From contig JASBSJ010000082.1 in assembly GCA_030148985.1 (NCBI GenBank), positions 1,558 through 65,557 of the forward strand: a DNA stretch of 64,000 bases. The letters run 5' to 3'. Of this stretch, positions 1-64,000 are shown piece after piece. The position numbers and the translations under genes are program-made. The stretch comes from Sphingopyxis sp. (GTDB taxonomy: Bacteria; Pseudomonadota; Alphaproteobacteria; Sphingomonadales; Sphingomonadaceae). The stretch's first letter is position 1, and each line of letters starts with the position of its first letter. The notes beneath the pieces were generated by a model, which was not told the origin of the DNA, made no database searches, and saw nothing but the letters and a program-made list of their open reading frames with translations.

Positions 1-1
1 C

Positions 2-202
2 GATTATATGATCGGTGGCTTTTTCGACCGCTATTCGCCCGTCTGGGGCGAGGCCGAGATCGCGTGGTTCGAGCTGGTGGTCGAGGAAGACGACGTCGAC
101 ATCATGGCATGGGCGCTCGGCACCGCCGCACCGCCCGCGCATCTCGACCGGCCCGAACTGATCGCGGCGATGCGCCGGCTGGACTATATCCCGCTGCCAT
201 GA
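2..202 (+). CDS. sdhE: Succinate dehydrogenase assembly factor 2 (SdhE/Sdh5 family), 5'-truncated by the window edge
   Basis: Frame is open from base 2 (DYMIGGFFDRY...EEDDVDIMAWALG). The stop overlaps the mfd ATG (ATGA, 199-202). sdhE-mfd is the usual alphaproteobacterial order. Confidence 0.75.
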   Translation, partial: DYMIGGFFDRYSPVWGEAEIAWFELVVEEDDVDIMAWALGTAAPPAHLDRPELIAAMRRLDYIPLP

Positions 203-3200
203 CCCAAAGCGCTGCCGACATATCTGCCGCGATCGCATCGTCCGCGGCGCCGCTGACGCTGGCGCGCGCCGCTGACGGCTTCCTGCCGCTGCTGCTCGCC
301 GACTTGGCGCGCGCGAGCGACAAAAGGCTGGTCTATGTCGCGACCGACGACGCCGCGATGCAGGCGATTGCCGACGCCGCGCCCTTCTTTGCCCCCGACC
401 TTGTCGTTCATCGCTTCCCGGCGTGGGACTGCCTTCCTTACGACCGTGCGGGGCCGTCGATGCGCGTCAGCGCCGACCGGCTGGCGACGCTCTCCGCCTT
501 GCAGGCGCCGCCGAAACGCGGCGAACTGATCCTGACCACCGTCGCTGCGATCACGCAGCGCACGCTCACCCCCTTCCGCATCCGCCAGCTCGCGACGACG
601 CTGGCCCCCGGTCAGCGGATCGACCGCGACGCGCTTGCCGAGCTGCTCGTCGCCAATGGGTTCAGCCGCGTCGATACCGTCGCCGACCAGGGCGAATTTG
701 CTGTGCGCGGCGGCCTGCTCGACCTGTTTCCCGCGGGTGAGGAGACGGGGCTGCGCGTCGATTTTTTCGGCGACGAGATCGAAAGCATCCGCCGCTTCGA
801 CCCCGCCGACCAGCGCAGTCTGGGGCCCGCCAAGGCGCTGCAACTGCTCCCCGCGTCCGAAACTTTGCTCGACGAGGCGACGATCAAGCGGTTTCGCTCG
901 GCCTATCGCGAATTGTTCGGCGCGCAGGGGACCGGCGATCCGCTGTATCAGGCGGTCAGCGACGGGCGGCGGCAGGCGGGCATGGACCATTGGCTGCCGC
1001 TGTTCGAGGAGCGGATGGCGACCCTGTTCGACCATGTCGACCCTGCGACGCCGGTGCTGCGCGGCCACCGCACCGACGCGACGGCGGAGACGCGCTTTGC
1101 CGCGATCGCCGACTATCATGCGAATCGCGTCGCCGCCGAGCGCGAATCACCGGGCAGCTATCGCCCGCTCGCGCCCGAAGCGCTGTATCTGACCGAGGCC
1201 GAGTGGGGCACCGCCGCGTCGGGCCGCCCGATCCATGTCGTCACGCCTTTCGACGTCCCGCCATCGGCAACGGTCGTCGATCTCGAAACCTTTGCCGCGC
1301 GCGACTTCACGCCCGAGCGCGCCGCCGACCTCAACGTCTATCACAAGGTCGCCGACCATCTGTCGGACGAACGCCGCAAGGGGCGCCGCACGATCATCGC
1401 CAGCTATTCGGGCGGCGCGCGCGAACGCCTGTCCGGACTGCTCCGCGACCATGGCGTGACCTCGCTGGTGCAGGTCGATACGTGGCAAGAGGCGCTGGGT
1501 TCAAGTTCCGCTCGTGTCGAGCGAAGTCGAGACACCCCGCAGGAAAGCGCTACCCCGACGAGTGTCTCGACTTCGCTCGACACGAACGGGAATAAAGGTG
1601 CGGCGGGAACGAGCACGGTGGCGATGGTCGTCCTCCCCCTCGACCATGGCTTTGCGTCCGACGCGATCAGTCTCCTCACCGAGCAGGACATCCTCGGCGA
1701 ACGCCTCGTCCGGCGGCAGAAGCGCCGCAAGAGCGCCGACGCCTTCCTCGCCGAGCTGGCGACGCTCAGCGTCGGCGATTTGGTGGTCCATCTCGACCAT
1801 GGCATCGGCCGCTATGAGGGACTGACCTCAATCCCCGTCGGGAACAGCCCGCATGATTGCGTCGCGCTGACCTATGCGGGCGGCGACAAGCTTTACGTTC
1901 CGGTCGAAAATCTCGACGTCCTCTCGCGCTATGGCGGCGAGAGCGACGGCGTCGCGCTCGACAAATTGGGCGGCGAGGCATGGCAGCGGCGCAAGGCGCG
2001 GATGAAGGAGCGCATCCGCGAGATTGCGGGCGAGTTGCTCGCGACCGCGGCGCAGCGCGCGCTGCGCTCGGGCGAATTGCTCGCGGCCGATGCAGCTTAT
2101 CCGGCGTTCGCCGACCGCTTCCCCTATCAGGAAACCGACGATCAGGACCGCGCGATCGGCGACGTGCTCGCCGACATGGCGTCGGGGCGGCCGATGGACC
2201 GGCTGGTGTGCGGCGATGTCGGGTTCGGCAAGACCGAGGTCGCACTGCGCGCCGCCTTTGTTGCGGCGATGGCGGGGGTGCAGGTCGCGGTGGTGGTGCC
2301 GACGACCTTGCTCGCGCGCCAGCATTTCACCAATTTCGCCGAACGCTTTAAAGGCTTCCCGGTCAATATCGGCCGCCTGTCGCGCCTCGTCCCCGCCGGC
2401 GAGGCGCAGCGAACGCGCGACGGGCTGGCGAGCGGACAGATCGACATCGTCGTCGGCACCCATGCGGTGATCGCCAAATCGGTCGAGTTCAAAAACCTCG
2501 GCCTCGTCATCGTCGATGAAGAACAGCGTTTCGGCGTGGTCCACAAGGAGCGGCTGAAGCAGCTGAAAGCCGACGTCCACGTCCTCACCCTCACCGCGAC
2601 GCCGATCCCGCGCACCTTGCAAATGGCGATGTCTGGGCTGCGCGAACTCAGCGTCATCCAGACACCGCCGGTCGATCGCCTCGCGGTGCGCACTTATGTG
2701 GCGCCGTGGGATCCGGTCGTCCTGCGCGAAGCCTTGCTGCGCGAACATGACCGCGGCGGGCAGAGTTTCTTCGTCGTCCCGCGGATCAAGGATCTGCCCG
2801 ACATCGAGGAATTTTTGCGCAACCGCGTGCCCGAAATCAAATATGTCGTCGCGCATGGCCAGATGACCCCGACCGAGGTCGAGGACCGGATGAGCGCCTT
2901 TTACGACCGCAAATATGATGTGCTGCTGTCGACGACGATCGTCGAGTCCGGCCTCGACATTCCCAGTGCCAACACGCTGATCATCCACCGCGCCGACCGC
3001 TTCGGCCTCGCGCAGCTGTACCAGCTGCGCGGGCGCGTCGGGCGCGCGAAAACGCGCGCTTACGCCTATCTCACCACCCCCGAACATGGCGCGATCACCG
3101 ACACCGCCGAAAAACGGCTCAAGCTGCTCGGCGATCTCGACACATTGGGTGCAGGCTTCCAGCTCGCGAGCCACGACCTCGACATTCGCGGCGCGGGTAA

Positions 3201-3783
3201 TCTCGTCGGCGACGAGCAGTCGGGGCATATCCGCGAAGTCGGCTTCGAACTGTATCAGTCGATGCTGGAAGAGGCGATCCTGATGGCCAAGGCCGAAGGC
3301 GCGGGCAAGCTGCCACCGCGTGAAGCCTTGTCACCGACGATCACCGTCGACGCGCCGATCCTGATCCCCGAAGATTATGTCCCCGACCTGCCGCTGCGCA
3401 TGGCGCTCTATCGCCGCCTCAACGATGCCGAGGACCGCGCCGCGCTCGACGCCTTCGCCGCCGAGATGATCGATCGCTTCGGCCCGCTGCCGCCCGAAAC
3501 CGCGAACCTGGTGCAGCTGATGGAAATCAAGGCGAACGCCCGGATCGCGGGCATCGCCAAGCTCGACGTCGGCACCAAGGGCGCGCTCGTCAGCTTCCAC
3601 GGCGACCAGTTCGCCAACGTCCCCGGCCTGATCGCCTATGTCGAACGGCTGAAAGGCCGCGCGCGGCTGCGCCCCGACAACAAACTGTCGGTCAGCGGCG
3701 ACTGGACGAGCACCGGCGCGCGCCTGAATGGCGCTTTGCAGCTGTCAAAAGGGTTGGGGAAGCTCGCGAAACAGGCCACCTAA
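199..3783 (+). CDS. mfd: Transcription-repair coupling factor Mfd
   Basis: UvrB-like N-terminus (GEFAVRGGLLDLFP), RID (VVHLDHGIGRYEG), helicase motifs GDVGFGKTE, DEEQRFG, TATPIPRT and QLRGRVGR, and a TRCF C-terminus. Start taken at ATG 199 rather than the ORF-track start at 64. Confidence 0.97.
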   Translation: MTQSAADISAAIASSAAPLTLARAADGFLPLLLADLARASDKRLVYVATDDAAMQAIADAAPFFAPDLVVHRFPAWDCLPYDRAGPSMRVSADRLATLSALQAPPKRGELILTTVAAITQRTLTPFRIRQLATTLAPGQRIDRDALAELLVANGFSRVDTVADQGEFAVRGGLLDLFPAGEETGLRVDFFGDEIESIRRFDPADQRSLGPAKALQLLPASETLLDEATIKRFRSAYRELFGAQGTGDPLYQAVSDGRRQAGMDHWLPLFEERMATLFDHVDPATPVLRGHRTDATAETRFAAIADYHANRVAAERESPGSYRPLAPEALYLTEAEWGTAASGRPIHVVTPFDVPPSATVVDLETFAARDFTPERAADLNVYHKVADHLSDERRKGRRTIIASYSGGARERLSGLLRDHGVTSLVQVDTWQEALGSSSARVERSRDTPQESATPTSVSTSLDTNGNKGAAGTSTVAMVVLPLDHGFASDAISLLTEQDILGERLVRRQKRRKSADAFLAELATLSVGDLVVHLDHGIGRYEGLTSIPVGNSPHDCVALTYAGGDKLYVPVENLDVLSRYGGESDGVALDKLGGEAWQRRKARMKERIREIAGELLATAAQRALRSGELLAADAAYPAFADRFPYQETDDQDRAIGDVLADMASGRPMDRLVCGDVGFGKTEVALRAAFVAAMAGVQVAVVVPTTLLARQHFTNFAERFKGFPVNIGRLSRLVPAGEAQRTRDGLASGQIDIVVGTHAVIAKSVEFKNLGLVIVDEEQRFGVVHKERLKQLKADVHVLTLTATPIPRTLQMAMSGLRELSVIQTPPVDRLAVRTYVAPWDPVVLREALLREHDRGGQSFFVVPRIKDLPDIEEFLRNRVPEIKYVVAHGQMTPTEVEDRMSAFYDRKYDVLLSTTIVESGLDIPSANTLIIHRADRFGLAQLYQLRGRVGRAKTRAYAYLTTPEHGAITDTAEKRLKLLGDLDTLGAGFQLASHDLDIRGAGNLVGDEQSGHIREVGFELYQSMLEEAILMAKAEGAGKLPPREALSPTITVDAPILIPEDYVPDLPLRMALYRRLNDAEDRAALDAFAAEMIDRFGPLPPETANLVQLMEIKANARIAGIAKLDVGTKGALVSFHGDQFANVPGLIAYVERLKGRARLRPDNKLSVSGDWTSTGARLNGALQLSKGLGKLAKQAT
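1508..1589. repeat. Palindromic repeat element (family A) inserted in frame inside mfd
   Basis: Arms CCGCTCGTGTCGAGCGAAGTCGAGACAC (1508-1535) and GTGTCTCGACTTCGCTCGACACGAACGG (1562-1589) are complementary at 27/28 positions. A second copy lies at 63777-63855. Confidence 0.9.
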
Positions 3784-3787
3784 ACCA

Positions 3788-3915
3788 CGCCCTCCCCTTC
3801 AGGGGAGGGCAGCGAGACTTGGCAGCTTGCTGCCTAGTCGCAGCGGGTGGGGTCCATCGGCCTTGCGCAAGGCCGATGGACCCCACCCCAACCCCTCCCC
3901 TGAAGGGGAGGGGCG
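3788..3915. repeat. Multi-hairpin palindromic repeat element (family B) between convergent mfd and EAL genes
   Basis: Terminal hairpins GCCCTCCCCTTCAGGGGAGGGC (3789-3810) and CCCCTCCCCTGAAGGGGAGGGG (3892-3913) are inverted copies of each other. An internal perfect 44-bp palindrome lies at 3845-3888. Confidence 0.85.
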
Positions 3916-5115
3916 TTACTGGCCCATCAACCCCGGCAACTGATCCCCCGGCACCGGCCCCGATTTCAGAAACCCCTGCCACGTCGCCACCCCGATTTCG
4001 GACAGTCGCGCAAGCTGGCGTTCGTTCTCAATCCCCTCGGCGACGACGAGCAGCCCCAGCGCGCGCGCCAGATCGACGATCGCGCGCACGACGATGCGGT
4101 CGCGGTCGCTGCCGTCGATCGTCCGCGTAAAGCCGCTGTCGATCTTTAGATAATCGATCGGCAGCCGCGCGAGCAGCGACAGGCTGGAATAGCCGGTACC
4201 GAAATCGTCGATCGCGATCGCTGCGCCCAGCGCCCGAAGCTGCTTTAACTGTTCGGCCGCGCTCGCGGGGTCGCTCAGCATCGCCTGTTCGGTAAGTTCC
4301 AGCGTCAACCGGTCGGGATCGACCTTCGCATCCTTGGCCATCGCCGCGAACCGCGCGGCAAATTCGGGATCGCCCAAATCGGCGGCGGTGATGTTGAGCG
4401 AGACGCGCAGCCGGTCGAGCTGCCGCGGCCAGCGCGCCATTTCGGCAAGCGCGACGCGGTGCGCATGTTCGGTCAGCTCGCATTCGAGCCGCGCCGCGCG
4501 CGCCGCGGTGACCAGCGGGCCCGCGCCGAGCAGGCCGAGTTCGGGATGCTGCCAGCGCAGCAGCGCCTCGACCCCCGTCATTTCGCCCGTCGCGACGTCA
4601 TATTGCGGCTGGTAATGGATCACGACCTCGTTCCGCGACAACGCCGCATGGACCATCACCCCGTCGCGCGCCGACGCCGGCCGCGCGAGTTGGTCGCACG
4701 CCTGCAACAATTGTTCGGCGACCGATTCGTCGCGCACGATCAGCGCGGCGGCGATGCGGATCGACAGGCGGCCGTTCGGATCGCCGACGATCGGCTCGGC
4801 GAGCGCGACGTGCAGCGCGCGCTCCTGCGCGCGCAGCGCCCCGAGCGCCAGCGGCGTCGCGGGCACGATCAGGAAGCGCGGTCCGTCGAGCCGTTCGACG
4901 CACGAACCCGGCCCGAACTCGTCGCTGGCGAAATTTTCGAGCCTTCGGCCGATTTCGTCGAGCACCGCGTCACCCGCCGCGGTCCCCGCGCTGTTGTTGA
5001 TGCGCGCCATCTGGTCGATCTGCACCAGCAGGACTCCCGCGTCGCAGTCGTGGCGGACGTGCTGGGTTTCGATTTTCCGGGCGCAGGCGGTCAGGGATTC
5101 GGACAAGCGATTCAT
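3916..5115 (-). CDS. Degenerate GGDEF plus EAL domain protein (putative c-di-GMP phosphodiesterase)
   Basis: YQPQ, EALLRW, ELTE, IDDFGTGYSS, LKID and AEGIE motifs are present. The GGDEF site reads DGPRF. Confidence 0.88.
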   Translation of the reverse strand: MNRLSESLTACARKIETQHVRHDCDAGVLLVQIDQMARINNSAGTAAGDAVLDEIGRRLENFASDEFGPGSCVERLDGPRFLIVPATPLALGALRAQERALHVALAEPIVGDPNGRLSIRIAAALIVRDESVAEQLLQACDQLARPASARDGVMVHAALSRNEVVIHYQPQYDVATGEMTGVEALLRWQHPELGLLGAGPLVTAARAARLECELTEHAHRVALAEMARWPRQLDRLRVSLNITAADLGDPEFAARFAAMAKDAKVDPDRLTLELTEQAMLSDPASAAEQLKQLRALGAAIAIDDFGTGYSSLSLLARLPIDYLKIDSGFTRTIDGSDRDRIVVRAIVDLARALGLLVVAEGIENERQLARLSEIGVATWQGFLKSGPVPGDQLPGLMGQ

Positions 5116-5174
5116 CGGGGTTCCCTAGCAGGCTTTGCTTGCCAAACGCTTGCCTTTTGCATCACAAGGCGCGC

Positions 5175-6191
5175 GTGGCTGCCACATTTTCCCAACCCGC
5201 CGCCGCCGCGGCGCCGCTGATCGACGGTCATGGCCGCCGGATCAGCTATTTACGGCTCTCGGTGACCGACCGCTGCGACCTGCGCTGCCGCTATTGCATG
5301 GCCGAGGATATGCAGTTCCTGCCCAAATCGGCGGTGCTCAGCATCGAGGAAATGGCTGAGCTTGCCGAGCGATTCGTCGCGCGCGGCGTCCGCCGCATCC
5401 GCCTGACCGGCGGCGAGCCGCTGGTGCGGCGCGGAATCGACACGCTGGCGCAGCGGCTCGGCGCGCTGATCGGCCACGGCCTCGACGAGCTGACGCTCAC
5501 CACCAACGCGATGCGGCTCGCCGACCATGCGCCGATGCTCGCCGCGGCGGGCGTGCGGCGCATCAACGTCAGCCTCGACACGCTCGACGCCGACGCCTTC
5601 CGCCATATCACGCGCATCGGCGACCTCGCCGTTGCGCTCAATGGCATCGCCGCGGCACGGCGCGCCGGGCTGGCGGTCAAGATCAACATGGTCGCGCTCG
5701 CCGGGCTGAACGAGGACCAGCTGCTGCCGATGCTCGGCTGGTGCGCCGACAATGGCTGTGACCTCACGCTCATCGAAACCATGCCGCTCGGCGAGGTCGA
5801 GGAGGATCGCAGCGACCATTATATCCCGCTGCACCAGTTCATCGCCCCGCTGCGCGCCACGCACGCGCTTTATCCGGTGGACAAGCGCACCGGCGGCCCC
5901 GCGCGTTATTTCGCGGTCGAGGACAGCCCGGTCACCCTGGGCCTCATCACCCCGCTCAGCGACAATTTCTGCTCAACCTGCAACCGCATCCGCCTGACGG
6001 TCGAGGGACGCGTCTACATGTGCCTCGGCCAGGACGATCACGTCGATCTGCGCGCGGCACTTCGCGAGGGCGGCGACGTCGACAGGTTGATCGACCGCGC
6101 GCTCGCTGGCAAACCCCGCGCGCACGACTTTCACATCGAACGCGAATCCAGACCGGCGGTCGCGCGTCATATGAGTGCAACGGGCGGCTGA
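5175..6191 (+). CDS. moaA: GTP 3',8-cyclase MoaA
   Basis: YLRLSVTDRCDLRCRYCM radical-SAM motif, FCSTCNRIRLT second cluster, C-terminal MSATGG. The GTG start at 5175 is preferred but uncertain. Confidence 0.95.
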   Translation: MAATFSQPAAAAAPLIDGHGRRISYLRLSVTDRCDLRCRYCMAEDMQFLPKSAVLSIEEMAELAERFVARGVRRIRLTGGEPLVRRGIDTLAQRLGALIGHGLDELTLTTNAMRLADHAPMLAAAGVRRINVSLDTLDADAFRHITRIGDLAVALNGIAAARRAGLAVKINMVALAGLNEDQLLPMLGWCADNGCDLTLIETMPLGEVEEDRSDHYIPLHQFIAPLRATHALYPVDKRTGGPARYFAVEDSPVTLGLITPLSDNFCSTCNRIRLTVEGRVYMCLGQDDHVDLRAALREGGDVDRLIDRALAGKPRAHDFHIERESRPAVARHMSATGG

Positions 6192-6221
6192 CACGCCGAC
6201 CGCAAGGGGGAACCGGACCAC

Positions 6222-6992
6222 ATGTTTCGCAAGATTGCGCTTGTCGCATCGAACGCGCCCGCGGCGATGGAGGCCGAGGCCGAGTTGCGCCCGCTCTACG
6301 ACTTCGTCGACATCGGCGAGGCCGATCTGCTGATCGCGCTCGGCGGCGACGGCTTCCTGCTGCACATGCTCCACCAGCTACTCGACCAGCGCCGCAGCCT
6401 CCCCGTGTTCGGGATGAACCGCGGCACGATCGGCTTTCTGATGAACGAGTTTCGCGTCGAGGGTCTGCTGGACCGCATCGCCGCGGCGCGCCCCTATCTG
6501 ATTCACCCGCTGTCGGGCGACATCATGACGGTCAGCGGCGAGCGCCACATCCTGCCCGCGATCAACGAGATTTCGCTGCTGCGCGAGACGCGCCAGGCGG
6601 CGAAGCTGGAGGTGATGATCAACGAGCGGACGATGCTGGAGGAGCTGTCGTGCGACGGTGTGCTCGTCTCGACCCCTGCGGGATCGACTGCCTATAACCT
6701 CAGCGCCAACGGCCCGATCCTGCCGCTCGATTCGGCGATGCTGGCGCTCACCCCGATCAGCCCGTTCCGCCCACGGCGCTGGCGCGGCGCGCTCGTCCCC
6801 GAATCGACGAGCATCCGCTTCAACGTCCGCGAGGCCGCCAAACGCCCGGTCAGCGCGGTCGCCGACCAGCGCGAGATCCGCGACGTAAAGACCGTCCTCG
6901 TCACCACCGACCGCAGCCGGCCGCTGACCTTGCTGTTCGATCCCGACCAGGGATTGGACGAACGCATCGCGATGGAACAATTTATCGTCTGA
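6222..6992 (+). CDS. nadK: NAD kinase
   Basis: LGGDG, GTIGFL, NE and DGVLVSTPAGSTAYNLSANGP motifs. Confidence 0.95.
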   Translation: MFRKIALVASNAPAAMEAEAELRPLYDFVDIGEADLLIALGGDGFLLHMLHQLLDQRRSLPVFGMNRGTIGFLMNEFRVEGLLDRIAAARPYLIHPLSGDIMTVSGERHILPAINEISLLRETRQAAKLEVMINERTMLEELSCDGVLVSTPAGSTAYNLSANGPILPLDSAMLALTPISPFRPRRWRGALVPESTSIRFNVREAAKRPVSAVADQREIRDVKTVLVTTDRSRPLTLLFDPDQGLDERIAMEQFIV

Positions 6993-7075
6993 GAGACACG
7001 AAAGACGGCAAAACCCCCTTGATAATTGTCCCGGTTGGCGGCAAAGGGGCCGCCTTGCCCGCATCGGCGGCGTGT

Positions 7076-7150
7076 TCCTCGGTAGCTCAGCGGTAGAGCA
7101 ATCGACTGTTAATCGATCGGTCGTAGGTTCGAATCCTACCCGGGGAGCCA
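7076..7150 (+). tRNA. tRNA-Asn(GTT)
   Basis: Acceptor stem TCCTCGG/CCGGGGA, anticodon arm ATCGA-CTGTTAA-TCGAT, T loop GTTCGAATC, encoded CCA. Confidence 0.97.
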
Positions 7151-7317
7151 TTTCGCTGTTTCAGCAGATTTCATTGCACTGAGGGTTTTCGAGCGGCCGG
7201 GGTCGTTCGAAAGCCAAGACGGTTCGTGCTTCGGCACGCGGGGCAACCAGGTTAAGGCTCGCTTCTCCCTGACGGGCGCCGCTCGGCGGCCACCATGCTT
7301 GTCATCTTCGGCGGGTT

Positions 7318-7345
7318 AATTTACGCTCTCTCGCGAGTGAATAAT
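7318..7345. promoter_or_regulatory. Putative TetR operator, copy 1
   Basis: CTCTCTCGCGAGTGAATA (7326-7343) matches CTCACTTGTGAGTGAATA (11360-11377) at 15/18. Confidence 0.45.
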
Positions 7346-7409
7346 GCCATCGAGAGCGCTTGCGCCCGGCGGCGGCGCGAGGGGTCCGAACGATTCAGGC
7401 GGGAATAGC

Positions 7410-8720
7410 ATGAACGACCCAAGCCGGCGCGGTTTCCTCGTTGCGGCGGGGGCGTTGCCGTTGACGGCGGCCGCCGCGCCGACAGGCGGCGCTGCCGCAG
7501 CGAACCGCGTCGCTGCCGATCTGCAAACCTATATCGGATTGGGAAACAAACAATCGGGCGGCACCGGCGACAATGCGTGCGGTCACTGGCTCGCGACCGA
7601 GCTGGAAACGGCGGGCTTCGCGGTTCGAAAGCCCGTGCTTTCGGTACCCTTTTTCGACGGCGCTCACTGCACGATTCAAGCGGGCGAAGCCCGCGCAGCA
7701 GTCTGGCCGCAGCCGATCGTCGTGCCTACGCCGGCAAGCGGTGTTTCCGGGCCGCTGGTGCGGGTCGATCGCGACGGACAGGCCAGCGCCCCGCTCGCCG
7801 GGGCGATCGCGCTGATCGACCTGCCCTATGGCCGCTGGTCGTCGGCACTGGCAAAGCCGATCCGCGGTCCGGTCGACGGCGCCATCGCCGCCGGGGCAAA
7901 GGCGGCCATCGTCATCACCAACGGCCCGACCGGCAAGATCATCGCGCTCAATGCCGACGGCCGTGCGCCGATGTTCGCCGCGCCGGTGGGACTGATCGCT
8001 CCCGTCGATGCAGGGCCGTTTCTCAAGGCCGCGATGACGCATGAGATGGCAACCGTCACGCTGACGGGCGCAGGCGGGCGCCGACCGGCATTCAATGTCG
8101 TCGGCCGCATGGATCGCGGCAAGGGCCGTTGGCTCACGGTCTCGACGCCGCGGTCGGGCTGGACCGATTGCGCGGGTGAGCGCGGCGGCGGGATCGCCGC
8201 GTGGCTCCACCTCGCGCGCAAAGCGCCTGCGCTGTTTCCCGATCACGACCTCGCTTTCCTGTGTAACAGCGGGCATGAATATGAAAATCTGGGCGCCGAA
8301 GAGGCGTTGAAGGCGGCCGCGCCCAAACCGGCCGAAACGCAATTCTGGCTCCACCTTGGCGCCAATCTCGCGGCGCGCGACTGGCACGAAGGGCTGTTCG
8401 GGCTGGCACCGATCGCCGGAACCGACTCGCAGCGCTATCTGGTCGTCAGCCCGCCGCTGCTGCCCGTCGCGCGTCGCCTGTTCGCCGGCTTCGCGGGGCT
8501 GGAAACCCCCTACCCCAGCGACCAATTGTCGGCGGGCGAGCTGACGGCGATCATCGCCGCCGGCTATCCTTCAGTGGCGGGAATTTTCGGCGTCCACCGC
8601 TTTCACCATGTCGAGGGCGACGATGCGCGCTGCGTCGATGCCGCCGCCGTGGCGGCGACCACGGCGGCATTTGACGAACTGCTGCGCGTCGGCGCTCAGG
8701 CTTCGATGTCGCGCTTGTAG
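7410..8720 (+). CDS. Tat-exported PA-domain / M28-like metallohydrolase
   Basis: SRRGFL twin-arginine signal, PA-like segment (GAIALIDL...AGAKAAIV), M28-like positions SGHE and FHHVEGD. Confidence 0.65.
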   Translation: MNDPSRRGFLVAAGALPLTAAAAPTGGAAAANRVAADLQTYIGLGNKQSGGTGDNACGHWLATELETAGFAVRKPVLSVPFFDGAHCTIQAGEARAAVWPQPIVVPTPASGVSGPLVRVDRDGQASAPLAGAIALIDLPYGRWSSALAKPIRGPVDGAIAAGAKAAIVITNGPTGKIIALNADGRAPMFAAPVGLIAPVDAGPFLKAAMTHEMATVTLTGAGGRRPAFNVVGRMDRGKGRWLTVSTPRSGWTDCAGERGGGIAAWLHLARKAPALFPDHDLAFLCNSGHEYENLGAEEALKAAAPKPAETQFWLHLGANLAARDWHEGLFGLAPIAGTDSQRYLVVSPPLLPVARRLFAGFAGLETPYPSDQLSAGELTAIIAAGYPSVAGIFGVHRFHHVEGDDARCVDAAAVAATTAAFDELLRVGAQASMSRL

Positions 8721-10363
8721 GTCTCGGGCAGAAAGAGGATGCCGACGACCGCCGTGATCGCCGCGATCGTCACCGCATACCACAATCCCTGATAGATGTT
8801 GCCCGACGCCGCAACCATCGCGAAGGCGACCGTCGGCATGAAGCCGCCGATCCAGCCGTTGCCGATATGATAGGGCAGCGACAGCGAGGTATAGCGGATG
8901 CGCGCCGGGAACAGCTCGACAAGCAGCGCAGCTAGCGGGCCATAGACCATCGTCGCCAGCACACCGAAGACACAGAGGATCAGGATCACCTCGACCTTGT
9001 TCACCTGCGCCGGATCGGCCTTGTCGGGATAACCTGCCGCGTCGAGTCTGGCCTTGGCCGTCGCCGCGAAGGCAGCGACCGTCGCCGCGCGGCTTGCGGC
9101 GTCCAGCCCCGAAGGGTCGGGGACGGGCAGCACGGCATCCCCAATCCGCACCGTCGCCCCCGTTCCCGCGGGCGCATCGACATTGGCATAGCTGACGCCC
9201 GCCTTTGCCAGATAGGATTTGGCGATGTCGCAGCTCGTCCGGTCGAACGTGTTTTTGCCGATCGGATCGAACTGGAACGAACATTCGCCGTCGTGCGCGA
9301 CGACCGTGACCGGCGCGCGCTCGACCGCCGCAGCCATCGCCGGGTTGGCGGCAACGACCAGCGCCTTGTACAGCGGGAAATAGACGAAGATCGCGATGAC
9401 GCAGGCGGTCATCATGATCGGCTTGCGCCCGATCTTGTCGCTGAGCCAGCCGAAGAAGACGAAGCTGGGAATAATCAGCATCAGCGCGGTCGCGACAAGG
9501 AAATTGGCGGTCGCCCCATCGACCCGCGCGATGCGTTCGAGAAAGAAGAGCGGATAAAGGTGCGCGGCAAAGCCGATCACCGCCTGCCCCGCCACCGCGC
9601 CGAAAAGCGCGATCAGCACGATCTTCAGGTTTTTCCACTCACCGAACGCTTCGGTCAGCGGTGCTTTCGATGTCGCGCCCTGCGCCTTCATCCGCTGAAA
9701 CACCGGGCTTTCCTCCAGCTGGAAGCGGATCCACAGCGTGACGGTGAGCAGCACGATCGAGAAGATGAAAGGAATGCGCCAGCCCCAGGCGAGGAAGGTT
9801 TCGGCATCCATCACCGTGCGAAGCCCCACGACGAGCGACGAGGCGAGGATCAGGCCGAGCATCGCCGTCGTCTGGATAAAGCTGGTATAGAAGCCGCGTT
9901 TTCCGGGCGGCGCATGTTCGGCGACATAGACCGCCGCGCCGCCATATTCGCCGCCGATAGCGAGGCCCTGGAGCAAGCGCAGGACCATGAGGGTGATCGG
10001 CGCCGCGATGCCGATGCTGTCATATCCGGGCAGAAAGCCGACCGCAAAGGTCGACAGGCCCATGATCGCCATCGTGACGAGGAAGGTGTTTTTGCGCCCG
10101 ACAATGTCGCCGATCCGCCCGAACACCAGCGCCCCGAACGGGCGCACCGCGAACCCCGCGGCAAAGGCCATCAGCGCCAGGATGAAGCCCGTGGTCTCGT
10201 TCACCCCCGAAAAGAAATGATACGACAGCGCGCTCGCGAGCAGGCCATAGAGGTAGAAATCATACCATTCGAACACCGTGCCCAGCGACGATCCGATGAT
10301 GACGCGCCGTTCGGTCCGTGCCTTGTCCGCCGCGGTCGGCAGATCATTCGCTTCGCTAGCCAT
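8696..10363 (-). CDS. MFS transporter, MHS (metabolite:H+ symporter) family
   Basis: GTVFEWYDF, GRIGDIVGRK, LQGLAIGGEYGGA and ELFPARIRYT motifs. Confidence 0.93.
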   Translation of the reverse strand: MASEANDLPTAADKARTERRVIIGSSLGTVFEWYDFYLYGLLASALSYHFFSGVNETTGFILALMAFAAGFAVRPFGALVFGRIGDIVGRKNTFLVTMAIMGLSTFAVGFLPGYDSIGIAAPITLMVLRLLQGLAIGGEYGGAAVYVAEHAPPGKRGFYTSFIQTTAMLGLILASSLVVGLRTVMDAETFLAWGWRIPFIFSIVLLTVTLWIRFQLEESPVFQRMKAQGATSKAPLTEAFGEWKNLKIVLIALFGAVAGQAVIGFAAHLYPLFFLERIARVDGATANFLVATALMLIIPSFVFFGWLSDKIGRKPIMMTACVIAIFVYFPLYKALVVAANPAMAAAVERAPVTVVAHDGECSFQFDPIGKNTFDRTSCDIAKSYLAKAGVSYANVDAPAGTGATVRIGDAVLPVPDPSGLDAASRAATVAAFAATAKARLDAAGYPDKADPAQVNKVEVILILCVFGVLATMVYGPLAALLVELFPARIRYTSLSLPYHIGNGWIGGFMPTVAFAMVAASGNIYQGLWYAVTIAAITAVVGILFLPETYKRDIEA

Positions 10364-10433
10364 ATGTCTCTCCCATTATGACCCGTTGGAGGCGGCGGGC
10401 TCTTGTCCGGCCCGCCCGCTGCATCCGGGGATT

Positions 10434-11351
10434 TCAGTGCGCGGCCGCCATCGTCGGCGCCGTAAAGCCAGCGTTCGCAAGTTCGCGTTCGGCCTGCGAG
10501 AAGCCATAGGCGGGGACGATCTCGCCGCGACGGTCGGTCACGCGCTCCCATTCGGCCGCGACGCGCGCGGCCGCATCCGCGCCGCGTCCGATGAACGCGC
10601 CTTCGGTCAGCGTGACATGCGCGGCGGCGAAATGGCCCGCGCCTGCGCAAAGGATCGCACGCGTCGGCGCATCATCGCTCACCAGCGCGAGCAGTCCGGG
10701 GCTCACCGCGTCGGGCGCGAGTTCGGCCAGCGCATCGGGGGCGAGCACGCCTTCGGTCATCGCTGTCGCCGCCGTCGGGGCCAGGCAATTGACGCGGACA
10801 TCATATTTCTGGCCCTCGATCGCCAGCGTCTGCATCAGCCCGACGAGCGCCATCTTCGCTGCGCCATAATTGGCCTGCCCGAAATTGCCGTAGAGCCCCG
10901 ATGACGATGTGGTCATCACGATCCGGCCGAAACGCCGTTCGCGCATCTGGTCCCACACGGCCTTCGAACAGACCGCCGCGCCCATCAGATGCACGTCGAC
11001 GACCAGGCGGAAGTCGGCGAGGTCCATCTTCGCAAAGCTCTTGTCGCGCAGGATGCCGGCGTTGTTGACCAATATGTCCACCCCGCCCCATGCGCGCGTC
11101 GCCGCATCGACCATCTCCGCGACCGCCGCCTCATCGGTAACCGAGGCCGCGGCGGCCAGCGCACTGCCTCCGCGCGCCACGATCTCGGCCGCGACGGCTT
11201 CGGCCGCATCGCCATGCATGTCGTTGACCACCACGCGCGCGCCGTGACGCGCCAGCAGCAGCGCGTGCGACCGCCCCAGCCCGCCGCCCGCGCCCGTTAC
11301 GATCGCGACCCGTCCCGCCAGCTCCATTCCCATCGCCTCCTCATTTTCCAT
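10434..11351 (-). CDS. SDR oxidoreductase (hydroxyacyl-CoA dehydrogenase-like)
   Basis: TGAGGGLG, NNAGILRD and GNFGQANYGAAK. The start could be a few codons downstream. Confidence 0.92.
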   Translation of the reverse strand: MENEEAMGMELAGRVAIVTGAGGGLGRSHALLLARHGARVVVNDMHGDAAEAVAAEIVARGGSALAAAASVTDEAAVAEMVDAATRAWGGVDILVNNAGILRDKSFAKMDLADFRLVVDVHLMGAAVCSKAVWDQMRERRFGRIVMTTSSSGLYGNFGQANYGAAKMALVGLMQTLAIEGQKYDVRVNCLAPTAATAMTEGVLAPDALAELAPDAVSPGLLALVSDDAPTRAILCAGAGHFAAAHVTLTEGAFIGRGADAAARVAAEWERVTDRRGEIVPAYGFSQAERELANAGFTAPTMAAAH

Positions 11352-11379
11352 ATTAATAACTCACTTGTGAGTGAATATA
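11352..11379. promoter_or_regulatory. Putative TetR operator, copy 2
   Basis: Palindrome ACTCAC-TT-GTGAGT (11359-11372) followed by GAATA, directly upstream of the SDR gene. Confidence 0.55.
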
Positions 11380-11413
11380 ATGATCGATCGAATTGTCCCG
11401 TGCCGGACCGAGC

Positions 11414-12154
11414 TCAGCTCGCGCGGTCTTCGCGGCGCTGGTTGCAGATGTCGCGAAAGCCCGCGGCCATGAAGCGCGCCATGCGCGCCTTCACCGCTTC
11501 ATAATCGTCCGAACGGCAAAGCCCGTGCGACAATTTGTCGATGCGCCCGGTGCGCGCGAGCGTCAGCATCAGCGCGCCGGTGACGAAATGATAGCCCCAG
11601 AAAATATCCTCCTCGGCGGCATCGGGCAGCGCCTTTTTCAATATCTCGATCAGGCGCAGCACGACGGGATCGAAATATTTGTCCATGAATTCGGCGCCCT
11701 CCGGGCTGTTCGACGCCTGCGCGCCGAACGCGCCATAATTTTTCCAGCCCTCGCCGCCCTGGATATAGAGATCGAGGTCGGTATCGAGGAAGGCGTGGAG
11801 CGCGCCCTCGACAGTCGGATTGTTCCCCGCGGCGCGCTCATAATCGTCGAGCGCCTGCATCCTTTTGTCGATCGTCACCACCGCGCGGCGCGCGAAGACC
11901 GCGTCGAACAGCGTTCGCTTGTCGTCGAAATAATAGTTGAGCAGCGTGTGATGAACGCCGACCTGCTTGGCGACGTCCTTCAGCGTCACGCCGTGGAAGC
12001 CGTGTTTCGAGAAGAGCAGCTCGGCCGTGTCGAGGATCTGCTCCATCATCTCGGCACGCTGTTCCGCCTTGGTCGGCCGCTTTGCCACGATCTTCGCCTT
12101 CGACGCCAAATTCGCTTCCTTCTGCACCAATATTTCCGCCGCCGCGGCTGTCAT
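11414..12154 (-). CDS. TetR/AcrR family transcriptional regulator
   Basis: ILDTAELLFSKHGFHGVTLKDVAKQVGVHHTLLNYYF HTH. The ATG at 12154 follows the ligase stop. Confidence 0.92.
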   Translation of the reverse strand: MTAAAAEILVQKEANLASKAKIVAKRPTKAEQRAEMMEQILDTAELLFSKHGFHGVTLKDVAKQVGVHHTLLNYYFDDKRTLFDAVFARRAVVTIDKRMQALDDYERAAGNNPTVEGALHAFLDTDLDLYIQGGEGWKNYGAFGAQASNSPEGAEFMDKYFDPVVLRLIEILKKALPDAAEEDIFWGYHFVTGALMLTLARTGRIDKLSHGLCRSDDYEAVKARMARFMAAGFRDICNQRREDRAS

Positions 12155-12159
12155 TCGGC

Positions 12160-13719
12160 CTACACCTGTCCGTATTCGGCCCGCAATTGCAATTTGTCGA
12201 TCTTGCCCGTGGGCGCCAGCGGCATGACGTCGAGGCGGATGATCGCATCGGGAACCCACCAGGACGCGACCCTGCCGCTCAGCGGAGCAAGCAACTCGGC
12301 GTCGCTGACGGAGGGGTCGCAAGTTTCGACGAGCAGGATCGGGCGTTCGCCCCATTTGGGGTCCGACCGTCCGATCACCGCGGCGAGCGACACTTGCGGC
12401 AACGCGCCGACGATGGCCTCGATTTCGGCCGGATTGATCCACTCGCCGCCCGACTTGATCAGGTCCTTGGCGCGCCCGGTGATCGTCAGATTGCCCGCCG
12501 CATCGAGGCGCGCGAGGTCGCCCGTATCGAACCAGCCGTCGGCATCGGTCGCAGGCTCCGCCTGCCCGAAATAGCGTTCGACGACCGAGCCGCCGCGCAC
12601 GCGCAAATGCCCTTCCCCGCCGCGCTGTTCGGCAAGCGCCGTGCCGTCGGCGTCGGTCAGCAACAGGTCGATCCCCATCGCGGGGCGGCCCGAAAGGCCA
12701 GGCTTGCGCGCGGGATCGCCGGGCAACGCCGCGGTGCCGAGCGGCGACAATTCGGTCATGCCCCAGCTCGTCTGCACCTCGGCGCCCAGCCGCTTTTCGA
12801 TCCGATCCATCAGCGCGGGCGGCATCGGCGATCCGCCGACGAGGATGCGCTGGAGCGAGGGAACCTCGCCGCCCTCGGCCTCCAGATGTTCGACAAGGCC
12901 CAGCCAGACGGTCGGGACGCCGACCGCGGCGGTCACGCCTTCGTCGCGGATCAATCGCGCGAGATGCGCGCCGTCGCTGTGACGGCCGGGCAGGACCAGC
13001 TTCGCGCCCACCGCGGGCGCGGTGAAGGGAATGCCCCACGCGTTCGCGTGAAACATCGGCACGACGGGCATCACCGCATCGCGCGCGGTGATGCCGAGGA
13101 CATCGGCCTGAAGCTGGCGCATCGTGTGGAGGAAGCAGCCGCGATGCGTATAGGTGACCCCCTTCGGCGCTCCGGTGCTGCCCGAGGTGAAGCAAAGCCC
13201 CGACGGGCTCGTTTCGTCGAACCCGCCCCACACCGCATCGGCGTCGCACGACGCGATCAGCCGATCGAGCGCGCGTTCTTCGTCATCGGCGTCAAGCAGC
13301 AGGATGTGACGGACCGAAGCCAGATTGCGCGCCGCATCCTCGGCCAGCGGCAACAGGTCGGGGCTGACCAGCAGCACCGCCGCTTCGGACTGCGACAGCA
13401 TCGAGCCGAGCTGCGCGGGCGTCAGGCGCGGATTGAGCGTGTGACAGATCGCGCCCATGCCCATGATCCCGTACCACGCCTCGACATGCCCCTGCGTATT
13501 CCAGGCGAGCGTCGCGATCCGGTCGCCTTTCGCAACCGCGAGCCGCGCGAGCGCGCCCGAAACACGAAGCGCACGGTCGCGCAGCGCGGCATAGCCGATG
13601 CGCCGGACCGCACCATCCGCTCCCGCCGACACCACTTCGGCGTCGGGATGCCATTTGGCGGCGTGGGAGAGAAATTTGTCGAGCGTCAACGCATAGGATT
13701 GCATCGATCCGTCGATCAT
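12160..13719 (-). CDS. AMP-dependent acyl-CoA ligase
   Basis: FTSGSTGAPKG, WGMTE, TGD, RAKDLIKSGGEWI and TGKIDK motifs. The start overlaps the esterase stop. Confidence 0.92.
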   Translation of the reverse strand: MIDGSMQSYALTLDKFLSHAAKWHPDAEVVSAGADGAVRRIGYAALRDRALRVSGALARLAVAKGDRIATLAWNTQGHVEAWYGIMGMGAICHTLNPRLTPAQLGSMLSQSEAAVLLVSPDLLPLAEDAARNLASVRHILLLDADDEERALDRLIASCDADAVWGGFDETSPSGLCFTSGSTGAPKGVTYTHRGCFLHTMRQLQADVLGITARDAVMPVVPMFHANAWGIPFTAPAVGAKLVLPGRHSDGAHLARLIRDEGVTAAVGVPTVWLGLVEHLEAEGGEVPSLQRILVGGSPMPPALMDRIEKRLGAEVQTSWGMTELSPLGTAALPGDPARKPGLSGRPAMGIDLLLTDADGTALAEQRGGEGHLRVRGGSVVERYFGQAEPATDADGWFDTGDLARLDAAGNLTITGRAKDLIKSGGEWINPAEIEAIVGALPQVSLAAVIGRSDPKWGERPILLVETCDPSVSDAELLAPLSGRVASWWVPDAIIRLDVMPLAPTGKIDKLQLRAEYGQV

Positions 13720-15353
13720 TGGCACCCCGCGACCTTCGGCGGCAGCGGCGGCGCGATGACGCCGACGTTCCAGTTCCACGGAATATCGCCCGCGGCGCGG
13801 CGGCGGCAGACCACCGCTTCGTGCAGCGCCGAAACGCCGGGAAACAGATTATGCCCCGCGCGCGGGCTCCCGGCGAAATGCATGAAACCGCGATTGTCGG
13901 CATAGTCGGGCCAGTCGGGCTGATCCTTGGCGCGCGGGGTGCCGCTCGCCGCGAAACTCGCCCAATAATCGGTCATCGCGTCCGAAAGCTTCTTTTCGGC
14001 GAGCGTATCGGGGATTTTCGGCCAAAGCGGCGGCGTCCGCGTCGCGGTTCCGAAAATATAGGGCAGTTCGGCGGCGTGAAAGGCGTGCAGGTTCCATTCC
14101 TGCATCGCCGGATAGCCATGGTCGAAATAATAAAAATAGGAGGGCTGCCCGAGCGCCGCCTGGTTCGACACTAGCCGTTCCGACGTCCAGCCGTACATCG
14201 CGTCGCGCGTCGCGGCGAGCATGCTTTCGTCGATATTTTTGGCCGGATAACGCGCAAGGAAAAGATCCGCGAGGTCGCCATAGCCGGCGCGGATCGCCGC
14301 CTCATACGCCACCGCATCGGCAGGCGCCTTGGGCAGCAGGAAGCGCAGCGAGCGAATTTCGCCGCTGTTGAACCCGGCCAGGATCGGAACGGGCGCCTGC
14401 TCGCCCTTGTCAAACGTCTCGACCAGCTGGCGCGGCACCACCTTGCCGTCGACGGTCGGAAACGGGAAAAAGCCCGTCGCCGGCGCTTTGGAAGCAATTT
14501 CTTCCGCCGGCATCGCGCGGAGCGCCGCGAGGTCGGTCGCGCCAAGCTTAGCGGCCAGCCCCTTGCCCAACTCTTCGGCAGGGACCATGCCGTTGATCGC
14601 ACCGCTCAATCCGGATGCCGACACCATATAGGCGCTCTGCGCGATCGCCTTGTGGAACAGCCCGCGGGCCTGCGGCGCCGCCATCAGATACATGACGCTG
14701 AGCGCGCCTGCCGATTCCCCGGCGATGGTGACATTGCCGCTATCGCCGCCAAAGGCTCCAATGTTGCGCTTGACCCATTCGAGCGCCGCAATCTGGTCGA
14801 GCAGCCCATAATTGCCCGACACGCGATCGGGCGATTCCGCGCTGAGCTCCGGATGCGCCAGATAACCGAGCGCGCCGAGGCGATAGTTGATCGACACGAC
14901 GATCAGCCCGCGTTTCGCCAGCGCGCTGCCGTCGTAAAGCGGCTCCGCGCCCGATCCGGCCGTCAGCGAGCCGCCGTGTATCCACAGAAACACCGGCGCA
15001 CCGCGCGCATCCTTGGGCGCCCAGATATTGAGCGAAAGGCAATCCTCGCTCATCGTCGGCATATCCCCGGCATAGATGCTCGCCGCGCGCGGCTTTGGTT
15101 GCACACACGCCGCGCCGAACTTCGTCGCGTCGCGCACGCCTTCCCACGCCGCCGCAGGGACCGGCGGGCGCCAGCGGCGCTCGCCGACGGGCGGCGCGGC
15201 ATAGGGAATGCCCTTGAAGACACGCACCCCGCGATCCTCGCTGCCGCGCACGCTTCCCGCCGGCGCCGCAACCACCACATCGTCGGCGGCAATCGCCGGA
15301 ACGGGCGCGACCATTGCCAGGGCTAGGGCCAAATATTTCCATCGCCGGATCAT
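13716..15353 (-). CDS. Secreted type B carboxylesterase
   Basis: Signal peptide MIRRWKYLALALAMV..AIA, FKGIPYA, SEDCLSLNIW, HGGS, GESAG nucleophile. Confidence 0.93.
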   Translation of the reverse strand: MIRRWKYLALALAMVAPVPAIAADDVVVAAPAGSVRGSEDRGVRVFKGIPYAAPPVGERRWRPPVPAAAWEGVRDATKFGAACVQPKPRAASIYAGDMPTMSEDCLSLNIWAPKDARGAPVFLWIHGGSLTAGSGAEPLYDGSALAKRGLIVVSINYRLGALGYLAHPELSAESPDRVSGNYGLLDQIAALEWVKRNIGAFGGDSGNVTIAGESAGALSVMYLMAAPQARGLFHKAIAQSAYMVSASGLSGAINGMVPAEELGKGLAAKLGATDLAALRAMPAEEIASKAPATGFFPFPTVDGKVVPRQLVETFDKGEQAPVPILAGFNSGEIRSLRFLLPKAPADAVAYEAAIRAGYGDLADLFLARYPAKNIDESMLAATRDAMYGWTSERLVSNQAALGQPSYFYYFDHGYPAMQEWNLHAFHAAELPYIFGTATRTPPLWPKIPDTLAEKKLSDAMTDYWASFAASGTPRAKDQPDWPDYADNRGFMHFAGSPRAGHNLFPGVSALHEAVVCRRRAAGDIPWNWNVGVIAPPLPPKVAGCQ

Positions 15354-15381
15354 CACCCTGCCCTTTCCGTCATGCCGCGCA

Positions 15382-17661
15382 TCAGAAGCGATAATTGGCG
15401 CGAACGCCGATCGTGCGCGGACGCATCCGGGCATAGCGCGCCTCAAGGAATGCTTCGGGATGGACATAGGTGATCGACTTGTCGTCGAGGAGATTTTCGA
15501 CATAGGCGCCCAGGTCGATCGCACCCAGCTTCGCCCCGGCATAGAGATTCACATTGGTCCACGCCTCGGTGAAGTCATAGGTCGGGCTGACCGCATTGGG
15601 ATTGCCCGGCACGTTGGGGAACTGGTTCGGGAAAGAACCGGCGTGTGAGACGTTGACCGCAGCATAGGCCGTGTCGCCGCCGCCGATCCCGAAATCGTAC
15701 CGCAGCGTGCCCGATCCCTGGAATTTCGGCGACGCCAGCCGGGTGCCGATCTCGGCGCCGGAGATCGCCGCTTCGATCGCCGTGAGGTCGGTCACCTTGG
15801 CGCGGTTGAACGATCCGTTCAGCGACAGGCTGAGCCCCTGCACCGGCCGCGCGATGAACTCATATTCAAGGCCATAGCTTTCGGCGCCGCCGATGTTCGT
15901 TGCGAACTGGATCGAGTCCGACACACGGTTCGCCTGAACCTGAATATCCTTCCAGTCGATATAATAGGCGGCGATATTGGCGGTCAGGTCGCCGCCCAGC
16001 CAGCGGCCCTTGAGCCCCACCTCATAGTTGGTGACGCTGTCCGATTTCGCGCCGTCGGGAATGACGATGTCGTTGGGATTGATCGCGCTCACCAGTCCCG
16101 CGCGCGCGTTGACCACCGGCGTGCGGAAGCCGGTCGAGATCGTCGCATAGGTCGTCAGGCTGTCGGTCGGTTTCCACGACACACTACCCTTCCACGACAG
16201 CCGGTCGTCCTTGACCTTTAGACCAGCGGCATAGTTGATCGGCGTGATCGTCAGCGGAATGTTCGACAGGCCGAACAGCGCCGCCGTCAGATAATTGCTG
16301 TTATAGCCGCCGCCGCGGGTAAAGCTCTGCACCTCGGTGCTGCCGTAACGCAGACCGCCGGTGACCCAAAAGCGGTCGCTGAAACGGAAGGTCGCTTCGC
16401 CGAAGCCGGCAATTTCGGTCTGGTCGGTGTAGGCGTTGAAGCGCTGATAATATTCGTCGGGCAACCCGGTCAGGCCGCGTGCATCGAGGAATTCCTGCGA
16501 CGAGCGATAGTCGAAATCGACGGTCCGGCGCTTGTCGTAATAGAAAAAGCCCGCGACCCATTCGAACGACCCGTCGTGACGCGACACCAGCCGCGTTTCC
16601 TGCACGAACAGATCGTCGAACCCATAGGCATCGAGCGCGAAGGGAAAGGCCTGCCCAAAGGTGCCGGCAAGATCGACATAGAAGGACGCATCATAGTCCG
16701 ACAGGGTGGTCGAACTGATGAGCTCTGCAAAATCGAACTCGTAATTGATCGTGAGATTATAGTTGGTGAGCTTGCCCTGGAACAGGTCCGGCCGATCGGA
16801 GCGGCGGACGAAATTGCCGAGCAGCGGGTTGGTCAGCGCCGAATCCGCGGGCTTGCTGTTTTCATAGGAGGCGAGCAGCTTCACCTTCATCCGGTCGGTC
16901 GGCTGGAGGAGCAGGATCGCGCGGCCACCAAAGGCTTCAAGGCTGTTCGAATCCTCGACGCCGGTGCCGATATTGTCGACCCAGCCGTCCTCGTTGCGAT
17001 AATAGCCGGTGACGCGCAGCCCGATTTCATCCTTCATGATCGGGACATTGACCATCGCATTATAGCGCTGGCGCAGCGCACTCGATCCGGTCAGGCCAAG
17101 GTCGACGCTCGCCGACGCCTCGAAATCGTTAAGGTCGGGGCTTTTTGTGATGATGCGCATCGCCCCGGCGAGCGAGTTCGAACCGAACAGAGTCCCCTGC
17201 GGTCCGCGCAGGAATTCGACGCGCTCGACGTCGTACAGATTAGGATCGAGGATCGTCGAATTGCCGTTCGCCGAGATCGGCAGTTCGTCGACATAGATGG
17301 CGACGGCGCTTTGCAGCCCGGCCGAATAGCCATTGGTGTTGATGCCGCGCGCGGTGAAATTGTTGAAATTCTGCGTCGGTCGGTTGACGACGATGCCCGG
17401 CGTGTTCTGCGCAATGCCTTCATAACCGACGATGCCGAGTTCGCTCAATTCTTCCTGATCGAAGGCGGTCACGCTGAGCGGGACGTCCTGAAGGCGCTCG
17501 GTGCGCCGCGTCGCGGTGACGATGATGTCGTTCGCATCGCGTTTCTGATCCTGCGCCTCGGTATCGGCGGACGGGGGCGCGCTCGTCGATTGGGCGTGCG
17601 CGGCAACGGGTATCGCGAACAGGGCGGCCGCCGAGGCGGACGCAAAAAGCTGAGCCTTCAT
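15382..17661 (-). CDS. TonB-dependent receptor (module 1)
   Basis: Signal peptide, TonB box DIIVTA, VERVEFLRGPQGTLFG, C-terminal YRF. Confidence 0.95.
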   Translation of the reverse strand: MKAQLFASASAAALFAIPVAAHAQSTSAPPSADTEAQDQKRDANDIIVTATRRTERLQDVPLSVTAFDQEELSELGIVGYEGIAQNTPGIVVNRPTQNFNNFTARGINTNGYSAGLQSAVAIYVDELPISANGNSTILDPNLYDVERVEFLRGPQGTLFGSNSLAGAMRIITKSPDLNDFEASASVDLGLTGSSALRQRYNAMVNVPIMKDEIGLRVTGYYRNEDGWVDNIGTGVEDSNSLEAFGGRAILLLQPTDRMKVKLLASYENSKPADSALTNPLLGNFVRRSDRPDLFQGKLTNYNLTINYEFDFAELISSTTLSDYDASFYVDLAGTFGQAFPFALDAYGFDDLFVQETRLVSRHDGSFEWVAGFFYYDKRRTVDFDYRSSQEFLDARGLTGLPDEYYQRFNAYTDQTEIAGFGEATFRFSDRFWVTGGLRYGSTEVQSFTRGGGYNSNYLTAALFGLSNIPLTITPINYAAGLKVKDDRLSWKGSVSWKPTDSLTTYATISTGFRTPVVNARAGLVSAINPNDIVIPDGAKSDSVTNYEVGLKGRWLGGDLTANIAAYYIDWKDIQVQANRVSDSIQFATNIGGAESYGLEYEFIARPVQGLSLSLNGSFNRAKVTDLTAIEAAISGAEIGTRLASPKFQGSGTLRYDFGIGGGDTAYAAVNVSHAGSFPNQFPNVPGNPNAVSPTYDFTEAWTNVNLYAGAKLGAIDLGAYVENLLDDKSITYVHPEAFLEARYARMRPRTIGVRANYRF

Positions 17662-17737
17662 GTGAATCTCTCCCTCCAGATCGGCGCTCTTCGTCGCCGA
17701 CTTGGCGGTGATTTATGCCGCACAGATCGCAATTGTC

Positions 17738-17765
17738 AATATTCACTATCGTGCGTGTGAATATT
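17738..17765. promoter_or_regulatory. Putative TetR operator, copy 3
   Basis: Perfect 9-bp inverted repeat AATATTCAC-N10-GTGAATATT upstream of the receptor operon. Confidence 0.55.
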
Positions 17766-17838
17766 ATTCCGCAGACCTCAGTGGGGCGCGCGACCCTCCA
17801 GACGTCGCCGCGCTGCGGTCAGTGGTCGATGGGGGCGC

Positions 17839-18912
17839 TCAGGGCGTGTCTTGCGGTGCGACGGACTCGCCGCCGACCGCGCGAGCAAGGCGCAGCCACA
17901 ATTGCTGATCGAAATCCGCATCGGGAGCATCCGCACCCGTGCGCACCACCACCAGGTCCAGGCTGGGAACGATATAGAGGCGGCGATCGAGAAAGCCGAA
18001 CGCCGCGACAAGATCCGCCGGTGCCGCCGGGATCAGGCGCCCCGTGCTGGGCCGACCATCGGCGCGGACGCCGCCTTCGCCGCCATTCAGCCACCACAGC
18101 CGCCCATAGGCCGAATTGCTCGGCGAGGGGGCGAAGAGCGCCGCCAGATTGGCGGCCGAAACGATCCTTTTGCCATTGGAAGCCACGCCGCCATTCAGGA
18201 TCATCTGCCCGAACCGCGCAGTGTCGCGCGGCGAGGTGACGAAGCCCGTGTTGTTGCCGACTCCGGCCAGCGCCGCGGGCCGCTGCCGCCAATCGGTCTC
18301 GGTCATGCCGGCAGGCCCGGTCAGCCAGTCCTGCGTAAGCTGCTCAAGGGACAGCTTGCTCGCGGCGACCAGGATGCGCTTCGAGACCGCGTATACCGGG
18401 GTGTTATAGAAGAATTTCGTCCCCGGCGGGGCGACATAGGCGAATTTTTCGTCGAGGCCCGAATTCATCTGCAGGATATGGATCACGCGGATTCGTCGCT
18501 CCTGCTCGGGCGCCGCTTTCGACCAACCGGCGCCGATATAGTCGCTGACCGGCCTGTCGACATCGATCAGCGACTTGTCGGTGGCCACCGCCGTCAAGAC
18601 CGCGATAAAGCTTTTCTGCTGCGAAGCCACATCCTCGAACAACGCGCCGCTGTTGGTCGGGCCATAGCGAAAAATCGCAAATGTGGGGTCTTCGGGTGCG
18701 GGCCAGTTTTCTTCGACCAGCGTTTTTCCGCCACGCACAACAATGAAGCCGGTGGTGTTCTGACTGCGCACATAATCGAGCAGATCGCGTACCACGTCGT
18801 CCTGTCCGATCGGCGTTGCAGGACTTCCGGCCGGGACCCCCACCGCTGCGGGCGCGCAAGCCGTCAGCGCGACCCCAATTGCCGTTGCTAAGAGTCCCCG
18901 CCAATGTCGCAT
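17839..18912 (-). CDS. Serine hydrolase, beta-lactamase/class C esterase family, predicted lipoprotein
   Basis: Lipobox LTAC, SQQK (SxxK), FFYNT, YGRLWW. Confidence 0.85.
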   Translation of the reverse strand: MRHWRGLLATAIGVALTACAPAAVGVPAGSPATPIGQDDVVRDLLDYVRSQNTTGFIVVRGGKTLVEENWPAPEDPTFAIFRYGPTNSGALFEDVASQQKSFIAVLTAVATDKSLIDVDRPVSDYIGAGWSKAAPEQERRIRVIHILQMNSGLDEKFAYVAPPGTKFFYNTPVYAVSKRILVAASKLSLEQLTQDWLTGPAGMTETDWRQRPAALAGVGNNTGFVTSPRDTARFGQMILNGGVASNGKRIVSAANLAALFAPSPSNSAYGRLWWLNGGEGGVRADGRPSTGRLIPAAPADLVAAFGFLDRRLYIVPSLDLVVVRTGADAPDADFDQQLWLRLARAVGGESVAPQDTP

Positions 18913-19150
18913 GCCGCCTCCCTTCTGGTCTTTCGCGGGCATGGGTCATGTCCCCGATTCCGACGCCCCCTTCTATCGGCACAGCCCGCCGCGACCAAAT
19001 GGCTATGACTTAGATAGGGTGCGTCGCAGTCCAGCCGCCAATCGGCTCGATCTGGCCAACCTCCCGCTTCCAGTTTCGTCGACTAAGCTTGATGGAGTGA
19101 CTCCCGGTTGCTTCGAGGCATTTTGGACGGAAGGCTTGGGCGGATTGTTC

Positions 19151-19178
19151 AAACCCGCCGTTCGCCCCCGGCGGGTTT
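19151..19178. terminator. Intrinsic terminator-like hairpin after the TPR gene
   Basis: AACCCGCCG-N8-CGGCGGGTT immediately downstream of the 19181 stop. Confidence 0.55.
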
Positions 19179-19180
19179 CA

Positions 19181-20176
19181 TCACGGCTTTTCGTTCGGAA
19201 ACAACAACAACCAATCGGCTTCCGCCTGGATCCGCGCAAAGAAGCTCCAGCTATCGACGTTGATCGAGCGCTGAAGCCACGGCTTCGCCTTTTCGGGCTC
19301 GCCGCGCAGGATATAATAGTTGGCGAGGCTGTACGCCGTCGACGCCGCCACCCCGTCGGCCGTGGCAAAGGCGCGACCGCTGTCCTTGTCGCTGAAAAAG
19401 CTGTCGGCGGCGCGGTTGCCCTTGAACAGCTGGATGCCGTCGAAATAGGTGTCCGATCCGCCTTTCGGGTGAACTTCGAACAGCGACAGGTCATAATCGT
19501 CGAGCAACGCCTGCGCCTCGCGAAGATTGCCGGCGCGCGCGAGCGACAGATATTCCCAATAGGTGTTCGCCGTGCGCGCCTCGACGTCGTGAGTGAAGGC
19601 GGCGGCTTCGGCCGACTTGCCGAACCATTTGGCGGCATTGTCAAAATCATGCTTGGCGAAATAGGCCTGGCCGAGATGATAATAGAGATAATATTGCACG
19701 ACATCGGGGTCGCCCGGAAAATAGTCCGGGCCCGGCTTTTCGCGCTCGAGCGGCTGGTTCTCGTATAGCTTCGCGGCCTTCAGCCCCAGCTCGATCGACT
19801 TGTCGAATTCGCGCAGCGAGAAATGGCGGTGCGCGCGGTGGCGGAGCAGCTTGCCTGAATTGGGAAAGCGTTTGAGCGCCTGATCGTAAACCGCCGCCGA
19901 TTCCTTGGTATAGCCCTGATAGAAAAGGATGCGGCCGTACCAGGTCGCGCTGTCGACGGTCATGTTCGCCTCGAACGCCGCCTTGGCATCGCGCGCCGCA
20001 CGCTCGAGCGTTTCGGTCGCCGCGACATTCGCGGTGCGCGCCGGGGCCGTATACATCGGCTGGCCGAGCAGCGAGGTGCCCTGGAAGCTGCCTTCCTGTG
20101 CGAGCGCCGCCGGCATCGGCATCGCGACCGCGAGCAAGGCGACCGAGGCGATATATTTCAGATATTTGGCGTTCAT
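19181..20176 (-). CDS. Secreted TPR-repeat protein (paralog of 27724-28668)
   Basis: Signal peptide ending ALA, TPR-like helices (LYYHLGQAYFAKHDFDNAAKWFGKS; YSLANYYILRGEPEKAKPWLQRS), GGAGAG RBS. Confidence 0.75.
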   Translation of the reverse strand: MNAKYLKYIASVALLAVAMPMPAALAQEGSFQGTSLLGQPMYTAPARTANVAATETLERAARDAKAAFEANMTVDSATWYGRILFYQGYTKESAAVYDQALKRFPNSGKLLRHRAHRHFSLREFDKSIELGLKAAKLYENQPLEREKPGPDYFPGDPDVVQYYLYYHLGQAYFAKHDFDNAAKWFGKSAEAAAFTHDVEARTANTYWEYLSLARAGNLREAQALLDDYDLSLFEVHPKGGSDTYFDGIQLFKGNRAADSFFSDKDSGRAFATADGVAASTAYSLANYYILRGEPEKAKPWLQRSINVDSWSFFARIQAEADWLLLFPNEKP

Positions 20177-20204
20177 TTCATCTCTCCGAACCAGGTTTTT
20201 CGTT

Positions 20205-21776
20205 TCAATCCACGTCGATGTCGAACTTCACGCCCTGCGCAAGCGGAAGCGATGTCGAATAATTCACCGTCGCGGTAACGCGGCGCATGTAATTCTTCCA
20301 GCTGTCGGACCCCGACACGCGGCCGCCGCCGGTGACCTTTTCGCCCCCGAACGCGCCGCCGATTTCGGCGCCGCTGGTGCCGATATTGACGTTGACGATG
20401 CCGCAGTCGCTGCCCTGCGCCGACTGGAATTTCTCCGCTTCGCGCACATCGCTGGTAAAGACGCACGACGACAGGCCCTGCGGCACGCCGTTCTGCAGCG
20501 CGATCGCCTCGTCGAAGTCGCTGTACGGCAGGACATAAAGGATCGGGGCAAAGGTTTCCTCGCGGACGATGGTGGTCTGTGCCGGCATTTCGACGATCGC
20601 CGGGCGGACATAATAGGCGTCGGGCGCACCCGCCACCTCGATCCGTTCGCCGCCATGGACGGTGCCGCCGTCGCGCCGCGCCTGCTCCAGCGCGCGCTGC
20701 ATCGCATCGAATGCGGCCTTGTCGATCAGCGGGCCGACATGCGCCGCCTCGTCAAGCGGACTGCCAATGCGAAGGTCGCCGACCACCGCGATCAGCCGCT
20801 TCACGAAATCGCCGCGAATATCGTCATGCGCGATCAGGCGGCGCAGCGTCGTGCAACGCTGGCCGCAAGTGCCCGTTGCGGCAAAGACGGTGCCGCGCAG
20901 CGCCAGGCCGATGTCGGCGCTGGGCGTAACGATCGCAGCGTTGTTGCCGCCAAGCTCCAGCACCGCACGGCCGAAGCGGCGCTGCACGCGCACGCCGACA
21001 TCCTGCCCCATGCGAACGCTGCCCGTTGCGCTGAGGATCGCGACGTCGGGATGATCGGCGAGCATCCCGCCGCACGCCGCATCGCCGACCGCGACCTGGA
21101 CGAGATGGTCGGGCGCCAGCTCGTAATCGGCGACAACCTGTTCGAGCAGCCCCGCGAAAGCGAGCGCGGTCAGCGGCGTCTTTTCGGACGGCTTCCAGAT
21201 CGCGCTGTCGCCGCAGACGAGCGCGACGGTCGTCCCCCAGGCCCAGACCGCGGCCGGAAAATTGAACGCCGAAATCAGCCCCAGCACGCCCAGCGGGTGC
21301 CAATATTCGGTCAGCCGGTGCTCGGCGCGTTCCGACGCGATGGTCAGGCCGAAAAGCTGACGCGAAAGGCCGACCGCATATTCGCAGATGTCGATGACCT
21401 CCTGCACCTCGCCGCGCGCTTCGGTCAGGATCTTGCCATTCTCGATCGACAACAGCCGCGAGAGCGGTTCCTTATGGTCGCGCACGAGCTGGCCGAAGCG
21501 CCGGACGAGTTCGCCGCGATGCGGCGCCGGTACGGCTTTCCACGCGGTAAAGGCGGTGCGGGCGTTCGCCACCATCGCGTCCATGTCCGCCGCCTTGTCG
21601 GTGCGCAGCGTCGCCAGCTGCGACCCGTCGATCGGCGAAAATATGGCGAGGTCCGATCCCCTGCGTCCATCGAGCGACAGGCCGAGCCCGGTGAAAATAT
21701 CGGCCACGGCGCCGGCCAGACCGGCCGATGCGGAATCATTTGGCTGCATGGAAATCACTTTTTCAGGAGCGTTCAT
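20205..21776 (-). CDS. Aldehyde dehydrogenase family 7 (aminoadipate semialdehyde / piperideine-6-carboxylate dehydrogenase-like)
   Basis: GLSRQLFGLTIASER, ISAFNFP, LELGGNNA, GQRCTT, GTSGAEIGGAFGGEK. Confidence 0.92.
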   Translation of the reverse strand: MNAPEKVISMQPNDSASAGLAGAVADIFTGLGLSLDGRRGSDLAIFSPIDGSQLATLRTDKAADMDAMVANARTAFTAWKAVPAPHRGELVRRFGQLVRDHKEPLSRLLSIENGKILTEARGEVQEVIDICEYAVGLSRQLFGLTIASERAEHRLTEYWHPLGVLGLISAFNFPAAVWAWGTTVALVCGDSAIWKPSEKTPLTALAFAGLLEQVVADYELAPDHLVQVAVGDAACGGMLADHPDVAILSATGSVRMGQDVGVRVQRRFGRAVLELGGNNAAIVTPSADIGLALRGTVFAATGTCGQRCTTLRRLIAHDDIRGDFVKRLIAVVGDLRIGSPLDEAAHVGPLIDKAAFDAMQRALEQARRDGGTVHGGERIEVAGAPDAYYVRPAIVEMPAQTTIVREETFAPILYVLPYSDFDEAIALQNGVPQGLSSCVFTSDVREAEKFQSAQGSDCGIVNVNIGTSGAEIGGAFGGEKVTGGGRVSGSDSWKNYMRRVTATVNYSTSLPLAQGVKFDIDVD

Positions 21777-21818
21777 TTCATTGTCCGTTAAAAGGGAGAG
21801 AACCGAATTTCGATTGGG

Positions 21819-23195
21819 TCACGGGCGCGAGCCATCGTCATGCACGATAACCCGCCCGTCCTTGATGACGGTGGCGACGCGCTCCAATAGCGTCACGTCG
21901 CGATAAGGGTCACCGTCGACTGCGATCAGGTCGGCGCGCTTCCCGGCCGCGATCGTGCCGATGCGGTCGGACTGGCCAAGCAGCGCGGCGGCATCGACCG
22001 TCGCCGAGCGGAGCGCCGCCGCCGGCGTCATCGGCCCCTGCTCGACCATCAGGCGAAACTGCCGGGCATTCTGCCCGTGCGGCGATACGCCCGCGTCGGT
22101 GCCGAAAGCGATCCTGACCTTGTGCCGCACCGCAAGCTGGATGTTCCGGCCCGCGACCGCCCGCGCCTCCGCCATCTTGGCGCGCACTTCGGGACTGGCG
22201 TCGGCCTCCTTCCGGCCGTCGAGCAAGCCGAGCGTCGGCACCAGCCAGGTGCCGCGCTCCGCCATCTGGCGGGCCGTCGCTTCGTCGAGCCAGGTGCCAT
22301 GTTCGATCGAATCGACACCCGCGCGCACCGACGCGGTCACCCCCGCGCCGCCATGCGCATGCGCCGCGACCTTCAGCCCCAGGCTGTGCGCCGTGGTGAC
22401 GATCGCGGTCAGTTCCTCGTCGGTCAGATGCTGGCCAAGGCCCCTCGCCTGCTGCGACATGATGCCGCCGGTCGAGGTGATCTTGATGAGGTCGGCGCCA
22501 TATTTCGCCGCCTCGCGGACGCGCAGCGCGCATTCGGCGCCGCCCGTGCAGGCACCCGTATAGTCATAAGGATAAAGCGCCTCGGTCGCCTTGCGGTTGA
22601 GGCCCGACATATCGCCATGACCACCGACGATCGACAGCGACGTCCCCGATAAAAAGATGCGCGGGCCGACGACGACGCCTTCGTTCACGGCATCGCGCAG
22701 CGCGTGGATCGAATAACCGTCCGACCCGACGTCGCGGACCGTCGTGAAGCCGGCCTCCAGCGTCTTTTTCGCATTGGAAAACGCCAGCAGCGCCACATCT
22801 TCCGGCGTGTCGATCGCAGCCGACCACAGCTTTGTGTCGGGCGTGAAGCTGAAATGGACGTGCGTGTCGATCAGGCCGGGCAGCAGCGTGCGATGCTTCA
22901 GATCGACGGCGCGCATTCCGGGGCGATCGACATATCCCGCCGCGATTTCGGCGATCTGTCCATCCTTGACGACAATCGTGCTCGGGCCCAGCGGCGCCTC
23001 GCCGGGTACGGCGATCACCGAACCCGCATGGATCAGCAGGCCCTCTTCGCCTTCGGCTCCGGCAGGAAGCGCGGCAGACGCACCCGAAAGCGATGCCGCA
23101 ACCGCCAGTCCTGTCCATGTCGCGATGCCGCCCAAGCAAATTCTCCCCGTCGGCGCGTGGCCCAAGGCCGCCGGTGCGGCGCCTTCCCTTCGCAT
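21819..23195 (-). CDS. Secreted metal-dependent amidohydrolase (Xaa-Pro dipeptidase / carboxypeptidase-like)
   Basis: PGLIDTHVH, GFTTVRDVG, GADLIK, AHAHG, IEHG and FGTDAG motifs. Confidence 0.9.
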   Translation of the reverse strand: MRREGAAPAALGHAPTGRICLGGIATWTGLAVAASLSGASAALPAGAEGEEGLLIHAGSVIAVPGEAPLGPSTIVVKDGQIAEIAAGYVDRPGMRAVDLKHRTLLPGLIDTHVHFSFTPDTKLWSAAIDTPEDVALLAFSNAKKTLEAGFTTVRDVGSDGYSIHALRDAVNEGVVVGPRIFLSGTSLSIVGGHGDMSGLNRKATEALYPYDYTGACTGGAECALRVREAAKYGADLIKITSTGGIMSQQARGLGQHLTDEELTAIVTTAHSLGLKVAAHAHGGAGVTASVRAGVDSIEHGTWLDEATARQMAERGTWLVPTLGLLDGRKEADASPEVRAKMAEARAVAGRNIQLAVRHKVRIAFGTDAGVSPHGQNARQFRLMVEQGPMTPAAALRSATVDAAALLGQSDRIGTIAAGKRADLIAVDGDPYRDVTLLERVATVIKDGRVIVHDDGSRP

Positions 23196-23228
23196 AGGAA
23201 GTTTTTGCTAGAATAGCAATTATTTTTA

Positions 23229-23287
23229 TGATAGGAAAATTTTTAGAAATGAAGGCATGGATCGGAAATCAACGAATTTCCGGTGGG
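23229..23287. promoter_or_regulatory. Divergent promoter region with putative XRE-cupin regulator boxes
   Basis: TGATAGGAAAATT (23229-23241) recurs inverted at 26610-26622. AATTTCCGGTGGG (23275-23287) recurs at 25780-25792. Confidence 0.5.
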
Positions 23288-23312
23288 GAAACGAGTCCAA
23301 AAGGAGGGAATA

Positions 23313-25754
23313 ATGTCGAAGTTCGTATCAAAGCTCTTGTTGTCGTCGGCGCTCGCGCTGACGATCACACCGATGGCACATGCCCAGTCGGCACCGCCGG
23401 AAGCGGACGGCGCGGAATCGGACACGGGCGGCAACGACATCGTCGTCATCGGCTCGCGGCGCAAGGACCGCTCGATCACCGACAGCTCGGTCGCGATCGA
23501 CGTCATTTCGCCCGAACAGATCAGCACCACCGGCTATGCCGACGTGAACGACGCGCTGCGCACGCTCGTCCCCGCTTTCAATGCCCAGCGCCTGCAGGGC
23601 AATGACGGTTCGTCCTTCGTCCGCCCGGTCACGCTGCGCGGATCACCCGCCGACCACGTCCTTTTGCTGATGAACGGCAAGCGCCGCCACCGCGCCGCGA
23701 TCGTGCAGATCGGTACTGGGCACGCCACCACGTCGGGTTCGCAGGGCCAGGATTTCAACGTGATCCCGCCGATCGCCCTGTCGAGCGTCGAAGTCCTGCG
23801 CGACGGCGCGTCGGCCCAATATGGCTCGGACGCGATCGCCGGCGTCATCAACCTCGAACTGAAAAAGGCACGCAGCGGCGGCTCGATCACCGGCCAGGTC
23901 GGTGAATATTACAGCACCGGCGGCCGCACCTATGACATTCAGGGGCACATCGCGGTTCCGGTCGGCGACAACGCCTATTTCAACCTCGCCGCCCAATATA
24001 CCGATCAGGCCAAGGCGTTCGCCAGAAAGGCCTCGCACGCCGGCGCCGCAGCGCTGCGCCAAATGGGGGTCCAGGGGGTTCCCGAACATCCTGAGGGCAA
24101 CCTCGACCCGCGCTATATGGCGTTCAAATCGGTGTGGAACGCCGGCATCGAGATCAGCGACGAGCTCGAACTCTATAGCTTCGGCAACTATATGACGGGC
24201 AAGAGCTCGGTCACCTTCGGCCTGCGCCAGCCTTTTGCCGCAGGCGGGCTGAACGGCCACAGCACCTATGCCAATTCGGCGTTCGACCTGTCCCCGGCCC
24301 ATCCCGAAGAGTTCGACCTGACCGAGATCTATCCCGGCGGTTTCACGCCCGAGTTCGCCGGCCATCTGGAAGATTTCAGCGCCCTCGTCGGCCTGCGCGA
24401 CCAGGCGGGACCGCTGACCTGGGATCTGTCGGCGCGCTATGGCACCAACACCGTCGACTATACGATCACCGGCACGATCAACGCTTCGATGGGCGTCGAT
24501 TCGCCGACCTCGTTCAAGCCGGGATCGCTGACTCAGCGCGAAATTCAGTTCGATGCCGAAGTCGCCTATGAACTGAACGACGACATTCTCGTCTTTGCCG
24601 GCGCCAGCCACCGCAAGGAAACCTATGTCATCGGCGAAGGCGATGTCGCGAGCTACCTCACCGGGCCGCTTCAGGATCTGCCCGCGGGGTCGAACGGTTT
24701 CCAGGGCTTTGCGCCCGAATTTGCCGGAGCCTTCGATTCGAACAGCTATGCGGTCTTCGCCGAAGTCGATGCCGACATCACGCCCTGGTGGAACCTGTCG
24801 GCCGCGGCGCGCTACGAAGACTATGACCAGTTCGGCAATAATTTCAGCTACAAGGCGGCAACGCGCTTCGAGCTGAGCGACGCCTTTGCGCTGCGCGGTT
24901 CGGTCAGCACGGGCTTCCGCGCACCGGCCGCCGGCCAGGTTTTCGGCACCAGCCTGACGTCGCAGCTCGACGGCATGGGCGGCTTCATTCTCGACGCCGT
25001 GCTCGTCCCGGGCTCGCCCGCGGCGCAGGTGTTCGGGTCCGAGGCGCTGACCCCCGAAACCTCGTTCAACATGTCAGCGGGCGTCGTTTTCACCGGCCTC
25101 GACGGCTTCCTCGCAACGCTCGATTTCTACCAGATCGACGTTGACGACCGCCTGCTGCTGACGCCGTCGCGCAACACCACCGCGGCCGAACGCGCCGCGC
25201 TGGCGGCGATCGGCTTCCCCAACGGCGCCGACATCGAACAGGTGCGCTATTTCCAGAATGAAATGGACACGCGCGTGCGCGGCTTCGACCTCGTCAGCAC
25301 CTATCGCCACAGCTGGTCGGACGATGCCTCGACCGATTTCAGCCTCGCGGTGAACTATAATGAACAGCATCTGCGCGGCGCCCCGCCGCCGGGATTCGAT
25401 CCATCGATCGTTGTCGAATTCGAACGCGGCACGCCGCGCTGGCGCGGCAATTTCTCGGCCACGACCAAGGTCGGCGACTTCGGCTTCATGGCCCGCGCCG
25501 TTCATTATGGCGCATGGCGCCGCCGCGACGGCGCCGCCTTCCTGCCGCGCAAGGCGGTGACCTTGTTCGACGCCGAGGTGACCTATTCGGGAATCCAGGA
25601 CGTCGACCTCAGCATCGGCGCGCGCAACCTGTTCAACATCTTCCCCCCGGGCCGTGGCCCTGGGCTGGAGCGCGTCGGCCTGATCTACGACAATCACAGC
25701 GTATTCGGGGTCGCCGGTGGCTTCTATTATTTGAATGCTAAGTATAGGTTCTGA
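23313..25754 (+). CDS. TonB-dependent receptor (module 2)
   Basis: AAGGAGG RBS, signal peptide, DIVVIGSR, VEVLRDGASAQYGSDAIAGVIN, terminal YRF. Confidence 0.95.
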   Translation: MSKFVSKLLLSSALALTITPMAHAQSAPPEADGAESDTGGNDIVVIGSRRKDRSITDSSVAIDVISPEQISTTGYADVNDALRTLVPAFNAQRLQGNDGSSFVRPVTLRGSPADHVLLLMNGKRRHRAAIVQIGTGHATTSGSQGQDFNVIPPIALSSVEVLRDGASAQYGSDAIAGVINLELKKARSGGSITGQVGEYYSTGGRTYDIQGHIAVPVGDNAYFNLAAQYTDQAKAFARKASHAGAAALRQMGVQGVPEHPEGNLDPRYMAFKSVWNAGIEISDELELYSFGNYMTGKSSVTFGLRQPFAAGGLNGHSTYANSAFDLSPAHPEEFDLTEIYPGGFTPEFAGHLEDFSALVGLRDQAGPLTWDLSARYGTNTVDYTITGTINASMGVDSPTSFKPGSLTQREIQFDAEVAYELNDDILVFAGASHRKETYVIGEGDVASYLTGPLQDLPAGSNGFQGFAPEFAGAFDSNSYAVFAEVDADITPWWNLSAAARYEDYDQFGNNFSYKAATRFELSDAFALRGSVSTGFRAPAAGQVFGTSLTSQLDGMGGFILDAVLVPGSPAAQVFGSEALTPETSFNMSAGVVFTGLDGFLATLDFYQIDVDDRLLLTPSRNTTAAERAALAAIGFPNGADIEQVRYFQNEMDTRVRGFDLVSTYRHSWSDDASTDFSLAVNYNEQHLRGAPPPGFDPSIVVEFERGTPRWRGNFSATTKVGDFGFMARAVHYGAWRRRDGAAFLPRKAVTLFDAEVTYSGIQDVDLSIGARNLFNIFPPGRGPGLERVGLIYDNHSVFGVAGGFYYLNAKYRF

Positions 25755-25796
25755 CCGATACCAATCGGGACGGCATTTTAATTTCCGGTGGGCATG

Positions 25797-25831
25797 TACG
25801 GAATTGGCATAGCTTATATGCCAATTCCGTA
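25797..25831. other. Perfect 15-bp inverted repeat (stem-loop or operator)
   Basis: TACGGAATTGGCATA-GCTTA-TATGCCAATTCCGTA. Confidence 0.7.
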
Positions 25832-25947
25832 GCCTATCGGAAATTTCTGTTTTATGGTGGCGACACCCGATCAGCCGGGACGACTTGTCTTCCACGGTTC
25901 CTGATCGACGGTGACTGCGACGCTCAACAGACAAGGAATGGAGACAT

Positions 25948-26571
25948 ATGCCGCCCAGCCATGGAGACGCGCCGGAAATCCTGGGTGCCATGCGCAAGGC
26001 GAAGCGGCCGCGATCCGAAGGATTCCACCTTGGCGAGCGACTGCGATTGCTGCGCCGCGAACGCGGCATGACGCTGGAGGACGCGGGGCGGCTGACCGGC
26101 CTTGCCGCCTCGACCCTGTCGAAGATCGAAAATGACCAGATGTCGCCGACGTTCGACGTCGTGCAAAAACTTGCGGCCGGCTTTGACATCGATATCACCG
26201 AATTGTTCGCGGGTAATGGCCCGCACGACGCAGCCGGGCGCCGCAGCGTGACGATGGCGGGCGCGGGGCGCCTGATGGAAACCGAAGTCTATCGGCACCG
26301 CCTGATCGCCGCCGAACTCAAGAACAAGAAAATCCTGCCCTTCGTCACGACGATCAAGGCGCGCGGCCTCGAGGATTTCAAAAGCTGGTCGCAGCACAGC
26401 GGCGAGGAGTTTCTCTACGTCCTCGAAGGCGAGATCTGCTTTCAGACCGAACATTATGAACCCGCGATCCTGGGCGTCGGCGACAGCATCTATATCAACA
26501 GCAGTATGCAGCACGCCGCCTATTCGACGAGCGAGGAAGACGCCGTCGTCCTGTGGGTCAACACCGGCTGA
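25948..26571 (+). CDS. XRE-family HTH plus cupin transcriptional regulator
   Basis: LGERLRLLRRERGMTL...STLSKIEN HTH; HSGEEFLYVLEG and GDSIY..SSMQH cupin. Confidence 0.92.
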   Translation: MPPSHGDAPEILGAMRKAKRPRSEGFHLGERLRLLRRERGMTLEDAGRLTGLAASTLSKIENDQMSPTFDVVQKLAAGFDIDITELFAGNGPHDAAGRRSVTMAGAGRLMETEVYRHRLIAAELKNKKILPFVTTIKARGLEDFKSWSQHSGEEFLYVLEGEICFQTEHYEPAILGVGDSIYINSSMQHAAYSTSEEDAVVLWVNTG

Positions 26572-26662
26572 CCACCCGGCGTTTTCGGCGCCATCAATTC
26601 TCTTGCAATAATTTTCCTATCAGCTAAATTATTTCCAATAAGAATTTGGAGAGGATGGGGCT

Positions 26663-27727
26663 ATGGACAGACGGAATTTCATCCTGTCGGGGGCGGCTTT
26701 GTCGGCCGCGATGACGGTTGCGCCCGCCGCTGCGGCGCGCGCTACGGCGCGCCCGCTGACCTTCGACGCGATGGGCGAGGTGCGCTTCGAATATGACGCC
26801 GCGCTGATCGGCCAGATGCGGGCCAGCGGGCTCGATGCCATCACCATCACGCTGTGCGATCCCAAGGTTTACGAGGGGCAGGCGTATGAGGAAGCGGTGC
26901 AGGCGGTGCTCGACCATGACGCGCATATCGCGAAGCACCCCGAACTGTTCCTGAAGGCGACGAAGACCAGCGACATCGACGTCGCCCGCAAGAATGGCCA
27001 GCTTGCGCTCTTCTATCTCTTCCAGAACAGCACCCAGTTCGGGCGCGACCTCGACAATGTCGACCTGTTCCGCAAGCTCGGCGTCACCTCGGCGCAAATC
27101 ACCTATAATGACCAGAATTGGGCGGGCGCAGGGTGCAAGGAGCTGGGTTCGAACGGGCTGACGCACTTCGGCCGCGACCTTGTCGGCCGGATGAACGAAC
27201 AGCGGATGCTGATCGACCTGTCGCACGCGAACATGCAGACGATGGCCGATACGATCGCCGCGTCGAAGGTGCCGGTGATCGTCTCGCACACCGCGTGCAT
27301 GGCGGTGCACAGCAATGTGCGCAACACGACCGACGCGAACCTGCGCCTGCTCGCCGACCGCGGCGGTGTCGCGGGCATATGCCAGATGCGGCCGTTCCTC
27401 ACGACCAGGCGCGACGATGCGCTGCCCGAATATTTCCGCCACATCGCCCATGCGGTCAATGTGATGGGCGCCGACCATGTCGCGATCGGCAGCGACCGCG
27501 ACCACCGCATCGTCGAAATGACCGACGCCTATATCGCGGAACTGAAGGCCGAAGAGGGCGCCAATTTCAACGAGGCCGACTGGCCGCTGTTCATCAACGA
27601 ACTGAACGGGCCGCGCCGCATGGAAGTCGTATGGGATGGCGTGCGCAAGCTCGGCTATCCCGAAGCCACGGTCGAAAAGATCATGGGAACCAATCTCCGC
27701 CGCATCTATCAGGACGTGATCGGATGA
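26663..27727 (+). CDS. Tat-exported membrane dipeptidase (M19) family protein
   Basis: DRRNFI Tat signal, GLTHFGRDLVGRMNE, IDLSH, VSHT, HVAIGSD, KIMGTN. Confidence 0.88.
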   Translation: MDRRNFILSGAALSAAMTVAPAAAARATARPLTFDAMGEVRFEYDAALIGQMRASGLDAITITLCDPKVYEGQAYEEAVQAVLDHDAHIAKHPELFLKATKTSDIDVARKNGQLALFYLFQNSTQFGRDLDNVDLFRKLGVTSAQITYNDQNWAGAGCKELGSNGLTHFGRDLVGRMNEQRMLIDLSHANMQTMADTIAASKVPVIVSHTACMAVHSNVRNTTDANLRLLADRGGVAGICQMRPFLTTRRDDALPEYFRHIAHAVNVMGADHVAIGSDRDHRIVEMTDAYIAELKAEEGANFNEADWPLFINELNGPRRMEVVWDGVRKLGYPEATVEKIMGTNLRRIYQDVIG

Positions 27728-28668
27728 GCGCGCGCCGCATGGCTTCGGGCGCGGGCCTCATCCTCGCCTCGCTGCTGGCGGCGGTCCCCGCGTCGGCGAA
27801 TGAAAATGTCCCTGGCGCCGACGCGGGGAATTGCACGACCAGCCTGATCGGCACCCCGCTGACGATCCCCGAATATCCGGCGGCAACGCAAAAGAAGCTC
27901 GACGAGGACATCGAAATCGCGCGCTTCGCACTCCGCATCGCACCCGACCGCGAGGAATCCCATTTCTGGCTCGGTCGCAGGCTCGGCTATGCGGGGCGCG
28001 TGTGCGAGGCCATCGTTGTGTTCAGCGACGGGCTGAAAGCCTTTCCGGACAGTTACAAGCTGCGCCGCTATCGCGCGCGTCACCTTGCCCGCGCGCGCGC
28101 CTTTGACGCGGCGCTTGCCGACTATCGCGACGCGCTGGCGCTGATGGAAGGAAAGCCCGACAGTTTCGAGCCCGACGGCCTGCCCAATGCGATCGGCCTT
28201 ACGATCGGCACCTATCGCAGCAACATCGTCTATTATCACGCGCAGACGAGTTTCGCGACCGGCGACTATCCGACCGTCGTCGCAGGCATGGCCAAGGCGC
28301 TCGAACTGGCTCCCGATTTCGCGCGCAACGACATGCGCGTGCCGACGGCCTACTGGACCTATCTCGCCTATCGCAAGATGGGCGAGCACGAAAAGGCGCG
28401 CGCCGCGATCAACGCGATCGAGCCCGGCCTGGAGCTGATCGAGAATTTCACTTATTATCAGGCGGTCCAGATCATGCAGGGCCGCCTCGATCCCGCAGAT
28501 ATTGAGGACGTGCGCGACAGCACGATAAAATTCGCAATCGCAATGGACCGCCGCTTCGCCGGCGACGAGGCAGGCGCGAAGGCGCTGCTGACCGAGATCG
28601 TCCGCGAAAATCCGCAGGGACATTGGCCTGCCGAAGCCGAATTGGCGCACCGTTTCCAACGATTGTAG
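27724..28668 (+). CDS. Secreted TPR-repeat protein (paralog of 19181-20176)
   Basis: ATGA overlap with the dipeptidase, signal peptide ending ASA, WLGRRLGYAGR and IVYYHAQTSFATGDY helices. Confidence 0.75.
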   Translation: MSARRMASGAGLILASLLAAVPASANENVPGADAGNCTTSLIGTPLTIPEYPAATQKKLDEDIEIARFALRIAPDREESHFWLGRRLGYAGRVCEAIVVFSDGLKAFPDSYKLRRYRARHLARARAFDAALADYRDALALMEGKPDSFEPDGLPNAIGLTIGTYRSNIVYYHAQTSFATGDYPTVVAGMAKALELAPDFARNDMRVPTAYWTYLAYRKMGEHEKARAAINAIEPGLELIENFTYYQAVQIMQGRLDPADIEDVRDSTIKFAIAMDRRFAGDEAGAKALLTEIVRENPQGHWPAEAELAHRFQRL

Positions 28669-28709
28669 AGCGTCTTTGCCGGGCCATACTCCCTTGGCGC
28701 ATCCCGCCA
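28650..28709 (-). pseudogene. IS5-family transposase remnant
   Basis: The minus strand reads WRDAPREYGPAKTLYNRWKR, the characteristic N-terminal motif of IS5 (IS427-group) transposases. No flanking transposase frame is present. Confidence 0.75.
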
Positions 28710-28726
28710 AGGGAGGGATCCGATGC

Positions 28727-31267
28727 TCAGCGCACCGGACATTGAATGACGGTATCGGCTTCGGCGGCGCTGCCAAGCGCGACGCGCGCGAGGCTGAATC
28801 CCAGCGATCCGGTCGTCGCCAGGCGGAATGGTGCTGCGATGCGCGTCATGTCGGCACCTGCCGTGGCAAAACATTTCAGCGGTACGGCCATCACCTGCCA
28901 CTGGCCCGGCGCCAGCCTTGCAAATTCGGCAATCGGAATGGGGCGTCCGCACTCGGCGCTGTCGCAACGCATCGACATCGACACCGGAGCCGAGGGCGGC
29001 GCGTCGAGCCGGAGGGTGGCGAGAAGGAGAACGTCGCCATTGGTTTCGCGCGACAAATCGAGCGCGTCGAGCGCGCCGATTTCGACCGCCGCTCCCTCCG
29101 AACCGGCGATGATGGCAAATTGCCGCGCGCCTTCCTGAACGCCATAATCGGTAGCGGTTATCTGTGCGCGTCCGCCCAAGCCGACAGCGGGAACCGTGGT
29201 GACGCGCAGACTGTCGCCGCCATCGATCTGCGACACGGTCAGCGACCAGGATGCAGCCGGAACCCCCTTGTCGAAATAGACCCCGGGACCGTTGCCGTCG
29301 TCGGCGACAAGGCTGTCCTCGGGCAGGTCGATCCAGCGCTGCGGACCATCGGCATAGGTCAGGCCATATCCAAGCGGGAAAAGCGTCGCGCCGCCATGCT
29401 GCGCGGTGGCCGGCCAGGCGGTTGGCAGCCGGCCACGAAAATCATGGGCCGGCATGTTGTCCGTTCCCGCAAAAAGCAGATCGGCGACGCCGGCGCCCTC
29501 CGATCCGGGTAGCCAAGCGGTGACGAAGGCGTCGGACTGGTTGAGAGCCTCGTTCACATAAAGCGGCCGGCCGGTGATCATGACCGCGACGACCGGTATG
29601 CCCGCTGCCTTCAGCTTGCGCATTGTCGCAAAAGGACGCCGAAGTTCGGGACGAAGCTGGAGCGACGGAATATCGCCCTGAAATTCGGCATAGGGGGTTT
29701 CGCCGAAAATGACGATCGCAGCATCGGGACGCTGTTTATAGTCACCGTCGGGTGCGAGCTCGGCACTGCCCCCCGCCTTGGCGACGCTTTGCTCGATACC
29801 GCGCCAAAGCGATGTCGCCCCGGGAAACTGGGCGTTGGTCAGTCCGGTACCCTGCCAGCTCAGCGTCCAGCCGCCCGACTGGCGGGCGATGTCGTCGGCA
29901 CCATCGCCAGCAACGAGGATATGGGCAGTGGGGCGGAGCGGCAGAACGCCCGTGTTTTTGAGCATAACGAGCGATTTGCGCACCGCCTCCCGCGCGATGG
30001 CCCGATGCTCGGGCGCACCGAGAAGTTCGTATCGTCCAGAAAGCGCGCGCGATGACGGTTTGCCGGCTTCGAACAGTCCAAGTCGCTGTTTGACGCGCAG
30101 GACCCGAGCAACGGCATCGTCGAGCCGTGACATCGGGATGGTGCCATCCTTCACCTGCGCGAGCGTGCTGCCGTAAAGCGCGCGCCAGCTGTCGGGCGCC
30201 ATCAGCATGTCGATTCCGGCATTGACCGCCGTCGGGCAACTGGCATTTGAGCAGCCTGCAACCTGACCATGGGCGTTCCAGTCGGTGACGACGAGACCCC
30301 CGAAATTCATCCGGCCTTTCAATATGTCGGTAACCAGCCCCTTGTGGCCGGAGATTTTCACGCCCTTCCAGCTCGAGAAGCTGGTCATGACGGTCGCCAC
30401 GCCATTTTCCATCGCGGGGATATAGGGCGCGCCGTGAATCAGCCGCAGTTCAAGTTCCGAGATGTCGGCATCGCCCTGGTCGCGCCCGTCCTGCGTCGCG
30501 CCGTCGGCAAGGAAATGCTTGGTACTGGCGGCGACGAAGGGGCCCGACAGAATCGGTTTGGTCGAGGGCGGCCCCTGCAGCCCACGCACCATCGCGCCAA
30601 CATAGGAGGCGACAAGCGCTGGATCGGACGAATAGCCTTCATAAGCGCGGCCCCAGCGATAATCCTGGGGCACGGTGACGGTCGGGGCGAACGTCCATTC
30701 CTGGCCTGTGACGCGAATCTCGGCCGCGGTCGCGCGACCGATACGCTCGATCAGGTCGGGATCGCGCGCGGCGCCAAGACCGACATTATGAGGGAACAGC
30801 GTCGCGCCGACGATATTGCTGTGGCCATGGACGGCATCGGTGCCCCACATGATCGGGATCGCCGGCCGCCCGCGCGGCACTTGCATCGACGCGGCATAGA
30901 AGGCGTCGGCCAGGGCCAGCCATTCGCTGGCGGGTGCAAGATCATTCCCGCCCGGTCCCGAATTGCCGCCATTGAGCACCGATCCCAGATGATAATTCCG
31001 CACGTCGTCGGGGGTCACGCTGCCGATGTCGGCCTGGATAATCTGTCCGACCTTTTGCTCGACCGACATTTTGGCAAGCAGCGACTGAACATGGGCTTCG
31101 CCCTCGGACGTCAGGACGCGCGGGTAAGTAATTTCCGGCCATTGCGCGGGATGGATCGGCGCGACCGAATCGCTCGGCGATTGCACATCGGCACCCGCTG
31201 ACAGGGGGAGAGCGAGCACGCAAAGTGTTGCTGTTGTGATAATATAATTAATTGTTTTGAAAGGCAT
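28727..31267 (-). CDS. Secreted GH3 beta-glucosidase / exo-beta-glucanase with C-terminal galactose-binding-like domain
   Basis: WGTDAVHGH, RWGRAYEGYS, KHFLADG, nucleophile VTDWN, AWLPGSEG. Confidence 0.93.
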   Translation of the reverse strand: MPFKTINYIITTATLCVLALPLSAGADVQSPSDSVAPIHPAQWPEITYPRVLTSEGEAHVQSLLAKMSVEQKVGQIIQADIGSVTPDDVRNYHLGSVLNGGNSGPGGNDLAPASEWLALADAFYAASMQVPRGRPAIPIMWGTDAVHGHSNIVGATLFPHNVGLGAARDPDLIERIGRATAAEIRVTGQEWTFAPTVTVPQDYRWGRAYEGYSSDPALVASYVGAMVRGLQGPPSTKPILSGPFVAASTKHFLADGATQDGRDQGDADISELELRLIHGAPYIPAMENGVATVMTSFSSWKGVKISGHKGLVTDILKGRMNFGGLVVTDWNAHGQVAGCSNASCPTAVNAGIDMLMAPDSWRALYGSTLAQVKDGTIPMSRLDDAVARVLRVKQRLGLFEAGKPSSRALSGRYELLGAPEHRAIAREAVRKSLVMLKNTGVLPLRPTAHILVAGDGADDIARQSGGWTLSWQGTGLTNAQFPGATSLWRGIEQSVAKAGGSAELAPDGDYKQRPDAAIVIFGETPYAEFQGDIPSLQLRPELRRPFATMRKLKAAGIPVVAVMITGRPLYVNEALNQSDAFVTAWLPGSEGAGVADLLFAGTDNMPAHDFRGRLPTAWPATAQHGGATLFPLGYGLTYADGPQRWIDLPEDSLVADDGNGPGVYFDKGVPAASWSLTVSQIDGGDSLRVTTVPAVGLGGRAQITATDYGVQEGARQFAIIAGSEGAAVEIGALDALDLSRETNGDVLLLATLRLDAPPSAPVSMSMRCDSAECGRPIPIAEFARLAPGQWQVMAVPLKCFATAGADMTRIAAPFRLATTGSLGFSLARVALGSAAEADTVIQCPVR

Positions 31268-31310
31268 AAAAGTCTCGTCCCAGATGTTCTTGTTTCTGCT
31301 CAACGCCGCC

Positions 31311-31386
31311 TGACAACCTTGACAGGAATTTCCCAAAAAATGCCGCCGAACCGCATGATGATAAACATCGTTTGACAACGTTGACA
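31311..31386. promoter_or_regulatory. Two LacI-type operators in the divergent GH3/receptor promoter
   Basis: TGACAACCTTGACA (31311-31324) and TGACAACGTTGACA (31373-31386), close to the LacI-type palindrome TGACAACGTTGTCA. Confidence 0.7.
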
Positions 31387-31523
31387 GAAATATGCAACGA
31401 AAAGTCGTGCACGGTTTCTGCCGGACGCTTCCGCCGGATGCCGATTCGCCGGCTGGCTTGCCCGTGCACGAGAAAAGAAATCTATGGCCCGCACATCAAG
31501 ATGCGGCTTGGGAGGGTTTGGAA

Positions 31524-34502
31524 ATGATCAGCGTAACTTTGCGCGGCCGTACGGCATTGCTTGCCGCAGCGTCGTTTTTTGCTTTGGGAACCGCTGGCGC
31601 GCCGGCATTTGCGCAATCCGGGTCGGAAGAGACGGCAAGCGACGAGATCGTCGTGACCGGCTTTCGCGCATCCCTGCAAAATGCCCTGAACGCCAAGCGC
31701 GAATCAAACCTCATCATCGAATCGGTAACGGCCGAGGATATCGGGAAATTCCCCGATCAGAATGTCGCGGAATCGCTCCAACGCCTTCCCGGGATCCAGA
31801 TCGATCGCGAAAATGGTCAGGGGTCAAAGGTCCGCATCCGCGGCCTCGACCAGAACGTCACCCTGTTGAACGGCGAATTATTCGTCAGCGGGCTTGAGGT
31901 TTATAAGGTCGGCGAAGGCAACTATAACCGCAACGACAGCCTTGAAGGCGTTCCTTCCGAGCTGATCGGCGGGATCGAAGTCTTCAAATCGCCCAATGCC
32001 TCGCTGCTCGAAGGCGGCCTTGGTGGCATCGTCAATCTGAAGACCCGCAGCGGGCTTGATCTTCAGGACGGCCTCACCATCGCCGGCAACGCCAAGATGA
32101 GCAAGGGAAGCGAGATCGGCGGGTGGAAACCGGCGGGTGCCGCGGTGCTGGGCTATAATTTCAACGACCGCCTCGGTATCATTGCGTCGTTCAGCTATGA
32201 GCAGACCAACAATCACGTCAATGTTTTGGGCGGCGACAATCGCGGCAACTGGGCTTTTGCCGCCGGACGGCGCGACACGGCAACGGTCCCGACCAATTAC
32301 TATGCTCCCGAATATCGCTACATCACCGACCGCGATCAATATCGTCGGCGTTGGGGGGCTTCGCTCGGGGTCAATTTCCAGGCAACCGATGAGCTGGAGG
32401 TCAGCGCCCAATATTTCCACTCCGATCTAAAAATCGATACGCGCGAAGCATCGGTAAAATTTCCGTTCGGGCAGGGTGAATCGCAAGGCCTTGTCGGCAG
32501 CTATAATATCAATGAAAACGGCGTGTTAGTCGATGGAACGGTGCGCGCGCAGTCGGCCGAGGCCATTTCCTTTGTCGACGTTTCGAAAATCAAATCCGAC
32601 AATGTTCAGTTCGGTCTCGACTGGGACAATGACGTTAATTTCCGCGCATCGGTCATGGCCGATTATTCTTCGTCGAAACTGCGCCGCGAAGTCGCCAATA
32701 ACGATGTCCGCTATACCGCCTATGGGGTCCGAGGACCGGGCACGACAGGTCCGCAGCCGGGATTCACGGCCAATCCGGCGGCGCCCCCGACCTTTGACTT
32801 CACCTATAAGAACGGCGAATTCCCCAGCTTTGGAATCGCGCCCGGCAGCCCGCAGGATCTGTTCACCAACCCGGCCTATGGATTTTTCAAATCGCATTGG
32901 GCCTTTGGCGATCGTTCGGACACAAAGGGCCATTCGATCCGCGCCGACTTTGGTTATGATGTCGACAATAGCGATGCGAATACAATCACGCTGAGCGCGG
33001 GCTTTCGTTATGGCCAGCGGACGGTCGATTTCAGCTCGGGGCGCTATCTTGCGGACTATAGCGGCAAAGGTGAGCTGGATGCCACCGCCATCCCGGATAG
33101 CGAGCGCGTTCCAGGCTTTTCGTATAATTGGACGCCTTATGGCTATTTCCAGGACGGCGCGATCGGATATAAAATTTGCGATCTTCCAGAAGCGAACAAG
33201 CCCGCGGCTTTTGCCGGTTGCAGCCGCTTCGGCAATTCGCCAGCTTTGATTACGCCCTATCAAACCTTCACCAGCAACCCCGAACGGGTCGAAACGATCA
33301 CCAATTTTGCGGGGGGCGGGCGTATAGCGGGCGACGCCGTGTTGGTTGCAGACCGATCAAAGATGACCAATGCCCTGGATTGGATCCAGTCGCTCTATCC
33401 CGACACGCCATTCACCTTCTTTGCCGATCCCTTGCAAACCTATCGGGTCAAGGAAGAAACCAAATCGGGCTATATTATGACTGACCTGGGCGGACTTGAC
33501 GATCCTTACCACGTCAATGTCGGCCTTCGCATCGTCAACACCAGTCTGACCGTCGATCAGAACCAGCCGGCCAACGCCGACCCCAGCTATTGGGGTACCG
33601 ACAGCTGGAACGGCGTGCTGCGCGATTTCACCACCAATACCGTCGCGCGGACCTATACGGATTTTCTGCCGAGCCTGAATGCCGTGTTCGATATCAGCGA
33701 GGGCGACAAGATCCGCTTCTCGGCGGCGCGGGTCGTTGCGCGGCAACCGCTGGTTTCGCTCGGCCAGGGCTTTTCGACCCAGTTCACGCGCGATCCGGCC
33801 GACGATCTGTTCAAATTTACCAATGGCAGCCGCGGCAATGCCGAGCTCGACCCGTTTCGCGCCTATCAGTTCGACCTTGGGTTCGAACATTATTTCGGCC
33901 GCCAGGGCCTGTTGTCGGCGGGGCTGTTCTGGAAGGAAATCGACAGCTTCATTGTCAATGAAACGGTCGTCGTCTTTGTCAACGACCAGGCTGGTGGCCG
34001 GCTCGGGCCGGTTACCCAGCCTGCCAACGGATCGGGCGGCCGCGTGAAGGGTTTCGAGCTTGCGGGCCAATATGCCTTTGATTTCGGGCTCGGCTTTACC
34101 GCCAATTATACATTCTCGGACACGAGCACCGATTTCGCTACCGACTTCAGCAAGAATCTGCCCTTGCCGGGCGTGTCGAAACATTCGGCCAATGGACAGG
34201 TTTATTTCGAACATTCCGGATTTGCAGCGCGCGCATCGTACAGCTGGCGTTCGAAACAATATGTCGGGAACTTCGGCTTTGCCGACGGACCGGTAACGCG
34301 CACGCTCGGCATCTATCAAAAATCCTTCGGCCAGCTCGACGGACAGATCAGCTACAAGCTCACCGACAATTTCGAAGTGTTTGCCGAAGCGATCAACATC
34401 ACCAAGGCCGATACGAGCGTCTATTTGCAATTTCCCGAACTGCCCTTCCGCTTCGAATCCGGTTCAAGGCGGATCTATGGCGGGGTGAAATTCAACTTCT
34501 GA
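31524..34502 (+). CDS. TonB-dependent receptor (module 3, carbohydrate type)
   Basis: EIVVTGFRASL, AEDIGKFPDQNVAESLQRLPGI, terminal FNF, GGAGG RBS. Confidence 0.95.
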   Translation: MISVTLRGRTALLAAASFFALGTAGAPAFAQSGSEETASDEIVVTGFRASLQNALNAKRESNLIIESVTAEDIGKFPDQNVAESLQRLPGIQIDRENGQGSKVRIRGLDQNVTLLNGELFVSGLEVYKVGEGNYNRNDSLEGVPSELIGGIEVFKSPNASLLEGGLGGIVNLKTRSGLDLQDGLTIAGNAKMSKGSEIGGWKPAGAAVLGYNFNDRLGIIASFSYEQTNNHVNVLGGDNRGNWAFAAGRRDTATVPTNYYAPEYRYITDRDQYRRRWGASLGVNFQATDELEVSAQYFHSDLKIDTREASVKFPFGQGESQGLVGSYNINENGVLVDGTVRAQSAEAISFVDVSKIKSDNVQFGLDWDNDVNFRASVMADYSSSKLRREVANNDVRYTAYGVRGPGTTGPQPGFTANPAAPPTFDFTYKNGEFPSFGIAPGSPQDLFTNPAYGFFKSHWAFGDRSDTKGHSIRADFGYDVDNSDANTITLSAGFRYGQRTVDFSSGRYLADYSGKGELDATAIPDSERVPGFSYNWTPYGYFQDGAIGYKICDLPEANKPAAFAGCSRFGNSPALITPYQTFTSNPERVETITNFAGGGRIAGDAVLVADRSKMTNALDWIQSLYPDTPFTFFADPLQTYRVKEETKSGYIMTDLGGLDDPYHVNVGLRIVNTSLTVDQNQPANADPSYWGTDSWNGVLRDFTTNTVARTYTDFLPSLNAVFDISEGDKIRFSAARVVARQPLVSLGQGFSTQFTRDPADDLFKFTNGSRGNAELDPFRAYQFDLGFEHYFGRQGLLSAGLFWKEIDSFIVNETVVVFVNDQAGGRLGPVTQPANGSGGRVKGFELAGQYAFDFGLGFTANYTFSDTSTDFATDFSKNLPLPGVSKHSANGQVYFEHSGFAARASYSWRSKQYVGNFGFADGPVTRTLGIYQKSFGQLDGQISYKLTDNFEVFAEAINITKADTSVYLQFPELPFRFESGSRRIYGGVKFNF

Positions 34503-34519
34503 CGCCAGTCATCCCCCCG

Positions 34520-34556
34520 CGTAGCGGCCCTTTTAGCGAAGGGCCGCTACGTTTTT
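34520..34556 (+). terminator. Intrinsic terminator after the receptor
   Basis: 13-bp stem CGTAGCGGCCCTT/AAGGGCCGCTACG followed by TTTTT. Confidence 0.8.
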
Positions 34557-34589
34557 CTGCCGTCTGGAGAGCGTGAAAGAGGTCAGCCA

Positions 34590-36182
34590 ATGGCAGAGAG
34601 GGAAGGCCGCGAACCTGCGCATGACGCCGCACCATCGCGCGCGCCGTTGCGCTCGATCTGCATCGTTGGTGGTGGGACTGCGGGGTGGTCTGCGGCGGCG
34701 CTGCTGGCCGGCATATTGCGCGGCAGCGGTTGCACGATCACGCTGGTCGAATCGTCGAGCATTCCAACTGTCGGGGTTGGCGAGGCGACAATTCCGCCAA
34801 TTTTTGAATTTCTGCGCAACATTGGCGCCGACGAAGTCGCCTTCATCCGCCGCTGTCAGGCGACCTTCAAACTGGGCATTCAATTTCGCGACTGGCTGGA
34901 ACCGGGCCATGAATATTGGCATCCGTTCGGCAATTTGGGGATGACGATCAACCAGCGTCCTTTTCATCATTATTATTGGAAGAATTTGGCTGAGGGTCAT
35001 GACGAAACGCTGGCCGATCTATGCCCGTCGGCCGCGCTGGCCGAAGACCATAAGTTCGCCTTTCCGTCGCCCAATGGCGAATGGCCGGGAGCAGGGGTCG
35101 CTTATGCGCTCCATTTCGACGCCGGCCTTGTCGCCGCATTTCTGCGCGACCATTCCGAAGCAGCAGGCGTCACTCGCCTCGACCGCAAAATCACCCATGC
35201 CCAACGCGGCGAGAATGACCGCATCGACGCAATATATTTCGACGATGGCGAAAGCCTATCGGCCGATTTCTATATCGATTGCTCGGGCTTTCGCGCCCTA
35301 TTGATCGACGAAACCTTAGGGTCGGGCTATAATGATTGGCGCCATTGGTTGCCCTGCGACCGCGCCGTTGCCGCGCCGACCGCGGTGCAGCCGGGACGGG
35401 CGCCCTATACGGTTTCGACGGCCAAATCCGCTGGCTGGCAGTGGCGTATCCCGCTGCAGAGCCGCGTCGGGAACGGGCTGGTCTATTGCAGCGATTTCAT
35501 CGACGATCAGGCCGCCGCGGAAGAATTTTTGGCGGGGCTCGACAGCCCCGCGGACGACGCACCGCGCTTTCTGCGTTTTACTGCGGGTCACCGAAAGCGC
35601 GCATGGATCGGCAATTGTCTGGCGATCGGGCTATCGGCGGGCTTTCTCGAGCCGCTTGAATCGACGAGTATCCATCTGATCCACACCGGGCTCAACCGTC
35701 TGCTCGACTATTTTCCCGACATGTCCTTCGATCCGACCCTGATCGACGCCTATAATCGCGAAGTCGAGATGGAATATGCGCATATCCGCGATTTCCTGAT
35801 GCTCCACTATTATCCCAACCGGCGCCATGGCGAACCCTTTTGGGACCATGTCCGCACCCTTGCCCTTCCCGAAAGCCTGCGCGAAAAAATGGCGTTGTTC
35901 GAGGCGACAGGGCGCATCACGTCAAAGCGTCGGGAATTATTTGCCGACATCAGCTGGTTCTATGTCGCCTGCGGCATGGGCCTGCGGCCACCCGCCATCG
36001 ATCCGCTCGTCGATGTCGCGCCATTCGACGATGTACGCGACATTATCGGTCAAATGCGGCAGGCCCTGCGACAATTTCGTACCGCCGCGCCCTCGCACGA
36101 CGCCATTCTCGACCGCCTGCTCGATCCCAACGAAAACCGCCGCCCCAGTTTCGGGGTCGGCGCAGGATGGGCGGGACGTTAA
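34590..36182 (+). CDS. Tryptophan halogenase family flavin-dependent protein
   Basis: VGGGTAG, VGVGEATIP, ATFKLGI (catalytic Lys position), WQWRIP, GFLEPLEST. Confidence 0.92.
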   Translation: MAEREGREPAHDAAPSRAPLRSICIVGGGTAGWSAAALLAGILRGSGCTITLVESSSIPTVGVGEATIPPIFEFLRNIGADEVAFIRRCQATFKLGIQFRDWLEPGHEYWHPFGNLGMTINQRPFHHYYWKNLAEGHDETLADLCPSAALAEDHKFAFPSPNGEWPGAGVAYALHFDAGLVAAFLRDHSEAAGVTRLDRKITHAQRGENDRIDAIYFDDGESLSADFYIDCSGFRALLIDETLGSGYNDWRHWLPCDRAVAAPTAVQPGRAPYTVSTAKSAGWQWRIPLQSRVGNGLVYCSDFIDDQAAAEEFLAGLDSPADDAPRFLRFTAGHRKRAWIGNCLAIGLSAGFLEPLESTSIHLIHTGLNRLLDYFPDMSFDPTLIDAYNREVEMEYAHIRDFLMLHYYPNRRHGEPFWDHVRTLALPESLREKMALFEATGRITSKRRELFADISWFYVACGMGLRPPAIDPLVDVAPFDDVRDIIGQMRQALRQFRTAAPSHDAILDRLLDPNENRRPSFGVGAGWAGR

Positions 36183-37441
36183 AACACCGCTTGCCCGATT
36201 GCGGAGGAGCGCTCCACGGGGCGGTATAACAGGCCGACCGCAAGCGCGACCAGGGCGGATCCGACCAGTGCGGGCATGACCGAGCGGTTGGCGCTGAATG
36301 CCAGGCTAAGGGCGATGACCTGCGGCGCGAGCGCCTGACCCAGTTTGCGCGCCGTCGTCGCCAGCGCATAAATGCGCACCGCGCACCCCCCCTCGCGCGT
36401 CGCCTCGACATCCTGGATCACCGCAGGGACGAGCGACCAGAACATCACCGACATTCCACAACTGGCGATAATCGCGACGACAAACAATATCGCGACGGGG
36501 ACAAGGCCGGGATATAGCAGCCACGCCATGACAAGGGCCAGGGCATTCATCGCCAATGCAGCCCATAGGGTTGGCACCCTTCCCCATTTCTTCTCGATCC
36601 ACACCCATGCCGGAATGCTGACGAGCAGGGCGAGCGAGGGGGCAATGGCGGCGCGATAACCAAGCTCGGCATGTCCGAGTTCGGCGAACAGGAAAAGCAA
36701 GGTTTTGCTGAGCATCGTCACGCTGAGCCCCGCCGTCACGATAACGATCATCAGGCGGCGCAGCGCCGCCGATTGCGACAATAGCGTCCCATAGGCGCGG
36801 ATCTGTCCAAAGGGGCGGATCTCGGCAATGTCGCGCGACGGCACAATCCGCTCCCGCACGCCAAGGAAGGTGAGGAGCAAAAAGGGCTGGGCTGCGACAC
36901 CGAGGATCATCGCGCCCATCCAGAAACGCTGCGGCCCTTCGCCCGCAGGCACATTGGCGTAAACAATCGCTGCCAATATTCCGCCGAGCGCGGCGCCCTG
37001 CATCCGCAGCCCGGTCAACCGGACATGTTCCTCGGCATCGTCGGTCAAGCGCGCCGTTAGCGCCGCATAGGGAATATTCCCCAGGCTATAGCAAAGCCGC
37101 AGCAGCAAATGGGTCGCGACGACATAGGCCGTCAGCCAGTTGCCGACCAGAGCGGGCTGGGCAAAGGCGAGCGCGAGGGCGATGCCCGCTACCGGACCGC
37201 CAAACAGCACCCACGCGCGCAAGGGCGCCCGCGTCGATGCCCGGTCGGCCAGCGCGCCTATGACCGGGTCGGCGAGCCAGTCGAGCGCCGCCCCGACAAG
37301 AAACACGCCCGACGCGATCTCGAGCGGCAAGGCCAGAACCTCAATGTAGAAATAGAGAAGATAAAGTTCGATCGACGCCCATATCAGGTTGAACCCCGTG
37401 TCGCCGGCGGCATAGCTGAACCTCTCGCTGCGCGTGACCAC
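36179..37441 (-). CDS. GPH (MelB-like) glycoside:cation symporter, MFS
   Basis: YAAGDTGFN, DWLADPVIGALAD, NIPYAAL. The GTG start at 37441 lies just after the LacI stop. Confidence 0.85.
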   Translation of the reverse strand: MVTRSERFSYAAGDTGFNLIWASIELYLLYFYIEVLALPLEIASGVFLVGAALDWLADPVIGALADRASTRAPLRAWVLFGGPVAGIALALAFAQPALVGNWLTAYVVATHLLLRLCYSLGNIPYAALTARLTDDAEEHVRLTGLRMQGAALGGILAAIVYANVPAGEGPQRFWMGAMILGVAAQPFLLLTFLGVRERIVPSRDIAEIRPFGQIRAYGTLLSQSAALRRLMIVIVTAGLSVTMLSKTLLFLFAELGHAELGYRAAIAPSLALLVSIPAWVWIEKKWGRVPTLWAALAMNALALVMAWLLYPGLVPVAILFVVAIIASCGMSVMFWSLVPAVIQDVEATREGGCAVRIYALATTARKLGQALAPQVIALSLAFSANRSVMPALVGSALVALAVGLLYRPVERSSAIGQAVF

Positions 37442-37451
37442 AGCCGTTGGC

Positions 37452-38474
37452 CTAGGCGGGCGGCGGTGCGGCGCTGAGCCGTTCGACCAGTTTATGCGAA
37501 TGAATGACCATCGGGCCGGGCTCTTCGCCCGCCAGATCGCGCAGCAGCATGTCGGCGGCGGTCTTTGCCATTTCGACGATCGGCTGCTGGATGGTTGTGA
37601 GGCGCGGCCACACCACGCGGGCGATTTCGGAATCGTCAAACCCGACGACGGTCAGATCGGCGGGTACGTCGAACCCAAGCTCGCGCGCCGCCGACATCGC
37701 CCCCACCGCCATATCATCATTCTGCGCCAAAATTGCGGTAGGCCGCAGCTTGCGCGACAGCAGCCGCTTGGTCGCTTCATATCCCGATTCAAAGCTGAAA
37801 TCGCCGGTCTCGACCAATTCGGGCTGGCGCGGCAGGTCATGGCCGTCGAACGCCTGGTGATAGCCGATCAGGCGCTGACCGCTGGCCGCATGGGCCGGGT
37901 CGCCCATGATGATCGCGATGGCCCGGTGACCGAGGCCGATGACCAGCTCGGCAATTTCGCGCGCGGCGGCGATATCGTCCATCCCCGTCGCCAGCCCGAC
38001 ATCCAGCAACGATTGGGGTGCGATGCGGGCAAAGGGAATATTTGCATCGGTAAGCCCCGCGATAATGTCGGGATGGTCGGACGCGGGCGGCGCAAGGATA
38101 ACGCCGTCCAGGGCGGCCGAGCGGACCAGGCCGACGACTTCGAGCGGGCGGTCCATCACCGATTCCACGGGCAGCACGATCAGGCGATACCGTTCGCCGT
38201 GCAGCCGCTCGAGCGCGCCGCGCTGCAGCTCGACGACATAGCTCGGGCTGGGCTTTTCATAGATCAGGCCGATCAGATAGGACTGGCGACGCACCAACCC
38301 CTGCGCGAGGACATTGGGATGATAGTTGAGCTCCTTGGCCGCCTTGAGCACCTTTTTGCGCAGCGTCGGCGTGATATGCGGCTCGTTGTTAAAGACCCGC
38401 GACACGCTTTTCGGAGACACCGACGCCAGCCGGGCGACGTCGATGATCGTTGCGCGCTTTTCTCCCCGAGCCAT
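37452..38474 (-). CDS. LacI family transcriptional regulator
   Basis: ATIIDVARLASVSPKSVSRVFN HTH, LNYHPN, NDDMAVGA, VVGFDD, LTTIQQP. ATG 38474 is preferred over TTG 38510. Confidence 0.94.
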   Translation of the reverse strand: MARGEKRATIIDVARLASVSPKSVSRVFNNEPHITPTLRKKVLKAAKELNYHPNVLAQGLVRRQSYLIGLIYEKPSPSYVVELQRGALERLHGERYRLIVLPVESVMDRPLEVVGLVRSAALDGVILAPPASDHPDIIAGLTDANIPFARIAPQSLLDVGLATGMDDIAAAREIAELVIGLGHRAIAIIMGDPAHAASGQRLIGYHQAFDGHDLPRQPELVETGDFSFESGYEATKRLLSRKLRPTAILAQNDDMAVGAMSAARELGFDVPADLTVVGFDDSEIARVVWPRLTTIQQPIVEMAKTAADMLLRDLAGEEPGPMVIHSHKLVERLSAAPPPA

Positions 38475-38700
38475 AACAGTCTCGGTGCCGACATTGTCCT
38501 TCGTTGTCAATCATACGCCGAAAATCTCAACCCTATTAAATCCTCGCTGCCAGGCGATTGCCTGGCCGCAGTTTGATCTTCACGGCGAAGCCCAAAAACC
38601 GGGCCAGTTCCTCGCACGGCTGCGCACTGGCAAAAAGGCGGATTGATAGAACCGACGCCATCCGCTCAATCTTACCGTCCATGTTGAAAGGACGATCCCG

Positions 38701-38922
38701 TTGACCGAAGAAACCCATCCGCCTCGCATCGATTGCGTTCTGATCTGTGGCGGCGTCTGGCACGACATGGAATTTGCACGGCTGGAGTTGCTCAAGCTCC
38801 TCGCCGAAGACCCGGCGGTCCGGACACGGGTGTTCGAAGATTATAAGAATGTCGATGCGATTGCTGCCGCCGATATGGCGCAGGGAAGCAACATCCGGGC
38901 GTCCGGCGCATTGTCTGTTTAG
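38701..38922 (+). pseudogene. 5' fragment of a probable ThuA-like domain gene
   Basis: RBS plus TTG start; VLICGGVWHDMEFARLELLKLL resembles ThuA-like N-termini. The frame ends after 73 codons, inside the pfpI upstream region. Confidence 0.55.
38888..38912 (+). promoter_or_regulatory. Putative EcfG (general stress sigma factor) promoter
   Basis: GCAAC-N16-CATT lies 30 bp upstream of pfpI, close to the GGAAC-N16/17-CGTT consensus. Confidence 0.45.
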
Positions 38923-38941
38923 CAGACAAGGAGCTTTCACC

Positions 38942-39505
38942 ATGCCAGCCGACACCCCCATCACCTCGCGCCGCATTCTCATCATGGCCACCGACGGCTT
39001 CGAGCAGTCCGAGCTCGAAGTGCCGCTGCAACGTCTTCGGGATGCAGGAGCCGACGTCGATATCGCCTCGCTCGACACCGGCAAGATCACGGGATGGGAC
39101 GAAGACGATTGGGGCGATGAGATCGAAGTCGATCTGCGGATCGCGGATGCGAAGGTCGAGGATTATGACGCGCTTGTCCTTCCCGGCGGACAAATCAATC
39201 CCGATCTGCTTCGCGTCGAGGAGCAGGCGATCGAACTGATCCAGGGTTTCGCCAGTGCCGGCAAACCCGTGGCCGCCATTTGTCATGCCCCTTGGCTGCT
39301 GGTCGAAGCCGGCCTCGCGAAGGGACGGCGCATGACCAGCTACAAATCGATCCGCACCGATATTGCCAACGCCGGCGCTGACGTCGTCGACGAGGCCGTC
39401 GTCGTCGATGCGAATATCATCACAAGCCGCTGTCCCGATGATCTGACGGCGTTTTGCAACGCGATTATCGAGGCATTGGCCGAAACCGCCGTACCCGCCG
39501 CATAA
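38942..39505 (+). CDS. PfpI/DJ-1 family protein (type 1 glutamine amidotransferase-like)
   Basis: ATDGFEQSEL, YDALVLPGGQINPD, AAICHAPW, ITSRCPDDL; AGGAG RBS. Confidence 0.92.
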   Translation: MPADTPITSRRILIMATDGFEQSELEVPLQRLRDAGADVDIASLDTGKITGWDEDDWGDEIEVDLRIADAKVEDYDALVLPGGQINPDLLRVEEQAIELIQGFASAGKPVAAICHAPWLLVEAGLAKGRRMTSYKSIRTDIANAGADVVDEAVVVDANIITSRCPDDLTAFCNAIIEALAETAVPAA

Positions 39506-39771
39506 TCCGCCGCCGGGCGAATCGTACCGCCGGACACTCATGTCAGACTCTCGGGCCGCGCCAGGACATTGATCGCCTCCAGCCGGGCCGAGATTATCTT
39601 AGCGCTGCGTGAGCCTATCGCGCTGAGCCGATCGCGCGCTGGCATCATGCGCGATAAATGCCGCTTGGCTCGGCAGCTTTGGGCCCCCGATCCGCTATTC
39701 AACCGATCACCGACCAATTCCATCGCTGCCCTTCGCGCGCGGCAGCGGGCCGAGCAAAACCTCTTGGCATT

Positions 39772-39793
39772 TTTGTTATATATCTATATCAAA
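39772..39793. promoter_or_regulatory. Putative GntR operator, copy 1
   Basis: TTTGTTATA-TATC-TATATCAAA upstream of the CoA-transferase. Confidence 0.75.
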
Positions 39794-39835
39794 TAACCAA
39801 CTGGTGTTTCAGGACGAGGCGGGATTCGGGGATAT

Positions 39836-41020
39836 ATGGATGAACAGGCGCTGCCGCTTGCCGGCATCAGGATCATTGAATTCTCCCACATGGTGATGGG
39901 GCCGGCGGTCGGCGTGATCCTGGCCGATCTGGGTGCGGACGTTATCAAGGTCGAACCGATCGGCGGCGATCAGACCCGGCGCCTGCTGGGGTCGGGCGCG
40001 GGCTATTTCCCGATGTTCAACCGGAACAAGCGCAGCATCTGCCTTGACCTCAAAAGCGCAAAAGGGCTCGACGCCGCGCGCCGTCTGACCAGCAAGGCGG
40101 ACATCGTGATCGAAAATTTCCGTCCCGGCACGCTCGACCGGCTCGGCTTGGGCTACGACGCGCTGCGCGCGATCAACGAACGGCTGATCTATTGTTCGGC
40201 CAAGGGTTTTCTCCCCGGTCCCTATGAACATCGCACCGCGCTGGACGAGGTCACGCAGATGATGGGCGGCCTCGCCTATATGACGGGGCCGCCGGGCCGT
40301 CCGCTGCGCGCCGGATCGTCGGTCATCGACATCACCGGCGGCATGTTCGGGGTGATCGGCATCCTCGCCGCGCTCGAACGACGCCACCGCACCGGCCAGG
40401 GGGGAGAGGTCAAATGCTCGCTCTACGAAACCACGGCTTTCCTCGTCGGCCAGCATATGGCGCAAAAGGCGGTGACCGGACAGGCGGCGGCGCCGATGCC
40501 GGTGCGGATTTCGGCGTGGGCGATCTACGACGTGTTCGAAACCGCCAATGCCGACGAACAGCTTTTTGTCGGCGTGGTCAGCGATAGCCAGTGGCAGGCC
40601 TTTTGCCGCGCCTTCGGGTTTGACGCGCTCGCCGCCGACCCGGCCTATGCGACCAATAATCAGCGGGTGATGGCGCGCGACACGCTGCTGCCGCTGGTCC
40701 GCGCGCGGTTCGAAGCGATGTCGCGGGCGGATCTGGTGGCAAAGCTCGAAACGATCGGCCTGCCGTTCGCCGCGATCGTGCGGCCCGAGGATCTGTTCGA
40801 CGACCCGCATCTGGTCGCGGGCAACGGGCTGGTCGATGTCACCATTCCGGGGGGCGAGGCGACGCGCCTTCCCGCGCTGCCGATCGCATTCGACGACCAG
40901 CGCCCCGCGCTTCGCCACGACATCCCGACCATCGATCAGGACGGGGCCGACATTCTGCGCGAAATCGGCTTTGATGAAGCGGACATCGCCGAACTGACGC
41001 ACGCCGCGGTTGCCGGATGA
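39836..41020 (+). CDS. Class III (CaiB/BaiF) CoA-transferase
   Basis: PLAGIRIIE, LADLGADVIKVEP, NRNKRS, ENFRPG, catalytic D in SVIDITGG. Confidence 0.94.
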   Translation: MDEQALPLAGIRIIEFSHMVMGPAVGVILADLGADVIKVEPIGGDQTRRLLGSGAGYFPMFNRNKRSICLDLKSAKGLDAARRLTSKADIVIENFRPGTLDRLGLGYDALRAINERLIYCSAKGFLPGPYEHRTALDEVTQMMGGLAYMTGPPGRPLRAGSSVIDITGGMFGVIGILAALERRHRTGQGGEVKCSLYETTAFLVGQHMAQKAVTGQAAAPMPVRISAWAIYDVFETANADEQLFVGVVSDSQWQAFCRAFGFDALAADPAYATNNQRVMARDTLLPLVRARFEAMSRADLVAKLETIGLPFAAIVRPEDLFDDPHLVAGNGLVDVTIPGGEATRLPALPIAFDDQRPALRHDIPTIDQDGADILREIGFDEADIAELTHAAVAG

Positions 41021-42426
41021 CGCCGCGAACCGCTTTCGAAAAGATCTGGGCCGATCATCTGGTGGCGGATCTCGGCGACGGCACCGGGTTGCTGCTGATC
41101 GACCGCATTCTGCTCCACGAACGCACCGGCGGCGTCGCGCTGAACAGCCTCGCCGACGCGGGCCGGACCGTGGCGGCGCCGGAGCAGGTCTTTGCGACGA
41201 TGGATCATGTCGTCGATACGCGGACCGGCCGTACCGACGCCACCCTGATGCCCACGGGAACCCGGTTCATCGCGGCAACCCGCGCCGCCGCCCGCGCCGC
41301 GGGGCTGACGCTGTTCGATCTGGATGACCCGCGTCAGGGGATCGTCCATGTCATCTCGCCCGAACTGGCGATCGTTCTGCCGGGGCTCACGCTGGTCTGT
41401 CCCGACAGCCATACCTGCAGCCAGGGCGCACTCGGCGCGCTTGCGTGGGGGATCGGTTCGACCGAGGCCGAACATGCGCTGGCGACCAATACACTGCGCG
41501 TCGGCAAGCCCAGGACGATGCGGGTCACCGTCACCGGCCGACTGGGCACGGGGGTCACCGCCAAGGATCTGGCGCTGCACCTGCTCGATCGGTTCGGCTC
41601 TGCGGGCGCGCAGGGTCATGTCGTCGAATATGCCGGCGAAGCGGTCAGCGCGCTCGATGTCGAGGCACGGCTGACCCTGTGCAACATGGCGACCGAATTC
41701 TCGGCCTTCAGCGCCTTTATCGCCCCCGACGAGGTGGCGTTCGACTATCTGAAGGGTCGCGCCTATGCACCGGACGGCGCGGAGTGGGAGCGCGCCGTCG
41801 AGAACTGGCGCGGCCTCGTTAGCGATCCGGGCGCGGTGTTCGACGCGGAGCTGACAATCGATGCCGCCGATGTCGCGCCGATGGTGAGCTGGGGGACCAG
41901 CCCGCAACAGGCGGTGCCGCTGGGCCGTCCGGTGCCGCATCACAGCGCGGTCGCCGGCCGCGACACGCGCGAAGCTTATGACCGCGCGCTCGACTATATG
42001 GGACTTACGGCCGGTCAGGCGATCGAGGGGCTGCCGATCGACGCCGCGTTTATCGGTTCCTGCACCAACAGCCGGCTGTCCGACCTGCGCCGCGCCGCGG
42101 CGATCCTGAAGGGCCGCCGCGTCGCCGATGGCGTGAAGGCGATCTGCGTGCCGGGATCGACAATGGTCAAGGCCGCCGCGGAGGCAGAGGGGCTCGACCG
42201 CATCTTTCGCGACGCGGGGTTCGAATGGCGCGAGTCCGGCTGTTCGATGTGTTTCTTCGCGGGCGGTGAGAGTTTTGGGACGCAGGAGCGTATCATCAGT
42301 TCGACCAACCGCAATTTCGAAAGCCGCCAGGGCCCCGGCACGCGAACCCATCTTGCCTCGCCCGAAACCGTCGCGGCGTCGGCGGTCGCGGGCCGTATCG
42401 CCGATCCGCGCAGGACCGGCGCATGA
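41017..42426 (+). CDS. LeuC/DmdA-like Fe-S hydro-lyase, large subunit
   Basis: QGIVHV, DSHT, CNM, IGSCTN, GCSMC, STNRNFESRQG. Confidence 0.9.
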   Translation: MTPRTAFEKIWADHLVADLGDGTGLLLIDRILLHERTGGVALNSLADAGRTVAAPEQVFATMDHVVDTRTGRTDATLMPTGTRFIAATRAAARAAGLTLFDLDDPRQGIVHVISPELAIVLPGLTLVCPDSHTCSQGALGALAWGIGSTEAEHALATNTLRVGKPRTMRVTVTGRLGTGVTAKDLALHLLDRFGSAGAQGHVVEYAGEAVSALDVEARLTLCNMATEFSAFSAFIAPDEVAFDYLKGRAYAPDGAEWERAVENWRGLVSDPGAVFDAELTIDAADVAPMVSWGTSPQQAVPLGRPVPHHSAVAGRDTREAYDRALDYMGLTAGQAIEGLPIDAAFIGSCTNSRLSDLRRAAAILKGRRVADGVKAICVPGSTMVKAAAEAEGLDRIFRDAGFEWRESGCSMCFFAGGESFGTQERIISSTNRNFESRQGPGTRTHLASPETVAASAVAGRIADPRRTGA

Positions 42427-43013
42427 CCCCGTTCACCACCCTTACCGCAATCGCCGCGCCGCTGATCCGCGACAATATCGATACCGACGCGATCATCCCC
42501 TCGCGCGAGATGAAGTCGGTCGGAAAGACCGGGCTTGCCGACGGGCTGTTCGCCGGGTGGCGCTACACCGCGATCGGATCGCGCGAGCCGGACCCGTCGT
42601 TCATCCTCAACGATCCCCGCTACGCCGAAGCGCAGATCCTGCTCGCCGGGGCCAATTTCGGCTGCGGTTCCAGCCGCGAACATGCCGCCTGGGCGCTCGC
42701 CGAATATGGTTTCCGGGCGATCGTCGCGGCGTCCTTCAATCCGATCTTTCGTGGAAATTGCGTGCGCAACGGCATCGTCCCGGTCGAAATCGACGCGACG
42801 CAGATTGACGCCGACGGACCGATCACGATCGATCTTCCCCGCCAGACGCTGACGAGTGCCTCGGGACAACACATCGCCTTTGCGATCGACGCGGAGGCCA
42901 AGGCGATGCTGATCGGCGGGCTGGACGCGATCGACATGACCCTTGCGCGCGCTGCAGAGATTGCGCGCTTTCGCGACGCCGACCGCAACCGGCGCCCCTG
43001 GGCCTATCTCTAA
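42423..43013 (+). CDS. LeuD/DmdB-like hydro-lyase, small subunit
   Basis: NIDTDAIIP, NFGCGSSREHA, GLDAI; ATGA coupling to the large subunit. Confidence 0.92.
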   Translation: MTPFTTLTAIAAPLIRDNIDTDAIIPSREMKSVGKTGLADGLFAGWRYTAIGSREPDPSFILNDPRYAEAQILLAGANFGCGSSREHAAWALAEYGFRAIVAASFNPIFRGNCVRNGIVPVEIDATQIDADGPITIDLPRQTLTSASGQHIAFAIDAEAKAMLIGGLDAIDMTLARAAEIARFRDADRNRRPWAYL

Positions 43014-43019
43014 AAGAAG

Positions 43020-43041
43020 GCGGGCCGCCGAAGCGGCCCGC
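43020..43041. terminator. Hairpin between convergent operons
   Basis: GCGGGCCGC-CGAA-GCGGCCCGC. Confidence 0.6.
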
Positions 43042-43076
43042 AGGGTCACGCCAGGATTTGAGGGGCTCTTGCGAGC

Positions 43077-44204
43077 CTATTCGTGCGGCTCGTATCGCGG
43101 CACGTCATAATCATATTTGCGCCACTCGCCGTTGATATATTCAATGCCCGTCTTGTAGCTGCAGTCGGTGACATAGGTCGCCCAAAGCCGCGTGCCGGTA
43201 CGCACCAGCGTCCAGCCCCAATTGGCCGTGCCGTTGCCCTTTTTCAGATTTCCGTCGCCGTCGCGTTCGCCCGGGGGCGCCTGGGCGACGGTCCCGTGCC
43301 CGACGCCGGCCGCGCGCCAGAAATAGCCGCGCGTCCCGCGCTTATAGGTGGACACGCCTTGCTCGACGCATTCGCCGCCATAGACGGAGCGCGTGGGGCC
43401 GCGTTCGTCGCTCGTGGCGACGCGGGTGCCTTCGGGAATATAATATTCCTCAAAGCTCGGATGGACCTCGGCGCCGCCGCCGAAATTGCCGGGCTTCGAA
43501 CTCGGCGGGGCCGGAATGCTGGACACGAAGGTCATCCAGGTCATTTCACCGGTGTCGGGATCCTTGCGCATCAGATTGTGCAGATAGCCGGGGAAGTTGC
43601 CGCCGGTGCGATAGGCCGGAAACGGCTCGTCGATATACCAGGCTTCCTTGTAGCGGTTCCAGTCGCGGACACGCGCGTGGGTGCGCGCGCCGCGCTTGCC
43701 CTTGGATGCGACGACGAACTTCGGCGGCCCCTTGAACCATTGCAGCAGCACCGCGCCCTGTCGCGACGTCACCTGGCCGCGAAACATGCCGGCCGGGATA
43801 TAGCTGTAGGAATATTTGCTGAGCTTTTCGTCGCCGATGGTCATATCGCCGTCCAGAACGACGATCTCGTTATCGACCTCGTCATATCCGGGGGGAAGGC
43901 GCCAGCCCGCGGGGACATAGGTAATCTGCGCGACCGCATCCATGCTGGGCGATTCGCTCAGCAATCGGCGATAGAGGCCCGGGGCGAAACCCGGCGCCAC
44001 AAAAGGCTCCCAGCCCACGAACTCGATATTGGGGATGTTGTGCATCAGCCCCGGACGGCCTTCAACCTCATAGCCCTTTTCGGGCACCGGGAACGGCGGC
44101 GCCTGACTGACCGTAGGCGGGCCATAGGATTGTGCGAGCACGGGGGCCGCCAGGGCGGTGAGACCGGCCGACAAAGCAAGGGTCAGACAGGATTGGCGCG
44201 ACAT
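43077..44204 (-). CDS. Secreted bicupin-like protein (DUF4437-like), paralog 3
   Basis: Signal peptide ending VLA, AAGGAGG RBS, two cupin-like halves, strong similarity to 45206-46315. Confidence 0.7.
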   Translation of the reverse strand: MSRQSCLTLALSAGLTALAAPVLAQSYGPPTVSQAPPFPVPEKGYEVEGRPGLMHNIPNIEFVGWEPFVAPGFAPGLYRRLLSESPSMDAVAQITYVPAGWRLPPGYDEVDNEIVVLDGDMTIGDEKLSKYSYSYIPAGMFRGQVTSRQGAVLLQWFKGPPKFVVASKGKRGARTHARVRDWNRYKEAWYIDEPFPAYRTGGNFPGYLHNLMRKDPDTGEMTWMTFVSSIPAPPSSKPGNFGGGAEVHPSFEEYYIPEGTRVATSDERGPTRSVYGGECVEQGVSTYKRGTRGYFWRAAGVGHGTVAQAPPGERDGDGNLKKGNGTANWGWTLVRTGTRLWATYVTDCSYKTGIEYINGEWRKYDYDVPRYEPHE

Positions 44205-44218
44205 GGTCATCCTCCTTC

Positions 44219-45151
44219 TCACTTCGCCTGCGCCGAAGGCTCGGCGCATGAATCGCTATAGCTTTTCCACGAACCGGGCCCCCTGCGGTAAAGCCAAACG
44301 GAATAGCTGTCGGAATATTGGCTGAGCCCGCCGTGGGCGATGCCCGCGGGGCGGAAGAAATAGCCATCCGGGGCATAGGTTCCGGCCACCTGTCCTTGCG
44401 GCAGGCATTCGGCGATCGTCATATCGCCGGCGAGCATATAGCCTTCTTCCCAACCCTTGCTGGTCGCCCACAGCGGCAGGTCGCCTTCGCCGCTCATCAC
44501 CGGATAACCGCCCGGCGCGGTTGCGATCCAGGTCACTTCGCCGGTCGCCGGGTCGGAGCGGAGCATTTTTACATGCACCGGCGAGTTCGTCATGATCGGC
44601 TCGTCGCGGAACTTGGGCAGGACGCTTGGTGTCGTGGTCGGCACGTCGTGATAACCAATCCCGTCGATCGCGCCCGGCTTGGCGTCGGGGCGCGACGTTG
44701 CGCTCGCGACATAATCGGGCGCTCCGCTCCAGAAGAACAGGACGGTCGCGCCTTCCTTGGTGCCAAAGCTGTGCGCGGTGCCGGCCGGGTAATAGGCATA
44801 GGCATAACGGCCCATCGGCTTGTCGCCGATGCTCATCCCGCCGTCGACCACGAACATCTCGAGATCGGCGCTATGATAGCCGGAGGGCTGCGTCCAGCCG
44901 GCCGGCAGCGTGACGAGCAGCGTCCGCGCGCCGGTCTTGTCGTCAAAGCTCAGCAGCTTGAATTCGACGGGCGGCAGGCCGGTAAAGATCAGCGGGCGCA
45001 GGTGCAGGTTGCGCGGTGCCACGAAGCCGACAAACTCGCTCGACCGATCGCGCGACTGGGGGACGCGGATGTCCTGAGCCAGTGCGCCGGTTCCTAGCAG
45101 CAACGCGCCGCACAGTAACAGGCCTCTTCGCAGTCTTTTGCTTGTCGGCAT
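44219..45151 (-). CDS. Secreted bicupin-like protein (DUF4437-like), paralog 2
   Basis: Signal peptide ending ALA; KLLSFDDKTGARTLLV, GYHSADLEMFVVDG, YYPAGTAH, WEEGYMLAGD, YFFRPAGIAHG. Confidence 0.75.
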   Translation of the reverse strand: MPTSKRLRRGLLLCGALLLGTGALAQDIRVPQSRDRSSEFVGFVAPRNLHLRPLIFTGLPPVEFKLLSFDDKTGARTLLVTLPAGWTQPSGYHSADLEMFVVDGGMSIGDKPMGRYAYAYYPAGTAHSFGTKEGATVLFFWSGAPDYVASATSRPDAKPGAIDGIGYHDVPTTTPSVLPKFRDEPIMTNSPVHVKMLRSDPATGEVTWIATAPGGYPVMSGEGDLPLWATSKGWEEGYMLAGDMTIAECLPQGQVAGTYAPDGYFFRPAGIAHGGLSQYSDSYSVWLYRRGPGSWKSYSDSCAEPSAQAK

Positions 45152-45205
45152 TGTCAGCTCCCCTTGTTTCGATGGCTTCGGATGGTGGGTATCTCGCGCC
45201 CCGCG

Positions 45206-46315
45206 CTACGGCTTCACCCGGTATCGCGGCACATTGTAATCATATTTTTCCCAACCCTTTCGGGTGTATTCGAGCCCGGTTTTATAGCTGCAGTCGGTGA
45301 CATAGGTGGCCCACAGCGACGTTCCCGTCCGGACCAGCGATACCGAATAGCCGGGCGTGCCGGGCGAGGTTCCGTGCGAACCGCCATGCGCGACGCCGCC
45401 GGGGCGCCACCAATAGGTGCCGTTGCCGTAGGTAACTGGGGCCTCACCCTGTTCGAGGCACTCGCCGATCACCGTGTCATGCGTCTTTTCGAGGAAATAA
45501 TATTCCTCGAAGCTGGGATGCACTTCATAACCGCCGCCGAAATTGCCCGGTCTTCCGCTGGCGGCCGCCGGAATGCTCGCGCCGAAGCTCATCCAGGTCA
45601 TCTCGCCCGAATCGGGATCCTGGCGCAGGAGTTTGTGCAGCGCGCCCGGGAAATTTCCGCCGGTGCGATAGGCCGGGAACGGCTCGTCGATATACCATGC
45701 GGCGGCGAAATGGTTCCAGTCGCGAACGCGCGCATGTTCGCGCGCGCCCTTCTTGCTCTTCGTCGCGGCGATGAATTTGGGTGATCCCTTGAACCATTGC
45801 AGCAACACCGCGCCCTGCCGCGACCGTACGGGGCCGCGCACCACGCCCGCCGGAACATAGCTGTAGGAATATTTGCTCAGTCTCTCGTCGCCGATCGCCA
45901 GATCGCCATCAAGGACGAGGATTTCGTTGTCGACCTCGTCATATCCCCTCGGCTGGGTCCAGCCTGCGGGCACATAGGTAATCTGTGCGACGGCGCCCAT
46001 GCTGGGCGACTCGCTCAGGTGGCGGCGCAGCAACCCTTTCGGAAAGCCCGGCGCGGCAAAGGGCTGCCATTCCAGCTTGGTGGTATCGTAATGGAGGACG
46101 AATCCCGAGCCGGGCGGCCCCGGACGGCCCTCGACCGCATAGCCGTCGTCGGGCACTGGAAAAGGCGGCCTCTGATCGGTGGACGGCGGCCCCTCGGTCT
46201 GGGCCGCCGCGGGCACCAACGCCATCGCGGCGCAGCAAGCCGGCAGGATCGTCCACAATGCGGCACCACGCGATGCCGCGCCGCCAGTCGCTCCCGCTCG
46301 GCCCGCCGCCCGCAT
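45206..46315 (-). CDS. Secreted bicupin-like protein (DUF4437-like), paralog 1
   Basis: Start overlaps the receptor stop; signal peptide ending AAA; EVHPSFEEYYFL and YWWRPGGVAHG. Confidence 0.7.
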   Translation of the reverse strand: MRAAGRAGATGGAASRGAALWTILPACCAAMALVPAAAQTEGPPSTDQRPPFPVPDDGYAVEGRPGPPGSGFVLHYDTTKLEWQPFAAPGFPKGLLRRHLSESPSMGAVAQITYVPAGWTQPRGYDEVDNEILVLDGDLAIGDERLSKYSYSYVPAGVVRGPVRSRQGAVLLQWFKGSPKFIAATKSKKGAREHARVRDWNHFAAAWYIDEPFPAYRTGGNFPGALHKLLRQDPDSGEMTWMSFGASIPAAASGRPGNFGGGYEVHPSFEEYYFLEKTHDTVIGECLEQGEAPVTYGNGTYWWRPGGVAHGGSHGTSPGTPGYSVSLVRTGTSLWATYVTDCSYKTGLEYTRKGWEKYDYNVPRYRVKP

Positions 46316-48528
46316 CAGAAGGAATATCCGACGCGGAACATGACCTGGCGCGGTTCGCCGGGATAGCCGGTCACCGCCGGCTGCACCGGGTTGGCGCTCA
46401 GCAAACCGGCGACCAGATAGCGCTTGTTGGCAAGATTGCGTCCTTCGACCGACAAGCTCCAGTGATCATCGTCGCTGTGCCAGCCGACCGAGGCATTGAA
46501 AAGGTCCAGCGGGGCGGTCTGAACCAGATCGGTCTGGTTGGAGATCGTGTTATATACTTTGGACGTGTGATCCCAGTTGGCGCCGATCGACAGCGAGCCC
46601 CAGCCATCGGCCAGCGTTGGCGAATAGCGGAAGCCAAGGCTGATTTTCGCCTTGGGCAAGCCCTTGATCTCATTTCCCGTACAATCGACCCAGACGCCGA
46701 ACTGGTTCGCACAGCTGAAGCTCTTGGTATATTTGCCGTCGTTGAACGCCATGTTGCCATAGAGTTCAAGATCGTCGGTCACCCGCAAGTTCGGTTCGAG
46801 CTCAAGGCCCCACACGCGGGCGGCACCCGCGTTGAGCGTCACGATGAACGCGGCGCCGGGGATGATCGTGCTCAGCTGCAGATCGCTGTAATCCGCTACA
46901 TAGCCCGTTGCATTCAGCCGAAAACCGATGCTGGGGAAGTTCATTTTGGCACCCAGTTCGTAACTGTCGACGAACTCGGCACCATAGGGTGTCGGGACCA
47001 GCTGAGCAGTGATCGGATCGCGCGAGTTGAAGCCCCCGCTGCGCGTGCCTTTGGTCCATGAGGCATAGGTGAACAGATTGTCGTTGATCTCCCAGTTCAC
47101 GCCCAGCTTGGGCGTGACCGAGGAGAAAGTGGAGCGCCCCTCCTGCTCGCCGGCCGCAGACCCGATCGTCAGCGCATAATAGTTGGTCGTCTCGCGGGTG
47201 TAGCGCAGGCCGCCCAACACGCTGACTCCGCCGCCGATCGTGTAGGTCGCCTGGGCAAAGATTGCGGGCGCCTCGACCTTGTTGGCCGCATCGTCGGTCT
47301 GCGCGGTCCCCGCCGCACCCTGCTGCGTGCCTTTCTCGGTGAAATAATAGACGCCGGCGACAGCTTTAAGCCTGTCGCCCGTGTAGATGAGGTTCACTTC
47401 TTGCGTGAACCATTCGCTGTCGAACTGCACGCGGTTGGCATTGGCGACGACCAGTCGTCCGCCATTGGCTGCGATACGCGCCGGCGACAGGAAGGTGTCG
47501 TTACCCAGGCTCTCCTGATTCAGTCGGCCATAGCCGGTGATCGAGCCGATCTCGAGGTCGTCGGTGATCGCATAGGTTGCGTTGAGACTGGCGCCGCGCT
47601 GATAGATGCGCTGATAGAGGTTGGCGAAAACCTCATTGACCGTCAGGTCGCGGTCGGGGGTTGCATAGGGATCGGTCACGCCGATCGGCGCGATCAGCGG
47701 GATGGGGATGTTGGAATCCGAACGATCCTGCATCGCATAGGCTGAAAGCTCGAATGTCAGCTCGGGGGTCGGTTCGAACAGCAGCTTCAGACGCTGGGCC
47801 GAACGGTCCAGATCGCCGATCCGATCATCATACTCGATACCGTAAACGAACCCGTCGCGCTTGCGGAAAAGCCCGCTGACCGAGAATGACAGCATGTCTT
47901 CGATGATCGGCCCGCTGAGATAGGCTTTGGCCTCGACCGCCTTATAGTTGCCCACTGCCACCTGCGCCGCGCCGGTCCAGTCATAGGACGGCCGCTTGGT
48001 CACCAGCTTGATCGCGCCGCCCGAGGTGTTGCGACCATAGAGCGTTCCTTGCGGACCGCGCAGGAACTCGACCCGCTCGACATCGAAGAAATCGAAGAAG
48101 GAGCCGTTGGGCCGGGGCTGAATGACGTTGTCGATATACACGCCGACCGTGCCGTTCGCGCGAATACCACCCGTTTCGGTACCGGCGCCGCGCACGACGA
48201 TCTTCATCTGCGACGACCCCGCCGTTGCCTGCGACAGCGTGATGCCCGGAACCTGATTGGCGATATCGCGAACGTCGCGAACCTGCCGCTCTTGCAGCAC
48301 ACCCTCGCCCAGCGCCGTCACCGAGATGGGCGTGGTCCGCACCGTGCCGCCATAGCGCTCGGCGGTGACGACGATTTCCCCGTCGTCCTGTGCATCCTCC
48401 GCGATCATCGGTTCGGTCGCCTGGCTGTCCGGCGCCTCCTGAGCCCAGGCGGGCCCGGCCATCGCGGCGGAAGCCAGAAGCGCAGCGAGCAGGAGTGCGC
48501 GCGGTGTAGGCTGGGACAGTTGCGTCAT
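46315..48528 (-). CDS. TonB-dependent receptor (module 4)
   Basis: EIVVTAER, VERVEFLRGPQGTLYGRNTSGGAI, terminal YSF. Confidence 0.95.
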   Translation of the reverse strand: MTQLSQPTPRALLLAALLASAAMAGPAWAQEAPDSQATEPMIAEDAQDDGEIVVTAERYGGTVRTTPISVTALGEGVLQERQVRDVRDIANQVPGITLSQATAGSSQMKIVVRGAGTETGGIRANGTVGVYIDNVIQPRPNGSFFDFFDVERVEFLRGPQGTLYGRNTSGGAIKLVTKRPSYDWTGAAQVAVGNYKAVEAKAYLSGPIIEDMLSFSVSGLFRKRDGFVYGIEYDDRIGDLDRSAQRLKLLFEPTPELTFELSAYAMQDRSDSNIPIPLIAPIGVTDPYATPDRDLTVNEVFANLYQRIYQRGASLNATYAITDDLEIGSITGYGRLNQESLGNDTFLSPARIAANGGRLVVANANRVQFDSEWFTQEVNLIYTGDRLKAVAGVYYFTEKGTQQGAAGTAQTDDAANKVEAPAIFAQATYTIGGGVSVLGGLRYTRETTNYYALTIGSAAGEQEGRSTFSSVTPKLGVNWEINDNLFTYASWTKGTRSGGFNSRDPITAQLVPTPYGAEFVDSYELGAKMNFPSIGFRLNATGYVADYSDLQLSTIIPGAAFIVTLNAGAARVWGLELEPNLRVTDDLELYGNMAFNDGKYTKSFSCANQFGVWVDCTGNEIKGLPKAKISLGFRYSPTLADGWGSLSIGANWDHTSKVYNTISNQTDLVQTAPLDLFNASVGWHSDDDHWSLSVEGRNLANKRYLVAGLLSANPVQPAVTGYPGEPRQVMFRVGYSF

Positions 48529-48645
48529 GATTAAACCCCCTGATTATCCATGTGACCCAATCGGCCAATTGTTCCTGGCTCTGCGCGCGGAGCATCTTTT
48601 CTCGTTGGAGGTCCGGTTACGACTCGCGGGAGATGTCCGGCCTCA

Positions 48646-48716
48646 TTTGTTATGCATTCATATCAAATCACGAGTCGGCCCGCTCGGCAAGTGATTTGTT
48701 ATAGATTTATGATGAT
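48646..48716. promoter_or_regulatory. Putative GntR operators, copies 2 and 3
   Basis: TTTGTTATG-CATT-CATATCAAA (48646-48667) and TTTGTTATA-GATT-TATGATGAT (48695-48716). Confidence 0.7.
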
Positions 48717-48782
48717 TGAGTGATTGAACCTGTCATTTCCGGGACTTGAGCAGCAAGATTCAAACGCGGGCGCAGCGCGGGA

Positions 48783-50108
48783 TCAGCCCGGATCGGCGCG
48801 CCGATTGACAAGCGCGGCAAGTGCGCCCGACAGCGCGAGCGGGATGGCGAAGCACAGGAAGACGATCCACAGCGGCAACTGCTGTCCAAGCAGGAAACCG
48901 CCGAGCAACGGCCCGATCACCGATCCGCCGCGACCGATGCCGATCGCCCAACCGATCCCCGAACTGCGGACTTCGGTTGGGTAGATCTGCGCCGCCAACG
49001 AATAGAAGCCGCTGAACCCGCCCTGCACCGCAAGTCCCATGCCGACCGCGACCCCCAGCACCGCGACCAGCGGCATCGGCTGGCTGAACACCACCAGCAA
49101 CACCGCGCCGGCCAGCATATAGGTGCGGATCAGCCAGCCGATGTCGCGTTTGGTCGCCAGCCAGCCAATGCTGGTCGTCCCGATAATCCCGCCGACGTTG
49201 AAGACCGATCCGGCCCACAGCGAATTGGCCGCGCTGAGCCCCGCTTCCGACGCCAGGCGCGGGATCCAGCTGGTCACGAAATAGAGCACCAGATAGCCGA
49301 GGAAGATCGACAACCACAAAATGAGCGTCGATTTCCACCGTTCGCCCGCGAACAAATGCCCCAGCTTCGGAACGGCACTACGACTGCGCGGCGGCGGCAG
49401 GCTGTCCAGTTGCGGCAAACGGAGGCGGACCCGCAGCGCATTAATCTTGGCCAGCGCGCCGACGGGCTGGCGGTTCTGGAGAAAGTCGAGCGACTCTGGC
49501 AGGAGCATGAAGGCAAAAGGCAGCACCACTGCGCTGACCACCGCTGTGCCCAGCAAGGTCGCTTGCCAGCCAAATTGCGGGATCGACCAGATCGATACCA
49601 GGCCGGTCAGTACCGCGCCAATCGGATAACCCGCCTGAAAACAGCCGATCGCGATACTGCGCTTGCCTGGCGGCGCATATTCGCTCGCCAACGCGGCGAC
49701 GCTGGCAAGCAAGGTGCCGATACCTAGGCCAGTCAGAAAGCGGAATCCGATAAAGGCGGGAATCGTCTGGACCAGACCCGTACCGAATGCGCCGATCGTG
49801 ATTACCACCAGCGCGCCGAGCACGACCGGACGCCGCCCGATTCCGTCGGCCAGCGGCGCGATCAGGATCGAACCCAGCATCATGCCGACCAGTCCGGCGC
49901 TGAAGATCACCCCCAACACCTCGAAACTGACCCCCCAGTCCTCAGCCATTGCGGGAGCGATGTAGGAGATTATCAGCACATCCATGCCATCAAGCATGTT
50001 GATCACAGTGCAGATTGCGACCACCATGATCTGAATAGGGGCCCAGCTCGCGGCGCCGGTCGGTGCTGCTTGAAGGTCGCCTGTCGTGCCGGTTGCCGCC
50101 ATTCTCAT
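48783..50108 (-). CDS. MFS transporter, aromatic acid:H+ symporter (AAHS)-like
   Basis: NMLDGMD, LADGIGRRP, RFLTGLGIG, ASEYAP, IYPTEVRSSGIGWAIGIGRGG. Confidence 0.9.
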   Translation of the reverse strand: MRMAATGTTGDLQAAPTGAASWAPIQIMVVAICTVINMLDGMDVLIISYIAPAMAEDWGVSFEVLGVIFSAGLVGMMLGSILIAPLADGIGRRPVVLGALVVITIGAFGTGLVQTIPAFIGFRFLTGLGIGTLLASVAALASEYAPPGKRSIAIGCFQAGYPIGAVLTGLVSIWSIPQFGWQATLLGTAVVSAVVLPFAFMLLPESLDFLQNRQPVGALAKINALRVRLRLPQLDSLPPPRSRSAVPKLGHLFAGERWKSTLILWLSIFLGYLVLYFVTSWIPRLASEAGLSAANSLWAGSVFNVGGIIGTTSIGWLATKRDIGWLIRTYMLAGAVLLVVFSQPMPLVAVLGVAVGMGLAVQGGFSGFYSLAAQIYPTEVRSSGIGWAIGIGRGGSVIGPLLGGFLLGQQLPLWIVFLCFAIPLALSGALAALVNRRADPG

Positions 50109-50163
50109 GTCCCCTGCTGCTGCCGAAGGAGATATTACGCGGCGATGACGAAGCGGCAAGTTA

Positions 50164-50185
50164 TTTGTTATAGATTTATAACTTT
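50164..50185. promoter_or_regulatory. Putative GntR operator, copy 4
   Basis: TTTGTTATA-GATT-TATAACTTT in the divergent MFS/GntR promoter. Confidence 0.7.
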
Positions 50186-50314
50186 ATAGCAAATTTCACC
50201 TTCAACCCGGCAAACGGCTTCCCACGCGCCGAACTGCTAAGTTATAGAGGCAGCGGCAATGCCCAACGGGCGCTTGCCCATATATGCGCCCTTAATCGCG
50301 CGGAGAGGGATTGG

Positions 50315-51088
50315 ATGATCAGCGGCAACCGGGAATTATCCAGCGTCGATCGCAAGACCGCCGTTCCCCTTTATCATCAGATTTTCGTGCAGCTGCGCGA
50401 TGAAATAGTTTCGGGCAGCCGCCCGTACGGCTCGCTTGTTCCCACCGAACAGGAATTATCGGACAGCTTCGGTGTATCGCGGATCACCGCGCGCCGCGCG
50501 CTGGACGAGTTGGCGCTACAACATTTCGTCGAGCGCAAGCGCCGCGTCGGCACGCGCGTCATTTATGACCTGCCGGTGCGGCCGATTGAGGCCGATATTG
50601 GCAAGGCCGTCGATTCGCTCGTGACCTTTGGCCGCAAGACCAAAGTGACTGTGCTCGAACTGACGCGCGAGGACGTGCACGATCCAGTCGCCTCGCTGCT
50701 CGGCGTCTCATCGGGAACGCGTGTCCTGCGCGCGGTGCGTCTGCGCTGGCTCGATGGCGAGCCGCTGGGGTTGACGATCGCCCATGTGCCAGAAGCGCTC
50801 AGCTTCGCAATCACCGAAAAGAGCCTGAGGCAAACTCCGATCCTCAACCTGGTTCAGCAATCGGGTCGCGAGTTTGGGGATGCGGCGCAGACGATTGCGG
50901 CGGTTTCGGCCGATCCGGCGATGGCGGCCGCGCTCAAGATCGACTCGATGGCGCCCTTGTTGCGGATCACCCGCGCGTTTCGCGACAAGGGTGGCGAACC
51001 GATGCTGCTGACGCAGGCTTTTTATCGCGCAGATCGGTACCAGATGCGCTTCGACCTGCAATCGAGCACGCTCCACGCCGAAGTCTGA
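50315..51088 (+). CDS. GntR family regulator, HutC/UTRA subfamily
   Basis: PLYHQI, VPTEQELSDSFGVSRITARRALDEL HTH, UTRA-type C-terminus (YRADRY). Confidence 0.93.
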   Translation: MISGNRELSSVDRKTAVPLYHQIFVQLRDEIVSGSRPYGSLVPTEQELSDSFGVSRITARRALDELALQHFVERKRRVGTRVIYDLPVRPIEADIGKAVDSLVTFGRKTKVTVLELTREDVHDPVASLLGVSSGTRVLRAVRLRWLDGEPLGLTIAHVPEALSFAITEKSLRQTPILNLVQQSGREFGDAAQTIAAVSADPAMAAALKIDSMAPLLRITRAFRDKGGEPMLLTQAFYRADRYQMRFDLQSSTLHAEV

Positions 51089-51137
51089 GCCGCAAAAAAT
51101 CGGTCGGACACCCTTGCCATTTCATGCGCTTCAGTTA

Positions 51138-51159
51138 TTTGTTATATAAATAGTACAAA
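51138..51159. promoter_or_regulatory. Putative GntR operator, copy 5
   Basis: TTTGTTATA-TAAA-TAGTACAAA directly before the GAGGAG RBS of the lyase. Confidence 0.75.
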
Positions 51160-51174
51160 TGAGGAGCGTCAGCG

Positions 51175-52137
51175 GTGGCCGATCCGATGGACCATATCGA
51201 CATATTGGTGAGCGAGGTCGGTCCGCGCGACGGGCTGCAGAGCATCGCCACCATCATGTCGCTGGACGCCAAAAAGGCGTGGATCGACGCCGAGGCTGCC
51301 GCCGGTGTCCGCGAGATCGAGGTGGGCAGCTTCGTTCCCGCCAAGCTGCTGCCGCAGCTGGCCGATACCGCCGAACTGGTCGCCCATGCCCGAACCATTC
51401 CGGGCCTGACCGTCGCGGTATTGGTTCCCAACGCCAAAGGAGCGGAAGCGGCGATTCGGGCCGGCGCGCACAAGATCACCCTACCGCTTTCCGTCTCCGA
51501 AACGCACAGTCTCGCCAACCTGCGACGCTCGCACGAACAGGTTATCGACGAGGCGGTGACCATCGCCAATCTAATCCGCGCATTGCCTGCGGCCGATCGA
51601 CCGTATTTCGAAGGCAGCCTGTCGACGGCGTTCGGCTGCACGCTGGAGGGGCCGATTCCCGACGCCCAGATTGCCCGTCTCGCCGCGACGCTGATGGATG
51701 CAGGCTGCGACGAGGTCGGGCTATCGGACACGACGGGCTATGCCGATCCGCGCGCAGTGAAGCATCTCATCCGGCTGGTGCGCAGCGTCGTCGGCGACGA
51801 TGCGCTGACCGGCATCCATCTGCACAACACGCGCGGCCTGGGGCTCGCCAATGCGCTCGCGGCGCTCGAATGCGGCCTGACCACGCTCGATGCGTCGCTG
51901 GGCGGCCTCGGCGGATGCCCGTTCGCGCCCGGCGCGAGCGGCAATATTGTGACCGAAGATCTGGTGTTCATGCTCGAGGCGATGGGTCTGCGCACCGGCA
52001 TCGACATCGACCGCCTGCTGGCGGTGCGCGAGATCGTCACCGCGGCGCTGCCGCACGAGCAAATGTACGGCTTCCTTCCCGATGCGAAACTGCCGCTTGG
52101 CTTCAAGCCTGCCCACAGCCTGGAGAATGTCGGATGA
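51175..52137 (+). CDS. HMG-CoA lyase family protein
   Basis: EVGPRDGLQ, AFGC, LSDTTG, HLHNTRG, GGLGGCPFAPGASGN. Confidence 0.94.
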   Translation: MADPMDHIDILVSEVGPRDGLQSIATIMSLDAKKAWIDAEAAAGVREIEVGSFVPAKLLPQLADTAELVAHARTIPGLTVAVLVPNAKGAEAAIRAGAHKITLPLSVSETHSLANLRRSHEQVIDEAVTIANLIRALPAADRPYFEGSLSTAFGCTLEGPIPDAQIARLAATLMDAGCDEVGLSDTTGYADPRAVKHLIRLVRSVVGDDALTGIHLHNTRGLGLANALAALECGLTTLDASLGGLGGCPFAPGASGNIVTEDLVFMLEAMGLRTGIDIDRLLAVREIVTAALPHEQMYGFLPDAKLPLGFKPAHSLENVG

Positions 52138-52826
52138 GCGAAATCGTCGGAACGCGGATGGTCAGCGACGGCAAGACCGCGCGGCAAATCTTCGAAGAGG
52201 TGATGGCCAATCCGGCCCGCGCCAAGTTCGGCTTCGGCAGCAAGCTCGCCGTGGTCAATGTCGATCTCCAGAACGCTTATACGCGGATCGATCGCTACAA
52301 GACTGCTTACGAAACCGATCCGCGCCAGATCGAACATATCAATAGGATCTCCGCCCTTGCGCGCGCGAAGGCGATGCCGGTGATCTGGACCCATGTTGCT
52401 TATGCCGAGGACGCAAGCGATGCCGGCATATGGGGCACGCGCACGAACACGCCCGACAGCCTGCAGAACATCAAGTACGACAGCGACCGCCACGCTTTCG
52501 ACGAACGCTGCGACATCGCCCCCGGCGACGCGGTCTATACCAAGCGGATGCCTTCGCCGTTCTTCGAGACCCCGCTCCAGAGCCTGCTAGTGTGGCACAA
52601 GGTGGATACCGTCGTCATCACCGGCGGCTCCACCTCGGGCTGCGTCCGCGCCGCCGCAGTGGACAGCCTCAGCCGCGGCTATCGCACGATCGTGCCGATC
52701 GAGACCTGCGCCGACAAGCATGAGAGCTATCATTTCGCCAATCTGACCGACCTCCAGCTGAAATATGCGGATGTCGAACCGGTGCAGACCGTTATCGACT
52801 GGCTCGAGGCCCAGACCGATGCGTGA
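52134..52826 (+). CDS. Isochorismatase-family cysteine amidase (maleamate amidohydrolase / N-carbamoylsarcosine amidase-like)
   Basis: Catalytic D (NVDLQ), K (TKRMPS) and C (GGSTSGCVRA); NLTDLQLKYADV. Confidence 0.88.
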   Translation: MSEIVGTRMVSDGKTARQIFEEVMANPARAKFGFGSKLAVVNVDLQNAYTRIDRYKTAYETDPRQIEHINRISALARAKAMPVIWTHVAYAEDASDAGIWGTRTNTPDSLQNIKYDSDRHAFDERCDIAPGDAVYTKRMPSPFFETPLQSLLVWHKVDTVVITGGSTSGCVRAAAVDSLSRGYRTIVPIETCADKHESYHFANLTDLQLKYADVEPVQTVIDWLEAQTDA

Positions 52827-53694
52827 GGGCGAGAAAGATCCCGGCCTCTATGATTTCCGCCCTTATCGTGGGCGCCCGAAGCTGGCCTGGCCCGATGGCA
52901 AGCAGGTTGCGGTCTGGGTCTCGCCCAATATCGAATTCTACGAACTCGATCCGCCCGCCAATCCCCATCGCAAGAGCTGGCCCAGGCCCCACCCGGACGT
53001 CGTCGGCTACAGCCACCGCGATTACGGAAACCGCGTCGGCCATTGGCGTCTTGCAGAGGCAATGTCGCGGCACGGCTTCCCGGGGTCGGTCAGCCTGTCG
53101 GTGGCGATGTGCCAACATCTGCCGGAGGTGGTTGCCGATGCCGCCGCGCGCGGCTGGGAGTTTTTCAGCCACGGAATCTACAACACCCGCTACAGTTACG
53201 GGATGGACGAGGCCCAGGAACGCGCGCTGATCGAGGATTCGATCCGCACCGTTCGCGAGGCGACCGGGCAGACGATCAAGGGCTGGCTCGCCCCCGCGCT
53301 GACCCACACGCCGCGCACGCTGGATCTGATCGCCGAATATGGCCTGTCCTATACCTGCGACCTCTATCACGACGACCAGCCGGGCGAGGTGCATGTGAAG
53401 TCGGGGCGTTTGATCTCGATGCCCTACAGCCTGGAGGTCAACGACCACTACGGCTTCTTCGTCTACAACATGTCGCCGCGCGACTATGCCGATACGCTGA
53501 TCCGGCAATATCAGCGGCTGGCCGACGAAGGCGGCACGGTGATGTGCATTCCGCTCCACGCCTATCTGATCGGCCAGCCGCATCGCATCGGTCCGTTCGA
53601 GGAGGTGCTCCGGCACATTGCCGCCGACGGCCGCGCCTGGATTACCCGGAGCGGCGACATCGCCGATCATTATATGCAGCAGGTGGCGGCATGA
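52819..53694 (+). CDS. Polysaccharide deacetylase-fold hydrolase (PuuE-like), copy 1
   Basis: WPDGKQVAVWV, RDYGNRVG, WEFFSHG, KGWLAP, HDDQP, LHAYLIGQPHRI. Confidence 0.88.
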   Translation: MREGEKDPGLYDFRPYRGRPKLAWPDGKQVAVWVSPNIEFYELDPPANPHRKSWPRPHPDVVGYSHRDYGNRVGHWRLAEAMSRHGFPGSVSLSVAMCQHLPEVVADAAARGWEFFSHGIYNTRYSYGMDEAQERALIEDSIRTVREATGQTIKGWLAPALTHTPRTLDLIAEYGLSYTCDLYHDDQPGEVHVKSGRLISMPYSLEVNDHYGFFVYNMSPRDYADTLIRQYQRLADEGGTVMCIPLHAYLIGQPHRIGPFEEVLRHIAADGRAWITRSGDIADHYMQQVAA

Positions 53695-54608
53695 GCCTCG
53701 ATCCGGCCTATCTCGACTATCCGCTGCGCAAGCGCGGCATGGATCACGGCTATTACCCCTATTCCAACCTGTTCGAACGGCCGCCGCTCGCCTGGCCATC
53801 GGGGAAGGCCGTTGCGGTAGCGATCGTCGTCAATCTCGAGTGGTTTCCGATCCTGCCCGCTGACAAGCCGTTTCGCGCGCCGGGGCATATGGTCACGCCC
53901 TATCCCGATTATCGGCATTATACCGCGCGCGAATATGGCACGCGGGTCGGCTTCTACCGGATGCTCGATGCGTTCGCGAAAGTCGGCGCGCGGGTCTCGG
54001 TCGCGGCCAATGGCGCGATCGCCGAACGCTATCCGCAGATCATCGCCGATATTCTTGCCGATGGTCATGAAATCGTGGCGCATTCGACCGACATGAACGG
54101 CACCATCGCTTCGGGGCTGCCCGAGGACGAGGAACGCGCGCTGATCGCCGCCGCGCTCGACGCGTTGGAACGGGTCACAGGGATGCGGCCGCGCGGGTGG
54201 ATGTCGATCGCGCGTTCACAATCATTCAACACCCCGCGCCTGCTCGCCGAGGCGGGGCTGGCCTATATGGCCGACTGGGTGAACGACGAATTGCCTTATC
54301 GCTTCGAAACCGGCGCAGGCGCCATCGTCAATGTGCCGGTCAATCACGAGCTTTCCGACCGGCAGATCGTGACCGTCCAGCAGCAGTCGGCCGATTCCTA
54401 TGTCGAACAGATGATGGACGCATACGCGCTCATAAAGAGCGAAGCGTCGGCGCTCGGCGCCAGCCGCATGTTGCCGTTGAACGTCACGCCCTATGTAATG
54501 GGTCTGCCTTATCGGATCGGCGCGCTCGAGCGGTTGCTAGGTTGGTTGGCCAATCAGGACGATGCCGCTTTTCATAGCCTCAGCGAGATCGGAGCTGCCC
54601 TGCGCTGA
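53691..54608 (+). CDS. Polysaccharide deacetylase-fold hydrolase (PuuE-like), copy 2
   Basis: WPSGKAVAV, REYGTRVG, HEIVAHS, RGWMS, NDELPY, TPYVMGLPYRI; ATGA coupling. Confidence 0.88.
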   Translation: MSLDPAYLDYPLRKRGMDHGYYPYSNLFERPPLAWPSGKAVAVAIVVNLEWFPILPADKPFRAPGHMVTPYPDYRHYTAREYGTRVGFYRMLDAFAKVGARVSVAANGAIAERYPQIIADILADGHEIVAHSTDMNGTIASGLPEDEERALIAAALDALERVTGMRPRGWMSIARSQSFNTPRLLAEAGLAYMADWVNDELPYRFETGAGAIVNVPVNHELSDRQIVTVQQQSADSYVEQMMDAYALIKSEASALGASRMLPLNVTPYVMGLPYRIGALERLLGWLANQDDAAFHSLSEIGAALR

Positions 54609-54771
54609 GGGGGGACTGGTGCGGTAATTCAACGATCCAATACGCGAACATTTGCGCAATTCACTATGGTAGAGGGCGCCAAATGCCAGATCGATGATTC
54701 TTGGGTCGCGGCGTCTCGAACCGGAAGCATCTCACCGCACTTCGGATATTCGTCCAAGCGAAAACACCGGC

Positions 54772-54846
54772 TGGCTGGGGCGGCAGGATTCGAACCTGCG
54801 AATGGCGGCATCAAAAGCCGCTGCCTTACCACTTGGCGACGCCCCA
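54772..54846 (-). tRNA. tRNA-Gln(TTG)
   Basis: Minus strand TGGGGCG...GCGGC-TTTTGAT-GCCGC...GGTTCGAATCC...CGCCCCAGCCA. Confidence 0.97.
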
Positions 54847-54866
54847 ACGGGCCGGTGCGAGCGCGC

Positions 54867-54894
54867 TCTATAGCGTCTTGATATGCGTTGGCAA
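54867..54894 (-). promoter_or_regulatory. Sigma70-type promoter of tRNA-Gln
   Basis: TTGCCA-N16-TATAGA, followed by a GC-rich discriminator. Confidence 0.55.
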
Positions 54895-54903
54895 GGCGAC
54901 CGC

Positions 54904-55989
54904 TTAGAGGCGTGTCACCCAACCATGCGGGTCGGCGGCGCGGCCGCGCTGGATGTCGACCAGCTTGCCCTTGAGCATTTCGGTGACCTGTCCGGGGCCG
55001 CCAGCGCCAATGGTAAAGCTGGTGTCGCCGCGCGTCACCTTGCCGACCGGGGTGACCACCGCGGCGGTGCCGCAGGCAAAGCTTTCGGTGAGGCGGCCGC
55101 TTTCCGCATCGGCCTGCCACTGGTCGATCGCATAGGGCTCCTCGCGCACCGCAAGGCCGGCGTCGCGGGCGAGCGTGATGATCGCGTCGCGGGTGATGCC
55201 GGGCAGGATCGTGCCGGTGAGCGGCGGGGTGATGAGGCTGCCGTCATCGAAGACGAAGAACATATTCATGCCGCCCAGTTCCTCGATCCAGCGGCGCTCG
55301 GCGGCGTCGAGGAAGACGACCTGGTCGTGCCCCTTGGCAATCGCCTCACGCTGCGCGACGAGGCTGGAGGCATAATTGCCGCCGCATTTCGCAGCGCCTG
55401 TGCCGCCGGGAGCGGCGCGGGTATAATCCTCCGACACCCAGAGCGAGATCGCCGGCGCGCCCGACTTGAAATAATTGCCCACCGGCGAGGTGATGACAAG
55501 GAATTGATATTCCGCCGCGGGCTTGACCCCCAGGAACACTTCGCTCGCGAACATGAAGGGGCGCAGATAGAGCGCACCGCCATCGACCGGCGGGAACCAG
55601 TTGGCGTCCGCGGCGACGGCTTCCTTCACCGCGGCGATGAACAGTTCCTCGGGCAGCTCGGCCATCGCCATGCGGCGCGCGCTGGCGTTGAAGCGCGCGG
55701 CATTGGCTTCGACGCGGAACAGCGCCATCGACCCGTCGTCGAGCCGGTAGGCCTTCAGCCCTTCGAAAATTTCCTGCGCATAATGCAGCACCGCGGTTGC
55801 CGGATCGAGCGTCAGCGGCCCACGCGGCATCACTTGCGCATCGTGCCAGCCCTGCCCTTCGGTATAGCGGATCGACACCATATGGTCGGTGAAAACGCGC
55901 CCAAACGCCGGGTCGGCAATCGCCGCCGCGCGTACGTCGTCGGCCACGGGATTGGGGTGGGGCAGACGGGTAAAGGCGGGAGCGGACAT
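54904..55989 (-). CDS. ilvE: Branched-chain amino acid aminotransferase
   Basis: FTDHM, LHYAQEIFEGLKAY, LYLRP, AKCGGNY, ILPGITR, CGTAAVV. Confidence 0.95.
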   Translation of the reverse strand: MSAPAFTRLPHPNPVADDVRAAAIADPAFGRVFTDHMVSIRYTEGQGWHDAQVMPRGPLTLDPATAVLHYAQEIFEGLKAYRLDDGSMALFRVEANAARFNASARRMAMAELPEELFIAAVKEAVAADANWFPPVDGGALYLRPFMFASEVFLGVKPAAEYQFLVITSPVGNYFKSGAPAISLWVSEDYTRAAPGGTGAAKCGGNYASSLVAQREAIAKGHDQVVFLDAAERRWIEELGGMNMFFVFDDGSLITPPLTGTILPGITRDAIITLARDAGLAVREEPYAIDQWQADAESGRLTESFACGTAAVVTPVGKVTRGDTSFTIGAGGPGQVTEMLKGKLVDIQRGRAADPHGWVTRL

Positions 55990-56065
55990 CAAAAACACCT
56001 GTTGCTGGCGGTTTATGGAGCGCGCCTATTGCCAAAGACGGGCGCGGCGCGCAACGGTAGCGACT

Positions 56066-56578
56066 ATGCCGGATGAAAATTTTCTTTCACAAGTACCCGC
56101 CGCCTCTGCCCTTTTCTTGCGCGAGGAAGAGGTGCGCCGCGGCATCGAATTTCTGTTCTTTGCCCATGCCTCGCTATGGCGCGCGATCGACGCGCGGCTT
56201 GCCGAAAAGGATCTGGGGCGGGCGCATTATCGCGCGCTTTATTTCATCGCGCGCCAGCCGGGACTGACGATTTCGGATCTGCTCGCGCTGCTCGGCATCA
56301 CCAAGCAATCGCTGGGGCGGGTGGTGAAGGAGCTCGAGGCACGCGACCTGGTGGCGACGCGCCCCGGCAATCGCGACCGGCGAGCCAAGGAACTGCGCCT
56401 GACCGACAGCGGCCGTATCGCCGAGCGCGAGATTTTCGGCGCGCTGCGCGACGCGATGAGCCGCGCCTATACCCACGCGGGGCAGCAGGCGGTCACGGGG
56501 TTTTGGCAAGTCAGCGAAGCGCTTGTCCCCGCGGGCGATCGGCGGCGTATCGCCGCGCTGGGGAAGGACGCGGGCTGA
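56066..56578 (+). CDS. MarR family regulator (PetP-like)
   Basis: LGRAHYRALYFI, LGITKQSLGRV, DRRAKELRLT; divergent from ilvE. Confidence 0.9.
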   Translation: MPDENFLSQVPAASALFLREEEVRRGIEFLFFAHASLWRAIDARLAEKDLGRAHYRALYFIARQPGLTISDLLALLGITKQSLGRVVKELEARDLVATRPGNRDRRAKELRLTDSGRIAEREIFGALRDAMSRAYTHAGQQAVTGFWQVSEALVPAGDRRRIAALGKDAG

Positions 56579-56587
56579 GCAAAAAAA

Positions 56588-56677
56588 CGTCGCCCCCGCG
56601 AAGGCGGGGGCCGCTGTCAGCCTTGCCCTTCATCACCGCGTAAACCTCCAGCGGCCCCCGCCTTCGCGGGGGCGACG
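56588..56677. repeat. 90-bp REP-doublet-like palindromic element (family C), copy 1
   Basis: Perfect 29-bp inverted arms CGTCGCCCCCGCGAAGGCGGGGGCCGCTG around a 32-bp spacer. Confidence 0.9.
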
Positions 56678-56680
56678 CTA

Positions 56681-57511
56681 TCAGCCCTCGCCGCGCGCAA
56701 TATCGGCAAGCTCGCGCCCGCGATCGCGCGCCGCGCGCAGCACATGGGTGAGCAGCGCCGCGAGCTGGCCGTCGCTGTCGAGTATGTCGAGCCCCGCCTG
56801 CGTCGTGCCGCCCTTGCTCGCGACCTGGGCGATCAGCGTGCCAGGCTTTTCCCCGCTTTCGGCAAGCAACGCGGTCGCCCCGCCAAAGGTCGCGGTCGCA
56901 AGTTTCAGGGCGTCTTCCGCCGACAAGCCCAGCCGTTCGCCCGCCGCCGCATAGGATTCGATCAAACGAAAGACGAAAGCCGGGCCGCTGCCGGTAAAGG
57001 CGGTGACGAGGTCCATCGTCGTGTCGTCGCCCAGCGCGACGACGGTGCCGAGAGGGTCGAGCAGCGCCGTGACCGCCGCCATGTCGGCATCGCCGCTGCT
57101 CGCCACCGCCGACACGCCCGCGCCGATGCGCGCGGCGAGATTGGGCAGGATACGCACCTGGGCTTTTGCCGCAGGAAAGCGCGCCGCAAGATCGGCGAGC
57201 GAAACCCCGGCGAGGATCGAGAGCAGGTGCGCGTCGCCGGTCACGACATCGGCAAGGTCGCTCGCCACGTCGCCAAGCTGCTGCGGCTTCATGCCGAGCA
57301 TGATCCAGTTGGCGGTGCCGCCCGCGGCGCGCCATTCGGCCAGCGATACGAATTGGGCGACGCCCTCGCGCGGCGCGGCAAAGGGATCGACGATCGTCAC
57401 CGCCGCGGCGTCAAGCCCGGCCTTCAGCCAGCGGTCGAGCATCGCGCCCGCCATATTTCCGCACCCGACCAGCAGCATCCGGCCGGCAAAACCCTGCAAA
57501 TTACTCGTCAT
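56681..57511 (-). CDS. proC: Pyrroline-5-carboxylate reductase
   Basis: GCGNMA, KPQ, SILAG, TAFTGSGPAF, VASKGGTT. Confidence 0.95.
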   Translation of the reverse strand: MTSNLQGFAGRMLLVGCGNMAGAMLDRWLKAGLDAAAVTIVDPFAAPREGVAQFVSLAEWRAAGGTANWIMLGMKPQQLGDVASDLADVVTGDAHLLSILAGVSLADLAARFPAAKAQVRILPNLAARIGAGVSAVASSGDADMAAVTALLDPLGTVVALGDDTTMDLVTAFTGSGPAFVFRLIESYAAAGERLGLSAEDALKLATATFGGATALLAESGEKPGTLIAQVASKGGTTQAGLDILDSDGQLAALLTHVLRAARDRGRELADIARGEG

Positions 57512-57526
57512 AATCTCTGATTCTCT

Positions 57527-59218
57527 TTACTGTCGGCAACTGCTCTCGGGGCCCGAAATCAGGTCGAGGCAGCGGCCATCGATCATATTGCTATCGACCG
57601 GCAGGCCGATCAGCGACGCCAGGGTCGGCATGATGTCCACTGTCATCACCGCGTTGGGCTGTTCGAACCCGGCAAGCCCCTTGCGCCAGAAGATCATCGG
57701 CACGCGGCGGTCATAGTCCCACACCGACCCGTGAGTCGCGACATAGCCGATGCCCGGTTCGGCGATCGGCGTGACGCGGGCCTTCAGCGCGATGATGAAG
57801 TCGCCCGAGCGGTCGGGATGAAAGGAGGCGCGCAACCGGTCCATCACGCTCCACATATCGGGCGCACGCTTCGACACAGGATGCGCTGCAAGTTCCTCGC
57901 GCGTCGCGACCACCTCAACCTGCGGGTGCGCGCGCAGGCGCGGCAGGATTTCGGCAAGCGCCGCCTTGCGCTGCGCCACGGTCAGCGCCTTCGAGAGATA
58001 ATAGTCGCCGCTCTCGCCATAGAGCAGGGGCTGCGGCAGGCCGAGCTTTTGGGCCACATCGACGCCCAGCGCCTCGGGATCGAGCGCCTTGTCGACGCGC
58101 TGCGCATCGGGCCAGGCGTTCTGGCGGTTGCGTTCGGGCAGGTCGTGGCCGCCATGATCGGCGGTCAAAACGACGGCATAATCGATGCCCGTCGCATCGA
58201 GCCGCGCGAGAAAATCGCCAAGCTCGCGGTCGAGCCCCGCAAGTTGCAGGCACATTTCGCTGCCCTCGGTTCCCGCGCCGTGCCCGACATAGTCGGTGGC
58301 GGACAGACCGACGATCAGCAGGTCGGTGGTGCTGCCCTCGCCCATCCGGCGCGCCTGACGCAGCGCCGCGGCCGCCGCGAGCACGGCACCATCGGCTTCG
58401 GGCGATGCCATGAAGCGGCGGAAGGCGCCCGCGTCGCGCGCCAGGCGCCCGGTGCCGACCGAGCCGCCCGTCTCGAGCGGAATGGCGATGTCCTGCGCCG
58501 CGCATTCGGCGGGCAGCGTGAGCGGCCCGCGCGGCTGGTTGATCGCCGCGGCAATCGCCGTCCCCGCCCGCTCGGCAGTCGGCGACAGCGGCGTGCCGCG
58601 ATAGCTGGTGAGGCCGGTGGGCGCGAGCCACAGCGTCTCGTCGGCGCGATGCCCGCCCATCATGATCGCGGCGCGGTCCTTGCCCGCAACCGCGACGACC
58701 TGCGCCTGCGGATCGCGCGCCTTCATCAGATCGCCGAGCGTCGGGACGAGCAAATGCTTGACCGACGGCGCATATTTGCCGCTGCCCGAGCTGGTGTCCG
58801 GCACCGCCTCATCCTCGGCGCAATAGACGCGCTTGTCGGCGCGCGTGACCGACAGGTCGAAATAATTATTCGCGATGACGCCCGTGCGCGCCGGATGGGC
58901 GCCGGTGAGGATCGTCGAATGGCCGGGGCAGGTTTCGGTCGCACCGTGCGCCTGATAGCCCGAAGGAAAGACCACCCCTGACGCAAGCCGCGCAAAGCCG
59001 CCGCGGAAACGACCGCGATATTCGGCGAACAGATCGGCCGACAGCTGATCGACCGCGACGACGACGAGCAGCTTCGGGGCCGGAGTCGCTGTCGTCGCCG
59101 CCATGGGCTCGGGCGCCGCGGCGGGCGCGGTTTCCTGCGCAACCGTCGTTCCGGCAACGGCGAGGCAAAGCGCCCCGGCAAGGGCGGCGATCGGATATTT
59201 GAGCTTCACGGGCGGCAT
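57527..59218 (-). CDS. Alkaline phosphatase superfamily protein (PhoK/PafA-like)
   Basis: VDQL, TETCPGH (Thr nucleophile), KDRAA, DYVGH, TADHG, THGS; signal peptide. Confidence 0.9.
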   Translation of the reverse strand: MPPVKLKYPIAALAGALCLAVAGTTVAQETAPAAAPEPMAATTATPAPKLLVVVAVDQLSADLFAEYRGRFRGGFARLASGVVFPSGYQAHGATETCPGHSTILTGAHPARTGVIANNYFDLSVTRADKRVYCAEDEAVPDTSSGSGKYAPSVKHLLVPTLGDLMKARDPQAQVVAVAGKDRAAIMMGGHRADETLWLAPTGLTSYRGTPLSPTAERAGTAIAAAINQPRGPLTLPAECAAQDIAIPLETGGSVGTGRLARDAGAFRRFMASPEADGAVLAAAAALRQARRMGEGSTTDLLIVGLSATDYVGHGAGTEGSEMCLQLAGLDRELGDFLARLDATGIDYAVVLTADHGGHDLPERNRQNAWPDAQRVDKALDPEALGVDVAQKLGLPQPLLYGESGDYYLSKALTVAQRKAALAEILPRLRAHPQVEVVATREELAAHPVSKRAPDMWSVMDRLRASFHPDRSGDFIIALKARVTPIAEPGIGYVATHGSVWDYDRRVPMIFWRKGLAGFEQPNAVMTVDIMPTLASLIGLPVDSNMIDGRCLDLISGPESSCRQ

Positions 59219-59333
59219 CTCCGTCGGGTGGGTGTCAGCGCGGGCTGTCCTCTCGACGAAAGCCGCCTATATGGCAAGCCTTCGAAAAGCAGACGATCGC
59301 GGGCAGAGCATGAAATTGGCGAGTGAGGCTTTT

Positions 59334-61373
59334 GTGACACGCATCGGGCGGACGCTGCTCGCCTTGCTTGCTGCCGCGCTGCTGGCGACCGGCCCCGCGC
59401 ACGCGCAGGCGACGCATATCACGCCGCGGCTGGTCGCCGAATCGACGGCTCCGGCGCCGGGCGGCACGACGACGCTTGCGCTGACCATGACCCCCGAAAA
59501 GCCTTGGCACGGCTATTGGGTCAATGGCGGCGATGCGGGGTTCGGGCTGACGGTCGACTGGAACCTGCCCGACGGCGTGAGCGTCGCGCCCTTTCGCTAC
59601 CCCGTTCCCGACGCGCTGATCCTCTTTGGCATGATGAACCATGTCTATGAGCATCCCTATGCCTTGCTTGCGGAGGTCAGCGTCGTCCGGTCGGTCGCAC
59701 CGGGAACCGACCTGACCCTGTCGGGCGTCGCCAACTGGCTCGCCTGCACCGACAAGGTGTGCGTCCCTGAAAAAGCTGTCATCTCGGTCCGACTGACCGC
59801 CGGGGACGGTGCAGTTCCGGGCGAGGCGCGGGCGCGCTTTGACGCGTGGCGCGCCTTGCTGCCTCAGCCGCTCGACCGGCAGGGGAACTGGGAGCGCCAC
59901 GGCGACAATGTGCGGTTCGCGATCCCCCTGCCCGCCAGCGTCGCGATCGACACGCCGCACCTGTTCGTCGAGACGCAGGATGTCATCGACTATGCCGCAC
60001 CCCAGCGCATCAGCCGGAACGGCGACCGCATCATCGTCGAGGCGCGTGCCAAGGGGACGCGCGAGGGGCCGGTGGCGGCGCTGCTAAAGACCGGTGACGG
60101 GCGCGGCCTGTCGCTGATGCTTGCGCCGGGTGCCGTGCCCGCCGCGGGCGATCCGGTTGCTGCGGCGTCGGCGGGTATCGACATGGGTCTGTTCTGGACT
60201 GCACTCGGCGGCGCGATCCTCGGCGGGCTGATCCTCAACCTGATGCCGTGCGTCTTTCCGATCCTGAGCCTGAAGGCGCTGAGCCTCGCGCGCTCGGGCG
60301 GCGACGCGCGAACCGCCAGAGCCGAGGCGCTGGCCTATACGGCGGGCGCCATCGTCACCGCCTTGCTGCTTGGCGGCGCGCTGCTGGCGTTGCGTGCGGC
60401 GGGCGAACAGGTCGGCTGGGCGTTCCAGCTCCAGCATCCGGTAAGCGTGCTCGCGCTGCTGCTCCTCGCGCTCGCGATCACATTGAACCTGCTCGGATCC
60501 TATGAACTGCCTTCGTTCGGCGGCGGTCAGACGCTCGCGGATCGGGGCGGCGCGGCGGGCGGTTTCTGGACCGGCGCGCTCGCCGCTTTCGTCGCGACGC
60601 CGTGCAGCGGGCCGCTGCTCGGCGCCGCGCTCGGCGCGACGCTGGCGCTGCCCGCCTGGGCGGCGCTGCCGATCTTCGGCGGGCTCGGACTGGGACTCGC
60701 GCTGCCCTTCCTTGCGATCGGCTTTGTTCCCGCGCTCCGACGCCGCCTACCAAAGCCGGGGCCGTGGATGGGCACATTCCGCCGCTGGATGGCGCTGCCG
60801 ATGGGGCTGACCACGCTTGCGTTGGTCTGGCTCTTCGGGCGCCAACTCGGCAGCGGCGAGCAGCTGATCTGGCCCGCCGTTGCGGTCGCCATGGCGCTCG
60901 TGCTGCTCACCCATTATGGCGCAGTCCAGCGCGGCGACCGGCGGTCGTGGCTGCTGATCGCCTCCGGCCTGCTTTTCATCGTCAGCCTTGGCGCCACGGT
61001 CGCCGAAGTTGCGCAGGCCGAACGCACTGCCGAGGGAAGCGGCTCCACCTTCTCCCCCGACGCGCTCGCCACGGCGCGCGCCACGGGCAAGCCCGTCTTC
61101 GTCTATTTCACCGCCGACTGGTGCCTGTCGTGCAAGGCGAACGAAGCGGGCGCGATCAACCGCGAGGCGGTGCAGGCGGCGTTCGACAAGGCGGGCGTCG
61201 TCACGCTGGTCGGCGACTGGACCAACGGCGATCCCGTCATCACACGCACGCTCGCCGAGCATGGCCGCAACAGTGTGCCGCTCTACCTCTGGTACGCGCC
61301 GGGCGCCGACCAGCCCGAGATTTTGCCGCAGATCCTGACGCCGGGGATGCTCGTCGATAAGGCAAAGCGCTGA
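59334..61373 (+). CDS. dsbD: DsbD family protein-disulfide reductase
   Basis: CTDKVC, LNLMPCVFP, ATPCSGP, WCLSCK thioredoxin domain. The start is GTG 59334 or ATG 59310. Confidence 0.9.
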   Translation: MTRIGRTLLALLAAALLATGPAHAQATHITPRLVAESTAPAPGGTTTLALTMTPEKPWHGYWVNGGDAGFGLTVDWNLPDGVSVAPFRYPVPDALILFGMMNHVYEHPYALLAEVSVVRSVAPGTDLTLSGVANWLACTDKVCVPEKAVISVRLTAGDGAVPGEARARFDAWRALLPQPLDRQGNWERHGDNVRFAIPLPASVAIDTPHLFVETQDVIDYAAPQRISRNGDRIIVEARAKGTREGPVAALLKTGDGRGLSLMLAPGAVPAAGDPVAAASAGIDMGLFWTALGGAILGGLILNLMPCVFPILSLKALSLARSGGDARTARAEALAYTAGAIVTALLLGGALLALRAAGEQVGWAFQLQHPVSVLALLLLALAITLNLLGSYELPSFGGGQTLADRGGAAGGFWTGALAAFVATPCSGPLLGAALGATLALPAWAALPIFGGLGLGLALPFLAIGFVPALRRRLPKPGPWMGTFRRWMALPMGLTTLALVWLFGRQLGSGEQLIWPAVAVAMALVLLTHYGAVQRGDRRSWLLIASGLLFIVSLGATVAEVAQAERTAEGSGSTFSPDALATARATGKPVFVYFTADWCLSCKANEAGAINREAVQAAFDKAGVVTLVGDWTNGDPVITRTLAEHGRNSVPLYLWYAPGADQPEILPQILTPGMLVDKAKR

Positions 61374-62113
61374 TGGCCAAACAGCGCGCCGACCAGTTGC
61401 TCGTCGACCGCGGCCTGGCCGAAAGCCGGACGCGCGCGCAGGCGCTGATCCTTGCCGGACTCGCCTTCGTCGGCGACCGCAAGATCGACAAGGCGGGACA
61501 GCAGATCGCCGCCGATGCCGAGGTGAGCGTCAAGGGCCGCGACCATCCGTGGGTGTCGCGCGGCGGGATCAAGCTCGACCATGCGCTCACGCATCTCGGC
61601 TGGGACGTGACGGGCGCGGTGGCGATCGACGTCGGCTCATCGACCGGAGGCTTTACTGACGTGCTGCTGAGCCGCGGCGCCGCGCGGGTTTATGCTGTCG
61701 ATTCGGGCACCAACCAGCTCGCGTGGAAACTGCGGCAGGACGCGCGCGTCATCGTCCATGAACAGACGAGCGCCCGCATCCTCACCGCACAGCATATTCC
61801 CGAACCCGTCGACCTGATTGTCTGCGACGCCAGCTTCATCGCACTATCGAAGGTGCTGCCTGTGCCGATGTCTTTCGCGAAACCGCGCGCGCGATTGGTC
61901 GCGCTCATCAAGCCGCAGTTCGAGGCCGAGCGCCACGAGGTCGGCAAGAAGGGCGTCGTGCGCGACGCGGCGGTCCATGCGCGCGTGTGCGCCGAAGTGC
62001 AGGACTGGCTGACCGGCGAAGGCTGGGACGTTGCCGACCTGGTCGAAAGCCCGATCACCGGCCCCGAAGGCAATGTCGAATTTCTGATCGCGGCGATCAA
62101 GCGAACGACTTGA
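61373..62113 (+). CDS. tlyA: TlyA family rRNA methyltransferase
   Basis: S4 domain, WVSRGGIKL, DVGSSTGGFTD, LIKPQFE, SPITGPEGNVE. Confidence 0.95.
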   Translation: MAKQRADQLLVDRGLAESRTRAQALILAGLAFVGDRKIDKAGQQIAADAEVSVKGRDHPWVSRGGIKLDHALTHLGWDVTGAVAIDVGSSTGGFTDVLLSRGAARVYAVDSGTNQLAWKLRQDARVIVHEQTSARILTAQHIPEPVDLIVCDASFIALSKVLPVPMSFAKPRARLVALIKPQFEAERHEVGKKGVVRDAAVHARVCAEVQDWLTGEGWDVADLVESPITGPEGNVEFLIAAIKRTT

Positions 62114-62174
62114 CGCTGCGCCGCACAATCGCGACACAAATGCAACGGATTCGCCGGTGGGGGATATTGCCGAC

Positions 62175-62726
62175 ATGACCGAAATCGCAACGCCGGGCCA
62201 GCTTCGCATGTCCTACCTCCGCTGGGCGCTCGTCACCGTGCCCGCCATCGTCCTGATCGGCAGCCTGATGGGCATCCTTTCGAACAGCGGCTATGACAAT
62301 CGCTGGTTCGCCGCGCTCGACCTGCCGTCGATCACGCCGCCGGGCTGGGTGTTCGGCGTCGTCTGGCCGATCCTGTACATCATGCTGGGGCTGTCGCTGG
62401 CGATGATCCTGCATGCGCGCGGGGCCAAAGGGCGCGGCTTTGCGCTGCTCCTGTTCTTCGTCCAGCTGATCGCCAATTTCGCCTGGTCGCCGCTGTTCTT
62501 CGGCCAACATGAAGTGACGAAGGCGCTCTACCTTATCATCTTCATTTTGATGGTGACGATCGCGACCGCCTTTGCCTTTGCGCCGATCCGCAAGGCCGCG
62601 GCGTGGCTGCTCGTCCCCTATATGGCCTGGCTCAGCTTTGCCGCGATCCTGAATTTCCAGATCGACCAGCGCAATCCCGATGCCGAAACCCTTGTCCCTG
62701 CCGCCGCCAGCACCCAGATAGGGTAA
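62175..62726 (+). CDS. tspO: TspO/MBR family protein
   Basis: WFAAL..PPGWVFGVVWPILY, NFAWSPLFF, LLVPYMAWLSFA. Confidence 0.92.
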   Translation: MTEIATPGQLRMSYLRWALVTVPAIVLIGSLMGILSNSGYDNRWFAALDLPSITPPGWVFGVVWPILYIMLGLSLAMILHARGAKGRGFALLLFFVQLIANFAWSPLFFGQHEVTKALYLIIFILMVTIATAFAFAPIRKAAAWLLVPYMAWLSFAAILNFQIDQRNPDAETLVPAAASTQIG

Positions 62727-62761
62727 GGCAAGGGGCTGTCCCCGACGAAGGAATATCAGAC

Positions 62762-63115
62762 ATGCAGAGCGAAAACCGCTTTTTCGACGACCTGGCCAAG
62801 ATGGTGAACGGCATCGCCGGAACCGTCGCCGGCGCCGGCCGCGAGGCCGAAGCCGCGATGCGCGACCGCGCCAAGGAATTTGTCGGCCGCATGGATTTCG
62901 TCAGCCGCGAGGAATTCGAGGCGGTGAAGCAGATGGCTGCCACCGCGCGCGCCGAAGCCGAAGCACTGAAGGCCCGCCTCGACAAGCTGGAAGGCGTGGC
63001 GAAGGCTGCTGCCAAGCCTGCGGCTGCGGCGCCGAAAGCGGCTGCCAAGCCTGCCGCTGCGACCAAGTCCGCGACGAAGCCTGCCGCGAAGCCGAAAGCA
63101 GCACCCAAGGCGTAA
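62762..63115 (+). CDS. ubiK: Accessory factor UbiK (BMFP) family protein with Ala/Lys/Pro-rich tail
   Basis: FFDDLAK, MDFVSREEFEAVK, LKARLDKLE. Confidence 0.85.
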   Translation: MQSENRFFDDLAKMVNGIAGTVAGAGREAEAAMRDRAKEFVGRMDFVSREEFEAVKQMAATARAEAEALKARLDKLEGVAKAAAKPAAAAPKAAAKPAAATKSATKPAAKPKAAPKA

Positions 63116-63116
63116 T

Positions 63117-63206
63117 CGTCGCCCCCGCGAAGGCGGGGGCCGCTGTCGGTTTACTTGGCGGCGCAGGAAAAGGCCGATGGCGGCCCCCGCCTCCGCGGGG
63201 GCGACG
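63117..63206. repeat. 90-bp REP-doublet-like palindromic element (family C), copy 2
   Basis: The left arm is identical to copy 1. The spacer matches the reverse complement of the copy 1 spacer at about 21/32. Confidence 0.9.
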
Positions 63207-63256
63207 TTTTGCGTCGATGACTCGCCACCCGACCAAACACTCGCTAAAGCGCGCCT

Positions 63257-63763
63257 ATGAGTGACGATATTTACGAAGACGACGACGGTCAGGACGCGGC
63301 GCCGATGGACATGCTCGCCTCCTATTTCGCTGCGCACGACTGGCCGCACGAAATGGTCGGCGAGGATGAGATTGTCGCAACCGCGCAGGGCAGCTGGACG
63401 ACCTATGAACTACGCGCGGTGTGGCGCGCCGACGACGGTGTGATCCAGCTCCTCGCCTTTCCCGACATCCGCGTCGTCGAGGACAAGCGCGCCGTCGCGC
63501 ACGAGGCGCTGGCGATGATCAACGAGCAGCTGTGGCTCGGCCATTTCGAGCTCTGGTCGAACAGCGGCACGATCCTCTATCGCCACGGGATGCTGCTCGG
63601 CGCCGACGCCGCGCTGCCGCTCGACCTTACCGAGACGCTCGTCGAAAGCGCGATCGACGAATGCGAGCGCTTTTACCCGGTGTTCCAGTTCGTGCTGTGG
63701 GGCGGCAAGACCCCCGCCGAAGCGCTCGCCGCCTCGCTCATCGAAACGCGCGGCGAGGCTTAA
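63257..63763 (+). CDS. YbjN domain protein
   Basis: GSWTTYEL, INEQLWLGHFELW, ECERFYPVFQFVLWGGK, ETRGEA; located after ubiK. Confidence 0.85.
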   Translation: MSDDIYEDDDGQDAAPMDMLASYFAAHDWPHEMVGEDEIVATAQGSWTTYELRAVWRADDGVIQLLAFPDIRVVEDKRAVAHEALAMINEQLWLGHFELWSNSGTILYRHGMLLGADAALPLDLTETLVESAIDECERFYPVFQFVLWGGKTPAEALAASLIETRGEA

Positions 63764-63776
63764 CGCTCCCCATAAT

Positions 63777-63855
63777 CCGTTCGTGTCAAGCGAAGTCGAG
63801 ACACGCTGACATCGAGCATGGCCTCCCGTGTCTCGACTTCGCTCGACACGAACGG
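63777..63855. repeat. Palindromic repeat element (family A), intergenic copy
   Basis: CCGTTCGTGTCAAGCGAAGTCGAGACACG-N21-CGTGTCTCGACTTCGCTCGACACGAACGG; arms nearly identical to the copy in mfd. Confidence 0.9.
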
Positions 63856-63869
63856 GATTTGAAGGTGGC

Positions 63870-63998
63870 TTATCGCTTCTCGAAGCGCGCCAGTCCCGCC
63901 CCCAGCTCATTCGCGCCGATCGCCAGCGCCTCACCGCTCCAGTCGGCGACAAACACCGATCGGCGGTCCATCCCCGCGGGCAGGCTCGCCCGATTGGC
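63870..63998 (-). CDS. 3' end of an unidentified gene running off the window
   Basis: Open frame ANRASLPAGMDRRSVFVADWSGEALAIGANELGAGLARFEKR* with GC-rich third positions, convergent on ybjN. Confidence 0.45.
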   Translation of the reverse strand, partial: ANRASLPAGMDRRSVFVADWSGEALAIGANELGAGLARFEKR

Positions 63999-64000
63999 TT

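Follow-up and report, generated by a model that had tools for sequence, protein, structure and literature searches.

How does a palindromic repeat come to lie in frame within a conserved DNA repair gene, and what becomes of the site afterwards? The question is raised by mfd in a stretch of 64,000 nucleotides from Sphingopyxis sp. (contig JASBSJ010000082.1; hereafter the window, from an assembly that we call the source genome). The answer that we consider probable is that a loop in domain D3 of Mfd serves as a slot which is repeatedly overwritten by an active, nuclease-linked repeat family and passed between species by short-tract recombination, and that the peptide encoded there by the repeat of the window would be unstructured and near-neutral.

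A palindrome within domain D3 of Mfd

The gene occupies positions 199..3783 of the plus strand as one uninterrupted open frame encoding 1194 amino acids, and its product is identified as the transcription-repair coupling factor by Pfam and by a predicted model that matches E. coli Mfd (2EYQ) with a TM score of 0.73. Inside this frame, arm matching and folding delimit an 82-nt palindromic element at 1508..1589, here called family A, which in the direction of mfd (plus strand) is made up of a left arm of 28 nt (1508..1535), a variable spacer of 26 nt (1536..1561) and a right arm of 28 nt (1562..1589). The arms are complementary at 27 of 28 positions, in agreement with the first-pass annotation of the window, which had described an inverted repeat with 28-bp arms in an unbroken mfd frame. 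Each arm by itself forms a short, imperfect hairpin, and the family A element thus amounts to a head-to-head dimer. On both strands the whole element folds into a single hairpin (-55.4 and -68.9 kcal/mol; z-scores -9.7 and -12.4), and none of 200 shuffled sequences folded as well.

In the protein, the peptide ARVERSRDTPQESATPTSVSTSLDTNG (residues 438-464) lies within a variable loop of 40 residues (435-474; 120 nt, 1501..1620 on the plus strand), which was delimited by alignment, Pfam and the structure model, is bounded by WQEALG and AMVVLPLDHGF, and has a pyrimidine-rich left and a purine-rich right flank in the DNA. Its shorter counterpart in most congeners is a loop of 10 residues. The filled allele cannot be described as a short loop with an addition, since 120 nt take the place of 30 without a clean junction. 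The Pfam MFD_D3 match spans the site in a short-loop ortholog (residues 397-467) and ends at residue 435 in the Mfd of the window, and the insert therefore interrupts domain D3, approximately 50 residues ahead of the RNAP-interaction domain (523-578), and does not lie just before the latter as first described. The AlphaFold2 model (86 sequences, mean pLDDT 81) presents residues 436-470 as coil with pLDDT values below 50, which may partly stem from the scarcity of aligned homologs, between a well-predicted helix (429-433) and a strand (474-478); the original placement in a loop agrees with this unstructured stretch.

The second family A copy of the window, delimited in the same way, lies outside genes at 63777..63855 (79 nt, with 29-nt arms and a 21-nt spacer), starting 13 nt past the stop of the open reading frame 63257-63763. 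Its minus strand translates as PVRVERSRDT...VSTSLDTNG, in agreement with the first-pass annotation, which had described this copy as near-identical to the one in mfd apart from the spacer. In the source genome the arm pattern has 60 matches against 0 for the reversed control pattern, and its abundance is therefore no chance product. With up to six mismatches allowed, the assembly (73% complete) yields 69 arm matches in 39 elements, 27 of them two-armed and 69-83 nt long. Further genomic copies, as anticipated for a dispersed repeat, are thus plentiful, and a codon-usage test of both flanks places a single one of the 39 in frame in mid-gene, the mfd copy, against 38 others. The arm is present in 23 of 24 genomes of the genus and in none of 16 genomes of other families, with the reversed control at 0 in both sets, and 5 of 7 genomes of other genera of the family have 1-6 matches each. 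Target duplications of 2, 3, 4 and 5 nt were seen at 0, 1, 0 and 0 of 27 family A copies, respectively, and the flanks are 76% pyrimidine on the left and 65% purine on the right. The arm is free of stop codons in all six reading frames, which would ease in-frame survival.

An Rfam search gave nothing above gathering score (only a generic hairpin match, 26 bits vs 100), and a conserved RNA family was rejected on this ground. Three family A copies of the source genome (C23:21648, C40:79738 and C52:3130) are traversed by an open frame that continues into the beginning of the gene downstream. The window also holds a palindromic repeat of another family directly after the mfd stop (3790-3915) and two CGTC-type dimers (56584-56677 and 63114-63210).

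Loop states and flanks in related bacteria

A genus-wide search matched mfd in 134 of 136 genomes, three of them weakly. The loop sequence was read in 60 congeners, and among these 60, which were chosen to include every apparent long allele and are hence enriched for filled ones, we found family A in 15, a variant of A in 1, another palindrome (family B) in 18, a deletion remnant in 3 and the short loop in 23. The other 71 congeners gave split matches as expected of the short allele, and the state counts cover the 60 read genomes only. Three alleles of the A class are broken by contig ends within the palindrome and one contains a run of N. The family B palindrome is without relation to A and is read in three frame combinations. 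Intact filled loops measure 114-138 nt (38-46 aa), and the B loop of G099 (116 nt) has a frameshift in an assembly that is 87% complete, likely a sequencing error. In the B loops of two genomes (L045 in G078, L047 in G133) an extra palindrome of 24 nt is nested, with the frame kept.

Among 120 listed homologous proteins, 13 have the A loop, 29 the B loop and 76 the short loop, while 2 could not be parsed. The named Mfd homologs are from Sphingopyxis, and the best of them, 98% identical over the region and named S. alaskensis Mfd, has the same insert. An assembly artefact was rejected on account of the presence of this insert in 15 genomes and 13 of the 120 listed homologs, the S. alaskensis protein among them. 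Conversely, the 23 short-loop congeners and 76 short-loop proteins show that the segment is by no means carried by all orthologs. Outside the genus, a long loop is found in 2 of 117 matched family members, both with B-like palindromes at the same site and both from other genera; an Mfd from another genus (L207 in G209) has a slightly long loop with RKREG, possibly the remnant of a family B arm. Of 150 listed distant Mfd representatives, 41 could be parsed, and all 41 lack a long loop, their anchors being separated by 44-55 residues vs 82 here, and comparison with the outgroups indicates that the short loop is ancestral. The many copies and the uneven distribution among orthologs support the initial suggestion of a mobile repeat, mobility itself being read from the distribution. 

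Of four RNA-library contigs compared with the site, two reach it, both from relatives and possibly derived from DNA: X3 spans the site and has a half-arm allele resembling the one in G081, while X10 extends from mfd sequence upstream as far as the left arm. These contigs are no proof of expression, and each of 24 RNA-library runs contained less than 0.2 of the sought words.

Repeats in frame are also seen in other genes. In carA (C62:4853-4946 in the source genome, L083; also L106) family B lies in frame in a loop, which across 14 loci has 8-12 aa in 11, 37 aa in 2 (in different frames) and 24 aa in 1. A CGTC-type dimer is in frame in a gene at C19:12241-12316 of the source genome, presumably that of pyruvate dehydrogenase E1 beta, and another in-gene repeat is found at C33:15469-15590 in what we take to be a DNA ligase gene. 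A gene of the former class is listed for S. alaskensis in supplement 3 of PMC3733652.

Trees were constructed from rpoB (55 genomes) and from mfd minus the loop (60 genomes), with the source genome in the mfd tree only because its assembly is without rpoB. The loop states are interleaved on both trees, and well-supported sisters differ on both: G114 (A) from G098 and G100 (B), G007 (B) from G081 (half A), G019 (B) from G072 (short), G138 (B) from G009 (short), and G017 (short) from G074 and G005 (A). Parsimony counts 22 state changes on the rpoB tree and 21 on the mfd tree, compared with 26.3 and 29.7 for shuffled labels, so that the loop states carry some tree signal, yet change many times.

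The sequences next to the loop follow a different pattern from that of the species. When 29 filled and 16 short genomes were compared, the differentiation was 0.30, 0.46 and 0.38 in the three 30-nt intervals nearest the loop and at most 0.14 in the other 27. About 40 flanking bases track the loop state. In the window, flank comparison assigns to this class the upstream coding tract 1462..1500 (plus strand), which sorts filled from short loops across species, and the downstream codons 1621..1629 (plus strand), where the source genome has residues of the short-loop type and is a hybrid. At a silent site at -6, all 16 short alleles and 3 of the 30 alleles of filled type read CTC; residues also differ by state, for example at -30 nt (Q or L vs P) and -21 nt (T vs S/G). 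The A and B alleles have near-identical flanks next to the loop, and the three deletion remnants (G063, G050 and G081) have kept flanks of the filled type, unlike the short allele. Judged from these alignments, it is likely that A and B take each other's place on a single filled haplotype, and that short recombination tracts carry filled and short alleles from one species to another. In G017 the loop seems to have reverted to the short allele, and G130 together with a deep clade suggest that some independent insertions have occurred too. Ordinary recombination would produce tight flank linkage beside any old indel, and the linkage by itself is no demonstration of nuclease drive.

The same flanks bear on the rival explanation that survives best, namely that repeats insert independently in many places and that the Mfd loop is one of few coding sites where insertions are tolerated, with repeated insertion and loss instead of overwriting. 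Such plain tolerance would account for G130, in which B is accompanied by a short-type upstream flank as expected of a fresh insertion, for the inserts that have flanks of their own in two other genera and in a deep clade apart from the rest, for the similar short and long loops of carA (B in 2 of 14) and for the source genome having one mid-gene copy for each of three families plus two family B candidates, one of them doubtful. Independent insertions into the short allele would not, however, yield the single flank haplotype, silent sites included, that most A and B alleles share and that is unlike the short allele, nor remnants that retain filled-type flanks and differ from it. We regard tolerance without overwriting as unlikely.

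Constraint, nuclease partners and a proposed course of events

In ten A-carrying species, four-fold sites of downstream mfd diverge by 0.256, compared with 0.018 for those of the arms (about 10 sites) and 0.36 for those of the spacer (about 3 sites); residues differ at 0.02 in downstream mfd, 0.08 in the arms and 0.42 in the spacer. The arms are conserved at silent sites while the spacer residues drift, which places the constraint on DNA or RNA and not on the peptide; a functional peptide was rejected on the divergence of the spacer residues. All ten mfd copies tested have 0-2 arm mismatches, and the arms of copies outside genes are as conserved as those in mfd.

The silent-site conservation and nearly intact arms could also mean that the hairpin is retained because it serves the mfd mRNA or DNA, be it in pausing, in RNase processing, in stabilization of the upstream part or in tuning of the Mfd level, a role for which any strong hairpin would suffice and the families would be interchangeable. 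A and B are indeed both strong hairpins of similar loop length, and in-gene REPs favour repair genes according to PMC3733652. A host role is nevertheless rather improbable in our view, as the hairpin is absent from the site in most congeners and has been lost in three lineages, and as the equal conservation outside genes fits nuclease recognition or conversion without any role for the host. Selection of a longer D3 loop as protein, altering D3 movement, UvrA unmasking or the mutation rate with compensatory changes in neighbouring residues, would draw on the filled loops of 38-46 aa, the state-dependent flanking residues and the movement of D3 by about 47 Å on DNA binding, a proposed aid to unmasking of the UvrA site (PMC7385628), but is very improbable considering four unrelated peptides at the site, the 42% difference in spacer residues, the low-confidence coil of the model, silent sites that also sort with the state, and the lack of a long loop in all 41 parsable distant representatives. 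These readings and the one that we prefer are not fully exclusive.

Candidate enzymes for the preferred reading, repeated overwriting of a slot, were found beside the repeats. Five of 29 GIY-YIG loci from relatives carry A arms, all five between yqeY and dnaG. In 52 genomes, five of them picked for having A, this site holds a GIY-YIG gene with A in 18, a DUF559 gene with B in 27 and no nuclease in 7, with no case of cross pairing. All 18 GIY-YIG genes at the site, found in relatives and not in the source genome, have 3-4 A arms, and all 27 DUF559 genes upstream of dnaG are bracketed by B. The source genome itself (73% complete) has the DUF559-B form at dnaG, no A-flanked gene among 7 GIY-YIG matches and no match to RAYT (PF01797). 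The A-linked protein has a Pfam GIY-YIG match, and an NCBIfam search gave none.

Whichever family is commoner in a genome tends to be the one in its mfd loop. The median A/B repeat ratio is 2.4 in 15 A-loop genomes vs 0.58 in 18 B-loop genomes (p 0.002, overstated, as are the other p values, by the non-independence of kin and the enrichment of the 60 genomes for filled alleles), and A outnumbers B in 11 of 15 vs 6 of 18. The source genome is an exception, with A in the loop, yet B commoner (ratio 0.67). Total repeats have a median of 95 in filled genomes vs 31. The association of the loop family with the type of dnaG cassette was not significant (7 of 11 vs 4 of 15, p 0.11), and the idea that the cassette at dnaG sets the loop family was dropped.

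Several related arrangements were also seen. Six small GIY-YIG and two DUF559 genes of the source genome (on C42, C26 (two), C12, C45, C22, C62 and C46) are each flanked by hairpin repeats of their own kind. At L085, L086, L087 and L092, GIY-YIG domains are part of open frames of 370-425 codons that run through a repeat into a downstream domain, presumably of RNA methyltransferase type judging by resemblance. In DnaG of G017, G068 and G042 (L209:1330-2700, L210 and L211), an intein-like segment of about 320 aa that includes a LAGLIDADG domain interrupts the zinc finger behind residue 61 (Pfam: LAGLIDADG_3 above the cut-off, Intein_splicing below it), and dnaG gives split matches in G101, G096, G058 and G073 as well.

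The course of events that we propose would then be as follows. By analogy with Ssn nucleases and their own repeats, the A-linked GIY-YIG protein would bind and nick the A hairpin in single-stranded DNA, and repair of the nicks would copy or replace the repeat without target duplication, as may be imagined from Ssn (PMC11893778) and from REPIN overwriting (REPORTH preprint); more generally, each of the two small putative nucleases would recognize the hairpin of its own repeat family. In mfd only stop-free inserts with a length divisible by three would survive, in the tolerant D3 loop; a deletion between the arms could later remove the hairpin except for a remnant, and homologous recombination would move filled and short alleles between species. 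A bolder version, which we think less likely than not, is that selfish GIY-YIG/A and DUF559/B systems compete for the same fixed addresses, with cassettes replacing each other upstream of dnaG and gene-less repeats overwriting each other in frame in Mfd and, in the manner of a homing element, taking neighbouring codons with them. If this were true, such competition would exchange a whole protein loop of 40 residues for one of unrelated sequence, with neither a transposase nor a target duplication involved.

Relation to known repeat systems

Parts of the picture are already in print, namely palindromes in frame in repair genes (PMC3733652, PMC10969869) and changes of repeat type at fixed extragenic sites (10.1101/2024.10.14.618302, PMC3686654), and the insertion taken alone adds one more clear case of a palindrome giving rise to a new protein segment. 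In the open papers we found no report of the Mfd site, of a DUF559-repeat pairing or of an exchange between unrelated repeat families inside a coding loop. The Rickettsia palindromic elements (RPEs; Ogata et al. 2000, 2002, as summarized in PMC10969869), to which the first-pass annotation compared the repeat, likewise occur both between genes and in frame in housekeeping genes, where they add a peptide, and family A resembles them in lying in a conserved gene and being absent from orthologs. The comparison is apt as an analogy only; RPEs measure about 150 bp, and in R. conorii nearly half are in genes, whereas A measures 82 nt with 1 of 39 copies in mid-gene, and the summary in PMC10969869 names neither family swapping at one site nor a linked nuclease.

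Di Nocera et al. 2013 (PMC3733652) describe GTAG/CGTC REP dimers in frame in genes, often those of replication and repair, with different REPs at about the same recB site in two Xanthomonas species and ten S. alaskensis genes, all listed with CGTC-1; mfd is absent from the main text and supplement 3. Family A differs from these dimers in having ends without the tag, the only matches being reverse ones inside the spacer at 1550 and 1557. A shares with MITEs the terminal inverted repeats without transposase coding, but not the target-site duplication. The triplex repeats BoxC, PIT and TMECO (Holder et al. 2015, PMC4666352, where the main text is without the word nuclease) may resemble family B only, in the layout of one C-rich and two G-rich blocks; TMECO is always intergenic in E. 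coli. This C/G/G pattern, written after viewing the sequences, fits 15 of 17 B loops, whereas the exact TMECO consensus of that paper fits 0 of 17.

Closer to the proposed mechanism are the Ssn nucleases (Chenal et al. 2025, PMC11893778) with their NTS/SRM repeats, of which NTS are rarely found in genes (2%). Both systems have a small GIY-YIG gene of a single domain with a dispersed hairpin repeat on either side, in our case in relatives and not in the source genome, but the published SRM motif has no match in either window copy of A, and the A-linked protein is a putative nuclease.

Domain D3, the mobility of which is described in PMC7385628 and PMC13453472, is the least understood domain of Mfd, and natural long and short alleles of it exist. 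The comparative series at this one coding site combines a short allele with half and full deletions and with two unrelated inserts that occur in several frames, each with its candidate nuclease, and comes from cultivable bacteria; it bears on whether in-gene repeats alter the activity of repair genes, a speculation raised in PMC3733652. It also bears on the spread and mutual replacement of REP-like repeats without RAYT. Family A has the layout of a REPIN, with two inverted short hairpin units, a variable spacer and many copies, 38 of 39 outside mid-gene positions. REPORTH (10.1101/2024.10.14.618302) describes fixed positions that keep a repeat while its type follows the predominant system, 13 of 20 conserved spaces being mixed, and PMC3686654 calls the change of repeat type at fixed extragenic sites an 'orthoswitch'. 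In those accounts the sites are extragenic, the partners are all RAYTs (HUH) and the REPs are related, whereas the Mfd site is a coding loop, A and B are unrelated, and their partners are GIY-YIG and DUF559 proteins in place of a cognate RAYT.

Follow-up and report, generated by a model that had tools for sequence, protein, structure and literature searches.

Which compound is degraded by the products of a 13-gene locus of Sphingopyxis sp., and by which chemistry? The window, i.e. the whole stretch of 64,000 nt that was analysed, contains 13 intact ORFs between 39772 and 54608, and profile searches against Pfam and NCBIfam agreed with the genes and families named in the first-pass annotation. 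The gene spacing predicts five units, coaT-leuC-leuD, tbdr-cup1-cup2-cup3, mfs, gntR and hmgl-iso-puu1-puu2. A terminator-like 9-bp GC hairpin lies between the convergent ends of leuD and cup3 (43020..43041), a consensus match only from a search that yielded 16 sites vs 10.4 in shuffles.

The units share an operator-like motif. Palindromes are located upstream of coaT-leuC-leuD (39772..39793; same place in the related loci L017, L131, L134 and L135), upstream of tbdr (48646..48667, followed by a site with a weaker right arm at 48695..48716), between the divergent mfs and gntR as a single shared site (50164..50185), and upstream of hmgl-iso-puu1-puu2 (51138..51159). The core has five copies in the window, at these start positions, with 0.00 expected and none in 100 shuffles. 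The 22-bp palindrome with up to three mismatches fits 4/5 sites and gave 8 strand matches vs 0.13 expected. Across 2.94 Mb of the genome there are eight exact copies of the core, five of which belong to this locus; a prefiltered weight-matrix scan of the genome added two weak sites of 19.0 and 16.3 bits vs 31.5-40.7 here. The motif was present in 32/32 related loci with an ortholog of this GntR and in 15/48 loci without one within 10 kb. The gntR product (50315..51088, + strand, 257 aa) has the GntR helix-turn-helix and the UTRA effector domain of the HutC subfamily; HutC itself was rejected with 110.1 bits vs a cut-off of 220. We conclude that the encoded GntR is the likely binding partner of the motif, and the notion of a dedicated GntR regulon with one motif across five units stood up.

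Conservation of the neighbourhood was partly borne out. An ortholog of puu1 occurs in 75/401 genomes of the order, and the seven enzyme genes puu1, puu2, iso, leuC-like, leuD-like, coaT and hmgl are found together in 62/80 loci in several gene orders. The cupin trio, on the other hand, is present in 2/401 genomes and the MFS ortholog in 5/80 loci. The receptor, the three predicted secreted DUF4437 bicupins and the MFS form a rare front end (2/401 genomes), so that conservation of all 13 genes is unsupported.

The ring would be opened by two PuuE-like hydrolases, encoded by puu1 (52819..53694, +, 291 aa) and its 30% identical paralog puu2 (53691..54608, +, 305 aa), which accompanies it in 79/80 loci. 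His118 and His247 of Puu1 align with His126 and His259 of PuuE, while Glu39, which lies outside the alignment, was assigned as the counterpart of Glu36 from its place in the motif; all three are invariant in 42/42 sequences. Trp130 of the PuuE Glu-His-Trp triad is missing, its position being an invariant Asn122 next to Tyr121. Puu2 has an invariant Thr266 (39 sequences) at the position of Puu1 His247 and PuuE His259. Of the two hydrolases that had been proposed, then, Puu1 retains the catalytic set, whereas Puu2 is without an equivalent of the catalytic histidine. Opening of cyclic imides by PuuE-fold enzymes is described for BpIH (PMC11424739) and HxnM (PMC9304392), the latter acting on a six-membered imide. 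The isochorismatase-family cysteine amidase encoded by iso (52134..52826, +, 230 aa) carries Asp44, Lys137 and Cys170 in 37/37 sequences, the Asp/Lys/Cys triad of the NicF/Ami type. Its best PDB match was 4L07 (E 2.8e-29), which we take to be a maleamate amidase, closely followed by N-carbamoylsarcosine amidohydrolase (E 4.2e-29). This near tie, the allantoinase activity of PuuE, a ureidoglycolate-lyase-like gene in 4 loci and linked hydantoinase A/B modules would suit a ureide or hydantoin ring that is opened as by an allantoinase and then undergoes N-carbamoyl hydrolysis, which would leave the carbon skeleton to the lower enzymes. We regard this as improbable, because Puu1 and Puu2 scored 112.5 and 114.9 bits, far under the curated cut-off of 424.6 of allantoinase PuuE (TIGR03212), and the products would provide no maleate for an aconitase-type hydratase.

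That hydratase is encoded by the leuC-like (41017..42426, +, 469 aa) and leuD-like (42423..43013, +, 196 aa) genes. In LeuC the active-site set of the aconitase family is invariant, namely the Fe-S ligands Cys349, Cys409 and Cys412 together with Asp63, His64, Asp130-His132, Arg432 and Arg437. In addition, Arg36 was found in 34/34 sequences. It aligns with aconitase position 74, where isopropylmalate isomerase has Ile and homoaconitase has Gly; the other genomic copies mostly have Val (C40, C86 and one C83 copy) and 4KP1 has Ile. Going by aconitase, position 36 presumably lines the pocket for the side chain. In the substrate loop of LeuD, Arg28 is invariant in 21/21 sequences, as is the adjacent Glu29. 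The extra arginines suggest an anionic arm of the substrate; alternatively, Arg36 may merely make the pocket smaller.

Might the genes be grouped by accident, with LeuCD serving leucine synthesis? LeuD does exceed the leuD cut-off and LeuC the broad PRK05478 cut-off. Yet LeuC reached 553.7 bits vs the 560.25 required by TIGR00170, while the four other copies of the genome scored 685.6-762.6, and it forms its own branch (90/99, and 100% of 200 bootstrap trees). Together with Arg36 this agrees with the earlier proposal that the pair is not a leucine enzyme. With the seven genes kept together as described, accidental grouping is largely refuted and we assign it a negligible probability.

For the final steps, coaT (39836..41020, +, 394 aa) encodes a class III CoA-transferase (PF02515, E 1.6e-110) that stayed under all named NCBIfam cut-offs; among its relatives in the PDB are formyl-CoA and succinate-HMG CoA-transferases, the latter with E 1.9e-51. 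The product of hmgl (51175..52137, +, 320 aa) exceeds the HMG-CoA lyase subfamily cut-off (PRK05692, 271.4 bits vs 246), and Arg18, Asp19, His215, His217 and Cys248 are invariant in 33/33 sequences. These two features would be compatible with hydration of 3-methylglutaconate to 3-hydroxy-3-methylglutarate and ordinary HMG-CoA lyase chemistry yielding acetoacetate and acetyl-CoA. LeuCD-type hydratases, however, typically place the hydroxyl beside a carboxylate of a maleate-like unit, unlike in HMG, and two further lyase homologs are encoded in the genome; we consider this route very improbable. At the family level the two enzymes match the pair known from Chloroflexus, a class III (R)-citramalate CoA-transferase followed by an HMG-CoA-lyase-type (R)-citramalyl-CoA lyase. 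Maleimides with a small or no side chain, such as citraconimide or maleimide itself, could thus be converted via (R)-citramalate or (R)-malate to pyruvate or glyoxylate plus acetyl-CoA. Acetyl-CoA is the product most in keeping with the lyase family, whose known members release it and are not known to release a C2-substituted acyl-CoA, a point against the glutaryl-CoA proposed below. The top match of the amidase points the same way, and Arg36 might fill the side-chain pocket. Against it, neutral imides should need neither an AAHS-type acid transporter nor a TonB receptor, the two additional, invariant arginines point to an anionic arm, and the MFS shared with another cassette is accompanied there by glutarate genes (see below). 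We rate such small substrates as rather unlikely.

Side chain aside, the sequence of reactions previously put forward, imide to amic acid, substituted maleate, malate, CoA ester and finally 2-oxoacid plus acyl-CoA, is likely, and we hold the steps from imide opening to CoA-ester cleavage to be probable. The sequence fits the catalytic residues that are kept, and HxnM/HxnN set a characterised precedent for the front half (PMC9304392).

Clues to the side chain come from related loci. A transposase-flanked plasmid cassette of Burkholderia plantarii combines iso, puu1 and puu2 (57, 59 and 45% identical) and the MFS (54%) with a homoaconitase-type hydratase, a methylisocitrate-lyase-like and a glutarate-CoA-transferase-like enzyme, ETF and a glutaryl-CoA dehydrogenase (E 1.8e-220). 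Pyruvate and glutarate would sum to the C8 skeleton of hematinic acid. Because the hydratase (34% identical) and the lyase of this cassette are different ones, the glutarate evidence is borrowed. Neighbour annotation of the 80 loci covered families recurring in more than one locus and listed no glutaryl-CoA dehydrogenase among those annotated; the Sphingopyxis genome itself has one (67%). Some loci also carry hydratases of another lineage along with an ICL-type lyase (ICL in 9/80), as expected if two types of maleimide were processed. The CpcT/CpeT bilin-lyase family is present in 23/401 genomes, of which 22 belong to the 75 with a Puu1 ortholog, and in G078, G132 and G138 a CpcT homolog adjoins the coaT ortholog. 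The genomes counted here are related to each other, and other ligands are possible for CpcT barrels. The Sphingopyxis genome (73% complete) gave no match to CpcT, nor to a methyltransferase-like family that occurs with the pathway in 66/75 genomes. Hematinic acid and maleimides are present in leaves and sediments (PMC7318184).

The same chemistry could start from a pyridine-type ring, that is a 2,6-dihydroxypyridine carboxylate as its six-membered imide tautomer (e.g. a substituted citrazinate), or from an N-acyl maleamate, leading to an aconitate-like triacid before CoA-ester cleavage. A plasmid of Arthrobacter crystallopoietes carries puu1/puu2 (41, 38%) with a molybdenum hydroxylase, amidase, CoA ligase, reductase and TcuA, which presumably resembles an isonicotinate route. 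More distant puu1/puu2 pairs (38-48%) accompany other enzymes, as in this example, so the pair alone is insufficient to name the ring. A TcuA-like flavoprotein occurs in 9/80 loci, an AAHS-type MFS suits an aromatic acid, HxnM takes a six-membered ring, and the extra arginines of LeuCD would fit any triacid. Yet neither a molybdenum hydroxylase nor a NicX-type dioxygenase was among the annotated recurrent neighbour families of the 80 loci, unsubstituted citrazinate would give cis-aconitate and require no special lower pathway, and the glutarate module and the CpcT link are left unexplained. A pyridine-type ring appears unlikely, though less so than the other alternatives.

We favor, tentatively and at somewhat below an even chance, import and degradation of a substituted maleimide that bears a carboxylate, the likeliest candidate being hematinic acid imide produced by oxidation of haem, bilins or chlorophyll. 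The pigment origin suggested by the first-pass annotation finds indirect backing in the glutarate cassette, the CpcT link and the arginines, while no likeness of the receptor to haem receptors was seen: tbdr (46315..48528, −, 737 aa) reached no named ligand family and only 80 bits vs 316.85 for the haem/haemoglobin receptor TIGR01785. The transporter gene mfs (48783..50108, −) is AAHS-like with 337.8 bits vs the TIGR00895 cut-off of 418.55; its start at 50108 was picked by a ribosome-site-like sequence, the ORF finder running on to 50159. The genes cup1 (45206..46315, −, 369 aa), cup2 (44219..45151, −, 310 aa) and cup3 (43077..44204, −, 375 aa; 62% identical to Cup1) encode DUF4437/Cupin_7 bicupins with hydrophobic N-terminal leaders (PF14499, 34.7, 61.8 and 26.7 bits vs a cut-off of 24). 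The Cup1 model (pLDDT 89.2) was closest to 2QDR (Z 26.7, rmsd 2.7, 257 aligned; next Z 18.7), and Cup2 matched 2QDR with E 2.5e-9. A predicted His/Glu/His site of the cupin metal type is present, in the C-terminal barrel of the Cup1 family together with two invariant Cys (72 sequences) and in the N-terminal barrel of the Cup2 family (58 sequences).

In this scheme, the TonB receptor would deliver a pigment fragment to the periplasm; the three bicupins may trim or bind it there, which is the weakest part. After import of the one-ring acid by the MFS, the imide would be opened by Puu1, for which the degenerate Puu2 is a likely partner, and the cysteine amidase would release ammonia to give 2-methyl-cis-homoaconitate. 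The [4Fe-4S] LeuCD-like enzyme would hydrate this acid, the extra arginines likely holding the third carboxylate. Finally, the hydroxy acid would be turned into its CoA ester by the CoA-transferase, and the HMG-CoA-lyase homolog would split this ester into pyruvate and glutaryl-CoA. A more speculative and unlikely extension makes this the lower half of a widespread route that mineralises bilins and other tetrapyrrole products, the secreted bicupins acting as a new kind of periplasmic metal enzyme that cuts di- or tetrapyrroles to hematinic acid imide in place of a larger methyltransferase-fold/CpcT-linked upper module of the relatives. The cassette encodes no recognised ring-oxidising enzyme.

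Our literature search found no description of the pathway and no gene-level route for microbial consumption of maleimides or hematinic acid. Chlorophyll is made and degraded at about 10^12 kg per year. If the tetrapyrrole reading is true, the locus would supply a missing step in pigment recycling, and DUF4437 cupins as well as CpcT homologs outside phototrophs would obtain first functions. Many genes annotated as leuC/leuD, polysaccharide deacetylase or HMG-CoA lyase would be corrected. With another heterocycle as the substrate it would still be a new catabolic pathway for a nitrogen ring. Its core of seven enzymes is compact, occurs in about 19% of the genomes sampled from the order, and comes with a defined operator-like motif.

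The scheme resembles parts of several known systems. PuuE allantoinase and the BpIH imidase (PDB 3CL6, 1Z7A, 3S6O) have the fold and the Glu/His/His set in common with Puu1, but the match is E 2e-25 only, Trp130 is absent and a degenerate second paralog is obligatory here. As with Iso, the amidases 4L07 and 3OT4, which we take to be the NicF/Ami maleamate amidohydrolases of the aerobic nicotinate route, are isochorismatase-family enzymes with an Asp/Lys/Cys triad; the cassette, in contrast to that route, is without NicX dioxygenase, NicD deformylase and maleate isomerase and continues with a hydratase. LeuCD-type hydration of substituted maleates is reportedly carried out by DmdAB of Eubacterium barkeri, together with a dimethylmalate lyase, and by the maleate/citraconate hydratase HbzIJ. 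The sister branch in related loci likewise has an ICL-family lyase, whereas the branch of the cassette is marked by Arg36 in LeuC and relies on a CoA-transferase plus an HMG-CoA-lyase homolog. The Chloroflexus pair also cleaves a malate-type CoA ester but serves carbon fixation, while the cassette couples such a pair to imide opening and to transport of its own. Npun_F5605 (PDB 2QDR, by its entry title an uncharacterised, putative dioxygenase) is a DUF4437 bicupin like Cup1; the window differs in having three copies, all with a leader, whose metal-type sites lie in opposite barrels. A parallel to the front half is nicotinate degradation by Aspergillus nidulans (PMC9304392), where the PuuE/HpPgdA-fold imidase HxnM opens an imide and HxnN frees ammonia from the amic acid; there, in contrast to the cassette, one imidase gene and an amidase-signature enzyme instead of a cysteine hydrolase handle a saturated six-membered ring, without a hydratase, CoA-transferase and lyase stage.

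The cassette at 39772-54608 contains 13 intact open reading frames: coaT, leuC and leuD on the forward strand, cup3, cup2, cup1, tbdr and mfs on the reverse strand, and gntR, hmgl, iso, puu1 and puu2 again on the forward strand. Pfam and NCBIfam profiles returned the same gene families that the first-pass annotation had assigned by eye, and each of the three bicupins (DUF4437 by Pfam) carries a hydrophobic leader. DNA similarity to relatives begins at about 39750 and ends at about 54600. It amounted to 89% over 14.86 kb against the loci L017, L134 and L135 and to about 82% against genome G106. The flanking genes in these relatives are unlike those here, i.e. a DJ-1/PfpI-family gene (38813-39505, forward strand) on one side and a tRNA-Gln gene (54772-54846, reverse strand) on the other. 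Because the similarity is confined to this interval and the flanks differ, the block acts as a self-contained cassette. The 12 longest matches on the contig included no second copy, of 14 bases or longer, of any part of the tRNA-Gln region, so there was no sign of an attachment-site scar, and in an Rfam scan of 30000-60000 the tRNA was the sole element. A promoter scan yielded 6 sites with 3.5 expected, i.e. not beyond chance. Two metatranscriptome runs from a single soil study gave no evidence of expression: their short pieces of low depth, possibly DNA, covered genes and gaps alike. The neighbouring stretch at 31392-38510 encodes, as labelled by eye, a TonB receptor, a tryptophan-halogenase-like protein, an MFS transporter and a LacI-type regulator; its G+C is lower (0.57-0.60), with 0.68 at third positions versus about 0.8 elsewhere.

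Conservation was assessed by a genome scan with Puu1, using the best 80 of at least 577 related stretches, a sample biased to close relatives, with 10 kb covered on each side. The amidase gene iso and puu1 were present in all 80 loci, puu2 in 79, coaT in 68 (one of them a 34% paralog), leuC and hmgl in 66 each and leuD in 64; the whole seven-gene core occurred in 62. The corresponding counts were 32 for gntR, 5 for an MFS of the window's type and 1 for the cupin trio with its receptor. Across the order, 75 of 401 genomes carried a Puu1 ortholog and two the cupin trio, i.e. the window's own genome and G106. The trio was also seen in G033, a genome from a separate draw, and at the loci L086, L134, L135 and L136. 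Thus the seven-enzyme core is common and the front end rare, so that of the 13 genes grouped in the first-pass annotation the enzymes hold together as a conserved neighbourhood, whereas the cupins, receptor and MFS do not. Recurrent neighbours at other loci (L037-L116, L025, L036) were unnamed DUF3108-like, DUF3598, DUF1838, DUF1330, HapK-like and HbpS-like proteins as well as an FAD-linked oxidase and nitrilase-family and VOC-family enzymes; an atlas look-up of two of the unnamed proteins gave no informative name.

The core of the 22-bp operator-like palindrome occurs five times in the window, in 0 of 100 shuffles and eight times in the whole 2.94-Mb genome. A weight matrix trained on the window's five sites matched 32 of 32 loci with a GntR ortholog versus 15 of 48 without one within 10 kb (best 80 loci; Fisher p 3.6e-11, overstated owing to the shared ancestry of the genomes). 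In Sphingomonas sp. JE1 the GntR gene lies about 18 kb away from puu1, therefore some of the 15 loci may hold GntR further out. The matches precede the same operons across loci despite rearranged gene order. GntR is likely to bind the motif.

The catalytic residues of the core enzymes were checked in alignments that included the window's sequences. Glu39, His118 and His247 of Puu1 are invariant in 42 of 42 sequences and correspond to Glu36, His126 and His259 of PuuE, while PuuE Trp130 is not retained; the roles of PuuE-type catalytic residues are described in PMC11424739. In Puu2 (39 sequences) the Glu is kept and an invariant Thr replaces the catalytic His, so Puu2 probably acts as a partner, either non-catalytic or altered. 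Two proven cyclic imidases have the PuuE fold: HxnM of Aspergillus nidulans, after which an amidase acts (PMC9304392), and BpIH (PMC11424739). All of these alignments were subsets (42 Puu1, 39 Puu2, 34 of 62 LeuC, 21 of 25 LeuD, 37 of 60 amidase and 33 of 53 lyase sequences). The amidase triad was invariant (37 of 37), with 4L07 and N-carbamoylsarcosine amidohydrolase tied as the best PDB matches. The lyase retained its metal and catalytic residues (33 of 33), and LeuC its Fe-S cysteines and active-site residues.

LeuC scored below the leuC cut-off and the four other copies of the genome above it. In a tree of 22 rows, one of them very long, it grouped in a separate branch with the other hydratases linked to CoaT and the lyase. 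Arg36 of LeuC (34 of 34) is Ile in isopropylmalate isomerase (4KP1), Gly in homoaconitase (4KP2) and Ala in aconitase; in LeuD, Arg28 and Glu29 are invariant. The missed cut-off, the separate branch and the differing pocket residues led us to reject leucine biosynthesis for this LeuCD pair. The genome, 73% complete, has five LeuCD pairs on the contigs C40, C57, C83 and C86, the one on C86 among acyl-CoA genes.

Aconitase-type enzymes are known to require a maleate-like unit, and a class III CoA-transferase together with an HMG-CoA-lyase-type enzyme cleaves (R)-citramalate. With this chemistry, the retained catalytic residues and the PuuE-fold precedents, the route first proposed from the sequence, from an imide via a maleate to cleavage of a CoA ester, is likely, and we regard imide-to-maleate chemistry in general as quite probable. 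A riboflavin/lumichrome pathway was rejected, as its enzymes, in the accessible part of PMC12746152, differ.

Which ring is opened is indicated indirectly by three lines of evidence pointing to tetrapyrrole fragments: a Burkholderia plantarii cassette, the extra arginines and a link to CpcT. On a B. plantarii plasmid two transposase genes bracket iso, puu1 and puu2 together with an MFS 54% identical to that of the window, a TcuA-like flavoprotein, a homoaconitase-type hydratase, a methylisocitrate-lyase-like enzyme, ETF, glutaryl-CoA dehydrogenase and a glutarate-CoA-transferase-like enzyme. Pyruvate and glutarate would together account for the C8 hematinic acid skeleton (2-methyl-cis-homoaconitate); the dihydro form, which derives from ring D of chlorophyll, could be desaturated by the flavoprotein. 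The window-type MFS ortholog adjoins a TcuA-like gene in three of its five loci among the best 80 of at least 577. The extra arginines of LeuC and LeuD would suit a third carboxylate of the substrate. At certain loci a second hydratase lineage without Arg36 adjoins an ICL-family lyase, followed in JE1 by an acyl-CoA synthetase; such a pair of hydratase lineages following a single imidase would be consistent with maleimides that bear propionate and others that bear ethyl or vinyl groups. The plasmids pJE1 and pTomTYG65b (L117 and L121) have an identical gene arrangement with near-equal spacing and carry both branches.

Genome G081 has a gene of the CpeT/CpcT phycobilin-lyase family (E 2.8e-25; 0.0037 against 4O4O) some 8 kb away from puu1. 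Of the 401 genomes, 23 carry the family; 22 of these belong to the 75 with Puu1, with six families spanned. The one genome outside this set, G147, is fragmented, and its 2.9-kb contig carries the same neighbour gene. In G078, G132 and G138 the gene adjoins the coaT ortholog, while in G382, G408 and G409 no pathway gene was present in the 20 kb covered. Genes of the family lie at L151:18562-19530 and in L171, L170 and L176. An HbpS-like gene, found in 9 of the best 80 loci, is a weak sign of a tetrapyrrole link.

Taken together, the best reading, which we hold tentatively, is that hematinic acid imide would be converted to ammonia, pyruvate and glutaryl-CoA. Against it, the window's receptor cannot be assigned to a named family and is remote from haem receptors, no CpcT match was found in the window's own genome, and the hydratase and lyase of the B. 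plantarii cassette are different ones. Furthermore, no HMG-CoA-lyase-type enzyme known to us releases glutaryl-CoA.

The cupin reaction is the least certain step. The predicted fold of Cup1 was confident (pLDDT 89.2) and closest to Npun_F5605 (2QDR; Z 26.7, rmsd 2.7, 257 aligned). A His/Glu/His set is retained in the C-terminal barrel of Cup1 and Cup3, with two cysteines (72 sequences), and in the N-terminal barrel of Cup2 (58 sequences); the cupins probably act in the periplasm as metal enzymes or as binding proteins. A predicted Cup1-Cup2 complex scored 0.46 (best of three controls 0.00); its runs agreed in at least 0% of contacts, and partner pLDDT was 87 or higher. Of 157 solved pairs 116 attained the mark, as did 2 of 215 mismatched ones; with a score of 0.60 or below it was attained by 18 of the 157 and by both mismatches, which lends the complex weak support on which we do not rely.

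Other DUF4437-like cupins lie near the core in 11 of the best 80 loci. A methyltransferase-like family accompanies Puu1 in 66 of 75 genomes and occurs in 2 of the 326 others. Its members (L103:14364-15919 and many of L037-L116) have 400 residues, a class I methyltransferase fold, invariant His/Glu residues and an all-helical N-terminal part; the gene is often multi-copy and usually precedes that of an unnamed protein of 110-130 residues. Fold searches gave tied generic class I matches alone (Z 14.6-17.0). A close Puu1 occurs on 10 plasmid records; these include all 8 that have the methyltransferase-like gene and all 6 that have a Cup2-like gene. Other DUF4437-like cupins also recurred in five of five tested genomes without the family. 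Since the family has no match in the window's own genome (73% complete) or in G106 (100% complete), the data suggest that the cupin trio substitutes for a larger upper module.

A literature search, mostly of main texts outside subscription journals, yielded no account of the cluster or of hematinic acid catabolism by bacteria, and 0 papers on DUF4437. We conclude that this is a real, widespread catabolic system, regulated by way of the putative GntR binding, assembled out of known enzyme families and uncharacterised in the literature searched. A sister cluster on contig C83 of the same genome (about 108000-134700; L001, L002) comprises two LeuCD pairs, a second amidase, a second HMG-CoA-lyase homolog, a CoA-transferase, hydantoinase A/B, an FAD monooxygenase, maleate-isomerase-like and ICL-family genes, two Cupin_7 proteins, an MFS and a TonB receptor. 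In other families this type of module is joined to the imide core.

Distant puu pairs probably serve other rings, which also speaks against hematinic acid imide. At a plasmid locus of Arthrobacter crystallopoietes (L144; NZ_CP018865.1, about 170000-193000) the pair stands with a molybdenum hydroxylase, CoA ligase, reductase, TcuA, an asparaginase-type amidase and a thioesterase. This favours imide hydrolysis generally, yet with a pyridine as the source; the locus resembles a gene set for converting isonicotinate to tricarballylate.

Follow-up and report, generated by a model that had tools for sequence, protein, structure and literature searches.

What do three tandem bicupins encoded behind a TonB-dependent receptor do, and on which imported compound do they act? 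Gene calls on the window (the whole 64-kb stretch of Sphingopyxis DNA analysed here) place the receptor and the cupins, designated A, B and A', in one minus-strand unit, in agreement with the initial annotation, which had coupled the trio to the receptor; the three genes and the motifs quoted for them (GECVEQG/AECLPQG/GECLEQG, TDCSY/SDSCA, EVHPSFEE, GYDEVDNE and GYHSADLE...PAGTAH) were all found where it had put them. The stop codon of the receptor gene is overlapped by the start codon of A (TGATG), and A' sits directly after B, the slot of A-type genes in two-gene loci. The downstream pathway, missed by that earlier reading, points to the substrate. The features of the locus are the following:

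39771..39780, no strand: operator-like site with one mismatch, upstream of the CoA-transferase gene
39836..41020, plus strand: family III CoA-transferase (family matches)
41017..42426, plus strand: LeuC-like hydratase large subunit, PRK12466 type
42423..43013, plus strand: LeuD-like hydratase small subunit (family matches)
43020..43041, minus strand: terminator-like hairpin, 9-bp and all-GC, between A' and the convergent leuD-like gene
43077..44204, minus strand: bicupin A', 375 aa, long-loop type, predicted signal peptide
44219..45151, minus strand: bicupin B, 310 aa, predicted signal peptide
45206..46315, minus strand: bicupin A, 369 aa, short-loop type, predicted signal peptide
46315..48528, minus strand: TonB-dependent receptor, leading gene of the unit, under the cut-off of all named NCBIfam families
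48694..48703, no strand: operator-like ATTTGTTATA, upstream of the TonB gene, with a one-mismatch copy at 48645
48783..50102, minus strand: MFS transporter, top match aromatic acid:H+ symporter family, below cut-off
50163..50172, no strand: operator-like ATTTGTTATA, between the MFS and GntR genes
50315..51088, plus strand: GntR/UTRA (HutC-type) regulator (family matches)
51137..51146, no strand: operator-like ATTTGTTATA, upstream of the HMGL-like gene
51175..52137, plus strand: HMG-CoA lyase-like (HMGL) CoA-ester lyase (family matches)
52134..52826, plus strand: isochorismatase-fold amidase, top PDB match 4L07, a maleamate amidase
52819..53694, plus strand: PuuE-allantoinase-like ring hydrolase 1 (family match)
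53691..54608, plus strand: PuuE-allantoinase-like ring hydrolase 2 (family match)

Four exact copies of ATTTGTTATA occur genome-wide, three of them in this locus, and the core of the motif was found again at four other loci; it ties the cupin unit to the lower module formed by the CoA-transferase, hydratase, lyase, amidase and ring-hydrolase genes. A sigma-70 scan returned 7 sites against 3.9±2.0, a number near chance. The genome, which is 73% complete, carries four further LeuC-like copies. Sequencing runs yielded low-depth contigs only, uninformative on expression.

AlphaFold models of A and B (pLDDT 86.4 and 84.2, respectively) are both bicupins, as the fold first proposed would have it, and the same class for A' rests on its 63-68% identity to A. 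Foldseek and VIA matches of A and B were bicupin structures, the top match in both sequence and structure being the DUF4437 protein Npun_F5605 of Nostoc (PDB 2QDR, 'putative dioxygenase'), with Z 26.7, rmsd 2.8 and 257 aligned residues for A, and Z 25.6, rmsd 2.2 and 239 aligned residues for B, at 21-23% identity. The suggested DUF4437 (PF14499) search placed all three cupins above the Pfam gathering cut-off of 24 bits (34.7, 61.8 and 26.7 bits for the trio), the ChrR-like Cupin_7 profile (PF12973, cut-off 27 bits) gave 45.8 bits for B, 26.8 for A and 19.2 for A', and the ESM Atlas returned only Cupin_7/DUF4437 clusters. By profile score the trio are peripheral, distant members of DUF4437 (27-62 bits, against 263-333 bits for core members, which carry an HIH N-site). 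No mention of DUF4437 was found in the literature searched.

A dioxygenase role, raised earlier as a possibility, is not supported, since the C-site of the cupins is of the 2-His/2-Glu type, against 3-His/1-Glu in quercetinase-type cupins, and the top structural match is uncharacterised; because 2QDR also lacks His/Glu ligands at the aligned positions, unlike the window cupins, transfer of its annotation was rejected. Besides dioxygenases, the fold neighbours include storage proteins, decarboxylases and hydrolases. Quercetin 2,3-dioxygenases (Bacillus subtilis YxaG, 2H0V; Aspergillus, 1GQG) share the bicupin fold (Z 17.5-20.1) and set a precedent for a secreted, reductant-free, C=C-cleaving cupin, the fungal enzyme being presumably secreted, but they are only 10-16% identical to the window cupins, and their canonical H-x-H-x4-E…H ligands are replaced here by E-x-H-x4-E…H or G-x-H-x4-E…H. 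The bicupin (S)-ureidoglycine aminohydrolase (4E2Q; Z 17.8-19.4) has a metal motif starting with E-x-H, yet its identity is only 12-13%, and neither this enzyme nor LumY is known as a secreted paralogue pair. LumY is a cupin hydratase of a cofactor-catabolic pathway according to the accessible part of PMC12746152; the accessible parts of PMC9875883 and PMC8669743 have no bearing on the window cupins.

Signal peptides, ascribed at first to all three proteins, were called by a heuristic in the whole trio, in 60/65 A-type and 45/55 B-type proteins (105/120 together) and in 10/105 distant relatives; the measure is crude, with false positives in 2/8 cytoplasmic controls, but N-terminal helices in the models and a near-invariant Cys pair are consistent with export. 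The cupins are thus probably exported and act outside the inner membrane.

Putative metal-ligand residues occupy cupin motif 1 and motif 2 positions in both A and B. In A, the C-site consists of E264/H266/E271/H310 (E264-x-H266-x4-E271 and G299-x5-P305-x-G-x2-H310), the N-site is degenerate (D126, R160) and the cysteines are Cys286 and Cys342. B has the opposite arrangement, with an N-site of H93/E98/H127 (H93-x4-E98 and P122-x-G-x2-H127), a degenerate C-site (A229, S231, E236, H273) and Cys249/Cys302. A' has an intact C-site, D/R in its N-site and two insertions of about 11 and 13 aa in the C-terminal cupin, which are the extra loops described previously. A and A' therefore retain E-x-H-x4-E…H in the C-terminal domain alone, and B retains the H-x4-E…H triad in the N-terminal domain alone. 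The H..EE..H motif of the initial annotation is present in the C-terminal cupin, but its ligands are better read as E264/H266/E271/H310: the E270 equivalent varies in B (Q in 31 and E in 15 of 55), whereas that of E271 is invariant in both types, so E270 is not a ligand in the best reading.

All 65 A-type proteins aligned share the C-site motif without change, and the N-site is almost invariant in an alignment of 55 B-type proteins; the first His position is held by Glu in all 65 A-type C-sites and by Gly in 54/55 B-type N-sites, and the quercetinase-type H-x-H-x4-E…H (3-His/1-Glu) site is absent from both. The Cys pair was rightly called conserved (65/65 in A; 55/55 and 54/55 in B). Distant relatives, mostly unsecreted, conserve the C-site E/H/E/H and an Arg in 77, 94, 99, 92 and 84 of 105, respectively. 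With such invariance, the metalloenzyme role proposed from the start is probable.

The outer two genes had been taken for close duplicates. They do share an identical 23-bp tract (43156-43178 and 45285-45307), coding for the conserved WATYVTDCSY motif, but A and A' have in common 219/324 aligned residues and 61/104 four-fold sites, and each is closer to its own Pseudoxanthomonas orthologue (70 and 78%, respectively) than the two are to one another (63%). These values, together with a tree (built in the quick mode of IQ-TREE and rooted at its midpoint, with a long-branch warning), led to the rejection of a recent duplication or of gene conversion; by these comparisons, A and A' are old paralogues.

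The conserved unit is the B–A pair: 45/45 A hits adjoin B, and 34/39 B hits with downstream room are followed by A, the remaining 5 being deep tandem B-like pairs. The complementary metal sites reported for the trio exist as a reciprocal pattern in the window, but complementation as an ancestral or beyond-chance property did not hold. Deep-branching pairs hold all four sites, most A-type homologues keep both (the N-site His in 39/65), and across homologues the reciprocal pattern is a derived loss; the pairs form a clean natural series from four to three to two sites per pair. The same site was lost in both partners in 0/28 pairs, which is within chance, and N-site double losses numbered 0 in 27 complete pairs against about 1.2 expected under independence, counts that rest on few independent loss events; a statistical claim of complementation was rejected on these figures. 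The double-loss counts would also fit B and A as separate monomeric or homomeric enzymes of consecutive steps, the reciprocal pattern being neutral decay of unused domains; this arrangement is a real possibility, if short of an even chance, and A keeps its C-site in 28/28 pairs regardless of the state of that of B. It concerns assembly rather than substrate and overlaps with the other readings. Against it stand the adjacency and order of B and A, invariant across distant lineages, and the degenerate C-domain of B, which still conserves W228, W234, E236, E248, C249 and R267 in 55/55.

The lower module probably leads from an imide through an amic acid to a substituted maleate and a lyase, as read from its gene families. 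Ring opening is represented by the PuuE pair plus amidase or by a cyclic amidohydrolase, the back end by HMGL plus CoA-transferase or by an ICL-family lyase plus a glutarate-type CoA-transferase, and each of the four possible combinations exists, suggesting that the variants have an intermediate in common. A three-gene locus of Pseudoxanthomonas includes a glutaryl-CoA dehydrogenase (E 4e-208), which is a second copy, another GcdH-like gene lying elsewhere in that genome; a Burkholderia plantarii plasmid carries the same gene set. Loci with glutarate genes are L022 and L187. The L022 lyase carries a KRCGH motif. LeuC is found at 7/14 loci of close genomes, several of the others being short contigs, and four B–A pairs have no lower-module gene in the fetched flanks. 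The module is far commoner than the pair (75/401 genomes of the order vs 3/121 of the genus) and adjoins many different upper genes.

Its enzyme families and chemical logic are those of nicotinate routes (NicF maleamate amidase; DmdAB and 2,3-dimethylmalate lyase), the cyclic-imide pathway (imidase and half-amidase) and the (R)-citramalyl-CoA transferase/lyase route. None of these, however, is known to involve a periplasmic bicupin pair or TonB receptor, and most of their equivalog cut-offs are not reached by lower-module genes; imidase family membership follows the accessible part of PMC9863593. A riboflavin/lumichrome route was set aside, as the accessible part of its description (PMC12746152) mentions neither maleate, isochorismatase nor TonB.

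In L148, from a genome of the same order, orthologues of the amidase (73%), the PuuE pair (64 and 49%), LeuCD (60 and 55%) and HMGL (67%) lie together with a TonB receptor, two Rieske oxygenases and an RCC-reductase homologue (61.1 bits against a cut-off of 24.9); a chlorophyllase match there scores 38.9 bits, less than the 41 bits of PAF-AH. Among 201 genomes of another phylum, RCC reductase had a sole match, in one co-directional run with an amidohydrolase, CoA-transferase, LeuCD, HMGL, Rieske oxygenase and a weak bilin-reductase match, and a second such genome carries part of the RCC-reductase/lower-module set. In three genomes other than that of the window, this lower module is flanked by RCC-reductase and Rieske homologues, reminiscent of the PAO/RCCR system of plant chlorophyll breakdown. 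The family search gives matches in genomes where the gene is present; it found no RCC reductase in a sample of 351 genomes of the class, in the window's own genome (73% complete) or in the cupin-pair genomes tested (G000, G476 and those of L022, L028, L030 and L033, several incomplete), and RCC reductase and the B–A pair never turned up in one and the same genome. The connection to the substrate is thus an indirect one, made through the lower module, and the cupin pair seems to serve as a different upper module. Plasmid contexts of DUF1838 gave no information. According to the accessible part of PMC7318184, chlorophyll and haem naturally give rise to haematinic acid, propentdyopents and BOXes. 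Given the RCC-reductase/Rieske neighbours of the module and the glutarate genes, the feedstock is likely tetrapyrrole fragments, and haematinic acid likely the intermediate. In the literature searched, no paper was found on this locus or pathway, or on a bacterial route for mono-/dipyrrolic chlorophyll fragments.

We tentatively propose, at a probability of about 0.45, that A, B and A' are periplasmic metalloenzymes likely turning TonB-imported, tetrapyrrole-derived pyrrole fragments into small substituted maleimides, for example haematinic acid. The receptor would admit oxidised fragments of bilins or chlorophyll (dipyrrinones, BOX-type compounds), and the B–A pair would cleave the exocyclic C=C or bridge carbon, either oxidatively or by hydration and retro-aldol reaction, using the N-terminal His/Glu/His site of B and the C-terminal Glu/His/Glu/His site of A or A'; this is the weakest step, in which A and A' would likely take differently substituted rings. 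The imide acid would be taken up by the MFS transporter. From family chemistry, the PuuE-like pair would open the imide and the isochorismatase-fold amidase deamidate the product; a LeuCD-type enzyme would then hydrate it, a CoA-transferase attach CoA and an HMGL-type lyase split the ester into pyruvate and glutaryl-CoA or another acyl-CoA. A stronger version is unlikely, namely that B with A or A' forms a periplasmic heteromeric bicupin, its two different metal sites divided among the paralogues through reciprocal loss, which would cleave propentdyopents, BOXes or longer bilins to haematinic acid and alkyl-methyl-maleimides as the entry enzyme of bacterial tetrapyrrole mineralisation.

Periplasmic metalloenzymes of the same regulon might instead convert another N-heterocycle (a substituted pyridine, pyridone or pyrrole natural product) to a substituted maleamate or maleimide. 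The closest structural relatives of the amidase, presumably maleamate amidases of pyridine catabolism, the maleate-isomerase-like and alpha/beta-hydrolase genes near the lower module elsewhere and the variety of adjoining upper pathways speak for such a substrate, which is nonetheless rather unlikely, the glutarate genes of L022/L187 and the RCC-reductase/Rieske neighbours in three genomes best fitting tetrapyrrole rings. A binding or shuttle role, or one non-catalytic subunit, passing on pigment fragments or metal without chemistry, would suit the one degenerate site per window protein, the numerous non-enzymatic cupin fold neighbours and the additional predicted secreted cupin-like paralogues in other-lineage loci, but is improbable, and as a pure binding role, also raised earlier, disfavoured, because the transporter is of the MFS type, which is not known to use a binding protein, and the ligand positions are invariant or nearly so across 40-90% identity.

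Under the tetrapyrrole-fragment reading, the locus is compact and self-contained, comprising import, a periplasmic step, a regulator and a lower pathway, and its presence in cultured, named strains, among them Sphingopyxis granuli NBRC 100800 and Pseudoxanthomonas yeongjuensis DSM 18204, makes the question directly testable. The B–A series is useful for studies of subfunctionalisation. If true, the proposal would for the first time assign a function to a family related to DUF4437 and, with chlorophyll turnover put at about 10^12 kg per year in the accessible part of PMC7318184, would define an undescribed bacterial route mineralising tetrapyrrole pigments to pyruvate and glutarate.

Three neighbouring genes for predicted secreted bicupins lie in the window:

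45206-46315, minus strand, A, the short-loop paralogue, downstream of a TonB-dependent receptor gene
44219-45151, minus strand, B, between A and A'
43077-44204, minus strand, A', the long-loop paralogue, last of the trio

The receptor stop is overlapped by the start of A, 54 bp separate A from B and 14 bp separate B from A', and a hairpin of 9 GC base pairs is located 3' of A', so that receptor, A, B and A' are read as one unit. Every motif cited for the three cupins in the initial annotation was found in the sequences, and the named relatives of the trio proteins are Sphingopyxis proteins (90-98% identity). A and B were modelled with confidence as bicupins, in agreement with the fold proposed at the outset. 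The best structural match of both models is an uncharacterised Nostoc protein, 2QDR (Z 26.7, rmsd 2.8, 257 aligned and Z 25.6, rmsd 2.2, 239 aligned, respectively), with quercetinases, ureidoglycine aminohydrolase and oxalate decarboxylase ranking after it (Z 15-20, <20% identity). The suggested DUF4437 profile recovers A, B and A' above its cut-off, though at only 27-62 bits, whereas core members of the family score 263-333 bits and have a His pattern unlike that of the trio. An NCBIfam search with the three proteins matched no family, and a literature search found no paper with the term DUF4437. Elsewhere in the window, positions 28727-38510 hold a separate carbohydrate-type locus with G+C falling to about 57-60%, comprising a GH3 glycosidase, a TonB receptor, a tryptophan-halogenase-like protein, an MFS sugar transporter and a LacI regulator.

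Metal-ligand positions of the N- and C-terminal cupin domains (N-site and C-site) were compared in an A-type alignment of A, A' and 63 of 87 homologue matches (24 omitted, mainly near-duplicates and fragments) and a B-type alignment of B, 52 of 64 homologue matches and two proteins from a separate search of distant relatives. E264, H266, E270, E271, R304, H310, C286 and C342 are invariant in all 65 A-type sequences. At the N-site His position these sequences have His in 39 cases, Asp in 20 and Tyr in 4; at the distal position, His in 42 and Arg in 18. B-type proteins retain the N-site ligands H93 (54/55), E98 (54/55) and H127 (53/55); the first two positions of their C-site mostly lack E and H, with H273 retained in 44/55. 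This conserved pattern points to a 2-His/2-Glu C-site, which departs from the quercetinase site definition, and a 2-His/1-Glu N-site. Among 105 distant relatives (representatives of at least 230 aa, out of 140), the conserved site is the C-site, the N-site His being present in 14. The A/B group is marked by the Cys pair and by signal-like N-termini, the latter predicted by a crude heuristic that also scored 2 of 8 cytoplasmic controls positive.

All 45 A matches in genome and metagenome loci adjoin B, and B is followed by A in 34 of 39 B matches with enough downstream sequence (redundant loci included in both counts), the remaining five being deep tandem B-like pairs. The pair is rare, occurring in 3/121 genomes of the genus. 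Sphingopyxis, Sphingomonas and Pseudoxanthomonas have the three-gene form A-B-A'; each A type, short-loop or long-loop, is also found alone with B, and orthologues of A and A' across genera are closer than the paralogues are to each other. All four sites are intact in 6 of 28 distinct pairs, only the C-site of B is missing in seven, only its N-site His in two, and B has lost both sites in one and is truncated in another. The initial annotation had described complementary metal sites, and the reciprocal loss seen in the window indeed recurs in 11/28 pairs (10 D/R, 1 H/Q), but complementation is not demonstrated, since no same-site double loss was observed vs about 1.2 expected by chance. In a quick, midpoint-rooted cupin tree, the deepest branches are four-site pairs, loss of the C-site of B marks a single clade (SH-aLRT 96-100), and loss of the N-site of A is nested later (SH-aLRT 96), with the His kept in two Woeseia rows; reciprocal site loss is a derived condition. 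Further secreted proteins of ~350 aa without confident Pfam match recur beside the pair (L028:11100-13233, L034:501-3947, L072:12233-14297, L062:12166-13257), together with secreted VOC-fold proteins and Tat-type FAD proteins; ESM Atlas placed one of them, with a score of 0.94, in cupin-like clusters in which 18% of members bear DUF4437.

The neighbours of the trio encode two PuuE-like hydrolases, an isochorismatase-fold amidase, LeuCD, a family III CoA-transferase and an HMGL-like lyase, a lower module which, by family chemistry, we take to open a cyclic imide, remove ammonia, hydrate a substituted maleate and cleave a malate. Close orthologues of the amidase occur in 75/401 genomes of the order, usually with the same lower module and with varying upper genes, and each of two ring-opening sets is found with each of two back ends. 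The Pseudoxanthomonas three-gene locus contains a cyclic amidohydrolase, homoaconitase-type LeuCD, an ICL-family lyase, glutaryl-CoA dehydrogenase and a succinate:glutarate CoA-transferase-like gene scoring below cut-off; a second GcdH-like gene lies elsewhere in that genome, and this back end recurs on a B. plantarii plasmid (83, 67, 66 and 54% identity). An imide expected to give glutarate and a 2-oxo acid in this way is haematinic acid or a nor-methyl version of it. Natural products of chlorophyll and haem include haematinic acid, propentdyopents and BOXes (PMC7318184).

The window's own genome has a second, distinct catabolic cluster (L043/L191, G000:C83, about 108000-132000), conserved in G201 and G268, with three Cupin_7-type genes, hydantoinase/oxoprolinase A and B, HMGL, isochorismatase, two LeuCD sets, CoA-transferase, ICL-family lyase, HisD-like dehydrogenase, maleate-isomerase-like protein, flavin monooxygenase and TonB receptor. 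A widespread sphingomonad cluster (L134-L147) is built around the same lower module and includes a SAM-methyltransferase-like protein with a small partner, FAD-linked oxidase, nitrilase-family protein, DUF1330 proteins and several families without Pfam match, with DUF1838 genes nearby in G156 and G004. Near-identical mobile clusters on plasmids pTomTYG65b and pJE1 (L150, L151) combine two LeuCD sets and lyases of both types with an unsecreted cupin that shares the E-x-H-x4-E motif at its C-site.

A putative GntR operator, ATTTGTTATA, has exactly four copies in the 2.94-Mb assembly, three of them at this locus, upstream of the TonB receptor, the MFS/GntR pair and the HMGL gene; a 1-mismatch copy precedes the CoA-transferase gene. 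Its core is also present in four other loci (L021, L023, L050, L130) and was not found in L022, L024, L028, L029, L059 and L072.

RCC reductase was not found in 351 genomes of the class or in the cupin-pair genomes searched. In another phylum it is present in 1/201 genomes and in 2/61 of that genome's family, and both genes adjoin a Rieske oxygenase and members of the lower module, namely an amidohydrolase with 62-64% identity to its counterpart in the Pseudoxanthomonas locus and a CoA-transferase sharing about 53% identity with the one in the window; LeuCD and HMGL are present at one of the two loci. That locus is a long co-directional run (L205/L206, G1613:C6, about 37000-62000) which comprises a Rieske oxygenase, a weak bilin-reductase-like gene, a flavin reductase–HMGL fusion, LeuCD, CoA-transferase, amidohydrolase, RCC reductase, monooxygenase and aldehyde dehydrogenases. 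Within the order, 1 of 20 amidase loci fetched has an RCC-reductase homologue (61.1 bits), forming a candidate chlorophyll-catabolite locus with the lower module:

G453:C1:853300-873200, L148, with orthologues of six window genes (49-73% identity), a TonB receptor, two Rieske oxygenases and a hydrolase whose score against the chlorophyllase family is ambiguous

A second RCC-reductase-like gene lies in the same genome at G453:C1:893439. The B–A pair was not found in the three RCC-reductase genomes at the thresholds used, and Rieske/RCC reductase and the cupin pair therefore seem to be interchangeable entries into a single lower pathway.

The reading we tentatively favour, at a probability of roughly 45%, is that the trio proteins would convert imported pyrrole fragments to maleimides by metal-dependent cleavage in the periplasm. 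The chemistry may be of dioxygenase or hydratase type, LumY being a cupin hydratase precedent (PMC12746152). Against this reading we count the loci L025, L027, L052 and L056, where the pair stands without a nearby lower-module gene, and the indirectness of the link to the substrate; that another N-heterocycle is the substrate seems rather unlikely, and a binding role for the trio proteins is improbable. B–A is a real, conserved and uncharacterised predicted-secreted bicupin pair, extended to a trio in the window's lineage, and appears to stand at the head of an orphan regulon for imide catabolism whose probable feedstock is tetrapyrrole fragments.
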